Assembly (NCBI GenBank): GCA_016717325.1
Contig: JADKFV010000017.1
Span: 1,533 to 65,532, forward strand
DNA length: 64,000 nucleotides
From: Bacteroidota bacterium
Lineage (GTDB): Bacteria > Bacteroidota > Bacteroidia > AKYH767-A > OLB10
Direction of reading: 5' to 3'
The position numbers were made by a program, and so were the translations under genes. The notes under the pieces are model-generated. The model saw only the letters and a list, made by a program, of their open reading frames with translations, made no database searches and was not told the DNA's origin. Positions 1-64,000 of this stretch are shown here, in pieces; the first letter of the stretch is position 1; every line of letters begins with the position of its first letter.

Positions 1-55
1 TTTCTCATAATTCTCTATTTTTTAGTGCGCCAAAATTAATAATTTTTATTACTTA

Positions 56-752
56 CTATTCTTTGGCTGTAATTTTTTTGTTCACCACTTCAGTTTTCTC
101 CAAATGCTGCACAAATCCAAATCGCCTGCTGCTGTCAATATTGCTTATACTGCGGTTGTTAAGCGCCTCAAGTGTGGTTTCGGCCATGGTGGCAAATGGA
201 GGAATAAACAAATCGGCCTCCGCGCAAAAAGATAAATTAGCCTCCACCATCGAATCGATTGCCGCATCCGTAATGATATCCGTATCAAGTTTATTGTAAA
301 TAATGCCCAATTGTTTTTTGCCCTCCATAAAAAAGTGATTATCGCAATTCACAAATATACGCGACACCATCATTCCGGCATCTTCTACCCTATTAAACTT
401 AAACGAGTCGGCCATAAAATTGTAAACGCAAATCATACCGCAAAAGGCACGCATAGGATTTTCCTTTATGTACGAATTTTTATGTATCATATTGGCATCA
501 TCAATTTGAAAACACTTGCATGCATCAAAAAACAAGCACATCGTTACCCGCTTTAAAGTGCACCTCCAACCTGCCCTTATCAATATACTCAATTGCAATG
601 CGCGGGTCAGATTCAGTGGCGGCACTCTTCAACTCCTGTTCCTTTTGTTGCAATACCAATTTTATTTTTTCGAAAACATCCTTTGTAACATTAAACACAT
701 CAATATGTGTTTTACTTTTTTCCAATATCGTTTTCACTAATGCCTCTGTCAT
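56..752 (-). CDS. Hypothetical protein. ORFs 56..625 and 525..752 overlap by 100 nt and may be one gene split by a frameshift.
   Basis: The 525..752 frame reads as a natural N-terminus. The first ~45 aa of the 56..625 ORF are Cys/Trp-rich junk, then the sequence turns protein-like. No family recognised. Confidence 0.3.
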
Positions 753-1179
753 CTCAAATTTTATTAATGCCTAAAGAAAACACATTGCCCACAACACCAA
801 CAAAAATATTTTTTTTGAAGCTCAACGGTTTATCCTTTTTACAAACGGCTTGGTCCTGCTTTACGCTGCAATCTTTTTTTTCACCACGCACAAACCCGCA
901 TACAAAAAAAGGATTTCCGCTGCAATCAGGGCTAGTAAAAATAGCTTTGGCTTTGTAAAAACGTTTTAACATAAGCACACAATTGATTTAATGATAGAAG
1001 ATTGATTTCGTTTTACGATATAGATTTGCACAAACATTCTTTTCTTATAAAATATCAAATTGATTTTGTAGCTGAAAATAATTTTTAATCTATTTATGAG
1101 TTTCTGAATTGTAAATTTATGGATTATTAGAATAAATTTGTCAAAGTTGAATGCGAAATACATCGAACAAATTAAATAC

Positions 1180-2189
1180 ATGCCAAACGTTTATAATTAT
1201 TTAATATCAAAAGCATTTATCATCATTGTGCTTTTATTCGCCAATTCAAGTCTGAATGGGCAAAGCGCATGCACAATGAGCGATGGAAGAATATTTCTAG
1301 AGCGGCTTCCAATTTGGAATTTCCCAATATTTTTGGTAAAGGTTTTAGAAACAGAAATTGAACCGACAAGAAATATTTCTAAAGTGCAAATTTTAGAAAC
1401 CTTTTTCGGAGACATTGATACTAATATAATTTCATTTATTTCGGGCGGCCCATCGCGTTATAAATATGAACCTACTTCTTCTTTGCCACCAAATATTATT
1501 TTGCTTTTACGGACCAATTGCAATCCTAATAAAAATACCAAAGTTGAAGATATTCAATACGGCATGGACTATTTTGATAGCAGCGCAAATAAAATGTTTG
1601 AACTTAATGCTATCAGGAAATTTAGCACAGCTCGAAAATTAAAAAGGAAACGCCCATTTGAAATATTTTACACTAATGGAAACTTAGGAGCAAAAGGTGC
1701 TTTTAAAAATGGAAAGCCAATAGGCATGTGGCAATTCTTTTTTGATAACGGAAAAATTAAAACAGTAAATATCTATGATAAAAAGGCAAGGTTAACTTCT
1801 AAAAATACTTCATACGAGTATGGATACCAAGATACCGTACCATCAAAATTAATTATATCGAATATAAAAAAGGGAAATATGATGGAAGCACACAATTTGA
1901 AAGAGACACCACGAATTACTTTCTCAAAAATGAGTTTAAGGAATATAAAAAAGGAACCACATCTTACGGTACATCAACATCGTATTTTCCGAATGGATTC
2001 TTGGAATCAAAACAGATCCAAATTGTGCAAAATAGTGATAGGCCAGTCAACATTACCCTGGTCATTACCGAAAATTATTATCCCGATGGAAAAATAAAAA
2101 TGAAAAAAGCGGTTCTAGATAATGTAGAAATGTATATTGAAAACTATGATGATTTTGGAAAGAAAATAGTGCCTGAACCCCAAGAATAA
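1180..2189 (+). pseudogene. Secreted MORN/YwqK-like repeat protein, frameshifted near the A6 run at about 1865
   Basis: Signal-peptide-like start MPNVYNYLISKAFIIIVLLFANSSLNGQS. YwqK/MORN motifs GKPIGMWQFFFDNGKIKTVNIYDKK in frame 1 and EYKKGKYDGSTQFE..ENYYPDGKIKMKK in frame 0. The frames switch at a homopolymer. Confidence 0.45.
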
Positions 2190-2243
2190 AACTAACTTAA
2201 GTTATTTTACCCTACATTTGGATTCCAAAAAAAAACAAAAATA

Positions 2244-2936
2244 ATGATTGAGCAAATTTTAGATTTAGTAAAACGCTTTGGTGCCGATACGGTTGTAAAT
2301 AATCCACAAGTGCCAAACGAAAAAAACAACGAAGTACTTGCCGATGCAACACAAACAATTACCGGTGGGTTGCAAAATATTTTGTCGGGCGGAGGCTTGC
2401 AAAATATTCTTTCGCTATTCAGCAATGGTGCCACCAACCAAAGCAGTATAATGCAAAACCCCATTGTAAATATGATGGTAGGCCACTTTATGAATAAACT
2501 TATGGCCAAGTATGGCTTGCAAGGCAGCGCAGCAAGTAGCATTGCTTCAAGTTTAATTCCATCGGTTTTAAGTGGATTGATTTCGAAAACTGCCGACCCC
2601 AACGACAATTCTATCGATATGAACAACATCATTAGTTCGCTCACGGGTGGCAAAGCTCCTGTGGCACAACAAAACGGTGGCGGTAATGGCTTCGATTTTC
2701 AGGCATTACTCGAACAATTTATTGGCAACAATCAAACCCAACAAAATACACAACCCCAAAACGGATTACAAGATATTATATCGGCTTTTACCGGTGGAGC
2801 AAATCAAAACACACAACAACAAGGTGGTTTGCAGGATATTATTTCTGCAATAACAGGTGGCGCACAACAACAACAAGAAACACAAGCCCAATCGGGCGGA
2901 GGAATTATGGACATTATTAAAATGTTTGCACGTTGA
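2244..2936 (+). CDS. Gly/Gln-rich repetitive protein, DUF937-like
   Basis: Repeated GGLQNILSGGGLQNILS and GGLQDIISA(F/I)TGG units. Overall resemblance to DUF937 family proteins. Family assignment by eye only. Confidence 0.4.
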   Translation: MIEQILDLVKRFGADTVVNNPQVPNEKNNEVLADATQTITGGLQNILSGGGLQNILSLFSNGATNQSSIMQNPIVNMMVGHFMNKLMAKYGLQGSAASSIASSLIPSVLSGLISKTADPNDNSIDMNNIISSLTGGKAPVAQQNGGGNGFDFQALLEQFIGNNQTQQNTQPQNGLQDIISAFTGGANQNTQQQGGLQDIISAITGGAQQQQETQAQSGGGIMDIIKMFAR

Positions 2937-3104
2937 TTTTTTTGCAGATTTATTTGAGAATAATATTTTTTGCTGTTACTCGAAACTCATTCGTCAATTA
3001 CCAATTTAGCGGGGCAAGTTGCAACAAAATAAATATTATAATTTCTTTATGTGATCACAAGTCATTGCGACTGCACCATGCAATCTCTTCTACGTATAAC
3101 CATG

Positions 3105-3620
3105 TCACTGGAGAGATTGCTTCAGTCGTGCCTCCTTCGCGATGACGGGAGTGCATAAAATAATATCTGTATTCCTCCGTGTTCTCCGCGCCTCCGTGCG
3201 AAATGCATTTGAATTCCTCCGTGTTCTCTTTACCTCCGTGCGAAATGTATTTGCATTCTCAGTGCCACCATGCGAAAAATTTGACGCAAAGATTGCTTCA
3301 GTCGTACCTGCTTCTCGATGACGTAAGTGCCCAAAAAAACATTTGCATTCCTCCGTGTTCTCCACTCCTCTGTGCGAAACTTTTGCTTGCAGAGATTGCT
3401 TCAGTCGTACCTCCTTCGCAATGACGGGAGTGCATAAAATAATATCTGTATTCCTCCGTGTTCTCCGCGCCTCCGTGCGAAATGCATTTGAATTCCTCCG
3501 TGTTCTCTTTACCTCCGTGCGAAATGTATTTGCATTCTCAGTGCCACCATGCGAAAAATTTGATGCAGAGATTGCTTCAGTCGTTCCTCCTTCGCAATGA
3601 CGGAAGAAAAGAAATTTCAA
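3105..3620. repeat. Noncoding tandem repeat: about 285 bp duplicated twice, each copy holding 2.5 copies of a 42-bp subunit (TTCCTCCGTGTTCTC..CCTCCGTGCGAAATGCATTTG)
   Basis: Direct comparison of 3105-3392 with 3393-3600. Copies of the subunit also occur near 3800-3840 and 5758-5790. The 171-aa minus-strand ORF here shows the same duplication at protein level, so it is an artefact. Confidence 0.8.
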
Positions 3621-3800
3621 GCCAGCACTGGGGCTAAAAAAATATTTCGGCTAAAGCCAATACAAATTATTAAAACCGTCCGATAAATCGGACGGCAATG
3701 ATTTGCTTGCGCGAAAAACTTTGTGCTTTAGTGTCTTTGTGGCAAAAAAGTATTTGGCATCCGTTCTGGCATGGGTTGCTAAAAAGCATCTGTTCCAAAT
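3574..3800. repeat. Dispersed about 220-bp repeat, copy A. It starts with GAGATTGCTTCAGTCGTNCCTCCTTCGCAATGACG and contains the hairpin CCGTCCGATAAATCGGACGG.
   Basis: Near-identical to 6478-6700. The 35-mer head also occurs at 3113, 3287 and 3393. Confidence 0.8.
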
Positions 3801-3942
3801 TCCTCCGTGTTCTCAGTGCCTCCGTGCGAAATGCATTTATATTCTCACAAAAAAAATATTTCCCTCTCCCGTATGGAATAAACTTTTGCATTTCATCCTC
3901 ATACTGAAAATCAATTATAAAATTTACTAAAATAAAAATCGT

Positions 3943-5641
3943 ATGAGAAAATTATTTTGCTCCGTAGTGATGGTATTCACTTTTATTTATGCTGCAACAG
4001 CACAACAGATTCTAACATGTAAAGCCACGGTTGACAAAGCCACTGTATACCTTACAGGCGCTACACTCACAAGCACTGCCGACTTCAATTTGAAACAAGG
4101 CATAAACGAACTTGTATTCGAAAATATTTCTTCGGCACTCAACACACAATCGTTGCAGGCATCGGGCAAAGGAAACTTTGTAATAATGGATGTGAGGTAC
4201 AATGTAAAAATGAATGAGCAACCAACCGTAAAGCCCGATACAAAATTTGATAAAATAATAAATCAGCTCAACGATTCTATTACCGAAATGGAATTTGTAA
4301 TAGAAGAATTAACTGAACGCAACACCGCATTGCAAAGCGAAAAAAATATTTTGCTCACCAACAGATTAATGAAAGGCGAAACAAAACAAGACACGCTTGC
4401 ACTATTCACCGAAGCTATTGCGTTTTTACGTGCTCGATTAGAAAACATTACTGCAGAAACTTTTAAAGTAAAACGTGCATTGCAAAAAAACAATGTTGCG
4501 CTTGCAAATTTGCAACAGCGTTATCAGGAATTGATTGACGCTAAAAACAAAACCACTATTCCAAAAATATCAACTGCATCGGTATGCCAGGCAATAGTAA
4601 CTGTAATGGCCGAAACAGAATCTGCCGCAAAAGTATCGGTAAGTTATTATGTAAATGGTGCAGGCTGGAAACCAACTTATGATATACGTGCATCGGGAAC
4701 AAGCAATACTATTGGCATAACACACAAAGCACAATTGTACCAAAACACTGGTCTCGACTGGAACAATACTGCCATTACACTCGCTACTGCAACACCTAAT
4801 CAAGGCATTAACAAGCCACAACTTAATCCACAACTTATAGGTTACTTCATGGCAGTGATGCGCGAAAAAAGAAAAGCCTTAAATAATGAAACACTTGACG
4901 AAGCTACAATTACTGGCACTACAGCAATGGATGCTAAAAAGCCATCAATAAAGGACGATGCCGAAGACATGGCTTTATACACCGATATGGTTGAAAACCT
5001 TGTGCAAACTGAATATAACATAAAACTAAAATACAACATACCTGCCGATGGCAAAGAACACATGGTAGTTATACAAAACACAGAAGTGAAGGCCGATTAT
5101 AATTTCTCTGCAGTACCTAAACTTGATGCCAATGCATATTTACAAGCACGCATAACCGACTGGAGCGATTTGAATTTATTGCCCGGCATATCGCGTATAT
5201 TTTTCGACAATTCTTTTGTAGGCCAATCGGTAATTGATCCATACATCACAAACGACACCATGTTGCTAAGTTTGGGTAAAGACAAATCGATAATAATGCA
5301 ACGCAAAAAATTGAAAGATAAAACAAGACAAAAATTTTTTGGGCGAAGACAAAACAATTTCCTACTCGTTCGAAATAAGTTTAAAAAATACAAAATCGTT
5401 GCCGGTAAATATTACTGTCGAAGATCAGATTCCAATTTCCAATACAAAAGAAATAGAAGTGAAATTGATAGCTGGCAACAAAGCTAACTACAATGTAGAA
5501 ACCGGAAAACTTGAATGGGATTTACAATTGAAACCAGGCGAATCGAAAAAATTATTGGTTACCTACGAAGTAAAATTACCCAAGAATAAAGCCTGGCGGG
5601 GATGTAGTTTGAGGGAGCGTTGGGGAAGTTTTGAAAGTTGA
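3943..5641 (+). pseudogene. DUF4139 (mucoidy inhibitor MuiA-like, DUF4140 N-terminal) protein, frameshifted near 5335 at CAAAAATTTTTTGGG
   Basis: Signal peptide, then KATVDKATVYLTGATLTSTADFNLKQGINELVFENISSALNTQSLQASGKG typical of the DUF4140/DUF4139 family. The family C-terminus (ISYSFEISLKNTKSLPVNITVEDQIPIS..KLEWDLQLKPGESKKLLVTYEVKLPKNK) is in ORF 5339..5641, in another frame. Confidence 0.7.
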
Positions 5642-5868
5642 GAAGGCTGGGAAAGTTGAGAAGGTTTAAAAGTTCGATGGTTCAAAAGTTGTTTCATGCA
5701 TTCTGAATTTATTCGGAATTCACTCATCCTATACTTGACAAAAAGCATTTGTATTTCTAAGTGTTCTCTTTTCCTCCGTGCGAAATGTATTCCTTTAAAG
5801 AAAATAAAAACCTAATTGCATATTTATTTGATGACAGAAAAAGATTTCATTTGTGATGCAAATAAAAT

Positions 5869-6384
5869 TTGGCGATGCAGAAATTCGAAACTACCATTTT
5901 AAAATTTGGAAGCATGGGTGAAAAAACCGGATGGACGTATATCATCATTCCGGCCGATGTAGCCCAACTTGTAAAACCCGGCAACAAAGTTTCGTTTAAA
6001 ATAAAAGGTAAACTCGACAATTATAAGTTCAGTGGGCTAAGTGTATTGCCAATGGGTAAAGGCGATTTTATTTTAGCGTTGAATGCCGAAATAAGAAAAG
6101 GAATTGGTAAGCGCCACGGTGCTATGTTGATGGTACAATTAGAAGAAGATAAAAGTCCGTTCATAATGAATGCTGATTTTATGGAATGCTTAAATGATGC
6201 ACCCGATGCTGTTGAATTTTTCGAAACTTTAAGCGGTTCACATCAGCGTTATTTTTCGAAATGGGTTGACAGTGCAAAAACAATAGAAACAAAAACCAAA
6301 CGAATTGCGCTTGCAATAAATGCGCTGTCAAAAAAACTTGGCTATCCCGAAATGTTGCGATCACAAAAGCAAAACAAATTGTGA
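5869..6384 (+). CDS. DUF1905 / YdeI-OmpD-associated family protein
   Basis: 171 aa. ILKFGSMGEKTGWTYIIIPADVA is DUF1905-like. The C-terminus RYFSKWVDSAKTIETKTKRIALAINALS is YdeI/bacteriocin-protection-like. Confidence 0.65.
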   Translation: MAMQKFETTILKFGSMGEKTGWTYIIIPADVAQLVKPGNKVSFKIKGKLDNYKFSGLSVLPMGKGDFILALNAEIRKGIGKRHGAMLMVQLEEDKSPFIMNADFMECLNDAPDAVEFFETLSGSHQRYFSKWVDSAKTIETKTKRIALAINALSKKLGYPEMLRSQKQNKL

Positions 6385-6477
6385 TTATGCTTTTTCTTCT
6401 CCAGTAATTGTGTGTTCTTCTCCCTTCATTGTAGGCAAGGCGAAGCAATCTCTGCTGCGCCAAATCATATTGATGCT

Positions 6478-6700
6478 GAGATTGCTTCAGTCGTACCTCC
6501 TTCGCAATGACGAAGGAAAGAGTATTCGTTCTTGCATTCGTGGTAAAAAAATATTTCGGCTAAAGCCAATACAAATTATAAATACCGTCCGATAAATCGG
6601 ACGGCAATGAATTGCTTTCGCAAAAGCTTTGTGCTTTGGTCTCTTTGTAGCAAAAAATTATTCGGCATTCATTCATGCATTCGTGGCTAAAAAGTATTGG
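6478..6700. repeat. Dispersed about 220-bp repeat, copy B (partner of 3574-3800)
   Basis: Same 35-mer head, same CCGTCCGATAAATCGGACGG hairpin and same trailing sequence as copy A. The two copies sit in direct orientation and bracket 3943-6384. Confidence 0.8.
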
Positions 6701-6703
6701 CAT

Positions 6704-6745
6704 AAAAAAACCTGCAACTTTCATTGCAGGTTCTCTTTTTTATTT
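6704..6745. terminator. Bidirectional rho-independent terminator
   Basis: Hairpin CCTGCAA-CTTTCAT-TTGCAGG flanked by A7 on the left and a T-rich run on the right. Lies just downstream of the adaptor gene stop. Confidence 0.6.
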
Positions 6746-6756
6746 CTGATTCAAAA

Positions 6757-8148
6757 TTATTTTTTCTCCAAATCGGGTTCGAACAATTCGTCTTTACTCA
6801 CAACTTTTATTTTATCGCTTTCATTAATCAATTTCGAAATGGTAAGGTATGGTCCGGTAATAATTTTTTCGCCTCCCTTTAATCCGGTTTTTATTTCTAT
6901 AAAATTATTGTCCTGTATACCGGTAGATACCAATATGCGTTTGGCTTTTCCATCTTCAATTACAAATACACATTCTTTTATATTGGCTTCATCATCTTTC
7001 GAAGGCGCCTTATCATCCTTTTTTTCTTCCTCTTTATTTTCACCACCTATGGCTATTTTTATTTTTTTGGCATCAGCCTTTTTACTTGTATCGCGTGTAG
7101 TTACACATTGTATTGGCACAGCCACAACATTTGAAGCCTCCTTGGTACGTATTTCTACCGATGCCGACATGCCAGGGCGAAAAGGACTTTGGTTTGCATT
7201 CGATTCATTCATGAGGTCTTTATACGAGTCGCGAAGTATCCGCACTTTCACTGTATAGTTTGTTACCTGATCTGTGCTTTGTTGCATCAACGATGTTTTT
7301 GCAGCGTTTGCAATTTCAGTAACCACACCTTTAAATTTTCTATCGTCATACGCATCAATTTCTATATCGGCAGTATCGGCCATGCTTACACGTATAATAT
7401 CGGTTTCACTCACATCCACTATTACTTCCATTTCGTTGAGATTTGCAAGGCGCATAATTTCGGTACCATCCATCATATTTGTACCAACAACACGTTCCCC
7501 TTTCTCTTTGCTAAGCGATGAAATTGTTCCATCAACAGGAGCATATAAAATTGTTTTGTTGAGATTTTCCTGCGCTTGTTTGAGTGATGCATTTGCACCC
7601 TGTATGCCAAACTCCGATGCCTTTATATTTTGCAAAGCAGCATCCACTTCGGCTTTTGCAATGTCGTATGCCGATTTAGCATTCTCAAAATCCTGCTGCG
7701 AAATTACTTTATCATCATACAATTGTTTGGCACGTTTAAATGCAAAATCGGCTTTTTCGGATTGCGATTTTGCTTGCTCCATTCTCGATTTGCTTCCTGC
7801 CAATCCACTTTTACTTGTATTTACCGATGCCTTTACTCTATCCAAATCCGACAAATAAATATCGGGACGAATTTTTACTAGCAAGTCACCTTTCTTTACC
7901 ACTTGCCCTTCTTTTACAAAGAGGTCAACTATTTCGCCACTTACATCGCTGGTTATTTTTAGTTCTGCTTCGGGTTGTACTTTGCCGCTTGCTGTTACTA
8001 TCTCTACAATATTATGGCGCGAAACCAATTCCATGCTTACTTTCTTATCGCCACTTTCGCCAATGAGGCCATTCTTTTTTGCAACAACAAGCGCTATCAA
8101 AAGTATAACAGCTATAAGGCCTATGATAAACCATTTATTACGTAACAT
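6757..8148 (-). CDS. Efflux transporter periplasmic adaptor subunit (HlyD/MacA-type, membrane-anchored)
   Basis: 463 aa. N-terminal TM helix, long coiled-coil region, and beta-barrel/MP domain motifs (ILYAPVDGTIS, RPGMSASVEI). Immediately downstream of TolC on the same strand. Confidence 0.85.
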   Translation of the reverse strand: MLRNKWFIIGLIAVILLIALVVAKKNGLIGESGDKKVSMELVSRHNIVEIVTASGKVQPEAELKITSDVSGEIVDLFVKEGQVVKKGDLLVKIRPDIYLSDLDRVKASVNTSKSGLAGSKSRMEQAKSQSEKADFAFKRAKQLYDDKVISQQDFENAKSAYDIAKAEVDAALQNIKASEFGIQGANASLKQAQENLNKTILYAPVDGTISSLSKEKGERVVGTNMMDGTEIMRLANLNEMEVIVDVSETDIIRVSMADTADIEIDAYDDRKFKGVVTEIANAAKTSLMQQSTDQVTNYTVKVRILRDSYKDLMNESNANQSPFRPGMSASVEIRTKEASNVVAVPIQCVTTRDTSKKADAKKIKIAIGGENKEEEKKDDKAPSKDDEANIKECVFVIEDGKAKRILVSTGIQDNNFIEIKTGLKGGEKIITGPYLTISKLINESDKIKVVSKDELFEPDLEKK

Positions 8149-8179
8149 ATTTTTTGGTGGTTTGAGTTTTATTAAAGAT

Positions 8180-9601
8180 TTACAAAGTTAGTTTTTGGCC
8201 GTTGTAAAATTCCAATACTTTGATTCGAAAAATCAAATCGAATTTTGCCTGCAACAAATCGGACTGTGCACGGGTAGCATTATTTTTGGCTGTGAGATAT
8301 TCGAGCGATGTGCCCATACCGGCATTAAATTTCTTTTCGGAATAGCCCGATGATAAAAGTGCAGCGCTGTATGCTTTTTGTGCTGCGGCATATTTCAATT
8401 GTGCCGACTTTGCATCGAGGTGTGCTTGTTGTATGGTTTTAAAAATTTGCTGTTTCGTATTTTGCAAATCGACTTTGGTACGTGCCATATTTATTTTAGC
8501 ACGACTGATATTGCTGTGTGTACTCCATGCATTGAATATTGGAATTTGCAAACTAAGTCCAATGCCTTTATTCAAATTTTCGTTTACTTGTGTGTTGAAT
8601 GGAGTTTCTTCAAATACGGTTTTAAAACTTGGAGACAAAACAGTATCGAATGCAGATGTAATTTGCCCATTGGGCGCAAAGCCTGTAAATTGAGGTGTTC
8701 CGGCCAATCGCTTTGCACCACTCGAATAACCCGAACTTACACTACCAAACGCAGTGAGGCGTGGTGAGTAACCTCCGCGTGCAATTGACAATGCCGTACC
8801 GGCACTTTGGGAGCGGATTTCTGCAGCTTTCACTTCGGGCATAGCTCTTAATGCATTTTCATATATTTGATAAGCAGTAAATCCAACAATGCTTTGGTCG
8901 GCAAGTTCAAGATTAGGGTCTTCTATATCGAAATTATCGGCACTATCGAGATTCATTATTTGCACCAATGTAAGTAGCGATTGCTTCACAGAGTTTGAAG
9001 CATTTATTTGTTGCAATTCTTCTGATGCAACTTGCGCTTCCAAATCCATGAGACTTCCTTCGGCCAACACGCCCGCCAGCACTTGTTTCTTTATCACATC
9101 GCGTTGTTTTTCTATCGACTCAATACGCAATTTGGCGGCCTTCAGTTGTTCTTTACTAAACAATACCTGCAAGTATGACGATGCCACACTCAACGAAATA
9201 TCGTTAACCACTTTTTCTAAATCGTGCTTGCCGGCCTGGTAATCGAGCTTGCTTTGCTTTACAGTATTCATTAGTTGAAACCCATCGAACAATACCACAT
9301 TCCCACTCAGCGAAAGTTGTGTATTCGAAATTTGCTGATTGGTAAATTGATACGTGTATGGGTCAACAGAGCGGCCAAAATTTATATTCTGACTTGCGCT
9401 CCCATTTACAGATGGCAGCAATGCTGCTTTATTTTGAATAAGCGTAACACGAACGCCTTGCCCGGCAAGAGCCGATTGCTGCACCAGCAAATTATTATTC
9501 ATAGCATATTCAACGCATTCTTTTAGTGACCAACGTTGTTGTGCCTCCATATTGAAATGAAGTAGAAGGCATAGTGCGAAAACAGAAAATGTTCTAAGCA
9601 T
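8180..9601 (-). CDS. TolC-family outer membrane efflux protein
   Basis: 473 aa. Signal peptide, SLKECVEYAMNNN start and two-repeat TolC architecture. Adjacent to the adaptor. Confidence 0.85.
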   Translation of the reverse strand: MLRTFSVFALCLLLHFNMEAQQRWSLKECVEYAMNNNLLVQQSALAGQGVRVTLIQNKAALLPSVNGSASQNINFGRSVDPYTYQFTNQQISNTQLSLSGNVVLFDGFQLMNTVKQSKLDYQAGKHDLEKVVNDISLSVASSYLQVLFSKEQLKAAKLRIESIEKQRDVIKKQVLAGVLAEGSLMDLEAQVASEELQQINASNSVKQSLLTLVQIMNLDSADNFDIEDPNLELADQSIVGFTAYQIYENALRAMPEVKAAEIRSQSAGTALSIARGGYSPRLTAFGSVSSGYSSGAKRLAGTPQFTGFAPNGQITSAFDTVLSPSFKTVFEETPFNTQVNENLNKGIGLSLQIPIFNAWSTHSNISRAKINMARTKVDLQNTKQQIFKTIQQAHLDAKSAQLKYAAAQKAYSAALLSSGYSEKKFNAGMGTSLEYLTAKNNATRAQSDLLQAKFDLIFRIKVLEFYNGQKLTL

Positions 9602-9713
9602 AGTGGTTTTATTTCGAGGTAAAAGTATATATTGCCCTTTAATATTTTTACTTTATAAAAAGTTAATTTTAAGACACTTATAAAATGATATTGTTACAAA
9701 AAAGTAGTTATTA

Positions 9714-10670
9714 TTGTGTATGAGTAAATGGATAGAAACATTAGCGGCTAAATGGAAGCTTGACCCGGGCGAAAAGAGTAACATTGAAACCTACGAAAGC
9801 AAAAAACTTTTTTCCATTTATTATGAGTTACAAACGCTCATAACGGTTGGGGTTTTATTACTTGCTACTTCGGCAGGGATTTTTTTATATAAAAACATCG
9901 ACACTATAGGTCATTCCATTTTGGTATTGTTGACTGGCATTGCTGCTGTATCGTGTTTCGCATTTTGCATATTCAAAAAAGAAAAACAAGCAAACATTAC
10001 TTATTACGATAATGTTCTTTACCTCGGCTGCATGTTGCTTGTAAGTTGCGTTGGTTACTGGCAATATCAGTATGGTATTTTTGGCAATCATCATGCGTTT
10101 GCGATTTTAGTTCCGGCAATAATAATCACAGCATTTGCGTATTATTTTAACGACCGCGCCATTTTAAGTTTGGCTATTACACTTTGGGCCGGTTATTTAG
10201 GATTTACAATTTCGATACCGGCAATTTTGTATGGGCAAAATTTCAGATCGCTTCAACTTATCTTTACAGCAATTATATTTGCATGTGTGCTTATGGCATT
10301 GGCATATGCGCATTACCATTACAAAAAAAATCTTCCTTTTGGTTTTACTATTGCAAGCTTTGCTTTCCATATTATGTGTCTGGCATTGCTTGCAGGTATT
10401 TTTAATCAGCCTTATAGTTGGATTTGGGCAGCAACCCTCGTTGTTATTTGTTTTGCTGCTGTGCTATTTTCGTTGGTCGAGCAATCATATGCAACTTTTG
10501 TTTCGGCAGTGTTGTATACGTACATTGCTGTTTCTTATTTGTGTATCAATTTTTTGATGCATCATCACATTCTCGAGTCCACTTATTTTCTATTGATATA
10601 TTTTATTGCAACTTCCATTATGCTGATAAAATATATTCGTGAGGGAAAACAAAAATTATTTAAAGCCTGA
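9714..10670 (+). CDS. Polytopic integral membrane protein (possibly DUF2157-like)
   Basis: 318 aa. Soluble N-terminal about 40 aa followed by at least 8 hydrophobic helices. Translationally coupled to the next gene through a TGATG overlap at 10668-10672. Confidence 0.5.
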   Translation: MCMSKWIETLAAKWKLDPGEKSNIETYESKKLFSIYYELQTLITVGVLLLATSAGIFLYKNIDTIGHSILVLLTGIAAVSCFAFCIFKKEKQANITYYDNVLYLGCMLLVSCVGYWQYQYGIFGNHHAFAILVPAIIITAFAYYFNDRAILSLAITLWAGYLGFTISIPAILYGQNFRSLQLIFTAIIFACVLMALAYAHYHYKKNLPFGFTIASFAFHIMCLALLAGIFNQPYSWIWAATLVVICFAAVLFSLVEQSYATFVSAVLYTYIAVSYLCINFLMHHHILESTYFLLIYFIATSIMLIKYIREGKQKLFKA

Positions 10671-11845
10671 TGATTTATAATATAGAAAAACTGCGCAACA
10701 AATTATTGTTACCCATTGCTACAGAATGGATGGCAGAAAATGTAATGGATAAAAAGAATATTCCTTTACTAACACAAATGCAAAACGATGCATACAAACC
10801 ATCGCAAATAGCATTTCAGGTTGGGTTATTTTTGCTCACTTTTATTTTGGCTTTTTGCAGTGCCGGCCTGATTGCTATGTTTTTTGGATTTACAAATAGC
10901 AGCATGGCTTTCGGAATGATATGCTGTTTTTTTTCAATACTCAGTTTTGTTGCGGCCAATTATTTTATCAATACAAAATTGCATTTTAAAACCGGGGTCG
11001 ATACAGCCCTGTACTATTTTAGCATTATTAGCTTGATGCTTGGCATAGGTTTAATGCTCGATAATTTGTGGAACAATACCAGCACCCTCGTTGCTTTTTG
11101 TATGCTGTGCAGTGGGTTGCTTTTGCTTTACGCATTTCTGTTTTTCGATTTTGTGCTGGCCATGATTGCCATTATGGTATTTGCAACGGGATATGCAAAT
11201 GCCTTTTACGAAACAACAGCAATTATAAAACTTTGTGCCAGTTTACTTTTTCCATTTGTGTGTTTTGCTTTTTATAAAACCATACTCTATTTCGAATACA
11301 AAATGGATGTGGTATACCAAAACATTTTTCCTTATTGTAAATTCATGCTGGCAGTAGTTGCTTACATTGCTATCAACCGGTCGTTTATAAACGAAGTTTT
11401 TTTTGAGTATACTTTAAAATACCTCAATAAAAATGTGTTTGCTGCATTTTCTATTTTCTCTGTTGCATGGAGTTGGCTGCTTCCGTTAGTTTATATTTTT
11501 TACGGTTTATACAAAAACGAACGCTCGTTTCTTCTTGCGGGCATAACATGTATGGCATTGTTCATTTGTTCGATTCCGTATTTTCATCCTTCAGCTATTC
11601 CCGAAGTAATGATGCTGATAGGAAGTGTATCATGTTTTATTTTTGTTGGCCTGGCAAATTATTTTTTCAAAAACAATGCATGGAAAATAACACTACAAAA
11701 ATCGAAATACGATAGCGCAATCTTATCGAAAGAAATGCAAGGCATCATCCTGTCGCAAGCCATAGCAACCAAAACTATTTCGCAAGAAAGAACAGAATTT
11801 GGTGGTGGCAAGTTTGGTGGCGGGGGTGGTAGTGGGGAGTATTGA
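10670..11845 (+). CDS. Polytopic integral membrane protein (possibly DUF4401-like) with a Gly-rich C-terminal tail
   Basis: 391 aa, many TM helices. The C-terminus EFGGGKFGGGGGSGEY is encoded by G/T-rich DNA that runs straight into the GTATTGAG repeat arm. Confidence 0.5.
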   Translation: MIYNIEKLRNKLLLPIATEWMAENVMDKKNIPLLTQMQNDAYKPSQIAFQVGLFLLTFILAFCSAGLIAMFFGFTNSSMAFGMICCFFSILSFVAANYFINTKLHFKTGVDTALYYFSIISLMLGIGLMLDNLWNNTSTLVAFCMLCSGLLLLYAFLFFDFVLAMIAIMVFATGYANAFYETTAIIKLCASLLFPFVCFAFYKTILYFEYKMDVVYQNIFPYCKFMLAVVAYIAINRSFINEVFFEYTLKYLNKNVFAAFSIFSVAWSWLLPLVYIFYGLYKNERSFLLAGITCMALFICSIPYFHPSAIPEVMMLIGSVSCFIFVGLANYFFKNNAWKITLQKSKYDSAILSKEMQGIILSQAIATKTISQERTEFGGGKFGGGGGSGEY

Positions 11846-12030
11846 GATGTTTAGTATTGGGTATTGAGATGTTTAGTATTGAGACTTTGGGATTTTAGTA
11901 TTGAGACTGGTTGTATTGAGTATTGAGATTTTAGTGTTGAGACTTTGGAATTTTTGGAATTGAGATTTTTAGACTTTTGGTATTGGGATTATTGGATTTT
12001 TAGTTTTTGAATTTTTAATCTTTTAAGAAG
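11846..12030. repeat. Left arm of an IVS-like element: degenerate tandem (GTATTGAGA/TTTTAGTATTGGG)n low-complexity repeats
   Basis: Seen directly. It is the reverse complement of the 12540-12740 arm, sharing GACTTTTGGTATTGGG and GATTTTTAGTTTTTGA blocks. Confidence 0.75.
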
Positions 12031-12039
12031 AAATAGACG

Positions 12040-12415
12040 ATGCATAATTTTAAAAAACTACATGCTTGGAATGCTTCTATCGAAATGGTAACTGACGTAT
12101 ATAAATTCACAGAAACATTTCCCAAAACAGAAATCTATGGCTTAACAAATCAAATGCGGAGGTGTGCGGTTTCAATTTCATCAAATATTGCAGAAGGAGC
12201 TGGGAGGCCATCAAATCTAAAATTCAGAGTTTTTTTGGGGTACGCTTATGGGTCGAGTTGCGAATTAGAAACGTAAATGATTATCGCTAACAAATTAAAT
12301 TTCCTAAACTCCGAAACCCTCGAACGATTATCAGCAAGCCTAAGCGAAATACAAAAATGATTTTCAAACTATCGCAATCTTTAAAAGACGAAACCAAAAA
12401 ACAACCAAATTAAAT
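12040..12415 (+). pseudogene. Four-helix-bundle protein (23S rRNA intervening-sequence protein family) with an in-frame TAA at 12274-12276
   Basis: My translation gives ..FLGYAYGSSCELET*MIIANKLNFLNSETLERLSASLSEIQKMIFKLSQSLKDETKKQPN*. The family consensus has CELETQLII, so Q (CAA) has become TAA. The downstream frame is still intact. Confidence 0.75.
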
Positions 12416-12539
12416 GGCCTTCTAAATTTAAACTAAATCCAAAATCGAAAACTACCATTCTCTAAAAAATTCTACATAAAAAATACTCAATCCTAAATAT
12501 GTAAAAAACAATAGTTCCAATTCTTAAAATTTAAAAAAG

Positions 12540-12740
12540 TTCTGATACTGAAAAACTAAAAATCTCCACATAAAAAGTCTCAATACCCATTACTGTCAAT
12601 CTCAATACTCATAAACCAAAAGTCTCAATACCCAATAAAATCAATCTCAATACTCACAGTCTCAATACCCAATACTATCAATCTCAATACCCAATACCAA
12701 AAGTCTAAATACCCAATACTATCAATCTCAATACTAAAAA
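12540..12740. repeat. Right arm of the IVS-like element: (TCTCAATAC/CCCAATAC)n, reverse complement of the left arm
   Basis: Seen directly. Confidence 0.75.
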
Positions 12741-12746
12741 AAAATA

Positions 12747-13730
12747 CTACTTCCCCGCCAAGGCGTTCTTTAATTTTGTAATTACGTTTACTTCTACAGC
12801 ATCTATTCCTTTCATATCGGCAAGGTAGCAACTTATCCAGTCGCCAATATGCACAAGGTAAAGGGTGCGTGCCAGTTTTGATTCACCTTTCGACCATACT
12901 TCAATAATTGTTGATGTTACATTCGAAGCTACTTCTTTGGTATAGTCAAGTCGTGTTTGGGTGCGTATATAGTCATCGTTGTTGCGCATAAAAATTACGG
13001 CAAGGTTTTCATTTTTTTCAACCCACCCTACCAATTCATTGTGATTCATTTCGGGCAATGCATGATGCCAGCAAAGCATTTTGGAATTCTCGTTTATCTG
13101 TTGACGGAACCGAACACATACTCCTTCGTAACCGGCATCGCTATATAGAACAGCAATTTTGCCCATTACTTTTTTTGCTACTTCCATAGCTTCGGCTTGA
13201 GTTGCTTCTTCATTGGCCTGGAGCATTTTTATGGCATCGTTTATTTCGCCTAAAAACTTATCGCTGCACAACCCTTTTTTATTCAGCACAAAAAACAATT
13301 GCGTGAATGAATAACCAAACATTGCGCGTGGTGGCATTCCTCCGGGAATAATAATATTTTCGATACCGTTGGTGCGTGCCAGGTCAATTATTTTTCCTCC
13401 CGAAGCCACACAAACTATTTGCGCACCTTTTTTTAATGCCACTTCAAAAGCCTGCACAGTTTCTTCGGTATTGCCCGAGTAGGAACAAACTATAACAAGT
13501 GTATGTTGATTGATAAATGCTGGCGGAAAATAATCTTTACATACTACAACCGGCACTGCAAGTTCCTGGTCTAAGCATTGCGCGGCTATAGTGCCACCTA
13601 TGCCCGACCCGCCAAGGCCTGTAATAAGCACATTACGAATTTCGATTTCCCGTTTTGCAATCGCAGCATTTTGTCCTATTTCGATTGCGGCACTAAGGTG
13701 GGCCGAAAAATCGGCAACTAAATTTTTCAT
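12747..13730 (-). CDS. Bifunctional phosphoglucose/phosphomannose isomerase (SIS domain)
   Basis: 327 aa. Motifs ITGLGGSGIGG and VCSYSGNTEET, and the overall PGI/PMI family layout. Confidence 0.75.
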   Translation of the reverse strand: MKNLVADFSAHLSAAIEIGQNAAIAKREIEIRNVLITGLGGSGIGGTIAAQCLDQELAVPVVVCKDYFPPAFINQHTLVIVCSYSGNTEETVQAFEVALKKGAQIVCVASGGKIIDLARTNGIENIIIPGGMPPRAMFGYSFTQLFFVLNKKGLCSDKFLGEINDAIKMLQANEEATQAEAMEVAKKVMGKIAVLYSDAGYEGVCVRFRQQINENSKMLCWHHALPEMNHNELVGWVEKNENLAVIFMRNNDDYIRTQTRLDYTKEVASNVTSTIIEVWSKGESKLARTLYLVHIGDWISCYLADMKGIDAVEVNVITKLKNALAGK

Positions 13731-13896
13731 AACTTAATTATTAGAATTATTCCGGTGCGAAAGTAACAATGCCTTTGATTGTAAAAAATGATTGTTGTTT
13801 TAAATTGTCATCATGCCAAAAAACAGAAGCTATAGAAAACAAAAAAGCGTCCTGTGTTTTTAATACAGAACGCTCGATTATGTTTTGTGCAAATAT

Positions 13897-14721
13897 TTAT
13901 GCCTCTATGGTTTCTTCTTCGGCTATAAGTTCGTAAAACTCATTGTAGGCTTTTATATAATTTTCTTCGGGATGCTTTAAGCATGGCTTGCCCGATTTTT
14001 TAATATGTGCAGCATACTCTTTTGGCATATCTTCTCCCATTTGAATAAATGCGTCCGACTTCGACATGGCATTAAGCACAATGTTTGAATAGGTAGGGTC
14101 TTTCAATTCTTTCACATCCGAAGCGGCAATACCTTCCATCATCAATTTTTTCGAATACTCAGGATTAAAGGTATCCTCAAACGAATCATTATAAAGAGAA
14201 TAAACAACTTTGGCATTTTTAAAATGTGGGTCTTCTTTATAACTGGTTTTAATGAACAATGGAATCAAACTCGTCATCCAGCCGTGGCAATGAATAACAT
14301 CGGGCTGCCATCCAAGCTTCTTTACAGTTTCTAATACTCCGCGGCAATAAAAAATGGTACGGTCGTCATTGTCTTTAAAATGTTTGCCCTTGGCATCGGT
14401 CACAGTTGCTTTGCGTTGAAAGTATTCTTCGTTATCAATAAAATAAACCTGCATGCGTGCCGATTGAATACTTGCTACCTTAATAATGAGTGGATGGTCG
14501 GTGTCGTCAATAATGAGGTTCATTCCAGAGAGGCGTATTACTTCGTGTAATTGATTGCGTCTGTCGTTGATGGTTCCGTACTTGGGCATAAACACCCTGA
14601 TTTCTTTTCCTGATTCCTGAGTTCCCTGGGGTAAGTAGCGACAAATTTTCGATAATTCTGTTTCGTCTAGGTAAGGGGAAATTTCTTGTGTCACAAAGAG
14701 CACTTTCGTTTTTTTCATCAT
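13897..14721 (-). CDS. Glycogen synthase, short Bacteroidetes type
   Basis: 274 aa. KVLFVTQEISPY start and HCHGWMTSLIPLF motif typical of the about 270-aa Bacteroidetes glycogen synthase. Confidence 0.7.
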   Translation of the reverse strand: MMKKTKVLFVTQEISPYLDETELSKICRYLPQGTQESGKEIRVFMPKYGTINDRRNQLHEVIRLSGMNLIIDDTDHPLIIKVASIQSARMQVYFIDNEEYFQRKATVTDAKGKHFKDNDDRTIFYCRGVLETVKKLGWQPDVIHCHGWMTSLIPLFIKTSYKEDPHFKNAKVVYSLYNDSFEDTFNPEYSKKLMMEGIAASDVKELKDPTYSNIVLNAMSKSDAFIQMGEDMPKEYAAHIKKSGKPCLKHPEENYIKAYNEFYELIAEEETIEA

Positions 14722-14922
14722 ATCTTTCTATTTTATCTTAATTGAGGCGCAAAAGTAATAATAAATTAATCGTTAAACAACAAAGACAACGAGTAATAAA
14801 CAAGTATGGTAATTAAGCATATGGGCTAATGGCTTAAATAAAGTGGCGAATAGCTACAAATAGCCAACTAATGGTTTTAATGTGTATAAAAATGCCTGTT
14901 AAATATTGCTTAGCCCGTTCAT

Positions 14923-15339
14923 TTAGTCGATGGTGGCTATCACTTTAAGTTCAATACCTATGGGAGTGGGCAAACAATTTATCTCTAAAGTGGTGCGGCA
15001 AGGAGGATTCACCTTAAAGTACTCGGCCCATAATCGATTGTAAACAGGAAAGTCGTTTTTCATATTGGTGAGATAAACCGTTACATCAACAATGTTTTCC
15101 CACCGGCTGCCACTGTCTTCCAATATAGCTTTCACATTTTTGAACACCGAATGGCACTGTGCCTCAATGTCGTAAGAAAGCACATGACCATTTTCGTCCT
15201 GTTTTACTCCGGGAATAATTTTAGTACCTCGTTCACGCGGACCCACTCCCGACAAAAATAATAGTTGCCCCACTCTTCGTGCATGTGGATAATGTCCCAC
15301 CGGTTCGGGTGCATTGGTAGAATTTATACTCGACTCCAT
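14923..15339 (-). CDS. RidA/YjgF family reactive-intermediate deaminase
   Basis: 138 aa. PEPVGHYPHARRVGQLLFLSG .. CRTTLEI typical of RidA. Confidence 0.85.
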   Translation of the reverse strand: MESSINSTNAPEPVGHYPHARRVGQLLFLSGVGPRERGTKIIPGVKQDENGHVLSYDIEAQCHSVFKNVKAILEDSGSRWENIVDVTVYLTNMKNDFPVYNRLWAEYFKVNPPCRTTLEINCLPTPIGIELKVIATID

Positions 15340-15609
15340 TGTTTTTAATTTTTTGTTGGTGGCAAAATTATCTTTTTCAATTTAGCATTTGACTCACTTT
15401 TGAAAGTATTTCCTTCTAAGCATTAAGAAAACAAATGCTAAATAAGTTTTTGCTGCAAATGGGATTAATAAATACCGAATAATCATGTTGAATCTTTTTA
15501 TTCGAACTATTCAAGTTGCCATTGAAACTTTATTGAAGATGAAATACTTTTTTTTGCATATGTAAACCTTGTTATGCTTTGTGTTGTTATCTATTCAATC
15601 AAAAAAAAT

Positions 15610-15966
15610 ATGCAAAAAATATATCATCTGGCATCGTGCTCTACAAATCAGCGCATACTTGGCGAAGTAAAACCCGGAAAAAAAGTAGTGATGCAGGAAA
15701 TAAAAACCGAACCCATTACTGCCGCACAAATCGATGAGATGAAAAAACTTGCCGGCAGTTATGAGGCATTATTTAGCAAAATTGCCTTGAAGTACCGCAG
15801 CATGGGCCTCAACCAAATGCAACTCACCGAAAAAGATTACCGCAAATATATTCTTGAAGAGTATACTTTTTTGAAACGCCCGGTGATAATAAATGACAAT
15901 GAAATATTTATTGGCAACGCACCCAAAGTGGTGGAGGCTGCGAGAATTTCTTTACAAAAAAAATGA
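15610..15966 (+). CDS. ArsC/Spx/YffB family protein
   Basis: KIYHLASCSTNQRIL N-terminus (CxxT/S redox motif) and YffB-like length. The start was chosen at the internal Met. Confidence 0.65.
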   Translation: MQKIYHLASCSTNQRILGEVKPGKKVVMQEIKTEPITAAQIDEMKKLAGSYEALFSKIALKYRSMGLNQMQLTEKDYRKYILEEYTFLKRPVIINDNEIFIGNAPKVVEAARISLQKK

Positions 15967-15998
15967 TATTGTAATAATTCTTATTCCTTTGTGGCTTT

Positions 15999-16898
15999 GT
16001 GAAACTAAAGCCTAATCATAATCTTCTTGCACATTTGGCCGTACTATCTGCCAATATAATTTATGGAATAAATTATTCGGTGGCTAAAGAAGTAATGCCG
16101 CTCTACATTCAACCATTTGCCTTTATTTTTTTACGTGTTGTAAGTGCAGCTATTTTATTCAGCCTGGCACATGCATTATTCGTTCGCGAAAAAGTAGAAA
16201 AGCAAGATTATATTCCCCTGGCCATGTGTGGATTGTTTGGCGTGGCTATAAATCAGTTATTATTCTTTAAAGGCTTGTCGCTTACGCAGCCCATCAATGC
16301 AGCATTGATGATGACTACCAACCCCGTTCAGGTGATGTTACTGGCATATATTTTTTTGAAGGAGCGCATTACCAATGTCAAAATTTTTGGAATTACGCTT
16401 GGCCTTATTGGTGCGGCTTCTATCATTATCACCGGCAAACAAATTTCGATGAATGGCAGCACCATGCTGGGCGATACTTTCATTTTTCTTAACTCCCTTT
16501 CGTATGCTTACTTTATAATAATTGCCAAACCTCTTTTAAAAAAATACCATCCTGTTACAGTAATGAAGTTTGCTTTTTTATTCGGCAGCATCGTGGTTAT
16601 TCCTTTTGGGTTAAATGAACTTAGTGAGGTGCAGTGGCATGTAATTCCGGTTGAGGCCTGGTATAAAATCACCTTCATCATTCTTGCCACAACGTTTATT
16701 GCCTACTTGCTCAATACTTTTGCTCTGCGAAGATTGCCTTCGGGCACGGTGAGTATGTACATATACACACAACCGGTTTTTGCCACACTCATGAGTATTT
16801 ACTTAGGATTGGGACATCCTCAACCAATACACTTTATTGCAGCCACATTTATTTTTGTGGGAGTCTTTCTGGTGAGCAGGCCACAAGTGGCGAAGTGA
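15999..16898 (+). CDS. DMT-superfamily (EamA) transporter
   Basis: 299 aa, 10 TM helices, duplicated EamA pattern. Confidence 0.8.
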   Translation: MKLKPNHNLLAHLAVLSANIIYGINYSVAKEVMPLYIQPFAFIFLRVVSAAILFSLAHALFVREKVEKQDYIPLAMCGLFGVAINQLLFFKGLSLTQPINAALMMTTNPVQVMLLAYIFLKERITNVKIFGITLGLIGAASIIITGKQISMNGSTMLGDTFIFLNSLSYAYFIIIAKPLLKKYHPVTVMKFAFLFGSIVVIPFGLNELSEVQWHVIPVEAWYKITFIILATTFIAYLLNTFALRRLPSGTVSMYIYTQPVFATLMSIYLGLGHPQPIHFIAATFIFVGVFLVSRPQVAK

Positions 16899-17051
16899 GG
16901 AAAAGGTTTGGGATTTACAATTTGCAAAACAATTATAAAAAACCAGGGTAACTTTTGTTGTGTGCTAAACTGGAAAAATATCTTTATCGTATATGGTTAT
17001 AGTTGTACGTTACTGAGTGCAAATTAATTTCATTTCGCAGTTTTTATTCCA

Positions 17052-18092
17052 TCAAAAGTAAGTGTTCACAGCAAATTCAAATTGATTAATAAAGATGTTT
17101 TTGAAACTTGAAATATTATTTTGTTCATAAAAAACAAGCATCGCTTTTTTGTACATTATTGAGTCCACCGTGCGGAACGAAATTGGGCAATAATTGTAAT
17201 TTATTAAAATTGCATTGCTTACAATTCTTGCGGTACGTTTATTACCATCAACAAATGGCTGAATGTATGATAATAAAACCAGGGAGAGCAACGCCTTTTC
17301 AAATACACTCGATTTACTATTAACCAACTCGCACATCATAGATAACGCTTCCGATATTTGAAATTCATTTTCCAATGGCTTGTAATTAGTGCCCGATATA
17401 CCAACCCGGCTTTTTCTCAAGTTACGGTCAATTGCCAAATCTTTCACCAACAAACTATGTATATCTTCAATCTTCGAAACAGAAAGCGGATTCAAATAAT
17501 CGGGGTGTTTAATAATAAAGTCAATGGCTTCTTTATGATTCAGCAACATGATTGCTTCTTCTTTTGTTTTTCCCGAAGCGGTTTCTTTATCCTTAAGTAA
17601 TCTTTCTGTTTCGAGTATTGAATATGTGTTGCCTTCTATTTGGGATGACTTCCAACTTAAATCAATTGCTAATCGCTCAAGTTCCTTTAGGTACTCGGTT
17701 CTTGAAAGTTGTGAAATATTGCTTTCATAAATTTTTTGTAATGTATCGAGTTTGTCTATCTCGGCTTTGGTGAAAAGGCTATGTTTATTTAAAACTTCTG
17801 CAATTATTTCAATATTAAATGAATGCTTTATTTGTCGTTCGTCTATTTCCTTTTCAAAATACTTTTCAATGTCTAAAACTTTCAACAACTCAAATGCAGG
17901 AGAAACAGCATATCGAGTTCCTTTACCTTTTCCATCAATAGTCAATAAATTTTGTAGAACCAGCTTATTTAAAATCCTTTTAGTTGTGGAATAGCTTATT
18001 GAATCTGAAAGCAATTCATAGATTTCTTTTGAAGTGCAGCCTCTTTGAGCACTAAGAAATTCTAAAATTATTGATTCGTTATTGGTGGCCAT
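17052..18092 (-). CDS. Fic family protein with N-terminal winged-helix domain and a non-canonical Fic motif
   Basis: 346 aa. N-terminal wHTH (TSKEIYELL..TTKRILNKL). Inhibitory-helix motif SSQIEGN. Fic motif reads QPFVDGNKRTAR, where the canonical form is HPFxDGNGRxxR. Confidence 0.8.
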   Translation of the reverse strand: MATNNESIILEFLSAQRGCTSKEIYELLSDSISYSTTKRILNKLVLQNLLTIDGKGKGTRYAVSPAFELLKVLDIEKYFEKEIDERQIKHSFNIEIIAEVLNKHSLFTKAEIDKLDTLQKIYESNISQLSRTEYLKELERLAIDLSWKSSQIEGNTYSILETERLLKDKETASGKTKEEAIMLLNHKEAIDFIIKHPDYLNPLSVSKIEDIHSLLVKDLAIDRNLRKSRVGISGTNYKPLENEFQISEALSMMCELVNSKSSVFEKALLSLVLLSYIQPFVDGNKRTARIVSNAILINYNYCPISFRTVDSIMYKKAMLVFYEQNNISSFKNIFINQFEFAVNTYF

Positions 18093-18135
18093 TTGAAAAT
18101 ATTAAGCTCACAAATATATGATTTGTAGCTCAACA
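18083..18135 (-). promoter_or_regulatory. Putative Bacteroidetes promoter/leader of the Fic gene (-7 TATATTTG). Duplicated at 19118-19165.
   Basis: About 50 bp (TTGAAAATATTAAG-N2-CACAAAT-N3-ATTTGT-GCTCA plus the ATGGCCACC start) is shared between the two gene starts. The -7 element matches TAnnTTTG. Confidence 0.45.
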
Positions 18136-18256
18136 ACCTAAAAATTTGAGCTTCAATTGGATAAGTTGTGAGCCACAAATTGAATTTACTATTTAAAAAC
18201 TTAACGAGAACAAAACAAACATTGACCTTTTTTACATGCTGCACTGAACGTTATTC

Positions 18257-19128
18257 TCATTCTTTATTGTCCCACATTTCACACTTTTCAATTTGAAAAA
18301 ATGCTCCGTTTAAATACTTGTACTTGTTTTTGTATTTATGTTGCAACCCTTCCATTTCGTTGTCGCCACCATATATTGAGTCGTCATTTGAGGCTGCAAA
18401 ATATTCATACGAAAAAATTTTTTCCAGGCTATCGTATTCAAAAATTTTCAAATCGTCCTGGCGTCCATCAAACTCTGCAATCAAATCAACATGATATGAA
18501 GTTGTATCCAATGTAATAGCAATTGCCAGCGAAGCAAGGCATGTATTACATGTTTGCACGCTTCCAATCACAAAATATTTTTGAGCCGCACTGTCCACCA
18601 AAAACACTTTATCGTAAATAGAAGTGGCCATGGCTTCGTAATCTTCGCTACCAAAAAGCTCAGCATGCACCGTACCATCTGCAAGGCGATAATGTATTAT
18701 TGTAATGTTTGTTCGATATGAGCCACCGGTTTTTTCATCAATCGAAAAGAAAAATATTTTATTGTCATTCGATTTTGAAATATAAATTCCCTCTTCAAAA
18801 GAAGCTTCTCAATGGGATAATTAATTATTCGTTTATCATTCAGTAAAGCTAAAAGTTGTGCAGTAATGCTATTGCCGATGGAGTCAATAAATTCAAATCT
18901 ATCTTTGTTGTCGGAAAATGGCGAAAGTGTGTCGTAAGATTTAAGCAACAAATTTATCTCCTCAATTTTTTGTATGATTTCGTTACCATTTTTTTTGTGT
19001 GATTTATTTTTCTGCTGACCAAACATCTGAGTTGGCAAAACGAATAAAAAAAACAATGGCAACATTTTCATCGTTGATTTAGCAAAAAAACATTTGAATA
19101 TTTTTGTAAGATAAATAATGGTGGCCAT
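18257..19128 (-). pseudogene. Hypothetical secreted protein, apparently split by a frameshift near 18700-18800
   Basis: Signal peptide MKMLPLFFLFVLPTQMFGQQ in ORF 18697..19128. The frame of 18257..18670 stays open upstream to about 18806 and overlaps the first ORF. Confidence 0.35.
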
Positions 19129-19165
19129 TTGAAAATATTAAGATTACAAATGTATTATTTGTTGC
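19118..19165 (-). promoter_or_regulatory. Duplicate of the Fic promoter/leader (-7 TACATTTG) driving the 19128 gene
   Basis: Sequence identity to 18083-18135 including the ATGGCCACC start codon context. Confidence 0.45.
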
Positions 19166-19235
19166 TCATCAGACTTAAGTTTTGAGATACATTTGGATTT
19201 GGAATGAGGCACTAAGTGAAAATAATAATTGTAAA

Positions 19236-19690
19236 TCTGTCCTCGGTTGGCGTCCCCGCCACCCGCCTTGCTGCATACATTATTTACATATAAACCAAAA
19301 TCATATGCTGCATTTGAGACAATCGATTTATTATCAAATCGCATTCTAGTGTATTGCTAAAAATCCGAAATAAATCATAGCAAAATATAAAAATTGCTGT
19401 GAAATATTTTTCGAAATAAGCGGGTGGCGGGGACGCCAACCGAGGACAAAGAAATCATTCAAAGCAGAATATAAAAATTGCTGTTATATTTTTTTGCAAA
19501 ATATGCGGGTGGCGGGGACGCCAACCGAGGACAAAATCGGAAATCATTCATAGTAGAGTTTAAAAATTGTTTTGAAATATTTTTGAGATGTAAGCGATTG
19601 GCAGGGACGCCAACCGAGGACAAGGAATTGCTTTGTAATGTTTTGAGAAATAAACGGGTGGCTGCGAAGACAACCGAAGACAAGCAAAAA
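19236..19690. repeat. GC-rich tandem array: 4 direct copies of an about 85-bp unit containing GCGGGTGGCGGGGACGCCAACCGAGGACAA, plus one inverted copy at 19236-19268
   Basis: Core copies at about 19420, 19504, 19591 and 19655 (degenerate). The AT-rich parts between cores are also similar to each other, so this is not CRISPR. The cores are GC-rich inside an AT-rich genome. Confidence 0.8.
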
Positions 19691-19806
19691 CCAACAGCCA
19701 AATACCTCAACACCCTCCCCTCCTCATTCACCATCAATTAACGTTTGGCAGTAGAATAATTTCCTTTACCTTCGCCCACTTAGCATTATCTATATTATAC
19801 ATAATT

Positions 19807-22800
19807 ATGAGTTATAAGAAAATAAACAACATTGTTGGTTGGGTTGTATTTGCAATTGCCTCGTACGTATATCTAACTACTATGGAGCCTACGGGCAGCT
19901 TTTGGGATTGTGGCGAATTTATTGCCTGTTGCAATGGCTTACAGGTGGGTCATCCTCCCGGTGCGCCTATGTTTATGTTGATGGGCCGTATGTTTATTTT
20001 ATTTGCTGGCGAAAATGTAAAACAAATACCACTAGCTATAAATGCTTTGTCGGCAATATGTAGTGCGCTGTGTATATTATTTTTGTTTTGGAGCATTACA
20101 CACCTTGCACGCAAAATGGTAGTGAAGGGTAAAAACGAACCTAACATGGGCGATATAATTGCCATAATGGGAAGTGGTTTTGTAGGCGCTATTGCTTATA
20201 CTTTTACCGATTCGTTTTGGTTTTCGGCCGTGGAGGGCGAGGTGTATGCAACCTCTGCAATGTTTACCGCAGTAGTGTTTTGGGCCATGTTGAAATGGGA
20301 GGAAGTGGCCGATGAAAAGCACAATGCACGATGGATAATTTTTATCGCCTTTATGATGGGCCTTTCTATTGGTGTCCATTTACTCAACTTGCTTGCCATA
20401 CCAGCATTGGCGCTCATTTATTATTTTAAGCGTTACAAATTTACATGGGTAGGCTTTGTAGCTGCACTGGGAGTTTCTATTGCCATTTTAGGTTTTGTAC
20501 AAAAAGGCATCATATCCTATTTTATAAAAATTGGTGCACAGTTCGATTTAATTTTTGTAAATAGTTTTGGCTTACCATTTTGGTCGGGCTTTATGTTTTA
20601 CCTGCTTGTTACCCTTGGAATAATTGCTTATGCACTGTGGTACACTACGCGCAAAGGTAAAGTGGTATTGAATACTGCCTTGCTCGCTGTTACATTTATT
20701 CTTATAGGATACTCATCCTATTCTGTGATAGTTATACGCAGCACGGCCAATCCTCCATTGGATGAAAACGATCCGGAAAATGTATTTTCACTTTTAAATT
20801 ATTTGGGTCGCGAGCAATATGGCGACTTTCCGTTAGCATACGGGCAATATTATAATGCAAAAACGATAGACTCGGATTTTAAAGATATGCAGTATGTAAA
20901 AAAAGACGGTAAATATGTAGAAGTAGGTCGCAAGGAATCGCCTGTTTACGATCCGGCTTTTTGTGGTATCTTTCCACGTATGTGGAGCCCACAAGATAAT
21001 CATGCAAGTTTTTACAAAAACTATCATAAAGGCAATGCTGAAGAACGACCTACAAGTGGCGAAAATATTTCTTTCTTTATCGACTATCAGGTAATGCACA
21101 TGTACTTCCGTTATTTTATGTGGAATTTTGTTGGCCGCCAAAACGATATACAAAGCTATAGCGACAACATTACCAAAGGCAATTGGATTAGCGGTATTAC
21201 TCCAATAGATAATATGCGCCTTGGCCCGCAAGAAAAATTGCCGCAAAGCATGACTAATAATAAAGGGCGCAACAAATTTTATTTCTTGCCTTTAATTTTA
21301 GGATTGGTGGGCTTTGCATACCAGGTACAAAAAAACCGTAAAGATTTTGTCATTGTAGGCATGTTGTTTTTTATGACAGGAATGGCCATTGTACTGTATG
21401 TAAATCAACCACCCTATCAACCGCGCGAGCGTGATTATGCTTATGCAGGATCGTTCTATGCTTTTTCGATGTGGATAGGATTGGGTGTGTTGGCCATTTT
21501 CGATTTGTTGCGTAATAAGTTAAGCCTTCCTACTGCTGGTGCGGCCATTGCAGCAACGGTAGTTTCGTGTTCGGTACCATATGTATTGTGTGCTGATGGA
21601 TGGAACGATCACAACCGTGCATTACGTTATACATCGCGCGATTTTGCCACTAATTATCTTAACTCGTGTGCACCCAATGCCATCATATTTACCAATGGCG
21701 ATAACGATACTTTCCCATTGTGGTATGCACAACAGGTAGAAGGGGTAAGGCGCGATATACGGATTGTAAACCTTAGTTTATTAAATACAGACTGGTATGT
21801 AAACCAAATGAAACGTCAGGAATACAATTCGCCACCGGTGCCATTTACACTTACATACGATAAGTACATGCAAGGCACACGCGATTATGTTCCATTTGTA
21901 GAACAAAAAAGTTTGTCGGCAAATTACACCGAGTTGAAACAGGTGTTTAATTTTATGACAAGCGAAAATCCCGAAACCAAAGTGCAGGTGCGCGATGGAA
22001 AATACATCAACTATTTGCCCACAAAAAAATTGCGCATCACTGTTGACAAAGCTGCAGTAATAAAAAGCGGAACGGTAGATATAAAAGACACAGCAAAAAT
22101 TGTTGATTATATAGATTGGGATATAAATAAAAGTTATGTGATGAAGGCCGACCTTATGATGCTGGACTTACTTGCACACAACGATTGGAAACGCCCCGTG
22201 TACTATGCCGTTACAGTTGGTAGCGACAATTATATTGGCCTTGACGATTATTTCCAACTCGAAGGTTTGGCTTATCGTTTTGTGCCAATAAAAACAAAAA
22301 ATGCTGACCAGCAAACCGGCCGTGTAGCTACCGATCTTATGTACAAAAACATGATGGATAAATTTGTGTGGGGCAATATGAAAAACGAAAAAGTGTACCT
22401 CGATCAAAATAATCTTAACATGACCATGAACTTCCGCAATAATTTTGCGCGCTTGTCGGAGTCGTTATTAAACGAAGGTAAGTCGACCCAATCGGTTGCT
22501 GTGCTTGATAAGTGTAACGAAGAAATGCCCGACAAAACAGTGCCTTACAATATGATGATGTTGCGCATAACCGAAATGTATTACCGCAATGCCATGCAGG
22601 CTGCAACTTCTGTTGATTCAACAGGAAGGCCAATCATCGATCCCGAAAAAATGAGCCAATCGCAAAAAGGAATTTTAGAAAAAGGCAACTCTATTTTGCG
22701 CAGACTTGCGGTGATATACGAAGACGATTTGAATTACTATTACTCTTTACGCGGCACAAAATATTTTGCTTTTATTGAAAAGGATATGAACCAATCGATG

Positions 22801-22911
22801 GCCATAATGAACGAAATGGTGCGGTTGTCGAAACTTACAAATCAGCCGGCCATTATTAAAGAAATGGAAGATGCATATGGTAATGTAATGAAAAAATATC
22901 AGGGTAATTAA
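19807..22911 (+). CDS. DUF2723-domain giant membrane protein (putative glycosyltransferase, TMEM260-like)
   Basis: 1034 aa. N-terminal polytopic region with the SFWDCGEFIA motif and a large C-terminal soluble region. Typical Bacteroidota DUF2723 architecture. Confidence 0.75.
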   Translation: MSYKKINNIVGWVVFAIASYVYLTTMEPTGSFWDCGEFIACCNGLQVGHPPGAPMFMLMGRMFILFAGENVKQIPLAINALSAICSALCILFLFWSITHLARKMVVKGKNEPNMGDIIAIMGSGFVGAIAYTFTDSFWFSAVEGEVYATSAMFTAVVFWAMLKWEEVADEKHNARWIIFIAFMMGLSIGVHLLNLLAIPALALIYYFKRYKFTWVGFVAALGVSIAILGFVQKGIISYFIKIGAQFDLIFVNSFGLPFWSGFMFYLLVTLGIIAYALWYTTRKGKVVLNTALLAVTFILIGYSSYSVIVIRSTANPPLDENDPENVFSLLNYLGREQYGDFPLAYGQYYNAKTIDSDFKDMQYVKKDGKYVEVGRKESPVYDPAFCGIFPRMWSPQDNHASFYKNYHKGNAEERPTSGENISFFIDYQVMHMYFRYFMWNFVGRQNDIQSYSDNITKGNWISGITPIDNMRLGPQEKLPQSMTNNKGRNKFYFLPLILGLVGFAYQVQKNRKDFVIVGMLFFMTGMAIVLYVNQPPYQPRERDYAYAGSFYAFSMWIGLGVLAIFDLLRNKLSLPTAGAAIAATVVSCSVPYVLCADGWNDHNRALRYTSRDFATNYLNSCAPNAIIFTNGDNDTFPLWYAQQVEGVRRDIRIVNLSLLNTDWYVNQMKRQEYNSPPVPFTLTYDKYMQGTRDYVPFVEQKSLSANYTELKQVFNFMTSENPETKVQVRDGKYINYLPTKKLRITVDKAAVIKSGTVDIKDTAKIVDYIDWDINKSYVMKADLMMLDLLAHNDWKRPVYYAVTVGSDNYIGLDDYFQLEGLAYRFVPIKTKNADQQTGRVATDLMYKNMMDKFVWGNMKNEKVYLDQNNLNMTMNFRNNFARLSESLLNEGKSTQSVAVLDKCNEEMPDKTVPYNMMMLRITEMYYRNAMQAATSVDSTGRPIIDPEKMSQSQKGILEKGNSILRRLAVIYEDDLNYYYSLRGTKYFAFIEKDMNQSMAIMNEMVRLSKLTNQPAIIKEMEDAYGNVMKKYQGN

Positions 22912-23082
22912 TTCACTTGATTTTTTTGAAACGCATTTTTATAAAAACATTTTTACAAAATGTGGAAACAACATATACCATATACGCTTGCTATTGTAAT
23001 AACATAGCTGATTTTTTGTGGTACAGCATTATATAATTTATGATGTAAAAAAACGTTTGTTCAATTACGTAAGTATTAAACA

Positions 23083-23478
23083 ATGAAAAATTTTAATTCG
23101 AAAATATCATTCATTCTGATTATTGCCTGTATGCTTTTTGCCTGCAACAAAGATACATTCACTCCGGTAGAAGTTACATATCTGGTATTGGTAAAGCCCG
23201 GCAATACTGTTACCATTAACTGCTACAACGATTATTATTTCGATACAGAAAAGCTGAAGCCCATTATGCATACCGGTGAGGGTTTATACTTTCGTTCATC
23301 GCACATTGCATACAAAGAAGAAGATTATTATATCAATGTGGCATATACCGACTCTACAAAAAGCGCAGAAGACAATTACTTAGTGTGGGTAAAGTTTAAT
23401 GATTCCACGGTTACAAAACTATCGTACAAATATGCCAAACCCAACATCGAAATAAAAGGCCGCGTTACGGAGTTGTAA
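23083..23478 (+). CDS. Small lipoprotein, hypothetical
   Basis: Lipobox-like LFAC after a hydrophobic signal. 131 aa. Confidence 0.45.
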   Translation: MKNFNSKISFILIIACMLFACNKDTFTPVEVTYLVLVKPGNTVTINCYNDYYFDTEKLKPIMHTGEGLYFRSSHIAYKEEDYYINVAYTDSTKSAEDNYLVWVKFNDSTVTKLSYKYAKPNIEIKGRVTEL

Positions 23479-23515
23479 ATTGAAAATATAATAATCACAA
23501 AATAAAACTGTACAC

Positions 23516-24280
23516 ATGTCGCAAGGATCGGTAAATATTTCTATCGAAAATAACATAGCCACCATCACGTTTGAGCACCCACAAAGCAACAGCCTGCCGG
23601 GCGCAATTTTGCAGCAACTTGCCGATGCAATAACAAGTGCCGGTAACAATGCCGATGCAAAAGTTATTGTACTGCAAAGTGCAGGGGAAAAAACATTTTG
23701 TGCCGGTGCATCGTTCGATGAGTTGATAGCAATAAACGATTTCGAAACAGGAAAAAAATTCTTTTCGGGATTTGCCAATGTTATAAATGCTATGCGGCAA
23801 GCGCCAAAATTTGTGATTGCACGTGTACAAGGTAAAGCAGTAGGTGGTGGTGTAGGTTTGGCATGTGCTGCCGATTACACTTTAGCAACAACATCATCGC
23901 AAGTAAAACTTAGCGAGTTGGCTGTAGGTATTGGCCCGTTTGTAGTAGGCCCTGCCGTAGAGCGAAAAATAGGAACTGCAGCATTTTGTGAACTTGCAAT
24001 AAATGCAACCGAATGGCGCGATGCAGCATGGGCGCAACAAAAAGGAATGTATACACATGTATTCGAAACCATAGCACAAATGGATACAGAATTACAGGCA
24101 TTGTCAAAAAGATTATCGCAATCGAACCCCGAAGCCATGATGATGCTGAAAAAAATATTCTGGCAAAATACCGATCACTGGAATACACTTTTAATTGAAC
24201 GGGCTGCTATGAGTGGTCAGCTTGTGCTTTCCGATTTTACGCGCAATGCCATTGGAAAATTTAAAGGCGGAGCACGATAG
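23516..24280 (+). CDS. Enoyl-CoA hydratase/isomerase (crotonase) family protein
   Basis: 254 aa. IATITFEHPQSNSL .. FCAGASFDEL crotonase-fold signature. Confidence 0.8.
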   Translation: MSQGSVNISIENNIATITFEHPQSNSLPGAILQQLADAITSAGNNADAKVIVLQSAGEKTFCAGASFDELIAINDFETGKKFFSGFANVINAMRQAPKFVIARVQGKAVGGGVGLACAADYTLATTSSQVKLSELAVGIGPFVVGPAVERKIGTAAFCELAINATEWRDAAWAQQKGMYTHVFETIAQMDTELQALSKRLSQSNPEAMMMLKKIFWQNTDHWNTLLIERAAMSGQLVLSDFTRNAIGKFKGGAR

Positions 24281-24434
24281 TTTTACAAAATTATTTTTCA
24301 TAAAATTTTTTGTGCTTGTAATGTGAGCCATCTATTCAAACAATTTTAATAAAGCGCTGATAGTTGATAAAATATTTTTGCACCATCAGTTCATCGACAA
24401 TGCCCTTCTATATTTGCAGCTTATACATTTCACA

Positions 24435-24995
24435 TTGATAAAAGATCAGGTTATACTCGGCATCGATCCCGGCACTGTTGTAATGGGTTACGGCCTTATT
24501 GCTGTAAACGGAAAAACTACACGTATGATAACTGCCGGTGTAATGCAACTTGAAAAATACAGCGACCATGCTGTACGGTTAAAAAAAATATTCGAAAAAG
24601 TATCGGCACTCATTATCGAATATCATCCCGATGAGCTTGCAATAGAAGCACCCTTTTTTGGCAAGAACGTACAAAGCATGCTAAAGCTTGGCCGTGCACA
24701 GGGAGTGGCAATTGCTGCTGCACTGCATCATCAGTTACCGGTGATAGAATATTCGCCACGCAAAATAAAAATGGCTGTAACCGGCAAGGGTGGCGCATCG
24801 AAAGAACAAGTTGCTGCCATGCTGAAACAAACAATGGACATTAATCTTACTCCCAAATTTTTAGATGCTACCGATGCACTTGCTGTTGCTGTTTGCCATT
24901 CGTTACAAAACAAAAAACTACAATCAACTTCAAAATCATACACCGGTTGGAAAGCATTCATTACCGATAATCCTGATAAGATGGCGGGCAAATAA
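24435..24995 (+). CDS. ruvC: Crossover junction endodeoxyribonuclease RuvC
   Basis: ILGIDPGTVVMGYGLI and the rest of the RuvC fold. The probable start is TTG at 24435 (MIKDQVILGIDPG). The ORF-track N-terminus from 24378 is not RuvC-like. Confidence 0.8.
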   Translation: MIKDQVILGIDPGTVVMGYGLIAVNGKTTRMITAGVMQLEKYSDHAVRLKKIFEKVSALIIEYHPDELAIEAPFFGKNVQSMLKLGRAQGVAIAAALHHQLPVIEYSPRKIKMAVTGKGGASKEQVAAMLKQTMDINLTPKFLDATDALAVAVCHSLQNKKLQSTSKSYTGWKAFITDNPDKMAGK

Positions 24996-25149
24996 TTTTT
25001 TTGTTTGAATAGTCATTTGTGAATTGATAATAAATTACTGAGCAAACCAAAATGTGTAGAATATTTTCGCAAATATTTTCAATGCAAAAACACATTCGAA
25101 TTAATTTGGGATTTAAAAAAATAATAATCAACAACCCATCAACCAAATT

Positions 25150-26502
25150 TTATTTCACTTTATAATGCAATGGTATTTTTTTTGAAAGTGCATCTACAGG
25201 CTCGGGCACCCAATGATGCAAACCACCGGCAAGTTCATCGTTAAATGTTTCTGGTATGTCACCTGCAAGTGTGCGTTCTTTCCATGTGATATTTTCTTTG
25301 CCGTCATCTTTGCGTTGCATGGTTATACAATCTTCAACAGGGCAAACTACAGAACACAAATTACATCCAACACAATTTTCTTCTATGATGTGTGGCTTAC
25401 GGTTTAGCAAATCATCACTCAAGCCAATTGCCTGATGTGCACCATCTTCGCATGCGGTGTAACACAATTGACAACCAATGCATTTGTCTTCGTTAATATC
25501 TGCCACCACTTTATACTTCATATTGAGGTCTTCCCAATGCACAATATTTGGCAGTGCTTTACCACGAAAATCGTCAAGGGTTTTAAAACCTTTTTCATCC
25601 ATGTACTGCTCTAATCCTAAAATCATTTCGCGAATAATTCCAAAACCATAATGCATTACCGCAGTACACACTTGCACCGATGATGCACCGAGTAAAATAA
25701 ATTCTACTGCATCGCGCCAATTTTCTACACCACCAATTCCGCTGATAGGAATTTTTACTTGTGGATGTTGAGCACAATTCTTCAGCATGTTCATTGCAAT
25801 TGGTTTTACAGCAGGACCGCAGTAACCACCGTTTGTACTTTTGCCATCAACAATAGGATAAGGCACAAAATTATCGATATCAACTCCTATGATACTTTGA
25901 ATGGTATTGATCAATGAAATTGCATCGCCACCACCTTCTACCGCTGCAACTGCCAGGCGGGTGATGTCCGAAATATTAGGCGTAAGTTTTACTATCACCG
26001 GAATGGTAGCAACTTCTTTTACCCACTCAACAATCATTTTCAAAATCTTTGGTTCCTGCCCTACTGCACTTCCCATTCCGCGTTCGCACATACCATGTGG
26101 GCAACCAAAATTTAACTCCACACCATCGGCACCGGCATTGGTAACATCTCGCATAATGGCATGCCACTCTTCTTTTGTTTCTACCATCAACGATGCTATC
26201 ACCGCATGATTGGGAAACCGCTTTTTTACTTCTTCTATCTCACGCAAATTATCTTTAAGTGGCCTATCAGTTATCAATTCAATATTGTTGAAGCCCATCA
26301 TTCGCGTGTCGCGATAATTGAGTGAACCATAACGTGACGATACGTTTACAACCGGCACGCCCAGTGTTTTCCATACAGCACCACCCCACCCGGCATCGAA
26401 TGCTTTCATGATCTGATAACCGCTATTTGTTGGTGGTGCACTGGCCAACCAAAAAGGATTTGGCGATTTTATTCCCGCGAAATTTGTTTGAAGATTTGCC
26501 AT
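25150..26502 (-). CDS. preA: NAD-dependent dihydropyrimidine dehydrogenase subunit PreA (DHOD-like domain plus two 4Fe-4S clusters)
   Basis: 450 aa. DHOD-family TIM barrel and C-terminal CIGCQLCYTACEDG and CVGCNLCSVVCPVEDC ferredoxin motifs. Confidence 0.85.
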   Translation of the reverse strand: MANLQTNFAGIKSPNPFWLASAPPTNSGYQIMKAFDAGWGGAVWKTLGVPVVNVSSRYGSLNYRDTRMMGFNNIELITDRPLKDNLREIEEVKKRFPNHAVIASLMVETKEEWHAIMRDVTNAGADGVELNFGCPHGMCERGMGSAVGQEPKILKMIVEWVKEVATIPVIVKLTPNISDITRLAVAAVEGGGDAISLINTIQSIIGVDIDNFVPYPIVDGKSTNGGYCGPAVKPIAMNMLKNCAQHPQVKIPISGIGGVENWRDAVEFILLGASSVQVCTAVMHYGFGIIREMILGLEQYMDEKGFKTLDDFRGKALPNIVHWEDLNMKYKVVADINEDKCIGCQLCYTACEDGAHQAIGLSDDLLNRKPHIIEENCVGCNLCSVVCPVEDCITMQRKDDGKENITWKERTLAGDIPETFNDELAGGLHHWVPEPVDALSKKIPLHYKVK

Positions 26503-27524
26503 GATAATCTATTGCATTATTATTAAAATTGTAACACCTCCGAAAAGTACAATATTTTTAACAACGATATACTTTTACCAAAATTTATTTGGTTACCATT
26601 ATAAAAACCTTGCACCTATTTCAACTAACAAGTTGTGCCTTTAAATATTATCAAATCGCTTCTTATAAAAAAGAAATAACCATTATAAGTGGAAATATAT
26701 TGTGCGCATTATTTACCATTAACTTTGCAATATGACCAACAAAATATTTTTTTACATTACTATTAAAGTGATATATCACAAAAGAAGGTTTCTTACTTTT
26801 ATTTTACTTGAGGCATCTAAACTGATATGGTTTTGAACCACGAAAAAATTTGTAAATAAATCATCATCACTTTATTTACTTACCTCTCATATCATTTATT
26901 TATTGGATTGTAAATATATTTAAGCACGGTGCCGATTCAAGCAAAGAAAATATTTTCAAGATAAACCTGCGTGGATTTTTTGGGCTTCAATTCGGCCACC
27001 GCTTGCAATCTACTTTTGCCGGATAAGCCTTAGTAAATTTTATTTGATTCAATTAACTCTTCCTGCCATTTCAATAATTTTATAGCATATACTTTTTTAC
27101 TTACGTTTTCTATTATGTAACATAAGCATTATAAAATGAAAACTACCCTTCGTTAAAATCTATTGTAAATCCATGAACGACAGGGTTTTTGTGAATACAA
27201 CATATTAAGGTTAAAAGATAGTCAGCAATATAAGCGCGCTTTTCAATAATATTTTCAAGAAACAAACTCCCGTTGTGAACCACAACTTTATTAAATGTAT
27301 TTGTTTACGAATTCAAAGAAATGGCGCCAGAAATTGTTTCAAGGTGATTTTTGTAAATGATGCAGGAGGGTTTCTTTTAACTGATTTTGCCATTACGATT
27401 TATTGGAGGTGATATTCATGTTTATTTTCTTCTTCTGTTTCTATATATCACAAAACAATCCCGATTGGGATTAAAACAGGAATCATCTCAATGAGTGACG
27501 TGGCATTTATTTTTCTGAGAGAAT

Positions 27525-28469
27525 TTATTTAAGATGATATTCCTCTCTCAGTACTTTCAGCAACTCAGCATTCACATCAATATACTTTTGAAAATGCATT
27601 GTGCGGGTAGAATTTAATGCACTGTTGCAAACAAAACCTAATGCATTAATGGTTTCAACTTTGTCGAACTTCTTAATAGAATTAAAATGAAAAGGAATAA
27701 ATTCATTATTTTTTTCATAATCAAATGTTGCTTTAATAAGAGAAACCGTTCCGTTCTTACTTAATCGTTCATTAAATTCATAATCATGATGGCGTATATC
27801 AATTGGGTTTATGTATTCAATCCTTATTGAAGATTCAAGTTTCTGTCTGTCGTTTACATTATGAATGGCTATTGACAAATCACCAATCAGTTTTTGTAAT
27901 TCATTATTTTTAAAATAACGCAACGAACCCGAATTTTTTAACTGGTCCAACACTACAGTTCGTGGTTCAAAAAGCGAAGGGCTGCGAAAGTTTATTCCAT
28001 ACATATAATTAATTTCAAATGCTTTTGAGATATTGGTAAGACTGCTGTCTTTAAAATATTTCATTAGAAATTTGAGTGCATTCTCTTGCTTAATTCTAAA
28101 TTCAACTTTAGTTTGAACAATTATTGAATCGTTTTTTAATTCTTCGTAAAAATTTTTTGCAAGTTGGTTAGCCTGGTTCTCTTCCACTTTATCTCCCCTG
28201 TAATTCTCTGCCAGAAATCCGCAGAACACGGCAAGAAACAACATAAAGAAATCAAACAAATAATTTTTCCAGTTTTTATTTTCGCGTGATTCATAATAGT
28301 GATGGTGTTCTTCAATATTTTTTGTTTCAGGTTTACCCGATTGCATCGCGACAGATGAGTTTGATATTTTGGGTTGCGAGATAGAAATATTCTTCGGTTC
28401 GGTTTCCGTATTTATTTCAGGAGAAATTTTTCGCTTTCTTCTTCTGTCTTTATTTTTTTCTTCCATCAT
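27525..28469 (-). CDS. Hypothetical single-pass membrane protein embedded in the pyrimidine catabolism cluster
   Basis: 314 aa. Basic N-terminus (RRRKRK), one TM helix (LFDFFMLFLAVFCGFLA) and an about 220-aa C-terminal domain of unknown family. Confidence 0.5.
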   Translation of the reverse strand: MMEEKNKDRRRKRKISPEINTETEPKNISISQPKISNSSVAMQSGKPETKNIEEHHHYYESRENKNWKNYLFDFFMLFLAVFCGFLAENYRGDKVEENQANQLAKNFYEELKNDSIIVQTKVEFRIKQENALKFLMKYFKDSSLTNISKAFEINYMYGINFRSPSLFEPRTVVLDQLKNSGSLRYFKNNELQKLIGDLSIAIHNVNDRQKLESSIRIEYINPIDIRHHDYEFNERLSKNGTVSLIKATFDYEKNNEFIPFHFNSIKKFDKVETINALGFVCNSALNSTRTMHFQKYIDVNAELLKVLREEYHLK

Positions 28470-28491
28470 TTGTAATAAGAAAAATATTTTT

Positions 28492-29778
28492 TTATTTTAG
28501 TAAATCAACAATAGCTATCGCTGCTTTCTTTCCATTAGCCACTGCATTCACTACTTCTTGTCCGCCACTAACTGCATCGCCTGCAGCAAAATATTTTTTA
28601 TTGGTGGTTTGAAAAATTTCGTTCACAATGATTTTTCCCTTTTCGTCAGTTTTTAATTCACCAATTAAATTTAATAAATCCAACTGTTTTGTTTGGCCCG
28701 TTCCTTTAACAACCCAATCGCAGTTAAGAGTATGTTCGGTGCCATCTGCTGATTTTAGTTTTATGCCGCTCACTTTTCCATTTCCCAAAATTTCGACAGG
28801 AGTAAAATTAAACATTCCTGCAACACCAACAGTTTTAGCCAACTCGTATTCAAAATTATATGCAGGCATTTCTTCTTTGCTTCTGCGATAAGCAAGTATT
28901 ACTTCGGCACCCATGCGTGCACATTCGCTTGCTGCATCCATAGCAGTGTTTCCGCCACCCAATACAACTACTTTTTTGGGAACAGTAATTTTATGATGAT
29001 TCATTCTTAACTGTTCAACAAATTCAACAGCACCAAAAACATTTTCTAATTCTTCGCCTTTTATTTTTAAGTCTGAAGTTTTTCCTAAACCTATTGCAAT
29101 AAAAATGGTGTCATAATTTTTTTCGAGTAATGCTATATCTTCTTTGGTTGTAATAGTTTTGTTGTAATGAACTTTATATCCGAATTGCTTTTGCAAATAT
29201 TCCATTTCATTCAAAGCTTCGTCATTAGTAATTTTATATGGTGCAACTCCATGTACTGTTAGTCCTGATGGTTTTTCTTTGGCTTCAAAAACATCTACTT
29301 CAAATCCATGCAGTCGCAATTCGCAGGCACAACTTATACCTGCAGGGCCGGCACCAATTATTGCAACTTTCTTTCCGTTTGAATTGGCGAGGGTATAAAA
29401 CTTTTTATCATTACTAATTGCTTTGCCCGTTGCAAAACTTTGCAGTCTTCCAATAGCAATTGGCATTACATCACTGTGATTGTATACGCAGGCGCCTTCG
29501 CACAGCACTTCGGTAGGGCAAACTTTACCGCATGCATAACCAAAATAATTGGAGTCGTAAATGGTTTTTGCTGCACCCATTTCATTTTTTGCATTTATCT
29601 GTCTTATAAAAAGCGGAATGTCGATACCCGTTGGACAAGCATTCACACATGGTGCATCGTAACAAAACAAACAGCGCGAACTTTCATAGTAGGCTTCTGT
29701 TTGACTCATCAATGGTTTTATCTGCGAAAAATTCTTTTCGAACTCTTCTTCTGTTTGTGGTGTTTTGTATTCTGACAT
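28492..29778 (-). CDS. preT: NAD-dependent dihydropyrimidine dehydrogenase subunit PreT (glutamate-synthase small-subunit-like)
   Basis: 428 aa. N-terminal 4Fe-4S CLFCYDAPCVNACPTG and dinucleotide fold VAIIGAGPAGISCA. Confidence 0.85.
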   Translation of the reverse strand: MSEYKTPQTEEEFEKNFSQIKPLMSQTEAYYESSRCLFCYDAPCVNACPTGIDIPLFIRQINAKNEMGAAKTIYDSNYFGYACGKVCPTEVLCEGACVYNHSDVMPIAIGRLQSFATGKAISNDKKFYTLANSNGKKVAIIGAGPAGISCACELRLHGFEVDVFEAKEKPSGLTVHGVAPYKITNDEALNEMEYLQKQFGYKVHYNKTITTKEDIALLEKNYDTIFIAIGLGKTSDLKIKGEELENVFGAVEFVEQLRMNHHKITVPKKVVVLGGGNTAMDAASECARMGAEVILAYRRSKEEMPAYNFEYELAKTVGVAGMFNFTPVEILGNGKVSGIKLKSADGTEHTLNCDWVVKGTGQTKQLDLLNLIGELKTDEKGKIIVNEIFQTTNKKYFAAGDAVSGGQEVVNAVANGKKAAIAIVDLLK

Positions 29779-29785
29779 TTTCTTA

Positions 29786-29860
29786 GTATTGAGTAATTAG
29801 TAGTTAGTACTTAGTATTGAGTATTTTGTAGTTTGTTGTTTGTATTGAGTAGTTATTATT
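29786..29860. repeat. Low-complexity (GTATTGAGTA/GTAGTTAGTA)n arm; partner arm at 30360-30455
   Basis: Seen directly. Together the two arms form inverted arms around the 4HB ORF at 29921-30274. Confidence 0.7.
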
Positions 29861-29920
29861 TAGCTTTATGACCATGCAGTTGGTATTGAACGATATTTTT
29901 GGTGTACTTAACAAATGTAT

Positions 29921-30274
29921 TTAAGATTTTAAAGATTGCATCAATTTATAAATCATTTTTTCAATCTCATTTAAATTATAGGTTAACTTTGTTTGATCTT
30001 CTGAACTCATAAAATTTAAATTACAGGCAATGATTAATTGAGTTTCTAATTCACAACAAGAGCCATAAGCCTATCCTAAAAATAATTTGAATTCTCCAAT
30101 TCCCTTTCTGCCTGCCCCTTCAGCTATATTTGATGGAATAGAAACAGCACACCTGCGCATTTGATTTGTTAATCCATATGTTTCTGTTTTCGGAAACGAT
30201 TCCGTAGTCTTATAAATTTCAGTTACCAGGTTAATAGCTGAAATCCAAACATTCAATTTTTTAAAATCATGCAT
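29921..30274 (-). pseudogene. Four-helix-bundle protein (IVS protein family) with an in-frame TAG after codon 67
   Basis: Translation ..EFKLFLG*AYGSCCELETQLIIACNLNFMSSEDQTKLTYNLNEIEKMIYKLMQSLKS*. The paralog at 12040 has FLGYAYGSSCELET at this point, so Tyr (TAY) has become TAG. The downstream frame is conserved. Confidence 0.7.
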
Positions 30275-30359
30275 TTCTAACTATTTTTTTCAATATTGAA
30301 GAATAACTACTCATAACCATTTTACTCAATTTTAAATACTGCATCCTCACCACAAACAT

Positions 30360-30455
30360 TATTTTCTCAATACCATTTACTCTATAATAAGTACTAAATA
30401 CTAATTACCAATTACCCAATACTAAGCACCCAATACCAATTACCCAATACCAATT
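30360..30455. repeat. Low-complexity (CCCAATACCAATTA)n arm, reverse-complement type
   Basis: Seen directly. Confidence 0.7.
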
Positions 30456-31320
30456 ACAACTCCGTCAACCTACCATAAGTCTCTGGTCTTCTATCTCTAA
30501 AGAATTGCCATACCGAACGTACTTCATCTATCATATCTAAATCAAAATCCGCAACTAAAAGTTCATCATTGTCTTCGGATGCTTGTGCAAAAATTTGTCC
30601 GCGAGGATCAACGAAATAACTGCTACCATAAAACTTGCCTACGCTCCATGGCTTTTCAATTCCTACACGATTAATGCATCCCATAAAATATCCATTGGCT
30701 GCAGCATGTGCAGGTTGTTCCAACTTCCATAAATATTGCGAAAGGCCTGCAACCGTAGCCGATGGATTGTAAACAATTTCGGCACCATTCAAACCAAATG
30801 CACGTGCACCTTCGGGAAAATGACGATCGTAACAAATGTAAACGCCCACTTTTGCATAGCGCGTTTGAAAAACCGGATAACCTAAATTACCGGGCTTGAA
30901 GAAAAATTTTTCCCAAAAACCTGAAGTGTGCGGAATATGATTTTTGCGATACTTACCAAGGTAAGTTCCATCAGCATCAATCACTGCGGCAGTGTTATAC
31001 AATACTCCGGCTTGCTCCTTTTCGTAAATAGGAACAATGATTACCATGCTATATTTTTTCGCATAGGTCTGCATCAGTTCAGTTGTAGGGCCGGGAACAG
31101 TTTCGGCACTTGCATACCATTTTGCATCTTGCCCTGGGCAAAAATATGGCGTGTTAAAAATTTCCTGCAGACACAAAATCTGCACGCCTTTTTTCCCTGC
31201 TTCTTCAATCAAGGGAATATGCTTTGCAACCATTGCATCTACAATTTCCTTAATGGTGCCTTCGCCCTCTGTTTTGGGCAACGACATTTGGATTAATCCT
31301 GATTTTATTATTCGTGACAT
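30454..31320 (-). CDS. Beta-ureidopropionase / N-carbamoyl-beta-alanine amidohydrolase (nitrilase superfamily)
   Basis: 288 aa. Carbon-nitrogen hydrolase fold with catalytic Glu-Lys-Cys context (VGVYICYDRHFPE). Sits between dihydropyrimidinase and preT. Confidence 0.8.
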   Translation of the reverse strand: MSRIIKSGLIQMSLPKTEGEGTIKEIVDAMVAKHIPLIEEAGKKGVQILCLQEIFNTPYFCPGQDAKWYASAETVPGPTTELMQTYAKKYSMVIIVPIYEKEQAGVLYNTAAVIDADGTYLGKYRKNHIPHTSGFWEKFFFKPGNLGYPVFQTRYAKVGVYICYDRHFPEGARAFGLNGAEIVYNPSATVAGLSQYLWKLEQPAHAAANGYFMGCINRVGIEKPWSVGKFYGSSYFVDPRGQIFAQASEDNDELLVADFDLDMIDEVRSVWQFFRDRRPETYGRLTEL

Positions 31321-31341
31321 AGTTATTATGTTGTTAAGTTA

Positions 31342-31732
31342 TTATGTTGTTTGGTTCTTTTGAATAATCAAATCCTTTTCGATTTTTGCTTTTTTAAGAT
31401 ATGCGATATAGCCATTCAATATTTTTAAACATGTCGCAAATATTTCTTTTTGTTCATTAAATACTTTTTCGCAGATATATTTTTCGTCCATAGCACAAAT
31501 CAAATGTTCCATATAAAGAGCCTCTTGCCATTCGGCAAAAACGAATATTATCTTGATGATTAAATCTTCCAAATCCTTCCGCGATATTTGCTGATATAGA
31601 TCTCGAAGAACGAATGATCTGATCTGTTAATCTATATTTTTCTTCTGCCGGAAACGACTTTGCAATTATTGAGAATGAAATTCTTAACTCTCGAGCACTT
31701 TGCCATACAGCCAACTCCTCAAAACTATTCAT
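31342..31732 (-). pseudogene. Four-helix-bundle protein (IVS protein family) split by a frameshift
   Basis: N-terminal 31457..31732 reads MNSFEELAVWQSARELRISF..ISANIAEGFGRF. The family C-terminus (EHLICAMDEKYICEKVFNEQKEIFATCLKILNGYIAYLKKAK) is in the overlapping ORF 31342..31572, in another frame. Flanked by TTATTATGTTG and CCCAATAAC arms. Confidence 0.65.
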
Positions 31733-31801
31733 TTTTTTTATTTTTATAATTCAGCACAATACAGAACAAACAAAAGCTCAACAGCCCAATAACCCAATAA
31801 C

Positions 31802-33184
31802 TTAAATTATTCCACTTACCTTTTTCCTTTTCACGAACACTCCGTATCCTTTTTTAATTTTCACATCGCCATTATCTATTGCAAGTTGTCCGCGCAAAAT
31901 TGTTTTCTCTACTTTGCCTTTCAACTTCCATCCTTCGTATGCAGAATAGTCGACATTCATGTGATGTGTTTTTGCAGAAATGGTATGTTCTTTATTGGGA
32001 TCGAAAATAATAATATCGGCATCGCTGCCAACTGCTATACATCCTTTCTTTGGAAACATACCAAATATTTTTGCTGCATTTGTTGATGTAACCTCTACAT
32101 ATTTATTGAGCGATATTCTACCTGTGTTTACTCCTTCATTAAAAAGTAATTCCATACGATTTTCTATTGCAGGATGTCCGTTTGGAATTTTCGAAAAATC
32201 TTTTTCTCCCAATAATTTTTTCTCCCATGTAAATGGGCAATGGTCAGTAGCTACCACTTGTACTGTTCCTTGATTGATACCTGCCCATAAAGTTTCCTGA
32301 TCTTTTTTCTGCCGAAGTGGAGGACTCATCACCCACTTGGCACCATCAAAATCTTTTTCGTACAACGATGCATCGAGAATTAAATATTGAATACATGTTT
32401 CAGCAAAAACTTTTTGATTTCTTTTTTCCACATCGCGAATATGATTGAGTGCACCCTCACAAGTCATGTGCACTACATATGCAGGGACACCCGTATAATT
32501 TGCCATGTCGGCAAAACGTCCTGTAGCTTCGGCCTCGGTAATTTCGGGTTGCGATAAATAATGATACAATGGTGATAGCTTTCCTTCGGAACGATGTTTT
32601 GCAATTAAAAAATCGATCATATCGCCATTGGTTGCATGAACGGTAACAATACCACCTTGCAATTTTACTTCATTCATAAGACCAACCATCTGCCTGTCAT
32701 CTATCATTAATGCACCTTTGTAAGCCATAAAAGTTTTGAAAGATACGATGCCCTCTTCCTCCACCATCTCTTTGATTTCTTTTTTAGTATCGTCATTAAA
32801 ATCCGTAACAGCCATATGAAAAGAATAATCGCCATAGCAATTTCCATTGCTGCGGCCTTGCCATTCGCGCAAAGCATTGTGTAACGATTTACCTTGCGTT
32901 TGCAAAATAAAATCAATCACCATGGTTGTGCCGCCATGCAATGCAGCAAGTGTTCCTGTTTCATAATTATCGCTCGAGAATGTTCCCATAAAAGGCATAT
33001 CGAGATGAACGTGTGGATCTATTCCTCCGGGAAAAACAAATTTTCCAGCAGCATCAATTATTGTATCGGCATCGTTCGAAATATTTTTTCCGATTGCAGA
33101 AATTGTTTCGCCCTCCACAAAAATATCAGCAACGTAATCATCCGATGCTGTTATCACTCTTCCGTTTTTAATTAATATTGACAT
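31802..33184 (-). CDS. Dihydropyrimidinase (D-hydantoinase family cyclic amidohydrolase)
   Basis: 460 aa. MSILIKNGRVIT..GGIDPHVHLDMPF metal-binding HxH motif and the overall hydantoinase fold. Confidence 0.85.
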   Translation of the reverse strand: MSILIKNGRVITASDDYVADIFVEGETISAIGKNISNDADTIIDAAGKFVFPGGIDPHVHLDMPFMGTFSSDNYETGTLAALHGGTTMVIDFILQTQGKSLHNALREWQGRSNGNCYGDYSFHMAVTDFNDDTKKEIKEMVEEEGIVSFKTFMAYKGALMIDDRQMVGLMNEVKLQGGIVTVHATNGDMIDFLIAKHRSEGKLSPLYHYLSQPEITEAEATGRFADMANYTGVPAYVVHMTCEGALNHIRDVEKRNQKVFAETCIQYLILDASLYEKDFDGAKWVMSPPLRQKKDQETLWAGINQGTVQVVATDHCPFTWEKKLLGEKDFSKIPNGHPAIENRMELLFNEGVNTGRISLNKYVEVTSTNAAKIFGMFPKKGCIAVGSDADIIIFDPNKEHTISAKTHHMNVDYSAYEGWKLKGKVEKTILRGQLAIDNGDVKIKKGYGVFVKRKKVSGII

Positions 33185-33260
33185 CTGTTATTTGTTATTT
33201 AGTTATTGGTTAATGTGTTATTTGGTTAATGTGTTATTGGTTATTCTGTTATTTGGTTAT
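33185..33260. repeat. Low-complexity (GTTATTTGGTTAATGT)n arm. Partner arm 33395-33440 and a similar tract 33872-33925.
   Basis: Seen directly. The loop between the arms (33260-33395) carries no ORF. Confidence 0.55.
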
Positions 33261-33439
33261 TGTGTTACTAAGTTGCTGCCATTTTCTTCGAGTGTTATTC
33301 CATATGGATGATATTTAGAAATTCAATTTTTTTGAAGTGTTATTAAATTTTAGTAGCATTGATCATCTTTTTCTGCAAAGGAATTACTCTTTTTAAATCC
33401 CGACAACCCAACAACCTAACAAATAAAACAACTCAACAA

Positions 33440-33871
33440 CTACACCCCAATATCCTCATTCCACAACTCTGGCTTTTCGGCAATAAAATTACGCATCATT
33501 TGCTTGCATTCTTCACTGTTATAATTTATAACTTCCACACCATGCGAAAGCATAAATTCCTTTGCGCCTTCAAATGTTTCATCCTCCCCGGCATATACTT
33601 TTTTAATTCCAAATTGAACAACGGCACCGGCACATAAATAGCAGGGCATAAGTGTAGAATATAAAACAGCGCCCTTGTAATTTCCCACCCGGCCGGCATT
33701 GCGCAAGCAATCTATTTCGGCATGTGTTACAGGGTCGCCATCTTGCACACGTTTGTTATGACCTCGTCCTATTATTATTCCATCACGCACCAATACCGAA
33801 CCTATAGGTATACCTCCCTCACTTATTCCTTGTCTTGCTTCGGCTATTGCCGCATTCATAAACTCATCCAT
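33440..33871 (-). CDS. Yeast-type (Fcy1-like) cytosine deaminase, CDA-fold nucleoside deaminase
   Basis: 143 aa. GGIPIGSVL, RGHN, HAEIDCL, LYSTLMPCYLCAGAV and the C-terminal PELWNEDIGV closely parallel the S. cerevisiae Fcy1 layout (..PQDWFEDIGE). Confidence 0.7.
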   Translation of the reverse strand: MDEFMNAAIAEARQGISEGGIPIGSVLVRDGIIIGRGHNKRVQDGDPVTHAEIDCLRNAGRVGNYKGAVLYSTLMPCYLCAGAVVQFGIKKVYAGEDETFEGAKEFMLSHGVEVINYNSEECKQMMRNFIAEKPELWNEDIGV

Positions 33872-34184
33872 GTTGTGTGGTTAGTGGTTACTTGTTATTT
33901 TGTTATCGGCTACTTGTTATTCGTTACTATGTATAATGATAGTTTTATTTTTAGGAATAAATGCATTCTGTTTCTATTTGTGAATTTCGATTTAATTCAA
34001 TCAGGAAAATATCATTACAAAAATATTTAGATCGCAATAAGTTCCTTATCATTATTCTTAAAATAAAATTAATAAAAAACGGAACTACAACAATTAAAAT
34101 ATTGATTCAAAGGTATGTAATAAAAGTAATGCAAAACATAATTGTAAAAGAAAAAAAACTATTTTTGTTCAAAATTATAAAACT

Positions 34185-36014
34185 ATGAAAAACATCTTTA
34201 CATTTCTGTTCATACTTTTTACTATAAATGTTGCAGGACAAAACTTAGTAGTAAATCCAAGTTTTGAATTGTATAATCCATGCCCTACAGGTACAAGTCA
34301 AATTAATAATGCTACCGGGTGGACAGCCACAAATTATTCTCCCGAGTTTTATCATGCATGCGCTACACAGGCATCGCAAGTAAGTATACCAACTAATGTA
34401 TGTGGATATCAATATCCTGCAACCGGCAATGGATGCATGGCCGCATTATGTTATGGTTCATTTGCCAGTAATTTGATTGCAAACTTGCGCGAGTATTCTA
34501 CCGGAACATTAACACAACCTTTGGTGGTTGGCAATAATTACCACGTTAGTTTAAAAGTGGTGCTTATGAATGCCGCTTCTCATTCGTGCGATCATATAGG
34601 TGCTCTGTTTACCGTGGGCTATAAAGCAACACAGTCTATTACCAACTTTGCTCATGTTTATGGAACCACTCAAATAAGTGATACACTAAACTGGACCGAA
34701 ATATCGGGAACCTTTGTTGCCGACTCTGCGTATACACATATAGTTATAGGAAATTTATTTGATGATAACAACACCAACGTAACTTCACTACAACCGGTAA
34801 CATTTGGGTGGAATGGTTATTATTTTATTGATGATATTGAAGTACGTCTTGCAAGCGCACAATTTGCAAATACATGCTATGGCGATTCGACCGTGTTTAC
34901 AAATATTGTGGGGCCTAATGTTATTGCCACCTCATGGAATTTTGGTGACCCCAACTCAGGATTAAACAATGATGTGTATACCACAAATGCTACTCATCTT
35001 TTTACCGATACCGGCACATATTTAGTAACTACTGTCAACTATAACAATTTAGGTTTTTCCGATACGCTTTATACTACAGTTACTATTTCAAACCCTCCTG
35101 TTTTTAATTTAGGAAACGATACAACATTGTGTAATGGAACTATTTTGAATTTAGGTATTGCAGCTACCAATGCAACAGTACTATGGAGTACAGGCGATAC
35201 TATAGCAAATATTGCTGTATCGACTGCCGGCACTTATTGGTTAAATGCAAGCGACAATGGTTGCAACAACAGCGATACTATAGTTGTAAACTATACAACA
35301 TGTGCGGTGCCGCAAGTAATTATTTCGTCAAGCGATACTGTTTTTTGCGAAAAGCAAGCCATCGATTTTTTCGATTTAAGTGCAAATAATCCTACATCAT
35401 GGCAATGGTATTTTACAGGTGCCCAACCGGCTACTTCTACTGTTCAAAACCCGGCAGGAATATATTACCCAAGTTATGGTTCTTTTGATGTCAAGCTTGT
35501 TGCCTGTAATGCTGCAGGTTGCGATTCGATTACATACTCACAATTTGTTACGGAATTACAAAACCCTCCAGCACCTGTTGTAACCGTAACCGGAAGTTTA
35601 TTGTGTTCGAGTCCAGCAGCAAATTATGCATGGTACGAAACATCAAATCTTACACAAGTGTTAGCCACTACACAATGTTATCAACCCTTGGTTACAGGTT
35701 CGTACTTTGTAATTGTATTCGATAGCAGTGGATGCAATACGCCATCGCAATCGGTGGTGGTGACAGGAGTGAATGAGTATTTATCAAACGATTGTGTTCT
35801 TTATAGTGCTAACCAAACCATTCAGTTCAACAATGATTGTTTAAAGGATTGGGATTCGCAACTTCGTATTTTCGATTCGCAAGGCCGGATAGTTTTTTCA
35901 ACAGAAATAAATCGAAATGAAATAAGATTGCCACATCTTTCAAAAGGAATTTACTATTATGATATTACATCGAGCAAAAAAGTTATGCATGGTAAATTAA
36001 TGATTCAGCAATAA
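34185..36014 (+). CDS. T9SS C-terminal-sorting-domain secreted protein with PKD-like domains
   Basis: 609 aa. Signal peptide, PKD-like segment (NFGDPNSG..TGTYLVT) and a type-A CTD-like end (..GIYYYDITSSKKVMHGKLMIQQ). Confidence 0.65.
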   Translation: MKNIFTFLFILFTINVAGQNLVVNPSFELYNPCPTGTSQINNATGWTATNYSPEFYHACATQASQVSIPTNVCGYQYPATGNGCMAALCYGSFASNLIANLREYSTGTLTQPLVVGNNYHVSLKVVLMNAASHSCDHIGALFTVGYKATQSITNFAHVYGTTQISDTLNWTEISGTFVADSAYTHIVIGNLFDDNNTNVTSLQPVTFGWNGYYFIDDIEVRLASAQFANTCYGDSTVFTNIVGPNVIATSWNFGDPNSGLNNDVYTTNATHLFTDTGTYLVTTVNYNNLGFSDTLYTTVTISNPPVFNLGNDTTLCNGTILNLGIAATNATVLWSTGDTIANIAVSTAGTYWLNASDNGCNNSDTIVVNYTTCAVPQVIISSSDTVFCEKQAIDFFDLSANNPTSWQWYFTGAQPATSTVQNPAGIYYPSYGSFDVKLVACNAAGCDSITYSQFVTELQNPPAPVVTVTGSLLCSSPAANYAWYETSNLTQVLATTQCYQPLVTGSYFVIVFDSSGCNTPSQSVVVTGVNEYLSNDCVLYSANQTIQFNNDCLKDWDSQLRIFDSQGRIVFSTEINRNEIRLPHLSKGIYYYDITSSKKVMHGKLMIQQ

Positions 36015-36041
36015 ATATTTGTGTGAGCTTTTATTTTGAAA

Positions 36042-36674
36042 TCAGACTTCAAATATTTCTACAATCAATTCCTCCACTGATTTATTATGAGGCAGATGGT
36101 ATGAATTTATTCCTGCTAAACGTGCGCCTTCAACATGATGCAATGAGTCATCAATGAAAATAGTTTCACCGGCTACAAGATTATTTTGCTGTAAAACAAA
36201 ATCGAATATTTCTTTATCAGGTTTGCGCATTCCTATGCGACATGAGTAATAAATTTTTTGAAAAAGTTTCGTCAACAAATCTTTTTCGTAAGCCTGTTCA
36301 ATGTAATTTTCGAATGAGGCAATATGAATTTCGTTTGTATTACTTAACAAAAAAATATTGAACTCGTTTTTTAATTCGAGAAGCATATCCACATGATTTT
36401 GTGGTAGCGGCCCCAGCATTGCATTCCATGCATCTTCAATCATTTTAGCAGGTATGTAGCTGCCAATAAAACCACGTATACCATTTCGAAAATCATCGGG
36501 AGTAATCTGGCCTTTATCAAACTGATTAAATAATTCAACTTGTTTTTTTTGTGAGTAAACATCATCAACATCGGCAAAACCTATCCGCTTAAAAGCCTCG
36601 GCTGTGGCTTGCATATTGAGTTGAAGCAATACGCCACCAAGGTCGAAAATAATATTTTTTATTCCCTTATGCAT
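36042..36674 (-). CDS. HAD-superfamily hydrolase (subfamily IA)
   Basis: Start at MHKGIKNIIFDLGGVLL (DxG motif I). The ORF-track N-terminal 63 aa are Cys/Phe-rich and were not accepted. Confidence 0.7.
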   Translation of the reverse strand: MHKGIKNIIFDLGGVLLQLNMQATAEAFKRIGFADVDDVYSQKKQVELFNQFDKGQITPDDFRNGIRGFIGSYIPAKMIEDAWNAMLGPLPQNHVDMLLELKNEFNIFLLSNTNEIHIASFENYIEQAYEKDLLTKLFQKIYYSCRIGMRKPDKEIFDFVLQQNNLVAGETIFIDDSLHHVEGARLAGINSYHLPHNKSVEELIVEIFEV

Positions 36675-36768
36675 GCGGTAAATAAAAGCAACGCCATTTG
36701 TTTGTGCAAATATTTCAGCTAAAAAAGTATAAATTCGCCACTTCGTTTTTTTTAGTTTCAAAGATATA

Positions 36769-39537
36769 ATGGAATACAATTTTAAAGAAATAGAACAAAA
36801 GTGGCAGCAATACTGGAAGCAAAATGCAACCAACAAAACCTCTGACGATACAAGTAAGCCCAAATATTATGTGCTCGATATGTTTCCATATCCATCGGGC
36901 GCAGGTTTGCATGTTGGGCATCCGTTGGGCTATATAGCCAGCGATATTTTTGCCCGCCATAAAAAGCTGCAAGGGTATAATGTATTGCACCCCATGGGCT
37001 ACGATTCGTTTGGATTACCTGCTGAGCAATATGCTATTCAAACAGGTCAACACCCTGCCATTACTACTGAAGAAAATATTGCCCGCTATCGTGAACAACT
37101 CGACCGTTTAGGATTTAATTACGACTGGGATTGCGAAGTACGCACCAGCGACCCAGCTTATTATAAGTGGACACAATGGATTTTTATTCAACTGTTTCAT
37201 TCGTGGTATAATTGCAAAGAAGATAAAGCTGAAAACATAGAAACGTTGGTTGAAGAATTTACCAAAAATGGCAACAAATATGTGAGTGCTTCCACTGTGT
37301 ATGAAAACATTTTTTCGGCCGATGAATGGAATGCACTGGATGAACCACAGCAACAAAAAATATTGATGGATTACCGGCTGGCATACCTGAGCGAAACTTT
37401 TGTAAACTGGTGCCCGCAGTTAGGAACAGTGTTGGCCAACGATGAAATAAAAGACGGTTTGAGCGAACGCGGTGGCTATCCGGTTGAGCGTAAATTAATG
37501 ATGCAATGGAGCATGCGAATAACTGCATATGCGCAACATTTGCTCGATGGGCTTGACACCATCGATTGGCCCGATAGCATTAAAGAAGCGCAACGAAATT
37601 GGATTGGCCGTAGCGAAGGGTGTTCGTTGATTTTCAAATTACAAAATCAAATTGATAAAAATATTGAAGTTTTTACCACACGTATCGATACTGTTTTTGG
37701 TGCAAGTTTTATTACACTGGCTCCTGAACACGAACTTGTAAATTTGATTACGACAGAAGAAAATAAAAGTGCTGTTAATGAGTATGTGGCTTTTGCAAAA
37801 AACAGATCGGAGCGTGAGCGCCAGGCGGAAGTAAAAAATATAACCGGTGTATTTACAGGCGCATACGCCATTCATCCGTTCACATCGAATTTAATTCCCG
37901 TTTGGATTGGCGATTATGTTCTTGCCGGATATGGAACAGGTGCAGTGATGGCAGTGCCCGCTCACGATTCGCGCGATTATGCTTTTGCAAAACATTTTAA
38001 TCTGCCAATACTTGAAGTGGTTTCCGGTGGCGATATAACAAATGAGGCCTTTGAGGCAAAAGAAGGCACGTGTATCAACAGCGATTTTTTGAATGGCCTT
38101 CAAGTAAAAGACGCAATAAAAAAAGGATTGGATGAAGTTGAAAAACGTGGCATAGGTTTGCGAAAAATAAATTACCGTTTGCGCGATGCAATATTTGGCC
38201 GCCAGCGTTATTGGGGCGAACCAATACCGGTATATTATAAAAATGGTACTGCGTATACAGTAAGCGTTAACAAACTGCCATTGGTACTGCCTGAGGTAGA
38301 TAAATATTTACCTACCGAATCGGGTGAGCCCCCGCTGGCCCGTGCAAAAAACTGGAACCATACTCCTGAAGGCGACAACAATGCATACCCACTCGAAACC
38401 ACCACTATGCCGGGTTGGGCAGGTAGCAGCTGGTATTTCTTGCGGTATATGGATGCAAAAAATGATGAGCAATTTGTATCGAAAGAAAAAGCTGATTACT
38501 GGAAGAACGTAGATTTATATATGGGAGGTGCGGAACATGCCACGGGTCATTTACTATATGTGCGCTTTTGGACAAAGTTTTTAAACGACCGTGGATATAT
38601 CGCATTCTCAGAGCCGGCAAAAAAACTCATAAATCAGGGAATGATTCAGGGAACATCGGCATTGGTTTATAGAGTAAATGGTACCAATAAATTTGTATCA
38701 TTTAATTTACGAAACAATTACGAAACTTCAGCTTTACATGTTGATGTAAATATTGTAGATAATTCCGTGCTCGATACAGAAAAATTTAAAGCCTGGCGCG
38801 AGGATTTTGCCAATGCCGAATTCATACTCGAAGATGGCAAATACTTTTGCGGACATGAAGTAGAAAAAATGAGTAAGCGCTGGTATAATGTTGTAAACCC
38901 TGATGATATGTGCAATAAATTTGGCACCGATTGTTTACGCATGTACGAAATGTTTTTGGGGCCGGTAGAACAAAGCAAACCATGGAATACAAATGGCATT
39001 ACCGGAGTATCGAATTTTTTGCGCAAGATGTGGCGCTTGTATACTGCCACTCCATTGAGCGATGAAAACCCATCTTTGCAAGAATTAAAAATTCTGCATC
39101 GTACTATTAAAAAGGTAACAGAAGATATTGAACGATTTTCGTTTAATACAAGTGTGAGTACATTTATGATTGCTACCAATGAATTGCTTGAACTAAAGTG
39201 TAACAAAAAGCAAATACTGGAACCCTTATCTATTATTTTATCACCATATGCACCTCACATTGCCGAAGAGTTCTGGAGCATATTGGGGAACAAACCAAGT
39301 ATTACAAATGTAACATGGCCTGTATACGATGAGCAATATTTAAAAGAAAGCGATTTTGATTATCCTGTATCGGTAAATGGCAAAGTGAAGTTTAAAATTA
39401 ATATTGCACTATCGCTCACCGCAGCAGAAATAGAACAACACTTAATAACCACTGAAAAATTTGCAGAGTTGACACAAGGGAACAAACCAAAAAAAATAAT
39501 TGTGGTACATGGCCGCATCATTAATTTAGTTTTGTAA
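36769..39537 (+). CDS. leuS: Leucine--tRNA ligase
   Basis: 922 aa. HVGHPLGY (HIGH) motif, class I LeuS editing-domain layout, and KMSKR-like motif (KMSKRWYNVV). Confidence 0.95.
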   Translation: MEYNFKEIEQKWQQYWKQNATNKTSDDTSKPKYYVLDMFPYPSGAGLHVGHPLGYIASDIFARHKKLQGYNVLHPMGYDSFGLPAEQYAIQTGQHPAITTEENIARYREQLDRLGFNYDWDCEVRTSDPAYYKWTQWIFIQLFHSWYNCKEDKAENIETLVEEFTKNGNKYVSASTVYENIFSADEWNALDEPQQQKILMDYRLAYLSETFVNWCPQLGTVLANDEIKDGLSERGGYPVERKLMMQWSMRITAYAQHLLDGLDTIDWPDSIKEAQRNWIGRSEGCSLIFKLQNQIDKNIEVFTTRIDTVFGASFITLAPEHELVNLITTEENKSAVNEYVAFAKNRSERERQAEVKNITGVFTGAYAIHPFTSNLIPVWIGDYVLAGYGTGAVMAVPAHDSRDYAFAKHFNLPILEVVSGGDITNEAFEAKEGTCINSDFLNGLQVKDAIKKGLDEVEKRGIGLRKINYRLRDAIFGRQRYWGEPIPVYYKNGTAYTVSVNKLPLVLPEVDKYLPTESGEPPLARAKNWNHTPEGDNNAYPLETTTMPGWAGSSWYFLRYMDAKNDEQFVSKEKADYWKNVDLYMGGAEHATGHLLYVRFWTKFLNDRGYIAFSEPAKKLINQGMIQGTSALVYRVNGTNKFVSFNLRNNYETSALHVDVNIVDNSVLDTEKFKAWREDFANAEFILEDGKYFCGHEVEKMSKRWYNVVNPDDMCNKFGTDCLRMYEMFLGPVEQSKPWNTNGITGVSNFLRKMWRLYTATPLSDENPSLQELKILHRTIKKVTEDIERFSFNTSVSTFMIATNELLELKCNKKQILEPLSIILSPYAPHIAEEFWSILGNKPSITNVTWPVYDEQYLKESDFDYPVSVNGKVKFKINIALSLTAAEIEQHLITTEKFAELTQGNKPKKIIVVHGRIINLVL

Positions 39538-39539
39538 AA

Positions 39540-40376
39540 ATGCCAACACAAAAAACAAATCAATCATTAAAGACTGAGCAACCTATCGGAATTTTCGATT
39601 CCGGAATAGGCGGACTAACTGTAGCACATGCCATTCATCAATTGATGCCTGCCGAAACACTCGTATACTTTGGTGACACAGCCCATTTGCCTTATGGCGA
39701 AAAATCGACAGCAGCTATAAAAAGTTATTCGCTACACATTGCCGATTTCTTACTCAAGCATAAATGCAAAATAATAGTAATAGCATGTAACACCGCATCG
39801 GCCATAGCCTGGAAGGTAGTACACGATCATGTTGGCAGTAAAATTGATGTTATAAATGTTATAGACCCGGTTGTGAATGCTGTCGTAAAAAGCAAAGCAA
39901 AGCATGTAGGGGTTATTGGTACAAATAATACTGTTAAGACAAACGTTTATGCCGATAAAATTCTTGAGGCAAATAATATGTTACAAGTATCATCACTGGC
40001 AACACCATTGCTGGCACCTATGATTGAAGAAGGGTTTTTCAATAATAAGATCAGCAAAACCATTATCAATGATTATCTATCGCGCCCAAAATTGAAAAAC
40101 ATTGATTCTTTGATTTTAGCCTGTACGCATTATCCACTTATTAAGTCAGAGATTGAATCTTATTACAAAGGCAAGGCAACAATTATAGACTCTGCCGAAA
40201 TAGTGGCACAACATGTAAAACAGGTATTACAAAACAAAAAGCTCTTAAACAAAGGTGAGGCACGTAAACACCACTTTTTTGTTTCAGACTATACGCAATC
40301 ATTTGAAAAGAGTACCCGCTTTTTTTTCAAAGGAAAAATCAAACTCGAATTACAAAACATTTGGAAAGCATTTTAA
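39540..40376 (+). CDS. murI: Glutamate racemase
   Basis: 278 aa. IGIFDSGIGGLTV and IVIACNTAS catalytic Cys motif. Confidence 0.9.
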   Translation: MPTQKTNQSLKTEQPIGIFDSGIGGLTVAHAIHQLMPAETLVYFGDTAHLPYGEKSTAAIKSYSLHIADFLLKHKCKIIVIACNTASAIAWKVVHDHVGSKIDVINVIDPVVNAVVKSKAKHVGVIGTNNTVKTNVYADKILEANNMLQVSSLATPLLAPMIEEGFFNNKISKTIINDYLSRPKLKNIDSLILACTHYPLIKSEIESYYKGKATIIDSAEIVAQHVKQVLQNKKLLNKGEARKHHFFVSDYTQSFEKSTRFFFKGKIKLELQNIWKAF

Positions 40377-40773
40377 CCTTTTAAGCGCTCTCTTTTTGTT
40401 GTCCTTTATATACTATTTGCAATTTCTGGTAACGCGAAATTCTAACGAAAAAAGATCGCTAAATGTAGGGTGTGCCAATTTTTTTTTGCGATAAAATAAT
40501 ACAATAAAATGCTTAGGTGAAATTTGCAATTCCATAGGCAGAGTAGACTATATCGAAGGTGAAATAGAATATGACAAATGTCATAATGATTTTTTTTCGT
40601 TGATAATCAATTAGTTACAAACCATTTGGGTAAAACTATTGTACAGGAAAATGCAAAATCTACTTTTGGCAAACTTTTCCCCTCCACACGTCAATTTAGG
40701 TATTAAGTAGGTGAGCTTTTATTTTTCATGGGTGCTATCGGTATGTAATTTAATTAAAACAAAAATAAAGAAG

Positions 40774-43700
40774 ATGAAAAAAAGTTTATCAAGTTGGTTT
40801 GTAAAGTGCACAATTGCTCTTTGCTTAATTTTATGTGGTTTGTCGTTTGCACAGTTATCTGCGCAAAACACAAATCCAAATAACTACTACACATTTGATC
40901 AGTCTAATCCTTTGCAGGATCAGATGAACAATGGCAATTTAGACCCATCCTATTATGGTGGCTCTTATCAAATAGGCACTACTGGAGGAGCAGTATCCAA
41001 GTACTTTAGTCTTGGTAAAACTACCAACTATATTTTGGCTTCACAGTTACCACTCACAACTGAATTTACTTACGAATTCGTTTTTCGTGCCGGAGCTGAG
41101 TTTCAGGGCTGTCAGCTTTTTAGCCGTTGGGACGGTGCAGTTTCTGCCCGTATAGGCTATCCTTACATTTCGTTTAATACAAAAACTGTTAGCGGAAATA
41201 CAACAACTGACGATCAGTTTATGATTGACCTTGATGGCATTGGTCAAAGCAATATGGATATTATGTTGACAATAAATGGCATCACCTGGTTTTCAAAGCC
41301 AACCTTGCAACCGGGGTAAAAGAAATATGGGTTGATGGCCAACTACCGGCTGGATTTTCGAAGACAGTTACAAAAACCGGAACTTTCCCACAGCCGAACA
41401 GCACAGGTACCATCATGTTTTTAAATTCTAATGCATCCTATTTAAAAATACTTGCCGATTTTGATGAAATGGCTTTTTACAACAAGGCTCTTTCTGGAAA
41501 TATGATTTACAAACATTATCAGGAATACAAAGCTGGAAGTCATTATACTTTCACACCGTCTACTGTAACTCCCCCAGCTCCATCGGCAGTTACAGCAAAT
41601 ATAGACCTTACCGAATATCCTGCCGGACATCCTAATGTTACCGTTTCTGCTCTCGACCAATTGAAGAATTACCCTGCTCCGCGATACAAGAAAAATCATA
41701 CACTTCTCCCAAATACTTCGTTGATTGATAACATATATCTTGGAGGCCGTTGGCAGCCTGGAGTTAGCGACCCGCAAGCAATTGCTAACAGCGTTGAAAT
41801 TCAAAGAGAACTTGCTACAAATTATAACAATACTGTTATTGTGGCCGGCAACACAGGTGCGTTCAACGATTTTGGCAATGTAAATACATTCAATGGTGCA
41901 TGGGTAAAATTAGCAAATGACAATCCGAATTTCAAGGCTGCAGCATTGAGTTTTTGGCCACATCTAAATCCTACAAATGCAGGTTTCAGCCAAGGCTCAG
42001 CATATGTAAACTGTGTATGCCTTGCCGATAATAACTATATGCGCAATGCCAATAACCAATACCTTGATTTATGGGGAAATGTAACTTCAACAAAATATTT
42101 GTCGCCTATAGCACCTGATTTAAATACTTTGAAAAATGATGGTTTAACACAGAAATTTTATTTGCAACAATTGACAAATAAAATGACCCGCCCTTTGAAT
42201 CATATTTTTGAAAATGGTGAGCAAGTTCCATACTACCTTCCACAATACCAAGGCCCATCAAAAGACCCTAATGTTACAGCAGCAAAAAATGCTTCCGGGC
42301 TGGATTGGTATACATTTTTGAGCAGAAAATATTCTGTGTTTGCAAAAAATTATCGCGACCAGTTTATGAATATTCCGGCTTTAGCTAACACTCGATTTAC
42401 TTATTATCAAATAGATGGCCATGATACATATCGTCAAAAATATAGCGAAGTGCGTACAGTAAGCACACAAATAAATGGCACCAATTACGCATCGGGCGAT
42501 TTATACGTTCGCTTCCCTTGGAACTGGCGTTACAATACAAGTGCATGGAACGGATTGCAATTCTTAATTGAATCTCGCAAAGAAGAATTAAAAAATGGCG
42601 ACAAATATTTTTCTCCTGCGGTTTCGGCCGGTTGGGATGAAAACGAAGAAAACAATCTTCGTCCCGGACAATGGCTTGGATTGCTGAAAGTTTTTGGAAT
42701 GATGGGTGCAGAATTTTATTATCCAGCTTATTTTGTATTGCAAGCACCATGGCCTAATCCCGCAAATTATGCTTGGCACAATGCAATGCCTTCTTATGCA
42801 CAATCAACCACATCGTTTTACGAAGATTTATTCCGCAATGGTGATTTGATGGATGGCGATATGTTATCGAACGTTGCTGACCCTCAAAGTGGTGCGGCTT
42901 ATATGTTTAATACCGGTGATTACCGCAAAATAGTTGTTGCACGTAAGCATAAAACTCTTAATAAATATGCAATTACAGGTACAATCCAAAACAACTCGAA
43001 TATGAAAGGCAATGCCGAATTGGATGGACCTGCTACATTTACTTTGGGAGGTAAGCAATTAACTGTCACCATTCGCAGACAAGGCAGCACATATATTTAT
43101 GACAACACAAATCAGTCGAATCCAGTATTTTATCAGTTAGATGGATATCAGGAAGCAAAGCATCCTTCGAACTGGAGTAAAGATATTGCTATTGAAGGCG
43201 AATTGTATGAGAACACAACAAGCACAGTATCAATAAAAACTGAGCGCCCTGTTGTAGCAACATCAGGTGATTTTACAAACTATACAAGTTATACTTCATT
43301 TAATTCTGCAAATGCTAAAACAGAGTATAACTTTACAACAAGAGGCACCGCTGCTCAAACTTATTATTTTTGGGTAAGAGCACGCAGTAATTCAGGCACA
43401 TCAACAGGCCTTGCGATAAAAGTAGATGGCACCACAAAAAACATGGATTGCATTGTTAAGAAGTCATGGGAGTGGTATCGTGTTGGCACAGCACTTTCAA
43501 ATATTTCGTTTACAAATTTAGCTGTTGGTGCTCACTTATTAACTTTAACAGCAAACAATACAAGCCTCGAAATCGACAGAGTATTACTTACTACAAGCAG
43601 TGCATCTATATACGGAGTTGGTGCTACAAATTGTAATCAAAGTGCTGTTGTAGCAAATATTTCTACAAGTGGTTCAACCGATATTTGTGATGGTTCTACT

Positions 43701-44675
43701 GTAACACTTACTGCAAGTACCGGAAGTTCTTACCTTTGGTCAACAGGGGCAATCACGCAGTCTATTACTGTTGGTCAGGCGGGTTCATATGCTGTTACCG
43801 TTTTTGATAATGGCGGTTCGGCTACTTCATCACCTGTTATTGTCACTACCAAAGCTTCGCCTAATGCTACCGTTACCACAAATGGTCCAACTACATTCTG
43901 CAAAGGGCTAAGTGTAAAACTTTATATAGACGATGAATCAACGGTTTGGTATCCTGGAGCCAAAGTTGGTAAATCTTACACTGTGACTGATCAAAATGGC
44001 TACTATGGTATTGTAACAGGCACCAATGGCTGTACAAAAAAATCGGTTACTACAAATGTGGTAGTAACAAATTGTAACGCAAATTGTGTTACGCCTTACA
44101 ATTTAGTGTTGGTAACAAAAACAAATAACTATGCCCGTATACGTTGGGACTTTTCTCTTACCTCTGCCAATTACAATATTGAAGTAAAAGACATGACTAC
44201 CAATGCGATAAACACTTTTTATATAGGACCTTACCACAATTTGAAATTGTATAATTTAATTGGAGGAAGAACTTACCAATATAGAGTGCAAAGCGTTTGC
44301 GGAAATACTACATCGGCTTACAGTGCAGTTGCATATTTCACAACAAATACGCAAAAAGGTGGTATTGATAATACCAACGATGATTTTGAATCAGTTGCAT
44401 TTGATTATGCAAATGCCGATGATATGTACAAATTAGTAGCGTATCCAAATCCTGCTCACGATATTATCAATTTTGCCTTTGTAAGCAACTCTGAAACTAA
44501 CCGCACATTAGAAATATTTGATACACAGGGAAAGGTAGTTTACTCAAAACAATATTTTGTAACAGAAGGGTTTAATACCATCAATTTTGATTGTAGTGTT
44601 TTAAAACAAGGAATGTATCTGGCTCGCATTTTCAATGATAGCGAATCTCACGCTGCGCGAATTACCATTAAGTAA
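40774..44675 (+). pseudogene. Large T9SS-secreted LamG/FN3/Ig-repeat protein, paralog of 45108..49601, frameshifted near 41240-41250
   Basis: ORFs 40711..41319 and 41415..44675 align along their whole length with the 45108 protein. Frame 3 reads YGYYVDNKWHHLVFKANLATGVKEIWVDGQLPAG, matching the paralog's YYTDGNWHHIVFKFNASQGKKEIWVDGLLANG. The shift lies between DGIGQS and KQYGYY. T9SS CTD at the C-terminus. Confidence 0.6.
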
Positions 44676-44698
44676 ATAGAATATTTTATCTTTTAAAA

Positions 44699-44737
44699 GA
44701 AAGACTGCTTATTAAAGAGCAGTCTTTTTTTTTGACT
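44699..44737 (+). terminator. Rho-independent terminator
   Basis: AAGACTGCT-TATTAAA-GAGCAGTCTT hairpin followed by T9. Confidence 0.7.
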
Positions 44738-45107
44738 AATTCCGGGTGGTGCTTTCCTTTCGATTCTTGTTTGGGTTGATATTCTTGCTTGAATTTAGAT
44801 AGCCATTACTATAAAATATGCTATAAGAACACGCATAAATTTCTACAAATTTTTAAAGCTGTACAATGTTCGAATTATTAATCAAAACATACGTACTAAT
44901 TTTATCAGATTCAACAAGACAACGCAACTACTTTGCAATTTCACGCTGGAGCATCAAAAATGAAAAAAACACAATATTGGGTGAACGTATTTATTATTGT
45001 GGTTAATATCCCACATTTGCATCTGTAAGATTTTTCTAATCAATAAAATGATTTTGATTTTAGTATAGTAAACTTTTTAACGGCTATACTTTTTTTTTAC
45101 TTTTTAT

Positions 45108-48100
45108 GTGCTAGGTTGCTTTTTAAACGTAATTTTTTTACTCTTTTTAATGACAAAATTTATACACACAAATGGTGTGCTTTTAAGATTATTGAGTTGC
45201 TGGTTTTTTGTTTCAGCAACAATTTCAATTTCAAAATCACAAAATATTGTAACGCCTTTAATGTATTGGACGTTTAATCAGCCCGACCGAACTGCCGATT
45301 CGATGCAATATGCCAAAATGGATTTTGCTTATTACAATTGCCAGTATGGAGTAATTGATGGTATAGGTGGCAAAGCTATTGACCTTAGTACTGCAAGTAA
45401 TGCCACTATAGGTGGTTCGCTGGTAGCTGACAGTAATATTGTAATTGAATTTCTTTTTAAACCCGGGCAAGCATTTAATCAATCACAATTTTTTGAAAGA
45501 TATGATGGTGCTATTTCAGTAGCAATGAGTTATCCTGAAATAAACTTTAATACAAAGCATACAAAATTTGCCGGGGGCACAGAAAATGATCAATTTAAAA
45601 TTTATCTTGATGGTGTTAGCCGAAAGGCATTCACTTACTATACCGATGGTAACTGGCATCATATTGTATTTAAATTTAATGCATCGCAAGGCAAAAAAGA
45701 AATTTGGGTAGATGGACTGCTTGCAAATGGATTCTCTAAAACAATCCCACCCGGTGTTGTGTCAAATTCAGGCAATAAGGACATTTACATGTCATCACTT
45801 ACATCCTATTATCGATACTACGGGGGCATAGATGAAATAGCAATATACAATAAAGATTTACCAAACAAGTTAATTTACAAGCATTATCTTCAATTTCAAC
45901 AAGGGCTACCTTATAGTTTTTTAAACGATTATACTCAAACAATTCCGACTGCACCTCCGGTAACAGGCAGTATAGATTTAGCAGAGTTTGCACCGGGCCA
46001 TCCAAATGTAACAGTTGATTTTTTAAACCAACTAAAATCATTTCCTGCGCCAAGATATAAACGTGGGCATACATTAAAAGAAAATTTCCAGTGGATGAAT
46101 CCTGAATATGTTGCAGGGCGTTTTCAAACTGGAATAGATTATGACTCGGCCGTTGCAAATAGTTTGATATTGCAGGATGAATTGGTTAAAAACTTCAATT
46201 ACAGTATTCTGGTTTCAGAAAATACAGGATTCCATACAGCTTATAACGATGTAAAATCTTTTCCGGGCGCATGGGTTAACTATGCCAACCAAAATCCGCA
46301 ATACAAAACCTCAGCCATTTGCTTTTGGCCTCAGGTAAACCCACAGGCGGGGGGATTTTCAAGTACTTCGCCATATGCTAATTGCCAAACCAATCCAAAT
46401 AATTATTATTTAAAAAATTCTGCGGGTCAATTTTTAAATAATGTGGGTAATGTATCTACCGTAAAATATTGGAGCCCGGTAGCACCGCGCGACTCGGTAA
46501 AGAATGATGGCAAGACACAAAAGTTTCTGATCGAGAAATTATTGACTAGCCTTACACGTCCACTGAATAACTTAAATGAAAATGGTGAGCTTTTGCCCTA
46601 CTACACCGAAAGCGTTATGACTAAAGACCCTGCTGTTGTGAATGATTACAATAACAGTGGATACACAGACCATTTTTCATACTTCGGCAATCGGGCATAT
46701 CAATTTACGAATGCGTACAAATCGGAATTCAATTCGGTGCTTCAACAAGAAGGTACATACTTTAGCCACTATGCAGTTGATGGATATAATAACTACCGTG
46801 CGAAGTATGCTGATATGCGCAATATTCAAACTACTCAAAACGGGCAAAAATATCCAACACCAGATTTTTATCCACGCTATCCAAGCTATTGGAAAGAAGT
46901 ACCCGGTGCATGGCATGGTTTGCAATGGATATTGGATTGCAGAATAAATGAACTTGCCTTTGGCGATAATTTGTATTCACCATTTGTTGCTGCCGGTTGG
47001 GATGTAAATGAGGAAATAAATATTCGCCCTGCACAATGGCTTGGGCTTTTGAAAATACTTGGTGCAACCGGTGCCGAATATTTCTATACTGGATTTTTTA
47101 ATGAGCAGGGCAGCTATAATTATCCGAACCCTCCACCGGCACATCCTAAAAATTATATATGGCAGGAAGTAATGCCCCCTTTGGCACAAGGTATAACAAG
47201 CCGCTATGAAGACTTTTTGCGTAATGGCGATTTAATGGTTGGCGATGAACCAAACAAGAGCACAAATAATTTACCCGGTTACAGATTTAAGACCGGTGAT
47301 CAGAGTAAAATAGTTTCGGGGCGGAAACTTAAAAACGCAAACAAATATGTTTTTGCCGGTGCCATTGAACAACTGGACAACAACAAAGGGAGTGCCCCTG
47401 ACGAAAGTCCTGTGACAATTACCCTCAACAATCAGCCTTTGAAGTTTATAGTTCGCAGGCAAGGCAGTGTTTATTTTTATGACAATACGAATGTAGCGAG
47501 CCCCATTTTTTATCAATTAGATAAGTGGCACGAGAACACACATCCTTATAACTGGAGTAAAGATTTTAACATTGAAGCAGAGTTGTACGACAATGTGAGT
47601 GCCAATGCACAAATAAAAACTACATTGCCTGTAGGTGCTGCTGTTGGCGACTTTACAAATTATAGTACCACAGTACAATACTCAAACGGAAGTACACCAA
47701 CTGCTTTAGAATATGATATTAATGTACGCGAAACGCAGGCCACATATTATGTATGGGTGCGAATGCGCAGCCGCACAGGTATAAACACTGGTGCTACAAT
47801 TTGGCTCGATAATGCCAACTCTAAAAATATAAGCTGCATTACCTCTACCGATTTTCATTGGTATAGAATCGATTCTACTACTAAAGCACCAATTTCGATG
47901 GCGAATGTAGTGCGTGGTAATCATACCATAAAAATAATGCCTTATAACAATGCCTTCGAAATAGATAATATTGTTTTACTAAAAAGCAGCACCACGGTCC
48001 TCGATAATTTTACAACAACATGCAGCGGTGTTGTTACTCCGGCAAGCATTACTCCTTCGGGGCCTACCACATTTTGTACTGGAAACAATGTCGTACTAAC

Positions 48101-49601
48101 TGCCAACAGCGGCATGGCATATTTATGGTCGAATGGGCAAAACACACAATCGATTACAGTTACAGTTGCAGGAACGTATACAGTTACAGTTACCGATTTT
48201 AATGGGCTACAAAGTAATGCATCGCAAAGTGTAATTGTAAATCCACGCCCTGCAACGCCTGTAACCAACAGCGATTATATTATTGGAACCGGATACAACC
48301 TTAAAGCAGAACAACCAAATGCAACTTCATTTTTATGGTCAACAGGCAATACAACAAACTTAATAGCTGTAAATAGTACAGGCATTTATACAGTGGCCGC
48401 AAGCGATGGTAAATGTTTGTCGCTACCTGCCACTATTAATGTTGCAAGCTTAAGCCCTAAATCATGTGTTGCACCCGACATGCTTACAGCTCACGACATT
48501 ACAACAAATTCAGCCATTGTAAGCTGGAACGGTGCAATAGCTGCCGATTCATTTGTTGTGTTGTATTATGCTGATTTTACCAATCAATTATTTTATAAAA
48601 CCGTCAGTGGTATTTCGAATGAGTTGCGAATCAACAATCTTACTGCGACTAAAGGGTATAAGGTAACCGTTATTGCTAAATGTGGCGCATCGAGTTATTA
48701 TTCTGCACGAATTAGTTTTACCACCCTAAGTACCAGCTTGCCTTGCGTGGCAATTCCGCATGATTTAACAGTAAGTAATTTAACTTATAATTCTGTAAAT
48801 CTTTCGTGGTTCAGTACCGTGGCCGATTCATTTGAAGTACGCTACAAAACCAGTTTAAGTACAAATTATGTTATTAAAAAAGTGGCAGGTGGGCTAAACA
48901 GCAGCCTAATTATATCGCCATTGTTAAGCAACAAAGATTATGTGTGGAGTGTGCGATCTTTTTGCAATGGTGTGGCCAGCATGTACTCGTTCGATAAGTT
49001 TTTTAAAACACCATCGGCAAGTGGCTTGTGCGATTCTCCCATAGGAGTTTTTGTTAACGCAGTTACAGGAAGCACTGCCGAATTGATGTGGGACAACAGT
49101 AGTAATCCTGACTCGGTTGTTATTAAATACCGCATACCGGCAGTTACTCCTTATAAATATATTAAACTAAGTGGCAATCCAAATCCGGGCGATGCCTGGA
49201 TAGAAAATCTATCGCTTAACACCACTTACAAAGTTGAAGTTAAATATGTGTGCTCGGGTATTTCGTCCGACTACACTACGCCACTTTATTTTACTACTGC
49301 CAATTCAAACGGCCGTATGTTGAACGAAGAGCAATCGTCATCAGGAATTCTTTCACCTATCAATATTTATCCAAACCCTGCTAACAGCATAGTGCATTAC
49401 GATATCAACAGCAATGCTGAATCAAATGTTCAAGTGCGCATTTCTGACGCTTTGGGTCATCGCATGTTCAGCCATGAACACACATGTACTCAAGGTATAA
49501 ATTCATTCGAAGTCTTTATTGAGGGATGGCCTTCAGGAATTTATGTGTTCGAAATGATTAATGCAGGAGTTGTGTATAAATACAAACTAAATGTGTATTG
49601 A
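45108..49601 (+). CDS. Large T9SS-secreted protein: LamG-like N-domain, unknown central domain, Ig-like/SprB-like and FN3 repeats, type-A CTD
   Basis: 1497 aa. LamG-like block (WHHIVFKF..GGIDEIAIYNKDL). Repeats of the form TFCTGNNVVLTANSGMAYLWSNGQNTQSITV. FN3-like modules (PDMLTAHDITTNSAIVSWNG). CTD end ..GIYVFEMINAGVVYKYKLNVY. The start may be Met15 (MTKFIHT..). Confidence 0.75.
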   Translation: MLGCFLNVIFLLFLMTKFIHTNGVLLRLLSCWFFVSATISISKSQNIVTPLMYWTFNQPDRTADSMQYAKMDFAYYNCQYGVIDGIGGKAIDLSTASNATIGGSLVADSNIVIEFLFKPGQAFNQSQFFERYDGAISVAMSYPEINFNTKHTKFAGGTENDQFKIYLDGVSRKAFTYYTDGNWHHIVFKFNASQGKKEIWVDGLLANGFSKTIPPGVVSNSGNKDIYMSSLTSYYRYYGGIDEIAIYNKDLPNKLIYKHYLQFQQGLPYSFLNDYTQTIPTAPPVTGSIDLAEFAPGHPNVTVDFLNQLKSFPAPRYKRGHTLKENFQWMNPEYVAGRFQTGIDYDSAVANSLILQDELVKNFNYSILVSENTGFHTAYNDVKSFPGAWVNYANQNPQYKTSAICFWPQVNPQAGGFSSTSPYANCQTNPNNYYLKNSAGQFLNNVGNVSTVKYWSPVAPRDSVKNDGKTQKFLIEKLLTSLTRPLNNLNENGELLPYYTESVMTKDPAVVNDYNNSGYTDHFSYFGNRAYQFTNAYKSEFNSVLQQEGTYFSHYAVDGYNNYRAKYADMRNIQTTQNGQKYPTPDFYPRYPSYWKEVPGAWHGLQWILDCRINELAFGDNLYSPFVAAGWDVNEEINIRPAQWLGLLKILGATGAEYFYTGFFNEQGSYNYPNPPPAHPKNYIWQEVMPPLAQGITSRYEDFLRNGDLMVGDEPNKSTNNLPGYRFKTGDQSKIVSGRKLKNANKYVFAGAIEQLDNNKGSAPDESPVTITLNNQPLKFIVRRQGSVYFYDNTNVASPIFYQLDKWHENTHPYNWSKDFNIEAELYDNVSANAQIKTTLPVGAAVGDFTNYSTTVQYSNGSTPTALEYDINVRETQATYYVWVRMRSRTGINTGATIWLDNANSKNISCITSTDFHWYRIDSTTKAPISMANVVRGNHTIKIMPYNNAFEIDNIVLLKSSTTVLDNFTTTCSGVVTPASITPSGPTTFCTGNNVVLTANSGMAYLWSNGQNTQSITVTVAGTYTVTVTDFNGLQSNASQSVIVNPRPATPVTNSDYIIGTGYNLKAEQPNATSFLWSTGNTTNLIAVNSTGIYTVAASDGKCLSLPATINVASLSPKSCVAPDMLTAHDITTNSAIVSWNGAIAADSFVVLYYADFTNQLFYKTVSGISNELRINNLTATKGYKVTVIAKCGASSYYSARISFTTLSTSLPCVAIPHDLTVSNLTYNSVNLSWFSTVADSFEVRYKTSLSTNYVIKKVAGGLNSSLIISPLLSNKDYVWSVRSFCNGVASMYSFDKFFKTPSASGLCDSPIGVFVNAVTGSTAELMWDNSSNPDSVVIKYRIPAVTPYKYIKLSGNPNPGDAWIENLSLNTTYKVEVKYVCSGISSDYTTPLYFTTANSNGRMLNEEQSSSGILSPINIYPNPANSIVHYDINSNAESNVQVRISDALGHRMFSHEHTCTQGINSFEVFIEGWPSGIYVFEMINAGVVYKYKLNVY

Positions 49602-49645
49602 GGTAATATAAAATTTTTTAGATAGGTTAGAATAGCTTTTCGACA

Positions 49646-49682
49646 GCACCCCCGACTTTTCTTCGGGGGCCTTTTTTTTTCT
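49646..49682 (+). terminator. Rho-independent terminator, CCCCC..GGGGG type
   Basis: GCACCCCCGACTTTTCTTCGGGGGCC followed by T10. Confidence 0.75.
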
Positions 49683-49689
49683 TATAGTC

Positions 49690-50914
49690 TTACCTAAAAT
49701 CCTCGTACAGTAAATATTTCTTCCTTATACTTTTATACTGATTGAGTGGTTCTTGCCAACTCTTCTTTATGCTTTCTATACTATCATTATTTATAATTGC
49801 CAGTCGCAATTTATCGGTGCCCGCAAGTGTATCGAAAAAGCCTGTAAAGAATTTTATTTTATTTGGATGCAATTCATAAAACATTTTCAACCACTTCAAT
49901 TCTATTTCTTTTTTTGTTTTAATAGATTGAGCTTCAGCTTTCAAATTCAAACCATAACAAAGTGTATCGTTAAATGGTGGATTGTAATTTTTAATTCCTG
50001 TATGTGGTGTAAACGAAAAATCGTGTTTCGGATTTTCGGGAAAGCCAATTACAGTAAATGGCATTTGTAGTACCACGCCCCAAACTCACATTCGTTCCTT
50101 CGAACAAACAAACCGATGGATAAAGTAAAATAGATTCATCGCTATTTAAGTTTGGCGATGGCGGCACTTTTGGAAACCAATGTGTACTGTGCGTATAGTT
50201 TTTACATTTTACAATTTTTAAATCGAGCGGTTTTTTTGTGTCCAGCCATTTTTCGCCAACAAGCATTGTAGCATATTCGCCAATGGTAAGGCCATACACA
50301 ATGGGAATGCTTTGCATGCCAACAAATGATGCAAATGGTTTTTCCAATATGGGTCCATCAACATAAAAGCCATTTGGATTGGGCCTGTCGAGCACAATAA
50401 GTTTTTTACCATTATCGGCACATGCTTCCATTACATACTGCAACGTTGATATGTAAGTGTAAAAACGCACACCTACATCTTGTATATCGAACACTACAAT
50501 ATCTATATCTTTCAAATCATCAGCAGTAGGTTTCAAATGTTTGCCATACAACGATACTATTGGAATTCCGGTGATATCATCCTGATCGCTATGAACTTTT
50601 TCGCCTGCTTGTGCAAGCCCGCGGAATCCATGTTCGGGGGCAAATATTTTTTTTATACGAATGTTGTACGATAAAAGTGTATCAACCAAATGTGTAGTAT
50701 TGATAAGAGAAGTATGATTGCCCACCACTGCCACATTTTTTGTGCGCAAGTCATTCAGGTAAGCCTGCATATCGTAACTACCCGGCTGTACAGGCATGTT
50801 AAAAGTAACAACAGCCAATCCCACATTATCTTTCGTACTTGCATTTTGCGATTTGCAAGAACCGTGAAATAAAAGAATGCAACCAAAAATTACTATCGAT
50901 TTCAATTTTCTCAT
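49690..50914 (-). pseudogene. DUF1343 (NamZ-like exo-beta-N-acetylmuramidase) family protein, frameshifted near 50065
   Basis: 49991..50914 carries the family N-terminal and central parts and ends ..LFEGTNVSLGRGTT. The expected continuation MPFTVIGFPE.. is in ORF 49690..50076, in another frame. A single-base indel at ACAAATG explains the split. Confidence 0.6.
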
Positions 50915-51130
50915 TGTGTAAAAATATGCTTTCGATGATTGTACTTTTCAATACTGCATCGAATCTTTTTAACGCACTTATCAATACATTTATTAAATTC
51001 TTAAAATAGGACCATCATCTCAATAACATACAAAATAGCGGCCGAAAACAATTTCAAAAATAACCACTCTATAAATTCATTTTTTTCTGTGTAATATTGT
51101 GCTGCGTAAAATGCAAACACAAAAACTGTT

Positions 51131-51730
51131 TTGATAAATACTGCTGACGATATCTCCTTAATAAAACAATATGCTGCCTCAGGTAACAAAGACTTGATTG
51201 GCGAATTGTTTCAGCGACACCGTATGTTTGCTTTTGCCGTTGCCCGCAAGTATATGGATGACGATGATGATGCCAAAGATGCTGCTATGACTGTTTTTTC
51301 CGGCTTATTCGACTCACTCAAAAATTTTGTACCAAATGATTTTAAGCCCTGGCTGCACCATGTAATTAAGAATCATTGCCTTATGAAATACAGGGCTGCA
51401 TCGGCACAAATGCGGAGCGATGATGCCATTAAGATTAATTTTTATGCCGATGTGGAAACAGGACAAAGCATGCATCTTGATACTGATAAAGAACATGTAC
51501 TTAACGCAATGGAAGAAGCGGTAATGCAACTAAACGATGAACAGCAAATATGCGTGAGGATGTTTTATCTCGAAAATAGATCGTACGATGATATTCAAAA
51601 AGAAACAGGTTACGATTTCAAAAAAGTGAAAAGTTGCATTCAAAACGGAAAAAGGAATTTAAAAATAATGCTTACCGATAAATTTAAAGACATTACTCTT
51701 GTTTTATTAATGCTATCATTACTGAACTAA
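51131..51730 (+). CDS. ECF-type sigma-70 family RNA polymerase sigma factor
   Basis: 199 aa. Region-2-like LIGELFQRHRMFAFAVARKY and region-4 HTH (ICVRMFYLENRSYDDIQKETGY). Confidence 0.85.
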   Translation: MINTADDISLIKQYAASGNKDLIGELFQRHRMFAFAVARKYMDDDDDAKDAAMTVFSGLFDSLKNFVPNDFKPWLHHVIKNHCLMKYRAASAQMRSDDAIKINFYADVETGQSMHLDTDKEHVLNAMEEAVMQLNDEQQICVRMFYLENRSYDDIQKETGYDFKKVKSCIQNGKRNLKIMLTDKFKDITLVLLMLSLLN

Positions 51731-52976
51731 TGAACAACGCAAATAAAAATAACATATTCGCAGCTACGGCTCATCCGCCTACCGAAGAGTTGGTGAAATA
51801 TGTGAACAAACAACTTGAAGCTGATGCAACACGCTCAGTTGAAAATCACATTGCCGATTGCGAGCCATGTAGCGATGCAGTGGATGGATTGTTACTTTCG
51901 AAACAAAACATTGCAGATATAGATAAGAACCTTGAGCAACGTATACAAGCACAGTTAATCAATACCAAAAAAGTAATTCCATTATATAAGCGATGGTACA
52001 TGGCCACGGCAGCTATGCTGGCATTGGTTTTTGTTTCGGGTTATCTGATATTAAATTATGTGGGTAAAAATAATTCTGTGGCCGATGTAATTAAGAAACT
52101 GCAACAACTCCAGCCAATGAAACAGCAGTTGAGCAAACAGAAACGGTTGAAGACAAAAAAGCAATAGCAAATAAAGCAGTAACCATTGAAACTCTAAAAG
52201 ATGACGTCCCTGCCGACATGCCTGTGCCTGAAAGTTCAAAAGAAAAGGCGTTGGCGAATGTAAATACTGACGAAAAATTTAAGCAACCTACCATAGAAAA
52301 AAGAGAAGATTTAGCGAGTGGTAAACAATCGGAACAAACTGTGGTTACCAACGAAAGTAGACGTGACGTAGAGGAGCAACCGGCTGTGGCAGAAAAGACA
52401 GCAGTGTATACGCAAACTAAAGATGTGCAGGCAACAACAGAAATGGATGATGAAAAAGTGCCTGCTGAAAATGCCAAAAACGTTGAAGCACTGAGTAAAA
52501 AAAGTAACAAACCTGCTGCTGCCACTACAAGTGGTGGTGCAGTAAACAACCTCGACAACGTTGTTGTTTTAGAAACAAAGGCAAAAAGAAAAAAGGTAAG
52601 GCTGGAAAGCAATGATGCAACTTTCGATTATAGTGCTTTTGAACAAGCCCGCACTTTATATAACAATAAAGAATACGCAAAAGCACTACCCATGTTCGAA
52701 GCATTGATGGTGCATAATACCGACAACAAATTTTCTTTTTACTATGCTGGTATGTGCGCCTATTATCAAAACAATCACAAATTGGCCGATACCTATCTAT
52801 CACAATCATCGGGCGATAAGCGTTTCGAAATGTATGAGTTGTCCATGTGGTATCAGGCATTATCGCTTATTCAACTCAACAAACCTGCCGAAGCAAAAAA
52901 ATTACTTGTAAAAGTTGTTAACCTTAAGAAAAGCAAAAAAGACGAAGCTGCCAATTTGCTCAAAGAATTGAAATAG
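51730..52976 (+). pseudogene. Anti-sigma factor (zinc-finger N-terminus, one TM helix, acidic linker, C-terminal TPR-like domain), split by a frameshift within 52095-52165
   Basis: Start overlaps the sigma stop (TAATG). HIADCEPCSD zinc motif and a TM helix. The frame of ORF 52218..52976 is open back to 52095 (ETATTPANETAVEQTETVEDKK..) and overlaps the first ORF across an A6 run. Confidence 0.55.
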
Positions 52977-53241
52977 TACCACTTCCAAAATTCTGTAAAT
53001 CTTTTCTCGATTTTCACTTTGAGCAACATTTTATGTTTCGCAAAAAAACCACGTTATACCAAAACAACTAAGGTTTTGCAAAAACAAGCTATTGAAGTTG
53101 TTCGGCATTACCAAGCGTTCGATATATTTTGGTTCGAAAATCTAACTTCTCTTAGTATATTTGACGGCATGAAAAGTATTTCAATCTGGTAACCAAAAAA
53201 TTGTTTTGGAAACTTTTTCTCACAAAATCTAAAATAGTTGT

Positions 53242-53802
53242 ATGAAGTTAATAGTGTTTTGCGGACCATCGGGGAGTGGGAAAACGAGTATAAAAAATTA
53301 CTTGATGCAACGCATAGAAGTTTTGAGCTTTTCGGTATCGGCAACTACCCGTGCTATGCGAACCAACGAACACGATGGTGTAGACTATTACTTTCTAACG
53401 GTTGAGGAATTTAAAAACAAAATAAACAACCACGAATTTGTAGAGTGGGAAGAGGTTTATGCCAATGGATTTTATGGCACATTAAAATCGGAAGTTGAAC
53501 GGCTTGCGGCATTAAACAAAGTAGTGATTTTTGATGTAGATGTGGAAGGCGGATTGAATATAAAAAAAGCCTATGGCCATCAATGTCTGGCATTATTTGT
53601 TTGCCCACCTTCGATTGAAGAACTGCGTAAGCGATTAACCAAACGTGGTACCGAAACTGATGAGAGCCTGCAAAAGCGAATAACTAAAGCCGAATTGGAA
53701 TTAACGTACAAAAACAAATTTGATGGCGTGATAGTGAACGAAAATTTTGAAACCGCCTGTGACGATTCCGAAAAGTTAGTTTTGCAATTTATACATAATT
53801 AA
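53242..53802 (+). CDS. gmk: Guanylate kinase
   Basis: 186 aa. P-loop GPSGSGKTS and GMP-binding SATTRAMR. Confidence 0.9.
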   Translation: MKLIVFCGPSGSGKTSIKNYLMQRIEVLSFSVSATTRAMRTNEHDGVDYYFLTVEEFKNKINNHEFVEWEEVYANGFYGTLKSEVERLAALNKVVIFDVDVEGGLNIKKAYGHQCLALFVCPPSIEELRKRLTKRGTETDESLQKRITKAELELTYKNKFDGVIVNENFETACDDSEKLVLQFIHN

Positions 53803-53821
53803 CCATAACAGTATACGTACA

Positions 53822-54397
53822 ATGCTAATAGGTTTATTTTTTGGCTCGTTTAACCCCGTACATAACGGACATATGATTATTGCACAACACATGTGTGAAA
53901 ATACCGATATGGCCGAAGTGTGGATGGTAGTAAGTCCGCACAATCCACTAAAGCCGCTTGGCTCACTATTGCAAGATTACCACCGCCTGCAACTTGTGCG
54001 CATTGCCATAGGCGATTACAAAAAAATAAAAGCCTCCAATATCGAATTCACATTACCAAAACCATCTTATACTATTCACACCCTGGCATATTTAAAAGAC
54101 AGGCACCCCGAACATGAGTTTGCGCTTATAATGGGAATGGACAACCTGTGCACCTTAAACAAATGGAAAAACTATGAGCAAATACTGGAGCAATACAGCA
54201 TATATGTTTATCCTCGTTTAGGCTCTGACGATTGCGAATTTGCAAACCATCCCAAAGTAAGAATTACTACTGCACCCATTATGGAACTTTCGTCAACAGT
54301 GATACGTAATTCTATAAAAGCCAAAAAAGATGTGCGGTACATGATGCCCGAAAGCGTGTATAATTATATTGATGAAATGAACTTTTACAGGAAGTAG
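53822..54397 (+). CDS. nadD: Nicotinate-nucleotide adenylyltransferase
   Basis: 191 aa. GLFFGSFNPVHNGHM (HxGH) motif and the C-terminal SSTVIRN motif. Confidence 0.9.
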   Translation: MLIGLFFGSFNPVHNGHMIIAQHMCENTDMAEVWMVVSPHNPLKPLGSLLQDYHRLQLVRIAIGDYKKIKASNIEFTLPKPSYTIHTLAYLKDRHPEHEFALIMGMDNLCTLNKWKNYEQILEQYSIYVYPRLGSDDCEFANHPKVRITTAPIMELSSTVIRNSIKAKKDVRYMMPESVYNYIDEMNFYRK

Positions 54398-54437
54398 AAA
54401 TGGTTGAGCTTTCCATCCCGAAAAAAACTCCAAAAAA

Positions 54438-54467
54438 AAAGCGCACCAACCGATGCGCTTTTTTTAT
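54438..54467 (+). terminator. Rho-independent terminator
   Basis: AGCGCA-CCAACCGA-TGCGCT hairpin followed by T8. Confidence 0.7.
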
Positions 54468-54982
54468 ATTATCGATTCAGAAAAATTATTTCAATCCGAG
54501 TTTTGCTTTTACTAATGGAAGAATAACAAAGCAAAATTTAATATCCGCTTTACCATTTAATAAACACAACTGTCATAATAAAATTGATGGCTAAAATTAG
54601 TAGTGAAAAATTCAGAGCGCAAAAGTATTTTAAAATTATACTCCTTTTTGTTTTGTGCAGAAATAAAAAATATGGTTCATAACTATCATGAAATTTGGTT
54701 TGCTTTAACAAAATCTAATTTTAATATTTGACGTATCGAAAGCAGATAGTGCAACATGCCCCCTTCGAAAAAGTTTTTTTTGAAGACCATTATTTTCTTA
54801 TAAAAGTGTAACGCCCGTTACCCATGTTATTTGGCTTTGTTTGTTTGCGTTACCAATTTTGTTCTACAATGTTTTACTAAACAAATTAAAAACAACGATT
54901 ATGCAAAATTCAAAAACACACTCCGAAAAAAAATTCTGTCAAACAGAAAAAATCTCAAACCTTGTTGATTGTGGCGCGATTA

Positions 54983-57900
54983 ATGATTATAACGCGAGCT
55001 CCCCCCCCCCCCCCCGAAAGGAAAGATAAACTCAAAATAATAAACAAAATTCTGCTGGCATTTATTTTGTTTCTCACTTCTAATCTATCTTATTCAAATA
55101 CATGCTTTAATTCAATTGTAAAAATTGTTACCCCAGCTTGTACTTATGATACTTTAACTACAAATGATTCTATAGTATGGTTTAGTTTTATCGCAACAAC
55201 ACCCAATACTGCCATTGCCTTTTATAAAAACGCCAATTCAGGCACTCCAATTTTTGAACAGGTTGAAATTTACGATGGCACATGTAATACGCTCAATTTA
55301 ATTGATACAGCAGAAATATTAAGTGATACTTTTTGCTTTAGTAATCGAAATAACTATGTGATTGGAAGTACATATTACATTAAATTGAAACAGAAATGTA
55401 TTCAAAATCAAACATGTTTCATCAACGCTAGTTCTGTTTTTGTAAGCATATACCAAACAATACTATATAATCAAAGCGTGGATCCATGTAACTATGTCAT
55501 AAATCCTCAATTTGAAATGGGGCCAATACCGCTGCTATTAGACCGCATAGTAACTGCCTCTGGTTGGTTCCGTAATTTAATTGGCAGCACATTGCCTTGT
55601 AATGGTTACAGCCCAAACACTCCAGATTTACTTGATGTAAATTCACCAAATCCAATTGTTCGACCTAACACAAATCAATATGGGAATGGCATACCATTTA
55701 CGCCTCATAGTGGAAATAGAGTTGCAAATTATGGAACTGCTGAATCTTTTGTGGGCACTGTATTTCCAAACTTGCCTGTTGGCACATATACATTCAGCTT
55801 TTATGCAATTATACAAGGGCAATTTTGTAATAATCCATACCTCAATAATTCATGTGTTGTCAATATAATGAGTAACTGTGGCACTAAGCAAAATATTTTT
55901 AACCAAACTATTAATATGAGCAATGCTAACTGCAATACGTGGACTTTGTTTCAATCCAGTTTTCAAATTACAAATACGAGTTTGAATAGGTTGGAATTCA
56001 CTTGGGATAACTCTAATACAAATTTACCGCACAATGGGCTTTATATTGATGACGTCTCAATTGCTAGAAGCTGCAAAACAACTATTACCACGACACTGCC
56101 TTGCATTGGACAAGCTAACGGAACTGCTACTGCCACTTCCGATTGCCCTGTTATTGATTATTTATGGAGCAATGGACAAACAACTTCAACAGCTACTGGA
56201 CTCTCAGCTGGTACGTATACTGTAACAGTTACTGACGACAAAGGCTGCTCGAGAACATCATCAATTATTTTAACTGAAATTAATGGGTTCACATTGTCAA
56301 TTTTTAGTACGCCTAATTGCATTGGCGACAATACTCATACAGGCACTGCTATAGTAACTCCTAGTGTAATAGGTCAATATACTTATTTATGGAATAATGG
56401 GCAAGTAACCTCAGTCGCTACTGGTTTAATTGCTGGCACTTACACTGTGACAGTTACAAACGTTAATGGATGTACGAAAACAGCTACTGTTATTGTGGAT
56501 AACTCATACTCTTTTACTGTAACCACCACCACCACAGGTGACTGCACAGGCGAAGCAACAGGCACGGCAACAGCAATCGCAAACCAACCGGGGCCACTCA
56601 CTTATTTATGGAGCAACGGCCAAACCACTCAAACAGCCACAGGCCTGTTTGCAGGTACGTATACTGCAACAGTTACCGATGCGAATGGCTGCACAAATAG
56701 TGCATCGGCAACTATAGTTGATTTAAGCGAAAATGTACCAATAATAAGTGCCAGCAGTTTCACATCCTGCATAAAAGATTTAGCGCAAACTTTTAAGGAC
56801 ATTGATTTGACAATAGACAATTATGTAAACGACCCTGCATACATATACACGTGGAGCTTTGTGCCAACGGGCGCGCCTGCCGCTACCTTGGTTGGCAATG
56901 GTAGCACAGCCGTGCTGACTACGTATGGTATGGGTGGTACCGTAACCGTTCACCTCAGCGTTAATGGCTGTGATTTTTATACTAACTATTATATACAAGA
57001 TTGCTGCGAAGGTGTGCCATCGCAACCAAACAGCACTACATTGGTTGATATAGATGCCTCTGACCTTATTGCTATGTATGGCGGTAATCCTACTGTAACC
57101 ACAAATGATAATTTATATTTTAATGGCACACTTACAGTTAACGTTCCGTTTTTTGCATTTAGCAATTGCCAATTTTTAAATTTTGGCCCTGCCGCAAAAA
57201 TTGTTTGCTCACCAAACACCACTTTACAAATAGATGGTAGTCACCTGCAAGCATGTAATACTATGTGGTATGGCATAGAAATGGGGCATAGCTCAAGTAT
57301 CATATTGGAAAATAATATTATACAAGATGCGCAGTATGCAGTGAAGGCAACAGATAATTGCCAAACAACTTTGGTAAACAACGATATGAATGATAACTTT
57401 GTATCGTATTATGTAGCGCCAAACATAACTTCGCAAATGATAAACGGAGCCATACAAGAAAATCGTTTTTATACTGTAAACCAATTGGTGCAGCCTTACC
57501 TTGGCCAAACACCCGTAATACACACGCACAGCTTTGCAGGTATATGGATAAACGATGTTACAGCACTTACCATTGGCTCATACAATGCGGCTGCGTCAAA
57601 AAATATTTTCCGCAACCTCAACAATGGCATTATAAGCAACCGCACCAACCTTACTTCGCTGTATAATATTTTTGACGATATAAGTAGCAAAGGTGGCTAT
57701 AGTGGTCTCACAAATACTACACTATTTAACCACACCGGTACAGGCATTACCGCTTATGGTGGTATAGGTTACATAGCAGATATAGCGGGCGATGCCGGGC
57801 CGGGCAATGCTGTGGAGTATATCAATTGCTTTCGTGGTATATATGTAGATGGCTTGCAAGCAAAAGTGTACGACCACGAATTTACCACTACCAACACTAC

Positions 57901-59764
57901 AGGTATAAACCGTATAGGCATAGCAGTAACTAATATGAACCATACGCCAACACATATATTTAGAAATACCATACATGCAACGCAGGCAGGTATACGAGCC
58001 ACCGAAAATTATGCAAGCGTTTATATTTACGACAATACAATTACAATAGATAACCCTGCATATAATCAATTTTTTAGAACAGGAATTTCTATTGATAATT
58101 TTACCAATGCACTTGGTGCTGATATAGATGTGCACCACAACCACGTATACATGACCGATGCCCGCAGAGGGATATGGCTGCGCAATATAAAAGGGGCATG
58201 GGTGCATGAGAATGATGTATGGATGCAATATGCAAACACATACCACACAGGCGGTGTTTACGACTATGGCATACTTGCCGAAAATAGCCCAAGTGGCACA
58301 ATAGACTGCAACAGCGTAACCGGCAATGCCTTCCAAGGCGACCCGGGTGCGGCCCCACAAACATTTGCATTTGGCTTTAACCTAAGCACCGACAACATAG
58401 TAAGCTGCAACCACAGCGACAATACCGATGTAGGTTTTAACTTTACAGGTGCCTGCCAAAATACAGATTTTAAAGGGAACCAAATTGATAGGCATTGGGC
58501 GGGGTTGAGGTTGGCAAGTAGTGTGTTTGGTGTCCAGAATGATGCAGGGAATTTGTGGCATCTTAGGCATACATATCCGGCACTTGGAGCTAGGTTGGAT
58601 TTTAGTGCTCCACTCCCAAATGAAATACGTACTCCAGCAGTATTGCCCTACACACCGATTAATAATGGGGGATTTAATACTTGGTTCAAAGCTCCCAATG
58701 CTGCACCATATAGTTGTTCATCTTTATATTGCTCTGCACCATTCCGCATAGGTGGGGATAGCAGCGTTATAAATGAAGATGAATTGCGAGCAATTGAAGG
58801 TGATAGTGTTGTTACAGAATTTAATCCTCAAGTTAGTGACGATACGAAAAAACGATTGTACGAGAAACTACTTAGTAATCCAACTTTACAAAATACAAGC
58901 AGTGATATAACGCAGTACTTTGCTGAAGCACAAAATAATGACATTGGTACTGTAAATGCTGTAAAAAATAAAACTAGTGAAGTGGGTGAATTAATAAAGA
59001 GTAATGCCACTTTAATCAATCCATTAGCCAATGCTCAAAATGCGCTTTTGTTGCAGTTAAGAACAAATGATAGCATAATTAATACTACTACAGATAGCTT
59101 GCTGAAATTAATTTTAATTGAACAAAATAACATTCTTTCAAATGGACTTGACAGTTTAAAAGAGCAAATAGAAACTATATCCATTGGGGAACAAATAGTA
59201 GAAAATCAAAAGTATGACGAAGCAAAAACAATAAACAACAATATGATGGCACAAGAAGTTTTTGACTATAATACGAGTGTTATAACTGATATTTATTTAT
59301 CGAAAATTGCAAAAAATAATTTTCAATTAAGCACAGCACAGATTAATGAAGTAGTTAGCATTGCAAACATGTGTCCACTAATAGGTGGTCCTGCCGTGTA
59401 TTTGGCAAGGCCGATTGTAGAGCTATATGATGAAAACATTGTTTACAATGACCAAGCTGTATGCTTGAGCCAGGGCGTAAGTATGAAATTAGCAAATGGA
59501 AATGCTCCAACACAAGCAAATGAAAACACAGTGGTGCAAGTTTTTCCAATACCAAGTAAGGATGTTGTAAATTTTAATTTTGGCAACCTCCAATTTAATG
59601 GTCTGTTGATATTTGATAGCTATGGAAAACAAATTGAAGAAGTAAAATTAAATGTAAAGCACCAATACACTTTGCAAACAAATGTATTTGCAAACGGTAT
59701 ATATCGTTATAAATTAATGAACGATACGATTGAATTAACGGGTAAAATTGTAATTGTAAAATAA
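54983..59764 (+). CDS. Giant T9SS-secreted adhesin-like protein: SprB-type repeats, right-handed parallel beta-helix region, type-A CTD
   Basis: About 1594 aa from ATG 54983. Four repeats of the form C.G.ANGTATA..YLWSNGQTT..TGL.AGTYTVTVTD. Beta-helix-like NN.I..N blocks. CTD ..NGIYRYKLMNDTIELTGKIVIVK. The signal region contains PPPPP, encoded by C15. Confidence 0.75.
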   Translation: MIITRAPPPPPERKDKLKIINKILLAFILFLTSNLSYSNTCFNSIVKIVTPACTYDTLTTNDSIVWFSFIATTPNTAIAFYKNANSGTPIFEQVEIYDGTCNTLNLIDTAEILSDTFCFSNRNNYVIGSTYYIKLKQKCIQNQTCFINASSVFVSIYQTILYNQSVDPCNYVINPQFEMGPIPLLLDRIVTASGWFRNLIGSTLPCNGYSPNTPDLLDVNSPNPIVRPNTNQYGNGIPFTPHSGNRVANYGTAESFVGTVFPNLPVGTYTFSFYAIIQGQFCNNPYLNNSCVVNIMSNCGTKQNIFNQTINMSNANCNTWTLFQSSFQITNTSLNRLEFTWDNSNTNLPHNGLYIDDVSIARSCKTTITTTLPCIGQANGTATATSDCPVIDYLWSNGQTTSTATGLSAGTYTVTVTDDKGCSRTSSIILTEINGFTLSIFSTPNCIGDNTHTGTAIVTPSVIGQYTYLWNNGQVTSVATGLIAGTYTVTVTNVNGCTKTATVIVDNSYSFTVTTTTTGDCTGEATGTATAIANQPGPLTYLWSNGQTTQTATGLFAGTYTATVTDANGCTNSASATIVDLSENVPIISASSFTSCIKDLAQTFKDIDLTIDNYVNDPAYIYTWSFVPTGAPAATLVGNGSTAVLTTYGMGGTVTVHLSVNGCDFYTNYYIQDCCEGVPSQPNSTTLVDIDASDLIAMYGGNPTVTTNDNLYFNGTLTVNVPFFAFSNCQFLNFGPAAKIVCSPNTTLQIDGSHLQACNTMWYGIEMGHSSSIILENNIIQDAQYAVKATDNCQTTLVNNDMNDNFVSYYVAPNITSQMINGAIQENRFYTVNQLVQPYLGQTPVIHTHSFAGIWINDVTALTIGSYNAAASKNIFRNLNNGIISNRTNLTSLYNIFDDISSKGGYSGLTNTTLFNHTGTGITAYGGIGYIADIAGDAGPGNAVEYINCFRGIYVDGLQAKVYDHEFTTTNTTGINRIGIAVTNMNHTPTHIFRNTIHATQAGIRATENYASVYIYDNTITIDNPAYNQFFRTGISIDNFTNALGADIDVHHNHVYMTDARRGIWLRNIKGAWVHENDVWMQYANTYHTGGVYDYGILAENSPSGTIDCNSVTGNAFQGDPGAAPQTFAFGFNLSTDNIVSCNHSDNTDVGFNFTGACQNTDFKGNQIDRHWAGLRLASSVFGVQNDAGNLWHLRHTYPALGARLDFSAPLPNEIRTPAVLPYTPINNGGFNTWFKAPNAAPYSCSSLYCSAPFRIGGDSSVINEDELRAIEGDSVVTEFNPQVSDDTKKRLYEKLLSNPTLQNTSSDITQYFAEAQNNDIGTVNAVKNKTSEVGELIKSNATLINPLANAQNALLLQLRTNDSIINTTTDSLLKLILIEQNNILSNGLDSLKEQIETISIGEQIVENQKYDEAKTINNNMMAQEVFDYNTSVITDIYLSKIAKNNFQLSTAQINEVVSIANMCPLIGGPAVYLARPIVELYDENIVYNDQAVCLSQGVSMKLANGNAPTQANENTVVQVFPIPSKDVVNFNFGNLQFNGLLIFDSYGKQIEEVKLNVKHQYTLQTNVFANGIYRYKLMNDTIELTGKIVIVK
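55001..55015 (+). repeat. C15 homopolymeric tract inside the 5-prime coding region (signal-peptide n-region) of the giant T9SS gene
   Basis: Seen directly: GAGCT C15 GAAAGG. It encodes PPPPP in the current frame. Confidence 0.9.
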
Positions 59765-59771
59765 TTATTAG

Positions 59772-59808
59772 AAAGGGAAACAGGTAATTCTGTTTCCCTT
59801 TTATTTTT
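59772..59808 (+). terminator. Rho-independent terminator
   Basis: AGGGAAACAG-GTAATT-CTGTTTCCCT hairpin followed by a T-rich run. Confidence 0.7.
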
Positions 59809-59817
59809 AAAATAACG

Positions 59818-61314
59818 ATGAAAAAAAATATTTTGATTTTATTGTTTTGTACTTGTTATACAACAATGTTTGCGCAAAAATACATGAATAATCTTGCTTT
59901 TAATGGAGAATATTTTTTATCTAATGACTCTTTTAATTTTATTTTAAGCAACTATAAGTTGAATACTCCTGTATATCAATATCTTGATTCTTCCGATTTG
60001 TGGATGGGTAACCATTCTGCATTAATAGCTGACAGCACTGGGCAGTTAATTTTCTATACAAATGGATGCTCAGTAGGGAATAAAAATTTTGAAATGATAC
60101 CAGGTACTGATACCTTGGAATATACAAGCATAGTTATCACTTGCCCCTATGGCCAACCAAACTTGAATGGGGCATTTTTTCTACCCTCACTCACAAATCC
60201 AAATGAAATTCTTTTGTTTCATAAAGACGATCAGTTTACTACCAATTGGAATTGGATTTTTGCCACAAGTTACAATGCTTGGTTTACGGTGCTTGACAAA
60301 ACTATGAATAATGGCTTAGGCGGCTTGGTATCGCGTAATAATATTTTGTATAATACTGAAACATGCAGAGATGGATTTCAAGCAGTGAAACATGCTAATG
60401 GCAGGGATTATTGGATTGTGATGCAAGATTTTGATACCAGTACTTTTGTTACTTTTCTCTACACGCCTACCGGTTTTTCTGTGCCCTTTTTTCAAAATAT
60501 GAATATCCCTCTTTATCGTGGGGGTACGCCTAATGCTATATTTAATAGACAAGGCACAAAATATGCAACCACCGCTTGGAATAATAATTTAATGCTATTT
60601 GACTTTGACAGATGTACCGGGCAGTTCAAATATAATAATCAGGTTGATACTACTTGGCAATATTTAGGTTTTTTCTTTTGCTTTTCGGCAAAAGGCAACA
60701 AAATATATCGAATGGATAACAGCGATAAAATTTACCAATACGATACTGCCGATGTTGATTTTAATATTTCGCGCGATACGGTTGCTATATACGATGGATT
60801 CTTTGATGGTGATTCCACAAAATTCGTTACAATGTTTTTAGCTGCCGATGATAAAATATACATAAATTCAGCTATTGGCTATCAACATGTGATTAACAAA
60901 CCTGATTTGACTGGCATTTCATGTAATATTTTGCAGCACAGCATTAAACACCCGGCATCGGTTGGTAATGCCTTCCCCAACTACATCAACTACGATTTAG
61001 GGCCGCTTCTGGGTAGCCCATGTGATACGCTTTCTATCCTCACCCCGGCCCTCTCCAAAGGAGAGCGTGTAATGCAATGCTTTCCTAATCCGGCAACAAA
61101 TGAAGTAAACATAAAAATAAACAATGTGCCGCTTGGTAATTATACACTTAGTATATACACACCGTTAGCCAATGAGGTAATGCACATAGAAGGCAAAAGC
61201 ACGGTAAAAGATTTTACAAAAACATTACGTGTTCAGAGCCTTGCAAGTGGTTTTTATTTTGTAAAGTTGCAGGTGGAGGAAATGGAGTGGTATGGGAGGT
61301 TTGTGAGGGAGTAG
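59818..61314 (+). CDS. T9SS type-A CTD secreted protein, paralog P1
   Basis: 498 aa. Signal peptide. CTD CFPNPATNEVNIKINNVPLGNYTLSIY..FYFVKL. Paralogous along its whole length to 62336..63838. Confidence 0.7.
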   Translation: MKKNILILLFCTCYTTMFAQKYMNNLAFNGEYFLSNDSFNFILSNYKLNTPVYQYLDSSDLWMGNHSALIADSTGQLIFYTNGCSVGNKNFEMIPGTDTLEYTSIVITCPYGQPNLNGAFFLPSLTNPNEILLFHKDDQFTTNWNWIFATSYNAWFTVLDKTMNNGLGGLVSRNNILYNTETCRDGFQAVKHANGRDYWIVMQDFDTSTFVTFLYTPTGFSVPFFQNMNIPLYRGGTPNAIFNRQGTKYATTAWNNNLMLFDFDRCTGQFKYNNQVDTTWQYLGFFFCFSAKGNKIYRMDNSDKIYQYDTADVDFNISRDTVAIYDGFFDGDSTKFVTMFLAADDKIYINSAIGYQHVINKPDLTGISCNILQHSIKHPASVGNAFPNYINYDLGPLLGSPCDTLSILTPALSKGERVMQCFPNPATNEVNIKINNVPLGNYTLSIYTPLANEVMHIEGKSTVKDFTKTLRVQSLASGFYFVKLQVEEMEWYGRFVRE

Positions 61315-61349
61315 CCCCTAAATCCCCCGCTGGGGGACTTGAACACCCC

Positions 61350-61880
61350 CAACCCCCGCTGGGGGCTTACCAAAGCTCGGATGGCATATTGTGTGTTTAT
61401 CTTATTTAGTTGCAAAAAAAATGGTATCTCATGGATAAATTGTATTTTGAAAGTTTGTATAAAGGCGCAAAGCCAATTCAATTTGAATTTGCACAACAGA
61501 TGCGCAAAGAGCCTACACAGGCAGAATCAATTTTATGGACATATTTATCCGGCAAGCAAATGCAAGGTTTGAAATTTAGAAGGCAACATCCATTAGACAA
61601 TTTTATTTTAGATTTTTATTGTCATGAAATAAAATTGAGTATCGAATTGGATGGGAAAATACATCAGAATGAATTGCAAGCAACTTATGATAAAGAACGA
61701 ACCAAGTGCTTACAAGATAAGGGCATTAACGAACTCCGATTTAAAAATGAAACAATCATTAATCGAATTACTGATGCACTCAATGAAATTGAAAAAACAA
61801 TAAGACAAATAAAACGAAAGCAATATGATACCAAAAATCCAGCATAGCAAAGACAAGCCCCCAGCGGGGGTTGGGGGTGT
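61350..61880. mobile_element. Mini-element: DUF559 endonuclease-like gene flanked by perfect 20-bp GC-rich terminal inverted repeats (CCCCCAACCCCCGCTGGGGG on the left, CCCCCAGCGGGGGTTGGGGG on the right)
   Basis: The left repeat at about 61350-61375 and the right repeat at about 61856-61880 are exact reverse complements. An extra CCCCCGCTGGGGG hairpin lies at 61333. Inserted between two paralogous genes. Confidence 0.6.
61410..61847 (+). CDS. DUF559 domain protein (Vsr/restriction-endonuclease-like fold)
   Basis: 145 aa. ESILW..LKFRRQHPLDNFILDFYCHEIKLSIELDGKIH..YDKERTKCLQDKGINELRFKN matches the DUF559 signature (FRRQ, DFYC, IELDG.H, D.ER, LRF.N). Confidence 0.75.
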   Translation: MQKKWYLMDKLYFESLYKGAKPIQFEFAQQMRKEPTQAESILWTYLSGKQMQGLKFRRQHPLDNFILDFYCHEIKLSIELDGKIHQNELQATYDKERTKCLQDKGINELRFKNETIINRITDALNEIEKTIRQIKRKQYDTKNPA

Positions 61881-61888
61881 ATTATTAC

Positions 61889-62280
61889 CGCAATGCCCCC
61901 TGATAGGTGGCTCAGCTGTGTATTTGGCAAGACCAATTGTAGAAATGTTTGATGACAATATCATGTACAATGATGCGGCAATTTGTTTAAGTCAAGGGGT
62001 TATTATGAAAATGTCAAATCAAGTAACAGCGGATGAAACTATTGCCACCGTAAAAGTATATCCAAACCCGGCTAAAGATGAAATCAATTTTGAATTTGGG
62101 AACGGCACATATTTCAAACTAATTATTTATGATAGTTTTGGTAAAGAAATACGTTTGGAATTAATGCAAAGCAAAATTGAATACAAATTATCAACCACAG
62201 ATATTGCAAATGGCATTTATCGTTATAAGTTAATTGGTGTGCCACATGAAATATCCGGAAAAATTGTAATATTAAAGTAA
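61889..62280 (+). pseudogene. Orphan C-terminal fragment (last about 130 aa including the T9SS CTD) homologous to the C-terminus of the giant 54983..59764 protein
   Basis: CPLIGGSAVYLARPIVEMFDDNIMYNDAAICLSQGV..NGIYRYKLIGVPHEISGKIVILK aligns with the giant's ..NMCPLIGGPAVYLARPIVELYDENIVYNDQAVCLSQGV..NGIYRYKLMNDTIELTGKIVIVK. Homology begins right after the DUF559 element's right repeat. Confidence 0.6.
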
Positions 62281-62289
62281 ATAAAAATA

Positions 62290-62321
62290 AAGAGAAGTTG
62301 TTAAGGCAACTTCTCTTTTTA
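62290..62321 (+). terminator. Rho-independent terminator
   Basis: AGAGAAGTTG-TTAAGG-CAACTTCTCT hairpin followed by T5. Confidence 0.6.
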
Positions 62322-62335
62322 CATTCTACTAAACA

Positions 62336-63838
62336 ATGAAAAGTTTAATAATTTTAATTTTCACTTTTTGTACCCATGCATGTTTTTCGCAGAAGTATTT
62401 AAACAACTTAGCCTTCTTTGGGTATAACTATGGTGGAAATGACTCTAACTTTGTTCTTATTGATTATAAAAATGGCATTCCAATTAATCAATACATTGAT
62501 TCATCCGCTTTGAAAATGAATGCTACTCTTGCATTAATTGCCGATAGTATCGGGAATTTACTTTTTTACACAAACGGAACAAGAATAGGAAATAAAAATT
62601 TAGAAGTGATACCAAATGGAGATACTTTGGATGCGAGTCCTTGCGGATTAAATTGGGGGCAACAAGGCTTTGGGTTAAATATGCCAAATGGTGCTTTCTT
62701 CTTGCCCTCCTTATCAAATCCAAATGAAGTTTTGCTTTTTCATTTAGATTGTGATTACATTATTTTGTTTAATATGGCACTTGGCTTAAGTCATAATTTT
62801 TGGTACACAGTACTTGATACTACAATGAACAATGGACTTGGGGGTGTGGTAACAAGAAACAATGTATTATACAATGGTGAGCTGGGTTGGGGCGGTTTGC
62901 AAGCCGTAAAACATTCAAATGGTAAAGATTATTGGTTAGTGGCACAAGATTTAGACACCTCTTATTTTATTACTTGGTTATATTCTGATGCAGGATTTGC
63001 TGGTCCTTTTTTTCAAAATTTGAATATACCACTTTGGCGAATAACAACAGTTAATTCAATGTTTAATCGCCAGGGAAATAAATATGCATCTGTTGCTTGG
63101 AATCAGAATTTAATGTTGTTTGATTTTGATAGATGTACCGGGCAATTTAAATTTAACAATCAAGAGGATACAGCTTGGTTGTATTTAGGCAATTTGTTCT
63201 GCTTTTCATCAAATGGAAATAAAATTTATCGAACAGATGGCACAAATATTTTTCAATACGACACAGCCGATGTTGACTTTAATATTTCGCGCGATACGGT
63301 TGCTATATATGACGGATATTTTGATGTTGACTCGACAAAATTTGGCACCATGTTTTTAGCTGGGGATGATAAAATTTATATTAATGCATCGGGAACAAAA
63401 TATCAACATGTAATAAATAAGCCTGATTTGTCAGGTATTGCATGTAATTTAACGCAACATTCCATTAAGCATCCGCTTTATATTGGTGCTTCCTTCCCCA
63501 ACTACATCAACTACGATTTAGGGCCGCTTGTGGGGAGTCCGTGTGATACTTTATCTGTCCTCACCAATACCCCCAACCCCCTACAAGGGGGCTTAATGCA
63601 ATGCTTTCCAAACCCGGCAACAAATGAAGTAAACATAAAAATAAACAATGTGCCGCTTGGTAATTATGTACTTAGTATATACTCACCGTTAGCCTATGAG
63701 GTAATGCACATAGAAAGCAAAAACACTGCGAAAGATTTTACAAAAACATTACGCGTTCAGAGCCTTGCAAGTGGTTTTTATTTTGTAAAGTTGCAGGTGG
63801 AGGGGATGGAGTGGTATGGGCGGTTTGTGAGGGATTAG
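62336..63838 (+). CDS. T9SS type-A CTD secreted protein, paralog P2
   Basis: 500 aa. Collinear with P1. Identical CTD core. Differs by a short GC-rich palindromic segment at the domain junction. Confidence 0.7.
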   Translation: MKSLIILIFTFCTHACFSQKYLNNLAFFGYNYGGNDSNFVLIDYKNGIPINQYIDSSALKMNATLALIADSIGNLLFYTNGTRIGNKNLEVIPNGDTLDASPCGLNWGQQGFGLNMPNGAFFLPSLSNPNEVLLFHLDCDYIILFNMALGLSHNFWYTVLDTTMNNGLGGVVTRNNVLYNGELGWGGLQAVKHSNGKDYWLVAQDLDTSYFITWLYSDAGFAGPFFQNLNIPLWRITTVNSMFNRQGNKYASVAWNQNLMLFDFDRCTGQFKFNNQEDTAWLYLGNLFCFSSNGNKIYRTDGTNIFQYDTADVDFNISRDTVAIYDGYFDVDSTKFGTMFLAGDDKIYINASGTKYQHVINKPDLSGIACNLTQHSIKHPLYIGASFPNYINYDLGPLVGSPCDTLSVLTNTPNPLQGGLMQCFPNPATNEVNIKINNVPLGNYVLSIYSPLAYEVMHIESKNTAKDFTKTLRVQSLASGFYFVKLQVEGMEWYGRFVRD

Positions 63839-64000
63839 TTTATAAGGCTCGGGGCACTATGGTCGTGATGCCGACCAAAGTGTCGGTATTTAAAAGTTCA
63901 ACGTTGGGGGGTTTTGCAAGTTGAGCATTGGGAATGGTTAACAAATTTAGCATCCATTCGGCAAAGCGCACCCGTGGCCCTAAAGGGCGCAGCCGCAATA

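Follow-up and report, generated by a model that had tools for sequence, protein, structure and literature searches.

The window, a 64-kb stretch of Bacteroidota DNA, contains at 61343-61880 a compact module in which a DUF559 nuclease gene lies between inverted three-block repeats. Judged by their block order, these arms are repeats of the BoxC/PIT (potential intrastrand triplex)/'TMECO' type (C-run, loop, G-run, 2-3 nt spacer, G-run). The module is a member of a widespread gene-repeat partnership of which we found no earlier description. A preliminary description of the locus had missed both the type of the arms and the breadth of the pairing. The best explanation, to which we assign a probability of about 0.55, is a selfish module in which gene and repeats are partners and which is copied among paralogous junctions by a nuclease-driven, homing-like process.

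Module anatomy and the DUF559 gene

Perfect inverted arms of 26 nt (ACACCCCCAACCCCCGCTGGGGGCTT) are located at 61343-61368 and 61855-61880, on either side of the intact DUF559 gene. Beyond these 26 nt the arms extend to 49 nt with 78% complementarity, giving a left terminal repeat at 61343-61391 (arm B, plus strand) and a right one at 61832-61880 (minus strand). The sequence CCCCCAACCCCCGCTGGGGG is found at 61346-61365 (+) and its exact reverse complement at 61858-61877; no further match occurs in the 64 kb with 3 mismatches allowed, and none was obtained in 100 shuffles. The preliminary description had placed a 145-aa DUF559 ORF between a repeat and its exact reverse complement, each containing a CCCCC-GCT-GGGGG hairpin. 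Both repeats could be located, the arms reaching even 26 nt, and the C5-GCT-G5 hairpin is present in each, with a third copy at 61324-61336.

Read as three-block motifs, the left arm (61344-61365, minus strand) and the right arm (61858-61879, plus strand) both have the form CCCCC-AGC-GGGGG-TT-GGGGG. An extra motif, arm A, at 61314-61337 (minus strand; GCCCCTAAATCCCCC-GCT-GGGGGA on the plus strand) begins at the final base of the stop codon of the upstream 498-aa gene, and arms of its type also adjoin DUF559 genes of other Bacteroidota and of Picosynechococcus PCC 7002. Two further copies on the minus strand are situated in frame inside genes. One, at 61041-61065 (CTCTCC-TTT-GGAGAG-GGCC-GGGGTG, minus strand), lies in the 498-aa gene directly ahead of the T9SS sorting domain and resembles TMECO type B; the other, at 63569-63591 (CCCCC-AA-CCCCC-TACAA-GGGGG, plus strand), has the equivalent linker position in the 500-aa paralog. 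All five motifs of the 64-kb window, these two included, show the order of pyrimidine block, loop, complementary purine block, spacer and second purine block, and all are found inside 2.6 kb.

The folding energies of the arms, calculated for hairpin folding only, are modestly better than those of shuffles (z -1.1 to -2.2). This bears on a role at the RNA level, in which the arms would be 5' and 3' hairpins that stabilise the mRNA, terminate it or form a panhandle by which translation of a potentially toxic nuclease is kept low. In favour of such a role, the hairpins do lie within 100 nt of both gene ends, and the arms could pair with one another in the transcript. However, Rfam has no match at or around the element, no T-run follows the hairpins, PIT elements are reported to have no promoter or terminator activity (PMC4666352), and the same repeats occur distant from DUF559, as doublets and within coding sequence. 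Together with the modest folding energies, this makes an RNA-level role improbable.

The DUF559 gene is placed at 61431-61847 on the plus strand (138 aa from ATG), with an alternative TTG start at 61410. The longer ORF, 61410-61847 (145 aa from TTG), matches Pfam DUF559 with E 2.9e-31; the PF04480 model scores 108 bits against a gathering cut-off of 20.6, and profile positions 5-108 of 109 are covered. The ATG at 61431 is the likely start, because the length and first residues of the product then agree with its closest homologue (P0001). Residues D61, E72, D74, H78, D87 and R90 are conserved without exception among 26 sequences, and the closest solved relatives are PDB 3hrl (E 1.8e-18) and, by profile match, 3r3p (E 1.6e-4). 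The gene encodes a predicted Vsr-like (EDxHD-like) PD-(D/E)XK nuclease, and a dN/dS of 0.14 against the DUF559 gene of locus L002 points to purifying selection. With 69.3 bits the protein stays below the 218-bit cut-off of the YcjD equivalog (NCBIfam NF007294) and is a relative, not an equivalog; a domain search found no HUH domain in it. An exact database look-up of the protein returned no record, and a protein scan of genome contigs gave nothing above 51% identity. To our knowledge, DUF559 is a very large family without an assigned function, which has a member in E. coli and for which a structure has been solved. DUF559-type domains have been reported as intein homing endonucleases.

With PADLOC only marginal matches were obtained, to a type II methyl-directed restriction enzyme and to DpdF (21 and 18 bits). 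These weak matches, and a Caulobacter DUF559 protein that works in a Vsr-like context with a cytosine methyltransferase, would suit a solitary restriction or defence nuclease (methyl-directed or in Vsr-like repair) that has nothing to do with the repeats. We give this possibility very little credence: apart from the marginal scores, no methyltransferase domain was detected in the neighbouring genes, all of which are T9SS cargo genes, and the gene differs from Vsr of very-short-patch repair in the same point, having no partner cytosine methyltransferase near it. Carriage of DUF559 is rare in plasmids (36 of 72,556) and phages (2 of 50,697), so neither is its usual vehicle. The gene is syntenic within genera and apparently single-copy in most genomes; any mobility must therefore be slow.

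Pairing of DUF559 genes with three-block repeats

In E. coli, knowledge of BoxC/PIT/TMECO repeats goes back to the 1990s; hundreds of genomes contain them, and they are linked to genome instability (PMC4666352). For these repeats Holder et al. (2015) found no mobility function, associated enzyme or common flanking gene (PMC4666352). Among 80 species genomes, chosen as the best matches to the short DUF559 subfamily to which all of these figures refer, a three-block motif lies no more than 200 nt from 66 of the 80 DUF559 genes, with motifs on both sides in 42 of the 80. The frequency of the motif near DUF559 is about 25 times the background of the same loci; it was determined with a home-made motif finder, for which this positional control inside the same loci is the sole guard against composition effects. 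The two 200-nt bins adjoining DUF559 hold 76 and 87 motifs, the other bins 1-7 each. Arm type tracks the relatedness of the DUF559 genes (62 of 66 nearest neighbours), and further copies of these arms are scattered over the DUF559 loci. An outward orientation is favoured among the adjacent motifs, about a third of which point the other way. Insertion of the gene in the middle of an E. coli-type inverted doublet was considered and rejected as a poor fit to the favoured outward third block, inward arms being the minority.

In E. coli itself, TMECO no. 9 is found 168 nt from ycjD, as a single repeat on one side only; an E. coli genome has three-block motifs at a median of 18 sites. The pairing was also seen in Picosynechococcus PCC 7002, in Synechocystis B12 and in N. 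gonorrhoeae, where the flanking repeats of the DUF559 gene are direct, not inverted. Since the pairing thus recurs in E. coli, Neisseria, cyanobacteria, Bacteroidota and Chloroflexi, the DUF559 nuclease is a candidate partner enzyme for BoxC/PIT, a repeat class that has been without one for ~30 years. No paper linking DUF559 to three-block repeats was found in the searchable literature.

The arms in the window do not follow the E. coli consensus CCCTCNCCC-N3-6-GGGNGAGGG-N3-GGGNGAGGG, since they have plain C5/G5 blocks in place of CCCTCNCCC; only the copy at 61041-61065 approaches type B. They share with BoxC/PIT/TMECO the three-block design, two recurrent subtypes that are often paired, multiple copies and an association with local rearrangement (PMC4666352). 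They differ in that two of the window copies are in frame within genes, whereas E. coli copies are reported as always intergenic, and in that they bracket a nuclease gene, whereas no associated enzyme was found for the E. coli repeats (PMC4666352).

The T9SS locus, related modules and element-free arrays

All genes around the module are encoded on the plus strand. A gene for a 1600-aa T9SS cargo protein (54962-59764) is followed by a 498-aa T9SS cargo gene of the P495 family (59818-61314, paralog 1), the module, a 5'-truncated small T9SS gene (61825-62280) and a 500-aa T9SS cargo gene (62336-63838, paralog 2), 3' of which no element is present. The flanking paralogs are 69% identical in protein, in agreement with the position between two paralogs that had been proposed. 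Over 61066-61313, the 3' end of the 498-aa gene, which codes for the sorting domain and is homogenised with paralog 2, their identity is 0.90-0.97, against 0.45-0.75 over the remaining gene. The motif at 61041-61065 forms the left edge of this stretch, which is 90-97% identical between the paralogs and ~98% identical to locus L001; in its hairpin, 13 of 21 positions differ from L001 with the pairing still kept.

The ORF 61825-62280 opens inside the 3' end of DUF559 and runs through the right arm. It carries a Por_Secre_tail domain, and over 129 aa its product shares 55% identity with the C-terminal end of the 1600-aa protein, the homology starting at ~61888 (QCPLIGG); the last ~130 aa of the giant protein are the full-length counterpart of the truncated gene. 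The resemblance noted in the preliminary description therefore stands, but not the status of an orphan CTD fragment: this is a small gene whose 5' part, with start and signal peptide, has been replaced by the element. Nor could we uphold the claim that the element rearranged the tandem T9SS locus. DUF559 is found in none of 80 P495-family loci, in which tandem units of CTD gene and ~495-aa gene are frequent and the small gene is complete in several; as generator of the tandem duplication the element was rejected on the same ground. These loci provide the element-free relatives whose comparison had been recommended, although as distant relatives only. They came from an alignment-based metagenome scan; a scan with the 498-aa protein alone as query gave no matches.

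In the relatives examined (L001-L015) the module occupies the same junction, always 3' of the stop codon of a P495-family gene. The arms are retained at 70-74% protein identity, and the hairpin sequence has changed in both arms together, the window having C5-GCT-G5 and L002 C4-TTAA-G4 on either side; the arms of L008 keep separate stems, one of CCTCC/GGAGG and one of CCCC/GGGG. Judging from divergence, insertion of the module is not recent, because the same junction is shared by lineages whose DUF559 genes stand at dS 1.3-1.8. The gene has the same orientation relative to its flanks in 15 of 15 related loci, and apparent inversions in L080, L089 and L048 proved to be flank swaps in which the orientation of the gene is kept. 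An invertible switch, in which the inverted repeats would enable programmed inversion of the DUF559 segment, is hard to reconcile with this and with the absence of a recombinase gene nearby. The enrichment of 'DUF559 domain-containing protein' among predicted inversion targets (odds ratio 14.3; PMC9881135) speaks for a switch, but that predictor itself relies on inverted repeats, and we find a switch barely credible.

Nearly identical copies of the module are found in diverged surroundings. The two DUF559 copies in the array of L002 do not differ at any of 396 nt (100% identity); the paralogs next to them have 54% protein identity and a dS of 1.47. Their identity tract comprises the last ~330 bp of the upstream gene and the element, and falls to 0.8-0.9 rightward. 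The copy of L003, which comes from another assembly and a different locus, shows 99.2% identity. Between the window and L001 an identity of ~98% extends from the in-ORF repeat to about the right arm end (GGGGGTGTATTA, ~61884) and drops to ~72% beyond; the 98% identical L001 copy has an unrelated right flank from about the arm end.

Derivatives without the ORF, of ~165-200 bp, were detected in L002 at 8426-8578 and 11219-11419, the latter recognised solely by a pair of inverted motifs 3' of the last ~495-aa gene. In the former, the subterminal sequences are preserved at both ends, among them the final bases of the DUF559 ORF, and for this reason it was rejected as a virgin target site. A one-ended derivative, a solo right end, is present in L003 at 3950-4015.

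The derivatives and the ~49-nt terminal inverted repeats would also be expected of a classical cut-and-paste or MITE-type transposon, with DUF559 as cargo and the transposase encoded elsewhere. Target-site duplications, for which a search had been suggested, are absent from the window and from the 22 other strong cases (23 in total), which makes classical transposition unlikely. In addition, there is no transposase nearby, one cargo is combined with one arm type across phyla, and copies carry pieces of flank: L003 retains 14 nt of CTD flank beside the element, which fits recombination and not precise transposition. A transposon of this kind is accordingly highly improbable. MITEs and TIR transposons have terminal inverted repeats and short ORF-less derivatives in common with the module, which lacks both target-site duplication and DDE transposase and has spread only between homologous junctions.

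A further possibility is that DUF559 is a passive passenger, i.e. an ordinary host gene, for instance for a repair nuclease, in a tandem unit that is homogenised by RecA-driven gene conversion alone, the repeats on either side being recombination-prone structures or protein-binding sites unrelated to the nuclease. Synteny of DUF559 within genera would fit, as would the homogenised sorting-domain segment of the paralogs, found even where no DUF559 follows (paralog 2), and Holder et al. tie the repeats to local rearrangement without any enzyme (PMC4666352). Unexplained would be the ~25-fold enrichment of repeats at DUF559 in unrelated contexts and phyla, the arm type that follows DUF559 relatedness (62/66) and the ORF-less two-armed derivatives. 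We consider a passive passenger unlikely, while giving it some weight.

Proposed homing-like copying and comparison with known systems

Two characteristics of homing genes were observed, namely presence and absence at homologous sites and identity gradients flanking identical copies. The sequence comparisons support the view that the module is discrete and self-contained and bears the marks of a selfish, homing-like element. The preliminary description, which proved partly right, had proposed a small selfish element, either homing-like or transposition-like. Co-varying arms, derivatives, 98-100% identical copies and empty arrays favour the first alternative, and the lack of target-site duplications argues against the second.

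For the preferred reading, a selfish module copied in a homing-like manner, we infer an effect of the nuclease on the repeats. The nuclease would recognise or cut DNA at or near its own repeats, whether double-stranded or folded as a single strand. Repair of the break might then draw on a paralogous copy, whereby the module would be copied and adjacent sequence co-converted, in a homing-like, recombination-dependent process distinct from cut-and-paste transposition. In this lineage the module may have landed first at the junction of a ~495-aa T9SS gene and the small CTD gene that follows it, presumably with deletion of the 5' part of this small gene, and with later spread to, and homogenisation among, equivalent junctions. 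Solo repeats within the paralogs would represent boundaries of conversion tracts. Several points speak against this explanation. Ordinary RecA-mediated conversion among the tandem paralogs would be enough to homogenise the module with no action of its nuclease; the repeat is local in the 64-kb window, with 5 of 5 copies at one locus; about a third of adjacent motifs point the other way; the N. gonorrhoeae repeats are direct; and the synteny and apparent single copy of DUF559 in most genomes imply slow mobility at best.

The origin and spread of BoxC/PIT/TMECO have hitherto been unexplained, and the physical, cross-phylum link to DUF559 gives both the repeats and the gene family testable functions. 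If the partnership holds true, it would be a second, mechanistically different case of a repeat family associated with a nuclease of its own. At this locus, the module may be able to truncate a gene and to determine how far gene conversion extends within a surface-protein array. More tentatively, and with somewhat less than even confidence, we suggest that DUF559 proteins, including YcjD, are the missing enzymes that make, maintain or mobilise BoxC/PIT across bacteria, in a second REP-RAYT-like symbiosis, based on a PD-(D/E)XK nuclease, in which in-frame linker repeats would be break points for swaps of protein modules such as T9SS sorting domains.

In REP/RAYT (REPIN-RAYT) systems, too, a single, mostly vertically inherited enzyme gene lies between inverted short GC-rich hairpin repeats, the repeat is found elsewhere as singlets and inverted doublets, and target-site duplications are absent. 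The enzyme of the module is, however, a predicted PD-(D/E)XK nuclease and not a HUH tyrosine transposase like RAYT, its repeats have a G-run tag in place of the GTAG/CGTC heads of REP, and in the 64-kb window they are local and not genome-dispersed. I-Bth0305I (3r3p), a Vsr-like EDxHD homing endonuclease, belongs to the same superfamily and has the E, D, H and D residues in common; the co-conversion-like identity gradients and the presence/absence pattern of the module fit homing as well. In contrast to I-Bth0305I, which is encoded within a group I intron of a phage gene, the window gene is free-standing with its own terminal repeats, and the module has presumably deleted part of the gene that it entered. 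Other close systems are E. coli YcjD, which differs from the window protein by the equivalog cut-off and by its one-sided repeat, and N. gonorrhoeae 3HRL, with direct instead of inverted flanking repeats; both belong to the same family, and three-block repeats adjoin both genes.

The repeat-flanked DUF559 gene

The preliminary description had proposed a DUF559-like gene between exact inverted repeats, each with a hairpin, inserted between two paralogs, and this anatomy was reproduced throughout. The enclosed ORF matches PF04480 (E 2.9e-31), and its probable start is the ATG at 61431 (138 aa; 61431-61847), the same as in the closest homologue. A 20-mer at 61346-61365 has its exact reverse complement at 61858-61877; no further copies were found in the 64 kb with up to 3 mismatches, and none in 100 shuffles. 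The perfect arms measure 26 nt (61343-61368 and 61855-61880) and extend to 49 nt at 78% complementarity. Both contain the C5-GCT-G5 hairpin, a third copy of which lies at 61324-61336. The flanking T9SS cargo genes, encoding 498 aa (59818-61314) and 500 aa (62336-63838), are 69% identical. Window G+C (37%) and the sole Rfam match, a Flavo-1 RNA (RF01705, 848-937, minus strand, 74 bits), are consistent with Bacteroidota.

The closest solved structure is 3HRL of N. gonorrhoeae (E 1.8e-18; 1e-31 with a profile), followed by I-Bth0305I (3R3P, E 1.6e-4), a homing endonuclease that is encoded in an intron and belongs to the Vsr-like EDxHD group. The DUF559 family is grouped with Vsr, and DUF559-type domains are included among intein endonucleases. 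The window protein scores under the YcjD equivalog threshold. Comparison with the related locus L002 (dN 0.196, dS 1.40) shows that the gene is under purifying selection.

Pairing of DUF559 genes with BoxC/PIT-type repeats

The arms are BoxC/PIT-type repeats, and their pairing with DUF559 is general. According to Holder et al. (2015, PMC4666352), repeats of this kind (BoxC, PIT, TMECO) are present in more than 260 genomes, in types A and B and as inverted doublets of the two; they form triplexes in vitro, are associated with rearrangements and lack promoter or terminator activity, and that study found neither a transposase or integrase for them nor a flanking gene that they share. In the searchable literature, which is incomplete, so that an earlier description elsewhere is possible, papers mentioning DUF559 yielded no link to repeats, 'intrastrand triplex' together with 'ycjD' gave no match, and nothing further on PIT/BoxC repeats was retrieved beyond that study. 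A screen based on inverted repeats lists DUF559 among predicted inversion targets (PMC9881135), as expected from the arms.

Read on the appropriate strand, each arm has the form C5-loop-G5-TT-G5, with another G block after the hairpin. For this three-block motif (C-run, loop, G-run, short spacer, second G-run), a simple finder of our own design returned exactly five motifs in the window, all within 61041-63591: both arms, a further arm immediately adjoining the stop codon of the 498-aa gene, and one in-frame copy per paralog, directly before the sorting domain.

The same motif was sought in 80 species-representative genomes with relatives of the window DUF559 (Bacteroidota, Chloroflexi, Patescibacteria, Cyanobacteria, a Methylococcaceae, Kapabacteria, Calditrichaceae), each locus coming from a different assembly and the sample being biased toward the short DUF559 subfamily of the window. 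It occurs within 200 nt of 66 of the 80 genes and on both sides of 42, with 76 and 87 motifs in the bins adjoining DUF559 versus 1-7 elsewhere, and in about two thirds of these adjacent motifs the second G block points outward. The density is 0.51 per kb in DUF559 loci as opposed to 0.034 per kb in DUF559-less T9SS loci. Perfect GC-rich hairpins number 32 and 41 in the 100 nt on either side versus 2-11 per bin otherwise, and a flanking inverted repeat scoring at least 14 was detected for 47/96 DUF559 genes. Two subtypes of arm are seen repeatedly in different genera, ACCCCTAAA-TCCCC..GGGGA-CTTT and ACCCCCCAA-CCCCC..GGGGG-CTT, both of which are present in the window; additional arm copies and inverted doublets occur at other positions of these loci (L021, L032, L054, L072, L088). 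Stem type tracks DUF559 relatedness (62 of 66 nearest neighbours versus 33 expected; 0/2000 permutations), a relation confounded by that of the hosts.

Well-studied genomes show the pairing as well. In E. coli K-12, CCCTCGCCCCTCTGGGGAGAGGGTTAGGGTGAGGGG lies 168 nt downstream of ycjD, the only annotated DUF559 gene within the stretch examined, in the same orientation as the gene; Holder et al. list this copy as TMECO no. 9 (PMC4666352). At 23 copies per 4.64 Mb, the probability that one would lie this close by chance is ~0.002 on a rough estimate. A 57-nt stretch across this repeat is present in all 5426 E. coli genomes (median 18 matching places per genome), and ycjD is full-length in 3375 of them, the eefRABCD operon standing in its place in the rest. 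On plasmid pAQ6 of Picosynechococcus PCC 7002, a DUF559 gene lies within dense clusters of both arm subtypes, and in N. gonorrhoeae direct repeats of ~110 bp, with one three-block motif in each, are found on both sides of the DUF559 gene. On a Synechocystis sp. B12 plasmid (L190, 1360-2054), a repeat-flanked DUF559 gene has an N-terminal DUF1156 fragment on one side and a downstream 'hypothetical' ORF on the other, and it may have inserted into a coding gene.

Several further observations concern the neighbourhoods of these genes. One site in the E. coli fabI-sapF interval (L187/L188) is occupied either by ycjD together with TMECO no. 9 or by the efflux operon eefRABCD, and published work infers that replacement took place independently at least twice. 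In three pairs of related genomes (L022/L080, L019/L089, L044/L048) the genes flanking the module are exchanged or shifted with constant orientation, the module being located at the break points. Many homologue contigs, among them L096-L099, are very short or break off immediately upstream of the DUF559 gene, which is consistent with assembly breaks at repeats. The homologue P0064 is located between trpB and trpA in L100-L106; these two genes are normally adjacent.

Proposed copying of the module between homologous junctions

Homologues with 96% (L001) and 70-74% (L002-L015) protein identity share the junction of the window, namely the stop codon of a ~495-aa T9SS gene, the module, and a fragment of a T9SS sorting-domain C-terminus (CTD). 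The ~495-aa proteins of the window and L002 are only ~30% identical. In the arms, which co-vary among these relatives, structure is conserved and sequence is not: both L002 arms read ACACCCC-AAA-CCCC-TTAA-GGGG-CTT, and the L008 stems are CCTCC/GGAGG on the left and CCCC/GGGG on the right. L002 and L008 hold two module copies each, those of L002 in one array. L002 also contains an ORF-less version of ~165 bp with both subterminal sequences retained (8426-8578) and a second ORF-less inverted motif pair 3' of the last ~495-aa gene (11219-11419), and L003 has a solo right end with the CTD fragment still attached (3950-4015).

The two DUF559 genes of L002 are identical over 396/396 nt, whereas the adjoining paralogs are only 54% identical (dS 1.47). 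This tract of full identity starts ~330 bp within the upstream gene, in the sorting domain, and reaches the DUF559 stop; identity then decays to 0.8-0.9 over the right arm and CTD fragment. L003, from another assembly and a different genomic neighbourhood, carries a copy 99.2% identical to L002 with the same tract limits; of the usual right flank it has kept 14 nt, after which the DNA is unrelated. Window and L001 are ~98% identical from just past the in-ORF repeat of the 498-aa gene up to GGGGGTGTATTA, where the right arm ends, and beyond it identity falls to ~72%; the CTD fragment of L001 is 76% identical to the 1600-aa giant T9SS protein of the window versus 60% to the window's own fragment. 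The bodies of the window paralogs are 45-75% identical, the part from in-ORF repeat to stop codon 90-97%. The in-ORF repeats may mark ends of conversion tracts. They are rapidly replaced yet still hairpins, 13 of 21 nt differing between window and L001. No target-site duplication is visible in the window or in 22 other strong cases.

In the mechanism that we propose, the nuclease acts on its own repeats or close to them, and paralog-templated repair would then duplicate the module and co-convert its flanks. This would account for why copies are identical although their surroundings have diverged, why identity ends sharply where the right arm does, why pieces of flank are carried along, why target duplications are absent and why the module is confined to homologous junctions. 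The main rival, in which the DUF559 gene is a passenger of plain gene conversion, accounts for the local pattern but leaves the cross-phylum pairing of DUF559 and repeat unexplained. A role at the RNA level, a transposon, an inversion switch and a defence function are all poorer fits.

The T9SS array and other repeats in the window

As had been noted, the ORF at 61825-62280 resembles the C-terminus of the giant protein (54962-59764): it has a T9SS sorting domain, and its identity to the final 129 aa of that protein is 55%. A profile search of metagenomes with the ~495-aa family gave 80 loci, none with a DUF559 homologue, and tandem units of a CTD protein and a ~495-aa protein are common among them (L125, L128, L136, L147, L163, L179, L180). 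Several DUF559-less loci have the CTD unit as an intact gene of ~200 aa with its own start and signal peptide, its conserved segment ending ...IANQCP.... In the window lineage the module replaces everything upstream of (S)IA(N/M)QCP, and the ORF is therefore a 5'-truncated small gene. Judged from these element-free arrays, which belong to distant relatives, the tandem architecture is older than the element; the element did not build the array, and the suggestion that it rearranged the tandem locus is not supported.

The cassette of a small or giant ...IANQCP... protein with T9SS sorting domain, followed by a ~495-aa T9SS protein, is found in tandem repetition in many uncultured Bacteroidota, the start of the small gene at times overlapping the preceding stop. 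Its layout recalls the alternative C-terminal cassette arrays of polymorphic surface or toxin loci.

Either right at the start of the 1600-aa gene or slightly upstream of it, 15 consecutive C (~55001-55015) form a candidate tract for slipped-strand phase variation; the TTG-started ORF reads ...APPPPPERK... ahead of a signal-peptide-like segment. At 19241-19274 and 19400-19690, 4-5 tandem units of ~61-91 nt each end in GCGGGTGGCGGGGACGCCAACCGAGGACAA, later copies being degenerate, with one inverted copy ~150 nt upstream; all are intergenic, ahead of the ORF 19807-22911, and this family is distinct from the DUF559 arms. The hairpin CCGTCCG-ATAAAT-CGGACGG occurs twice, 2.9 kb apart (3676-3695 and 6585-6604), with the conserved flanks tacaaattat..a and caatga.ttgct.
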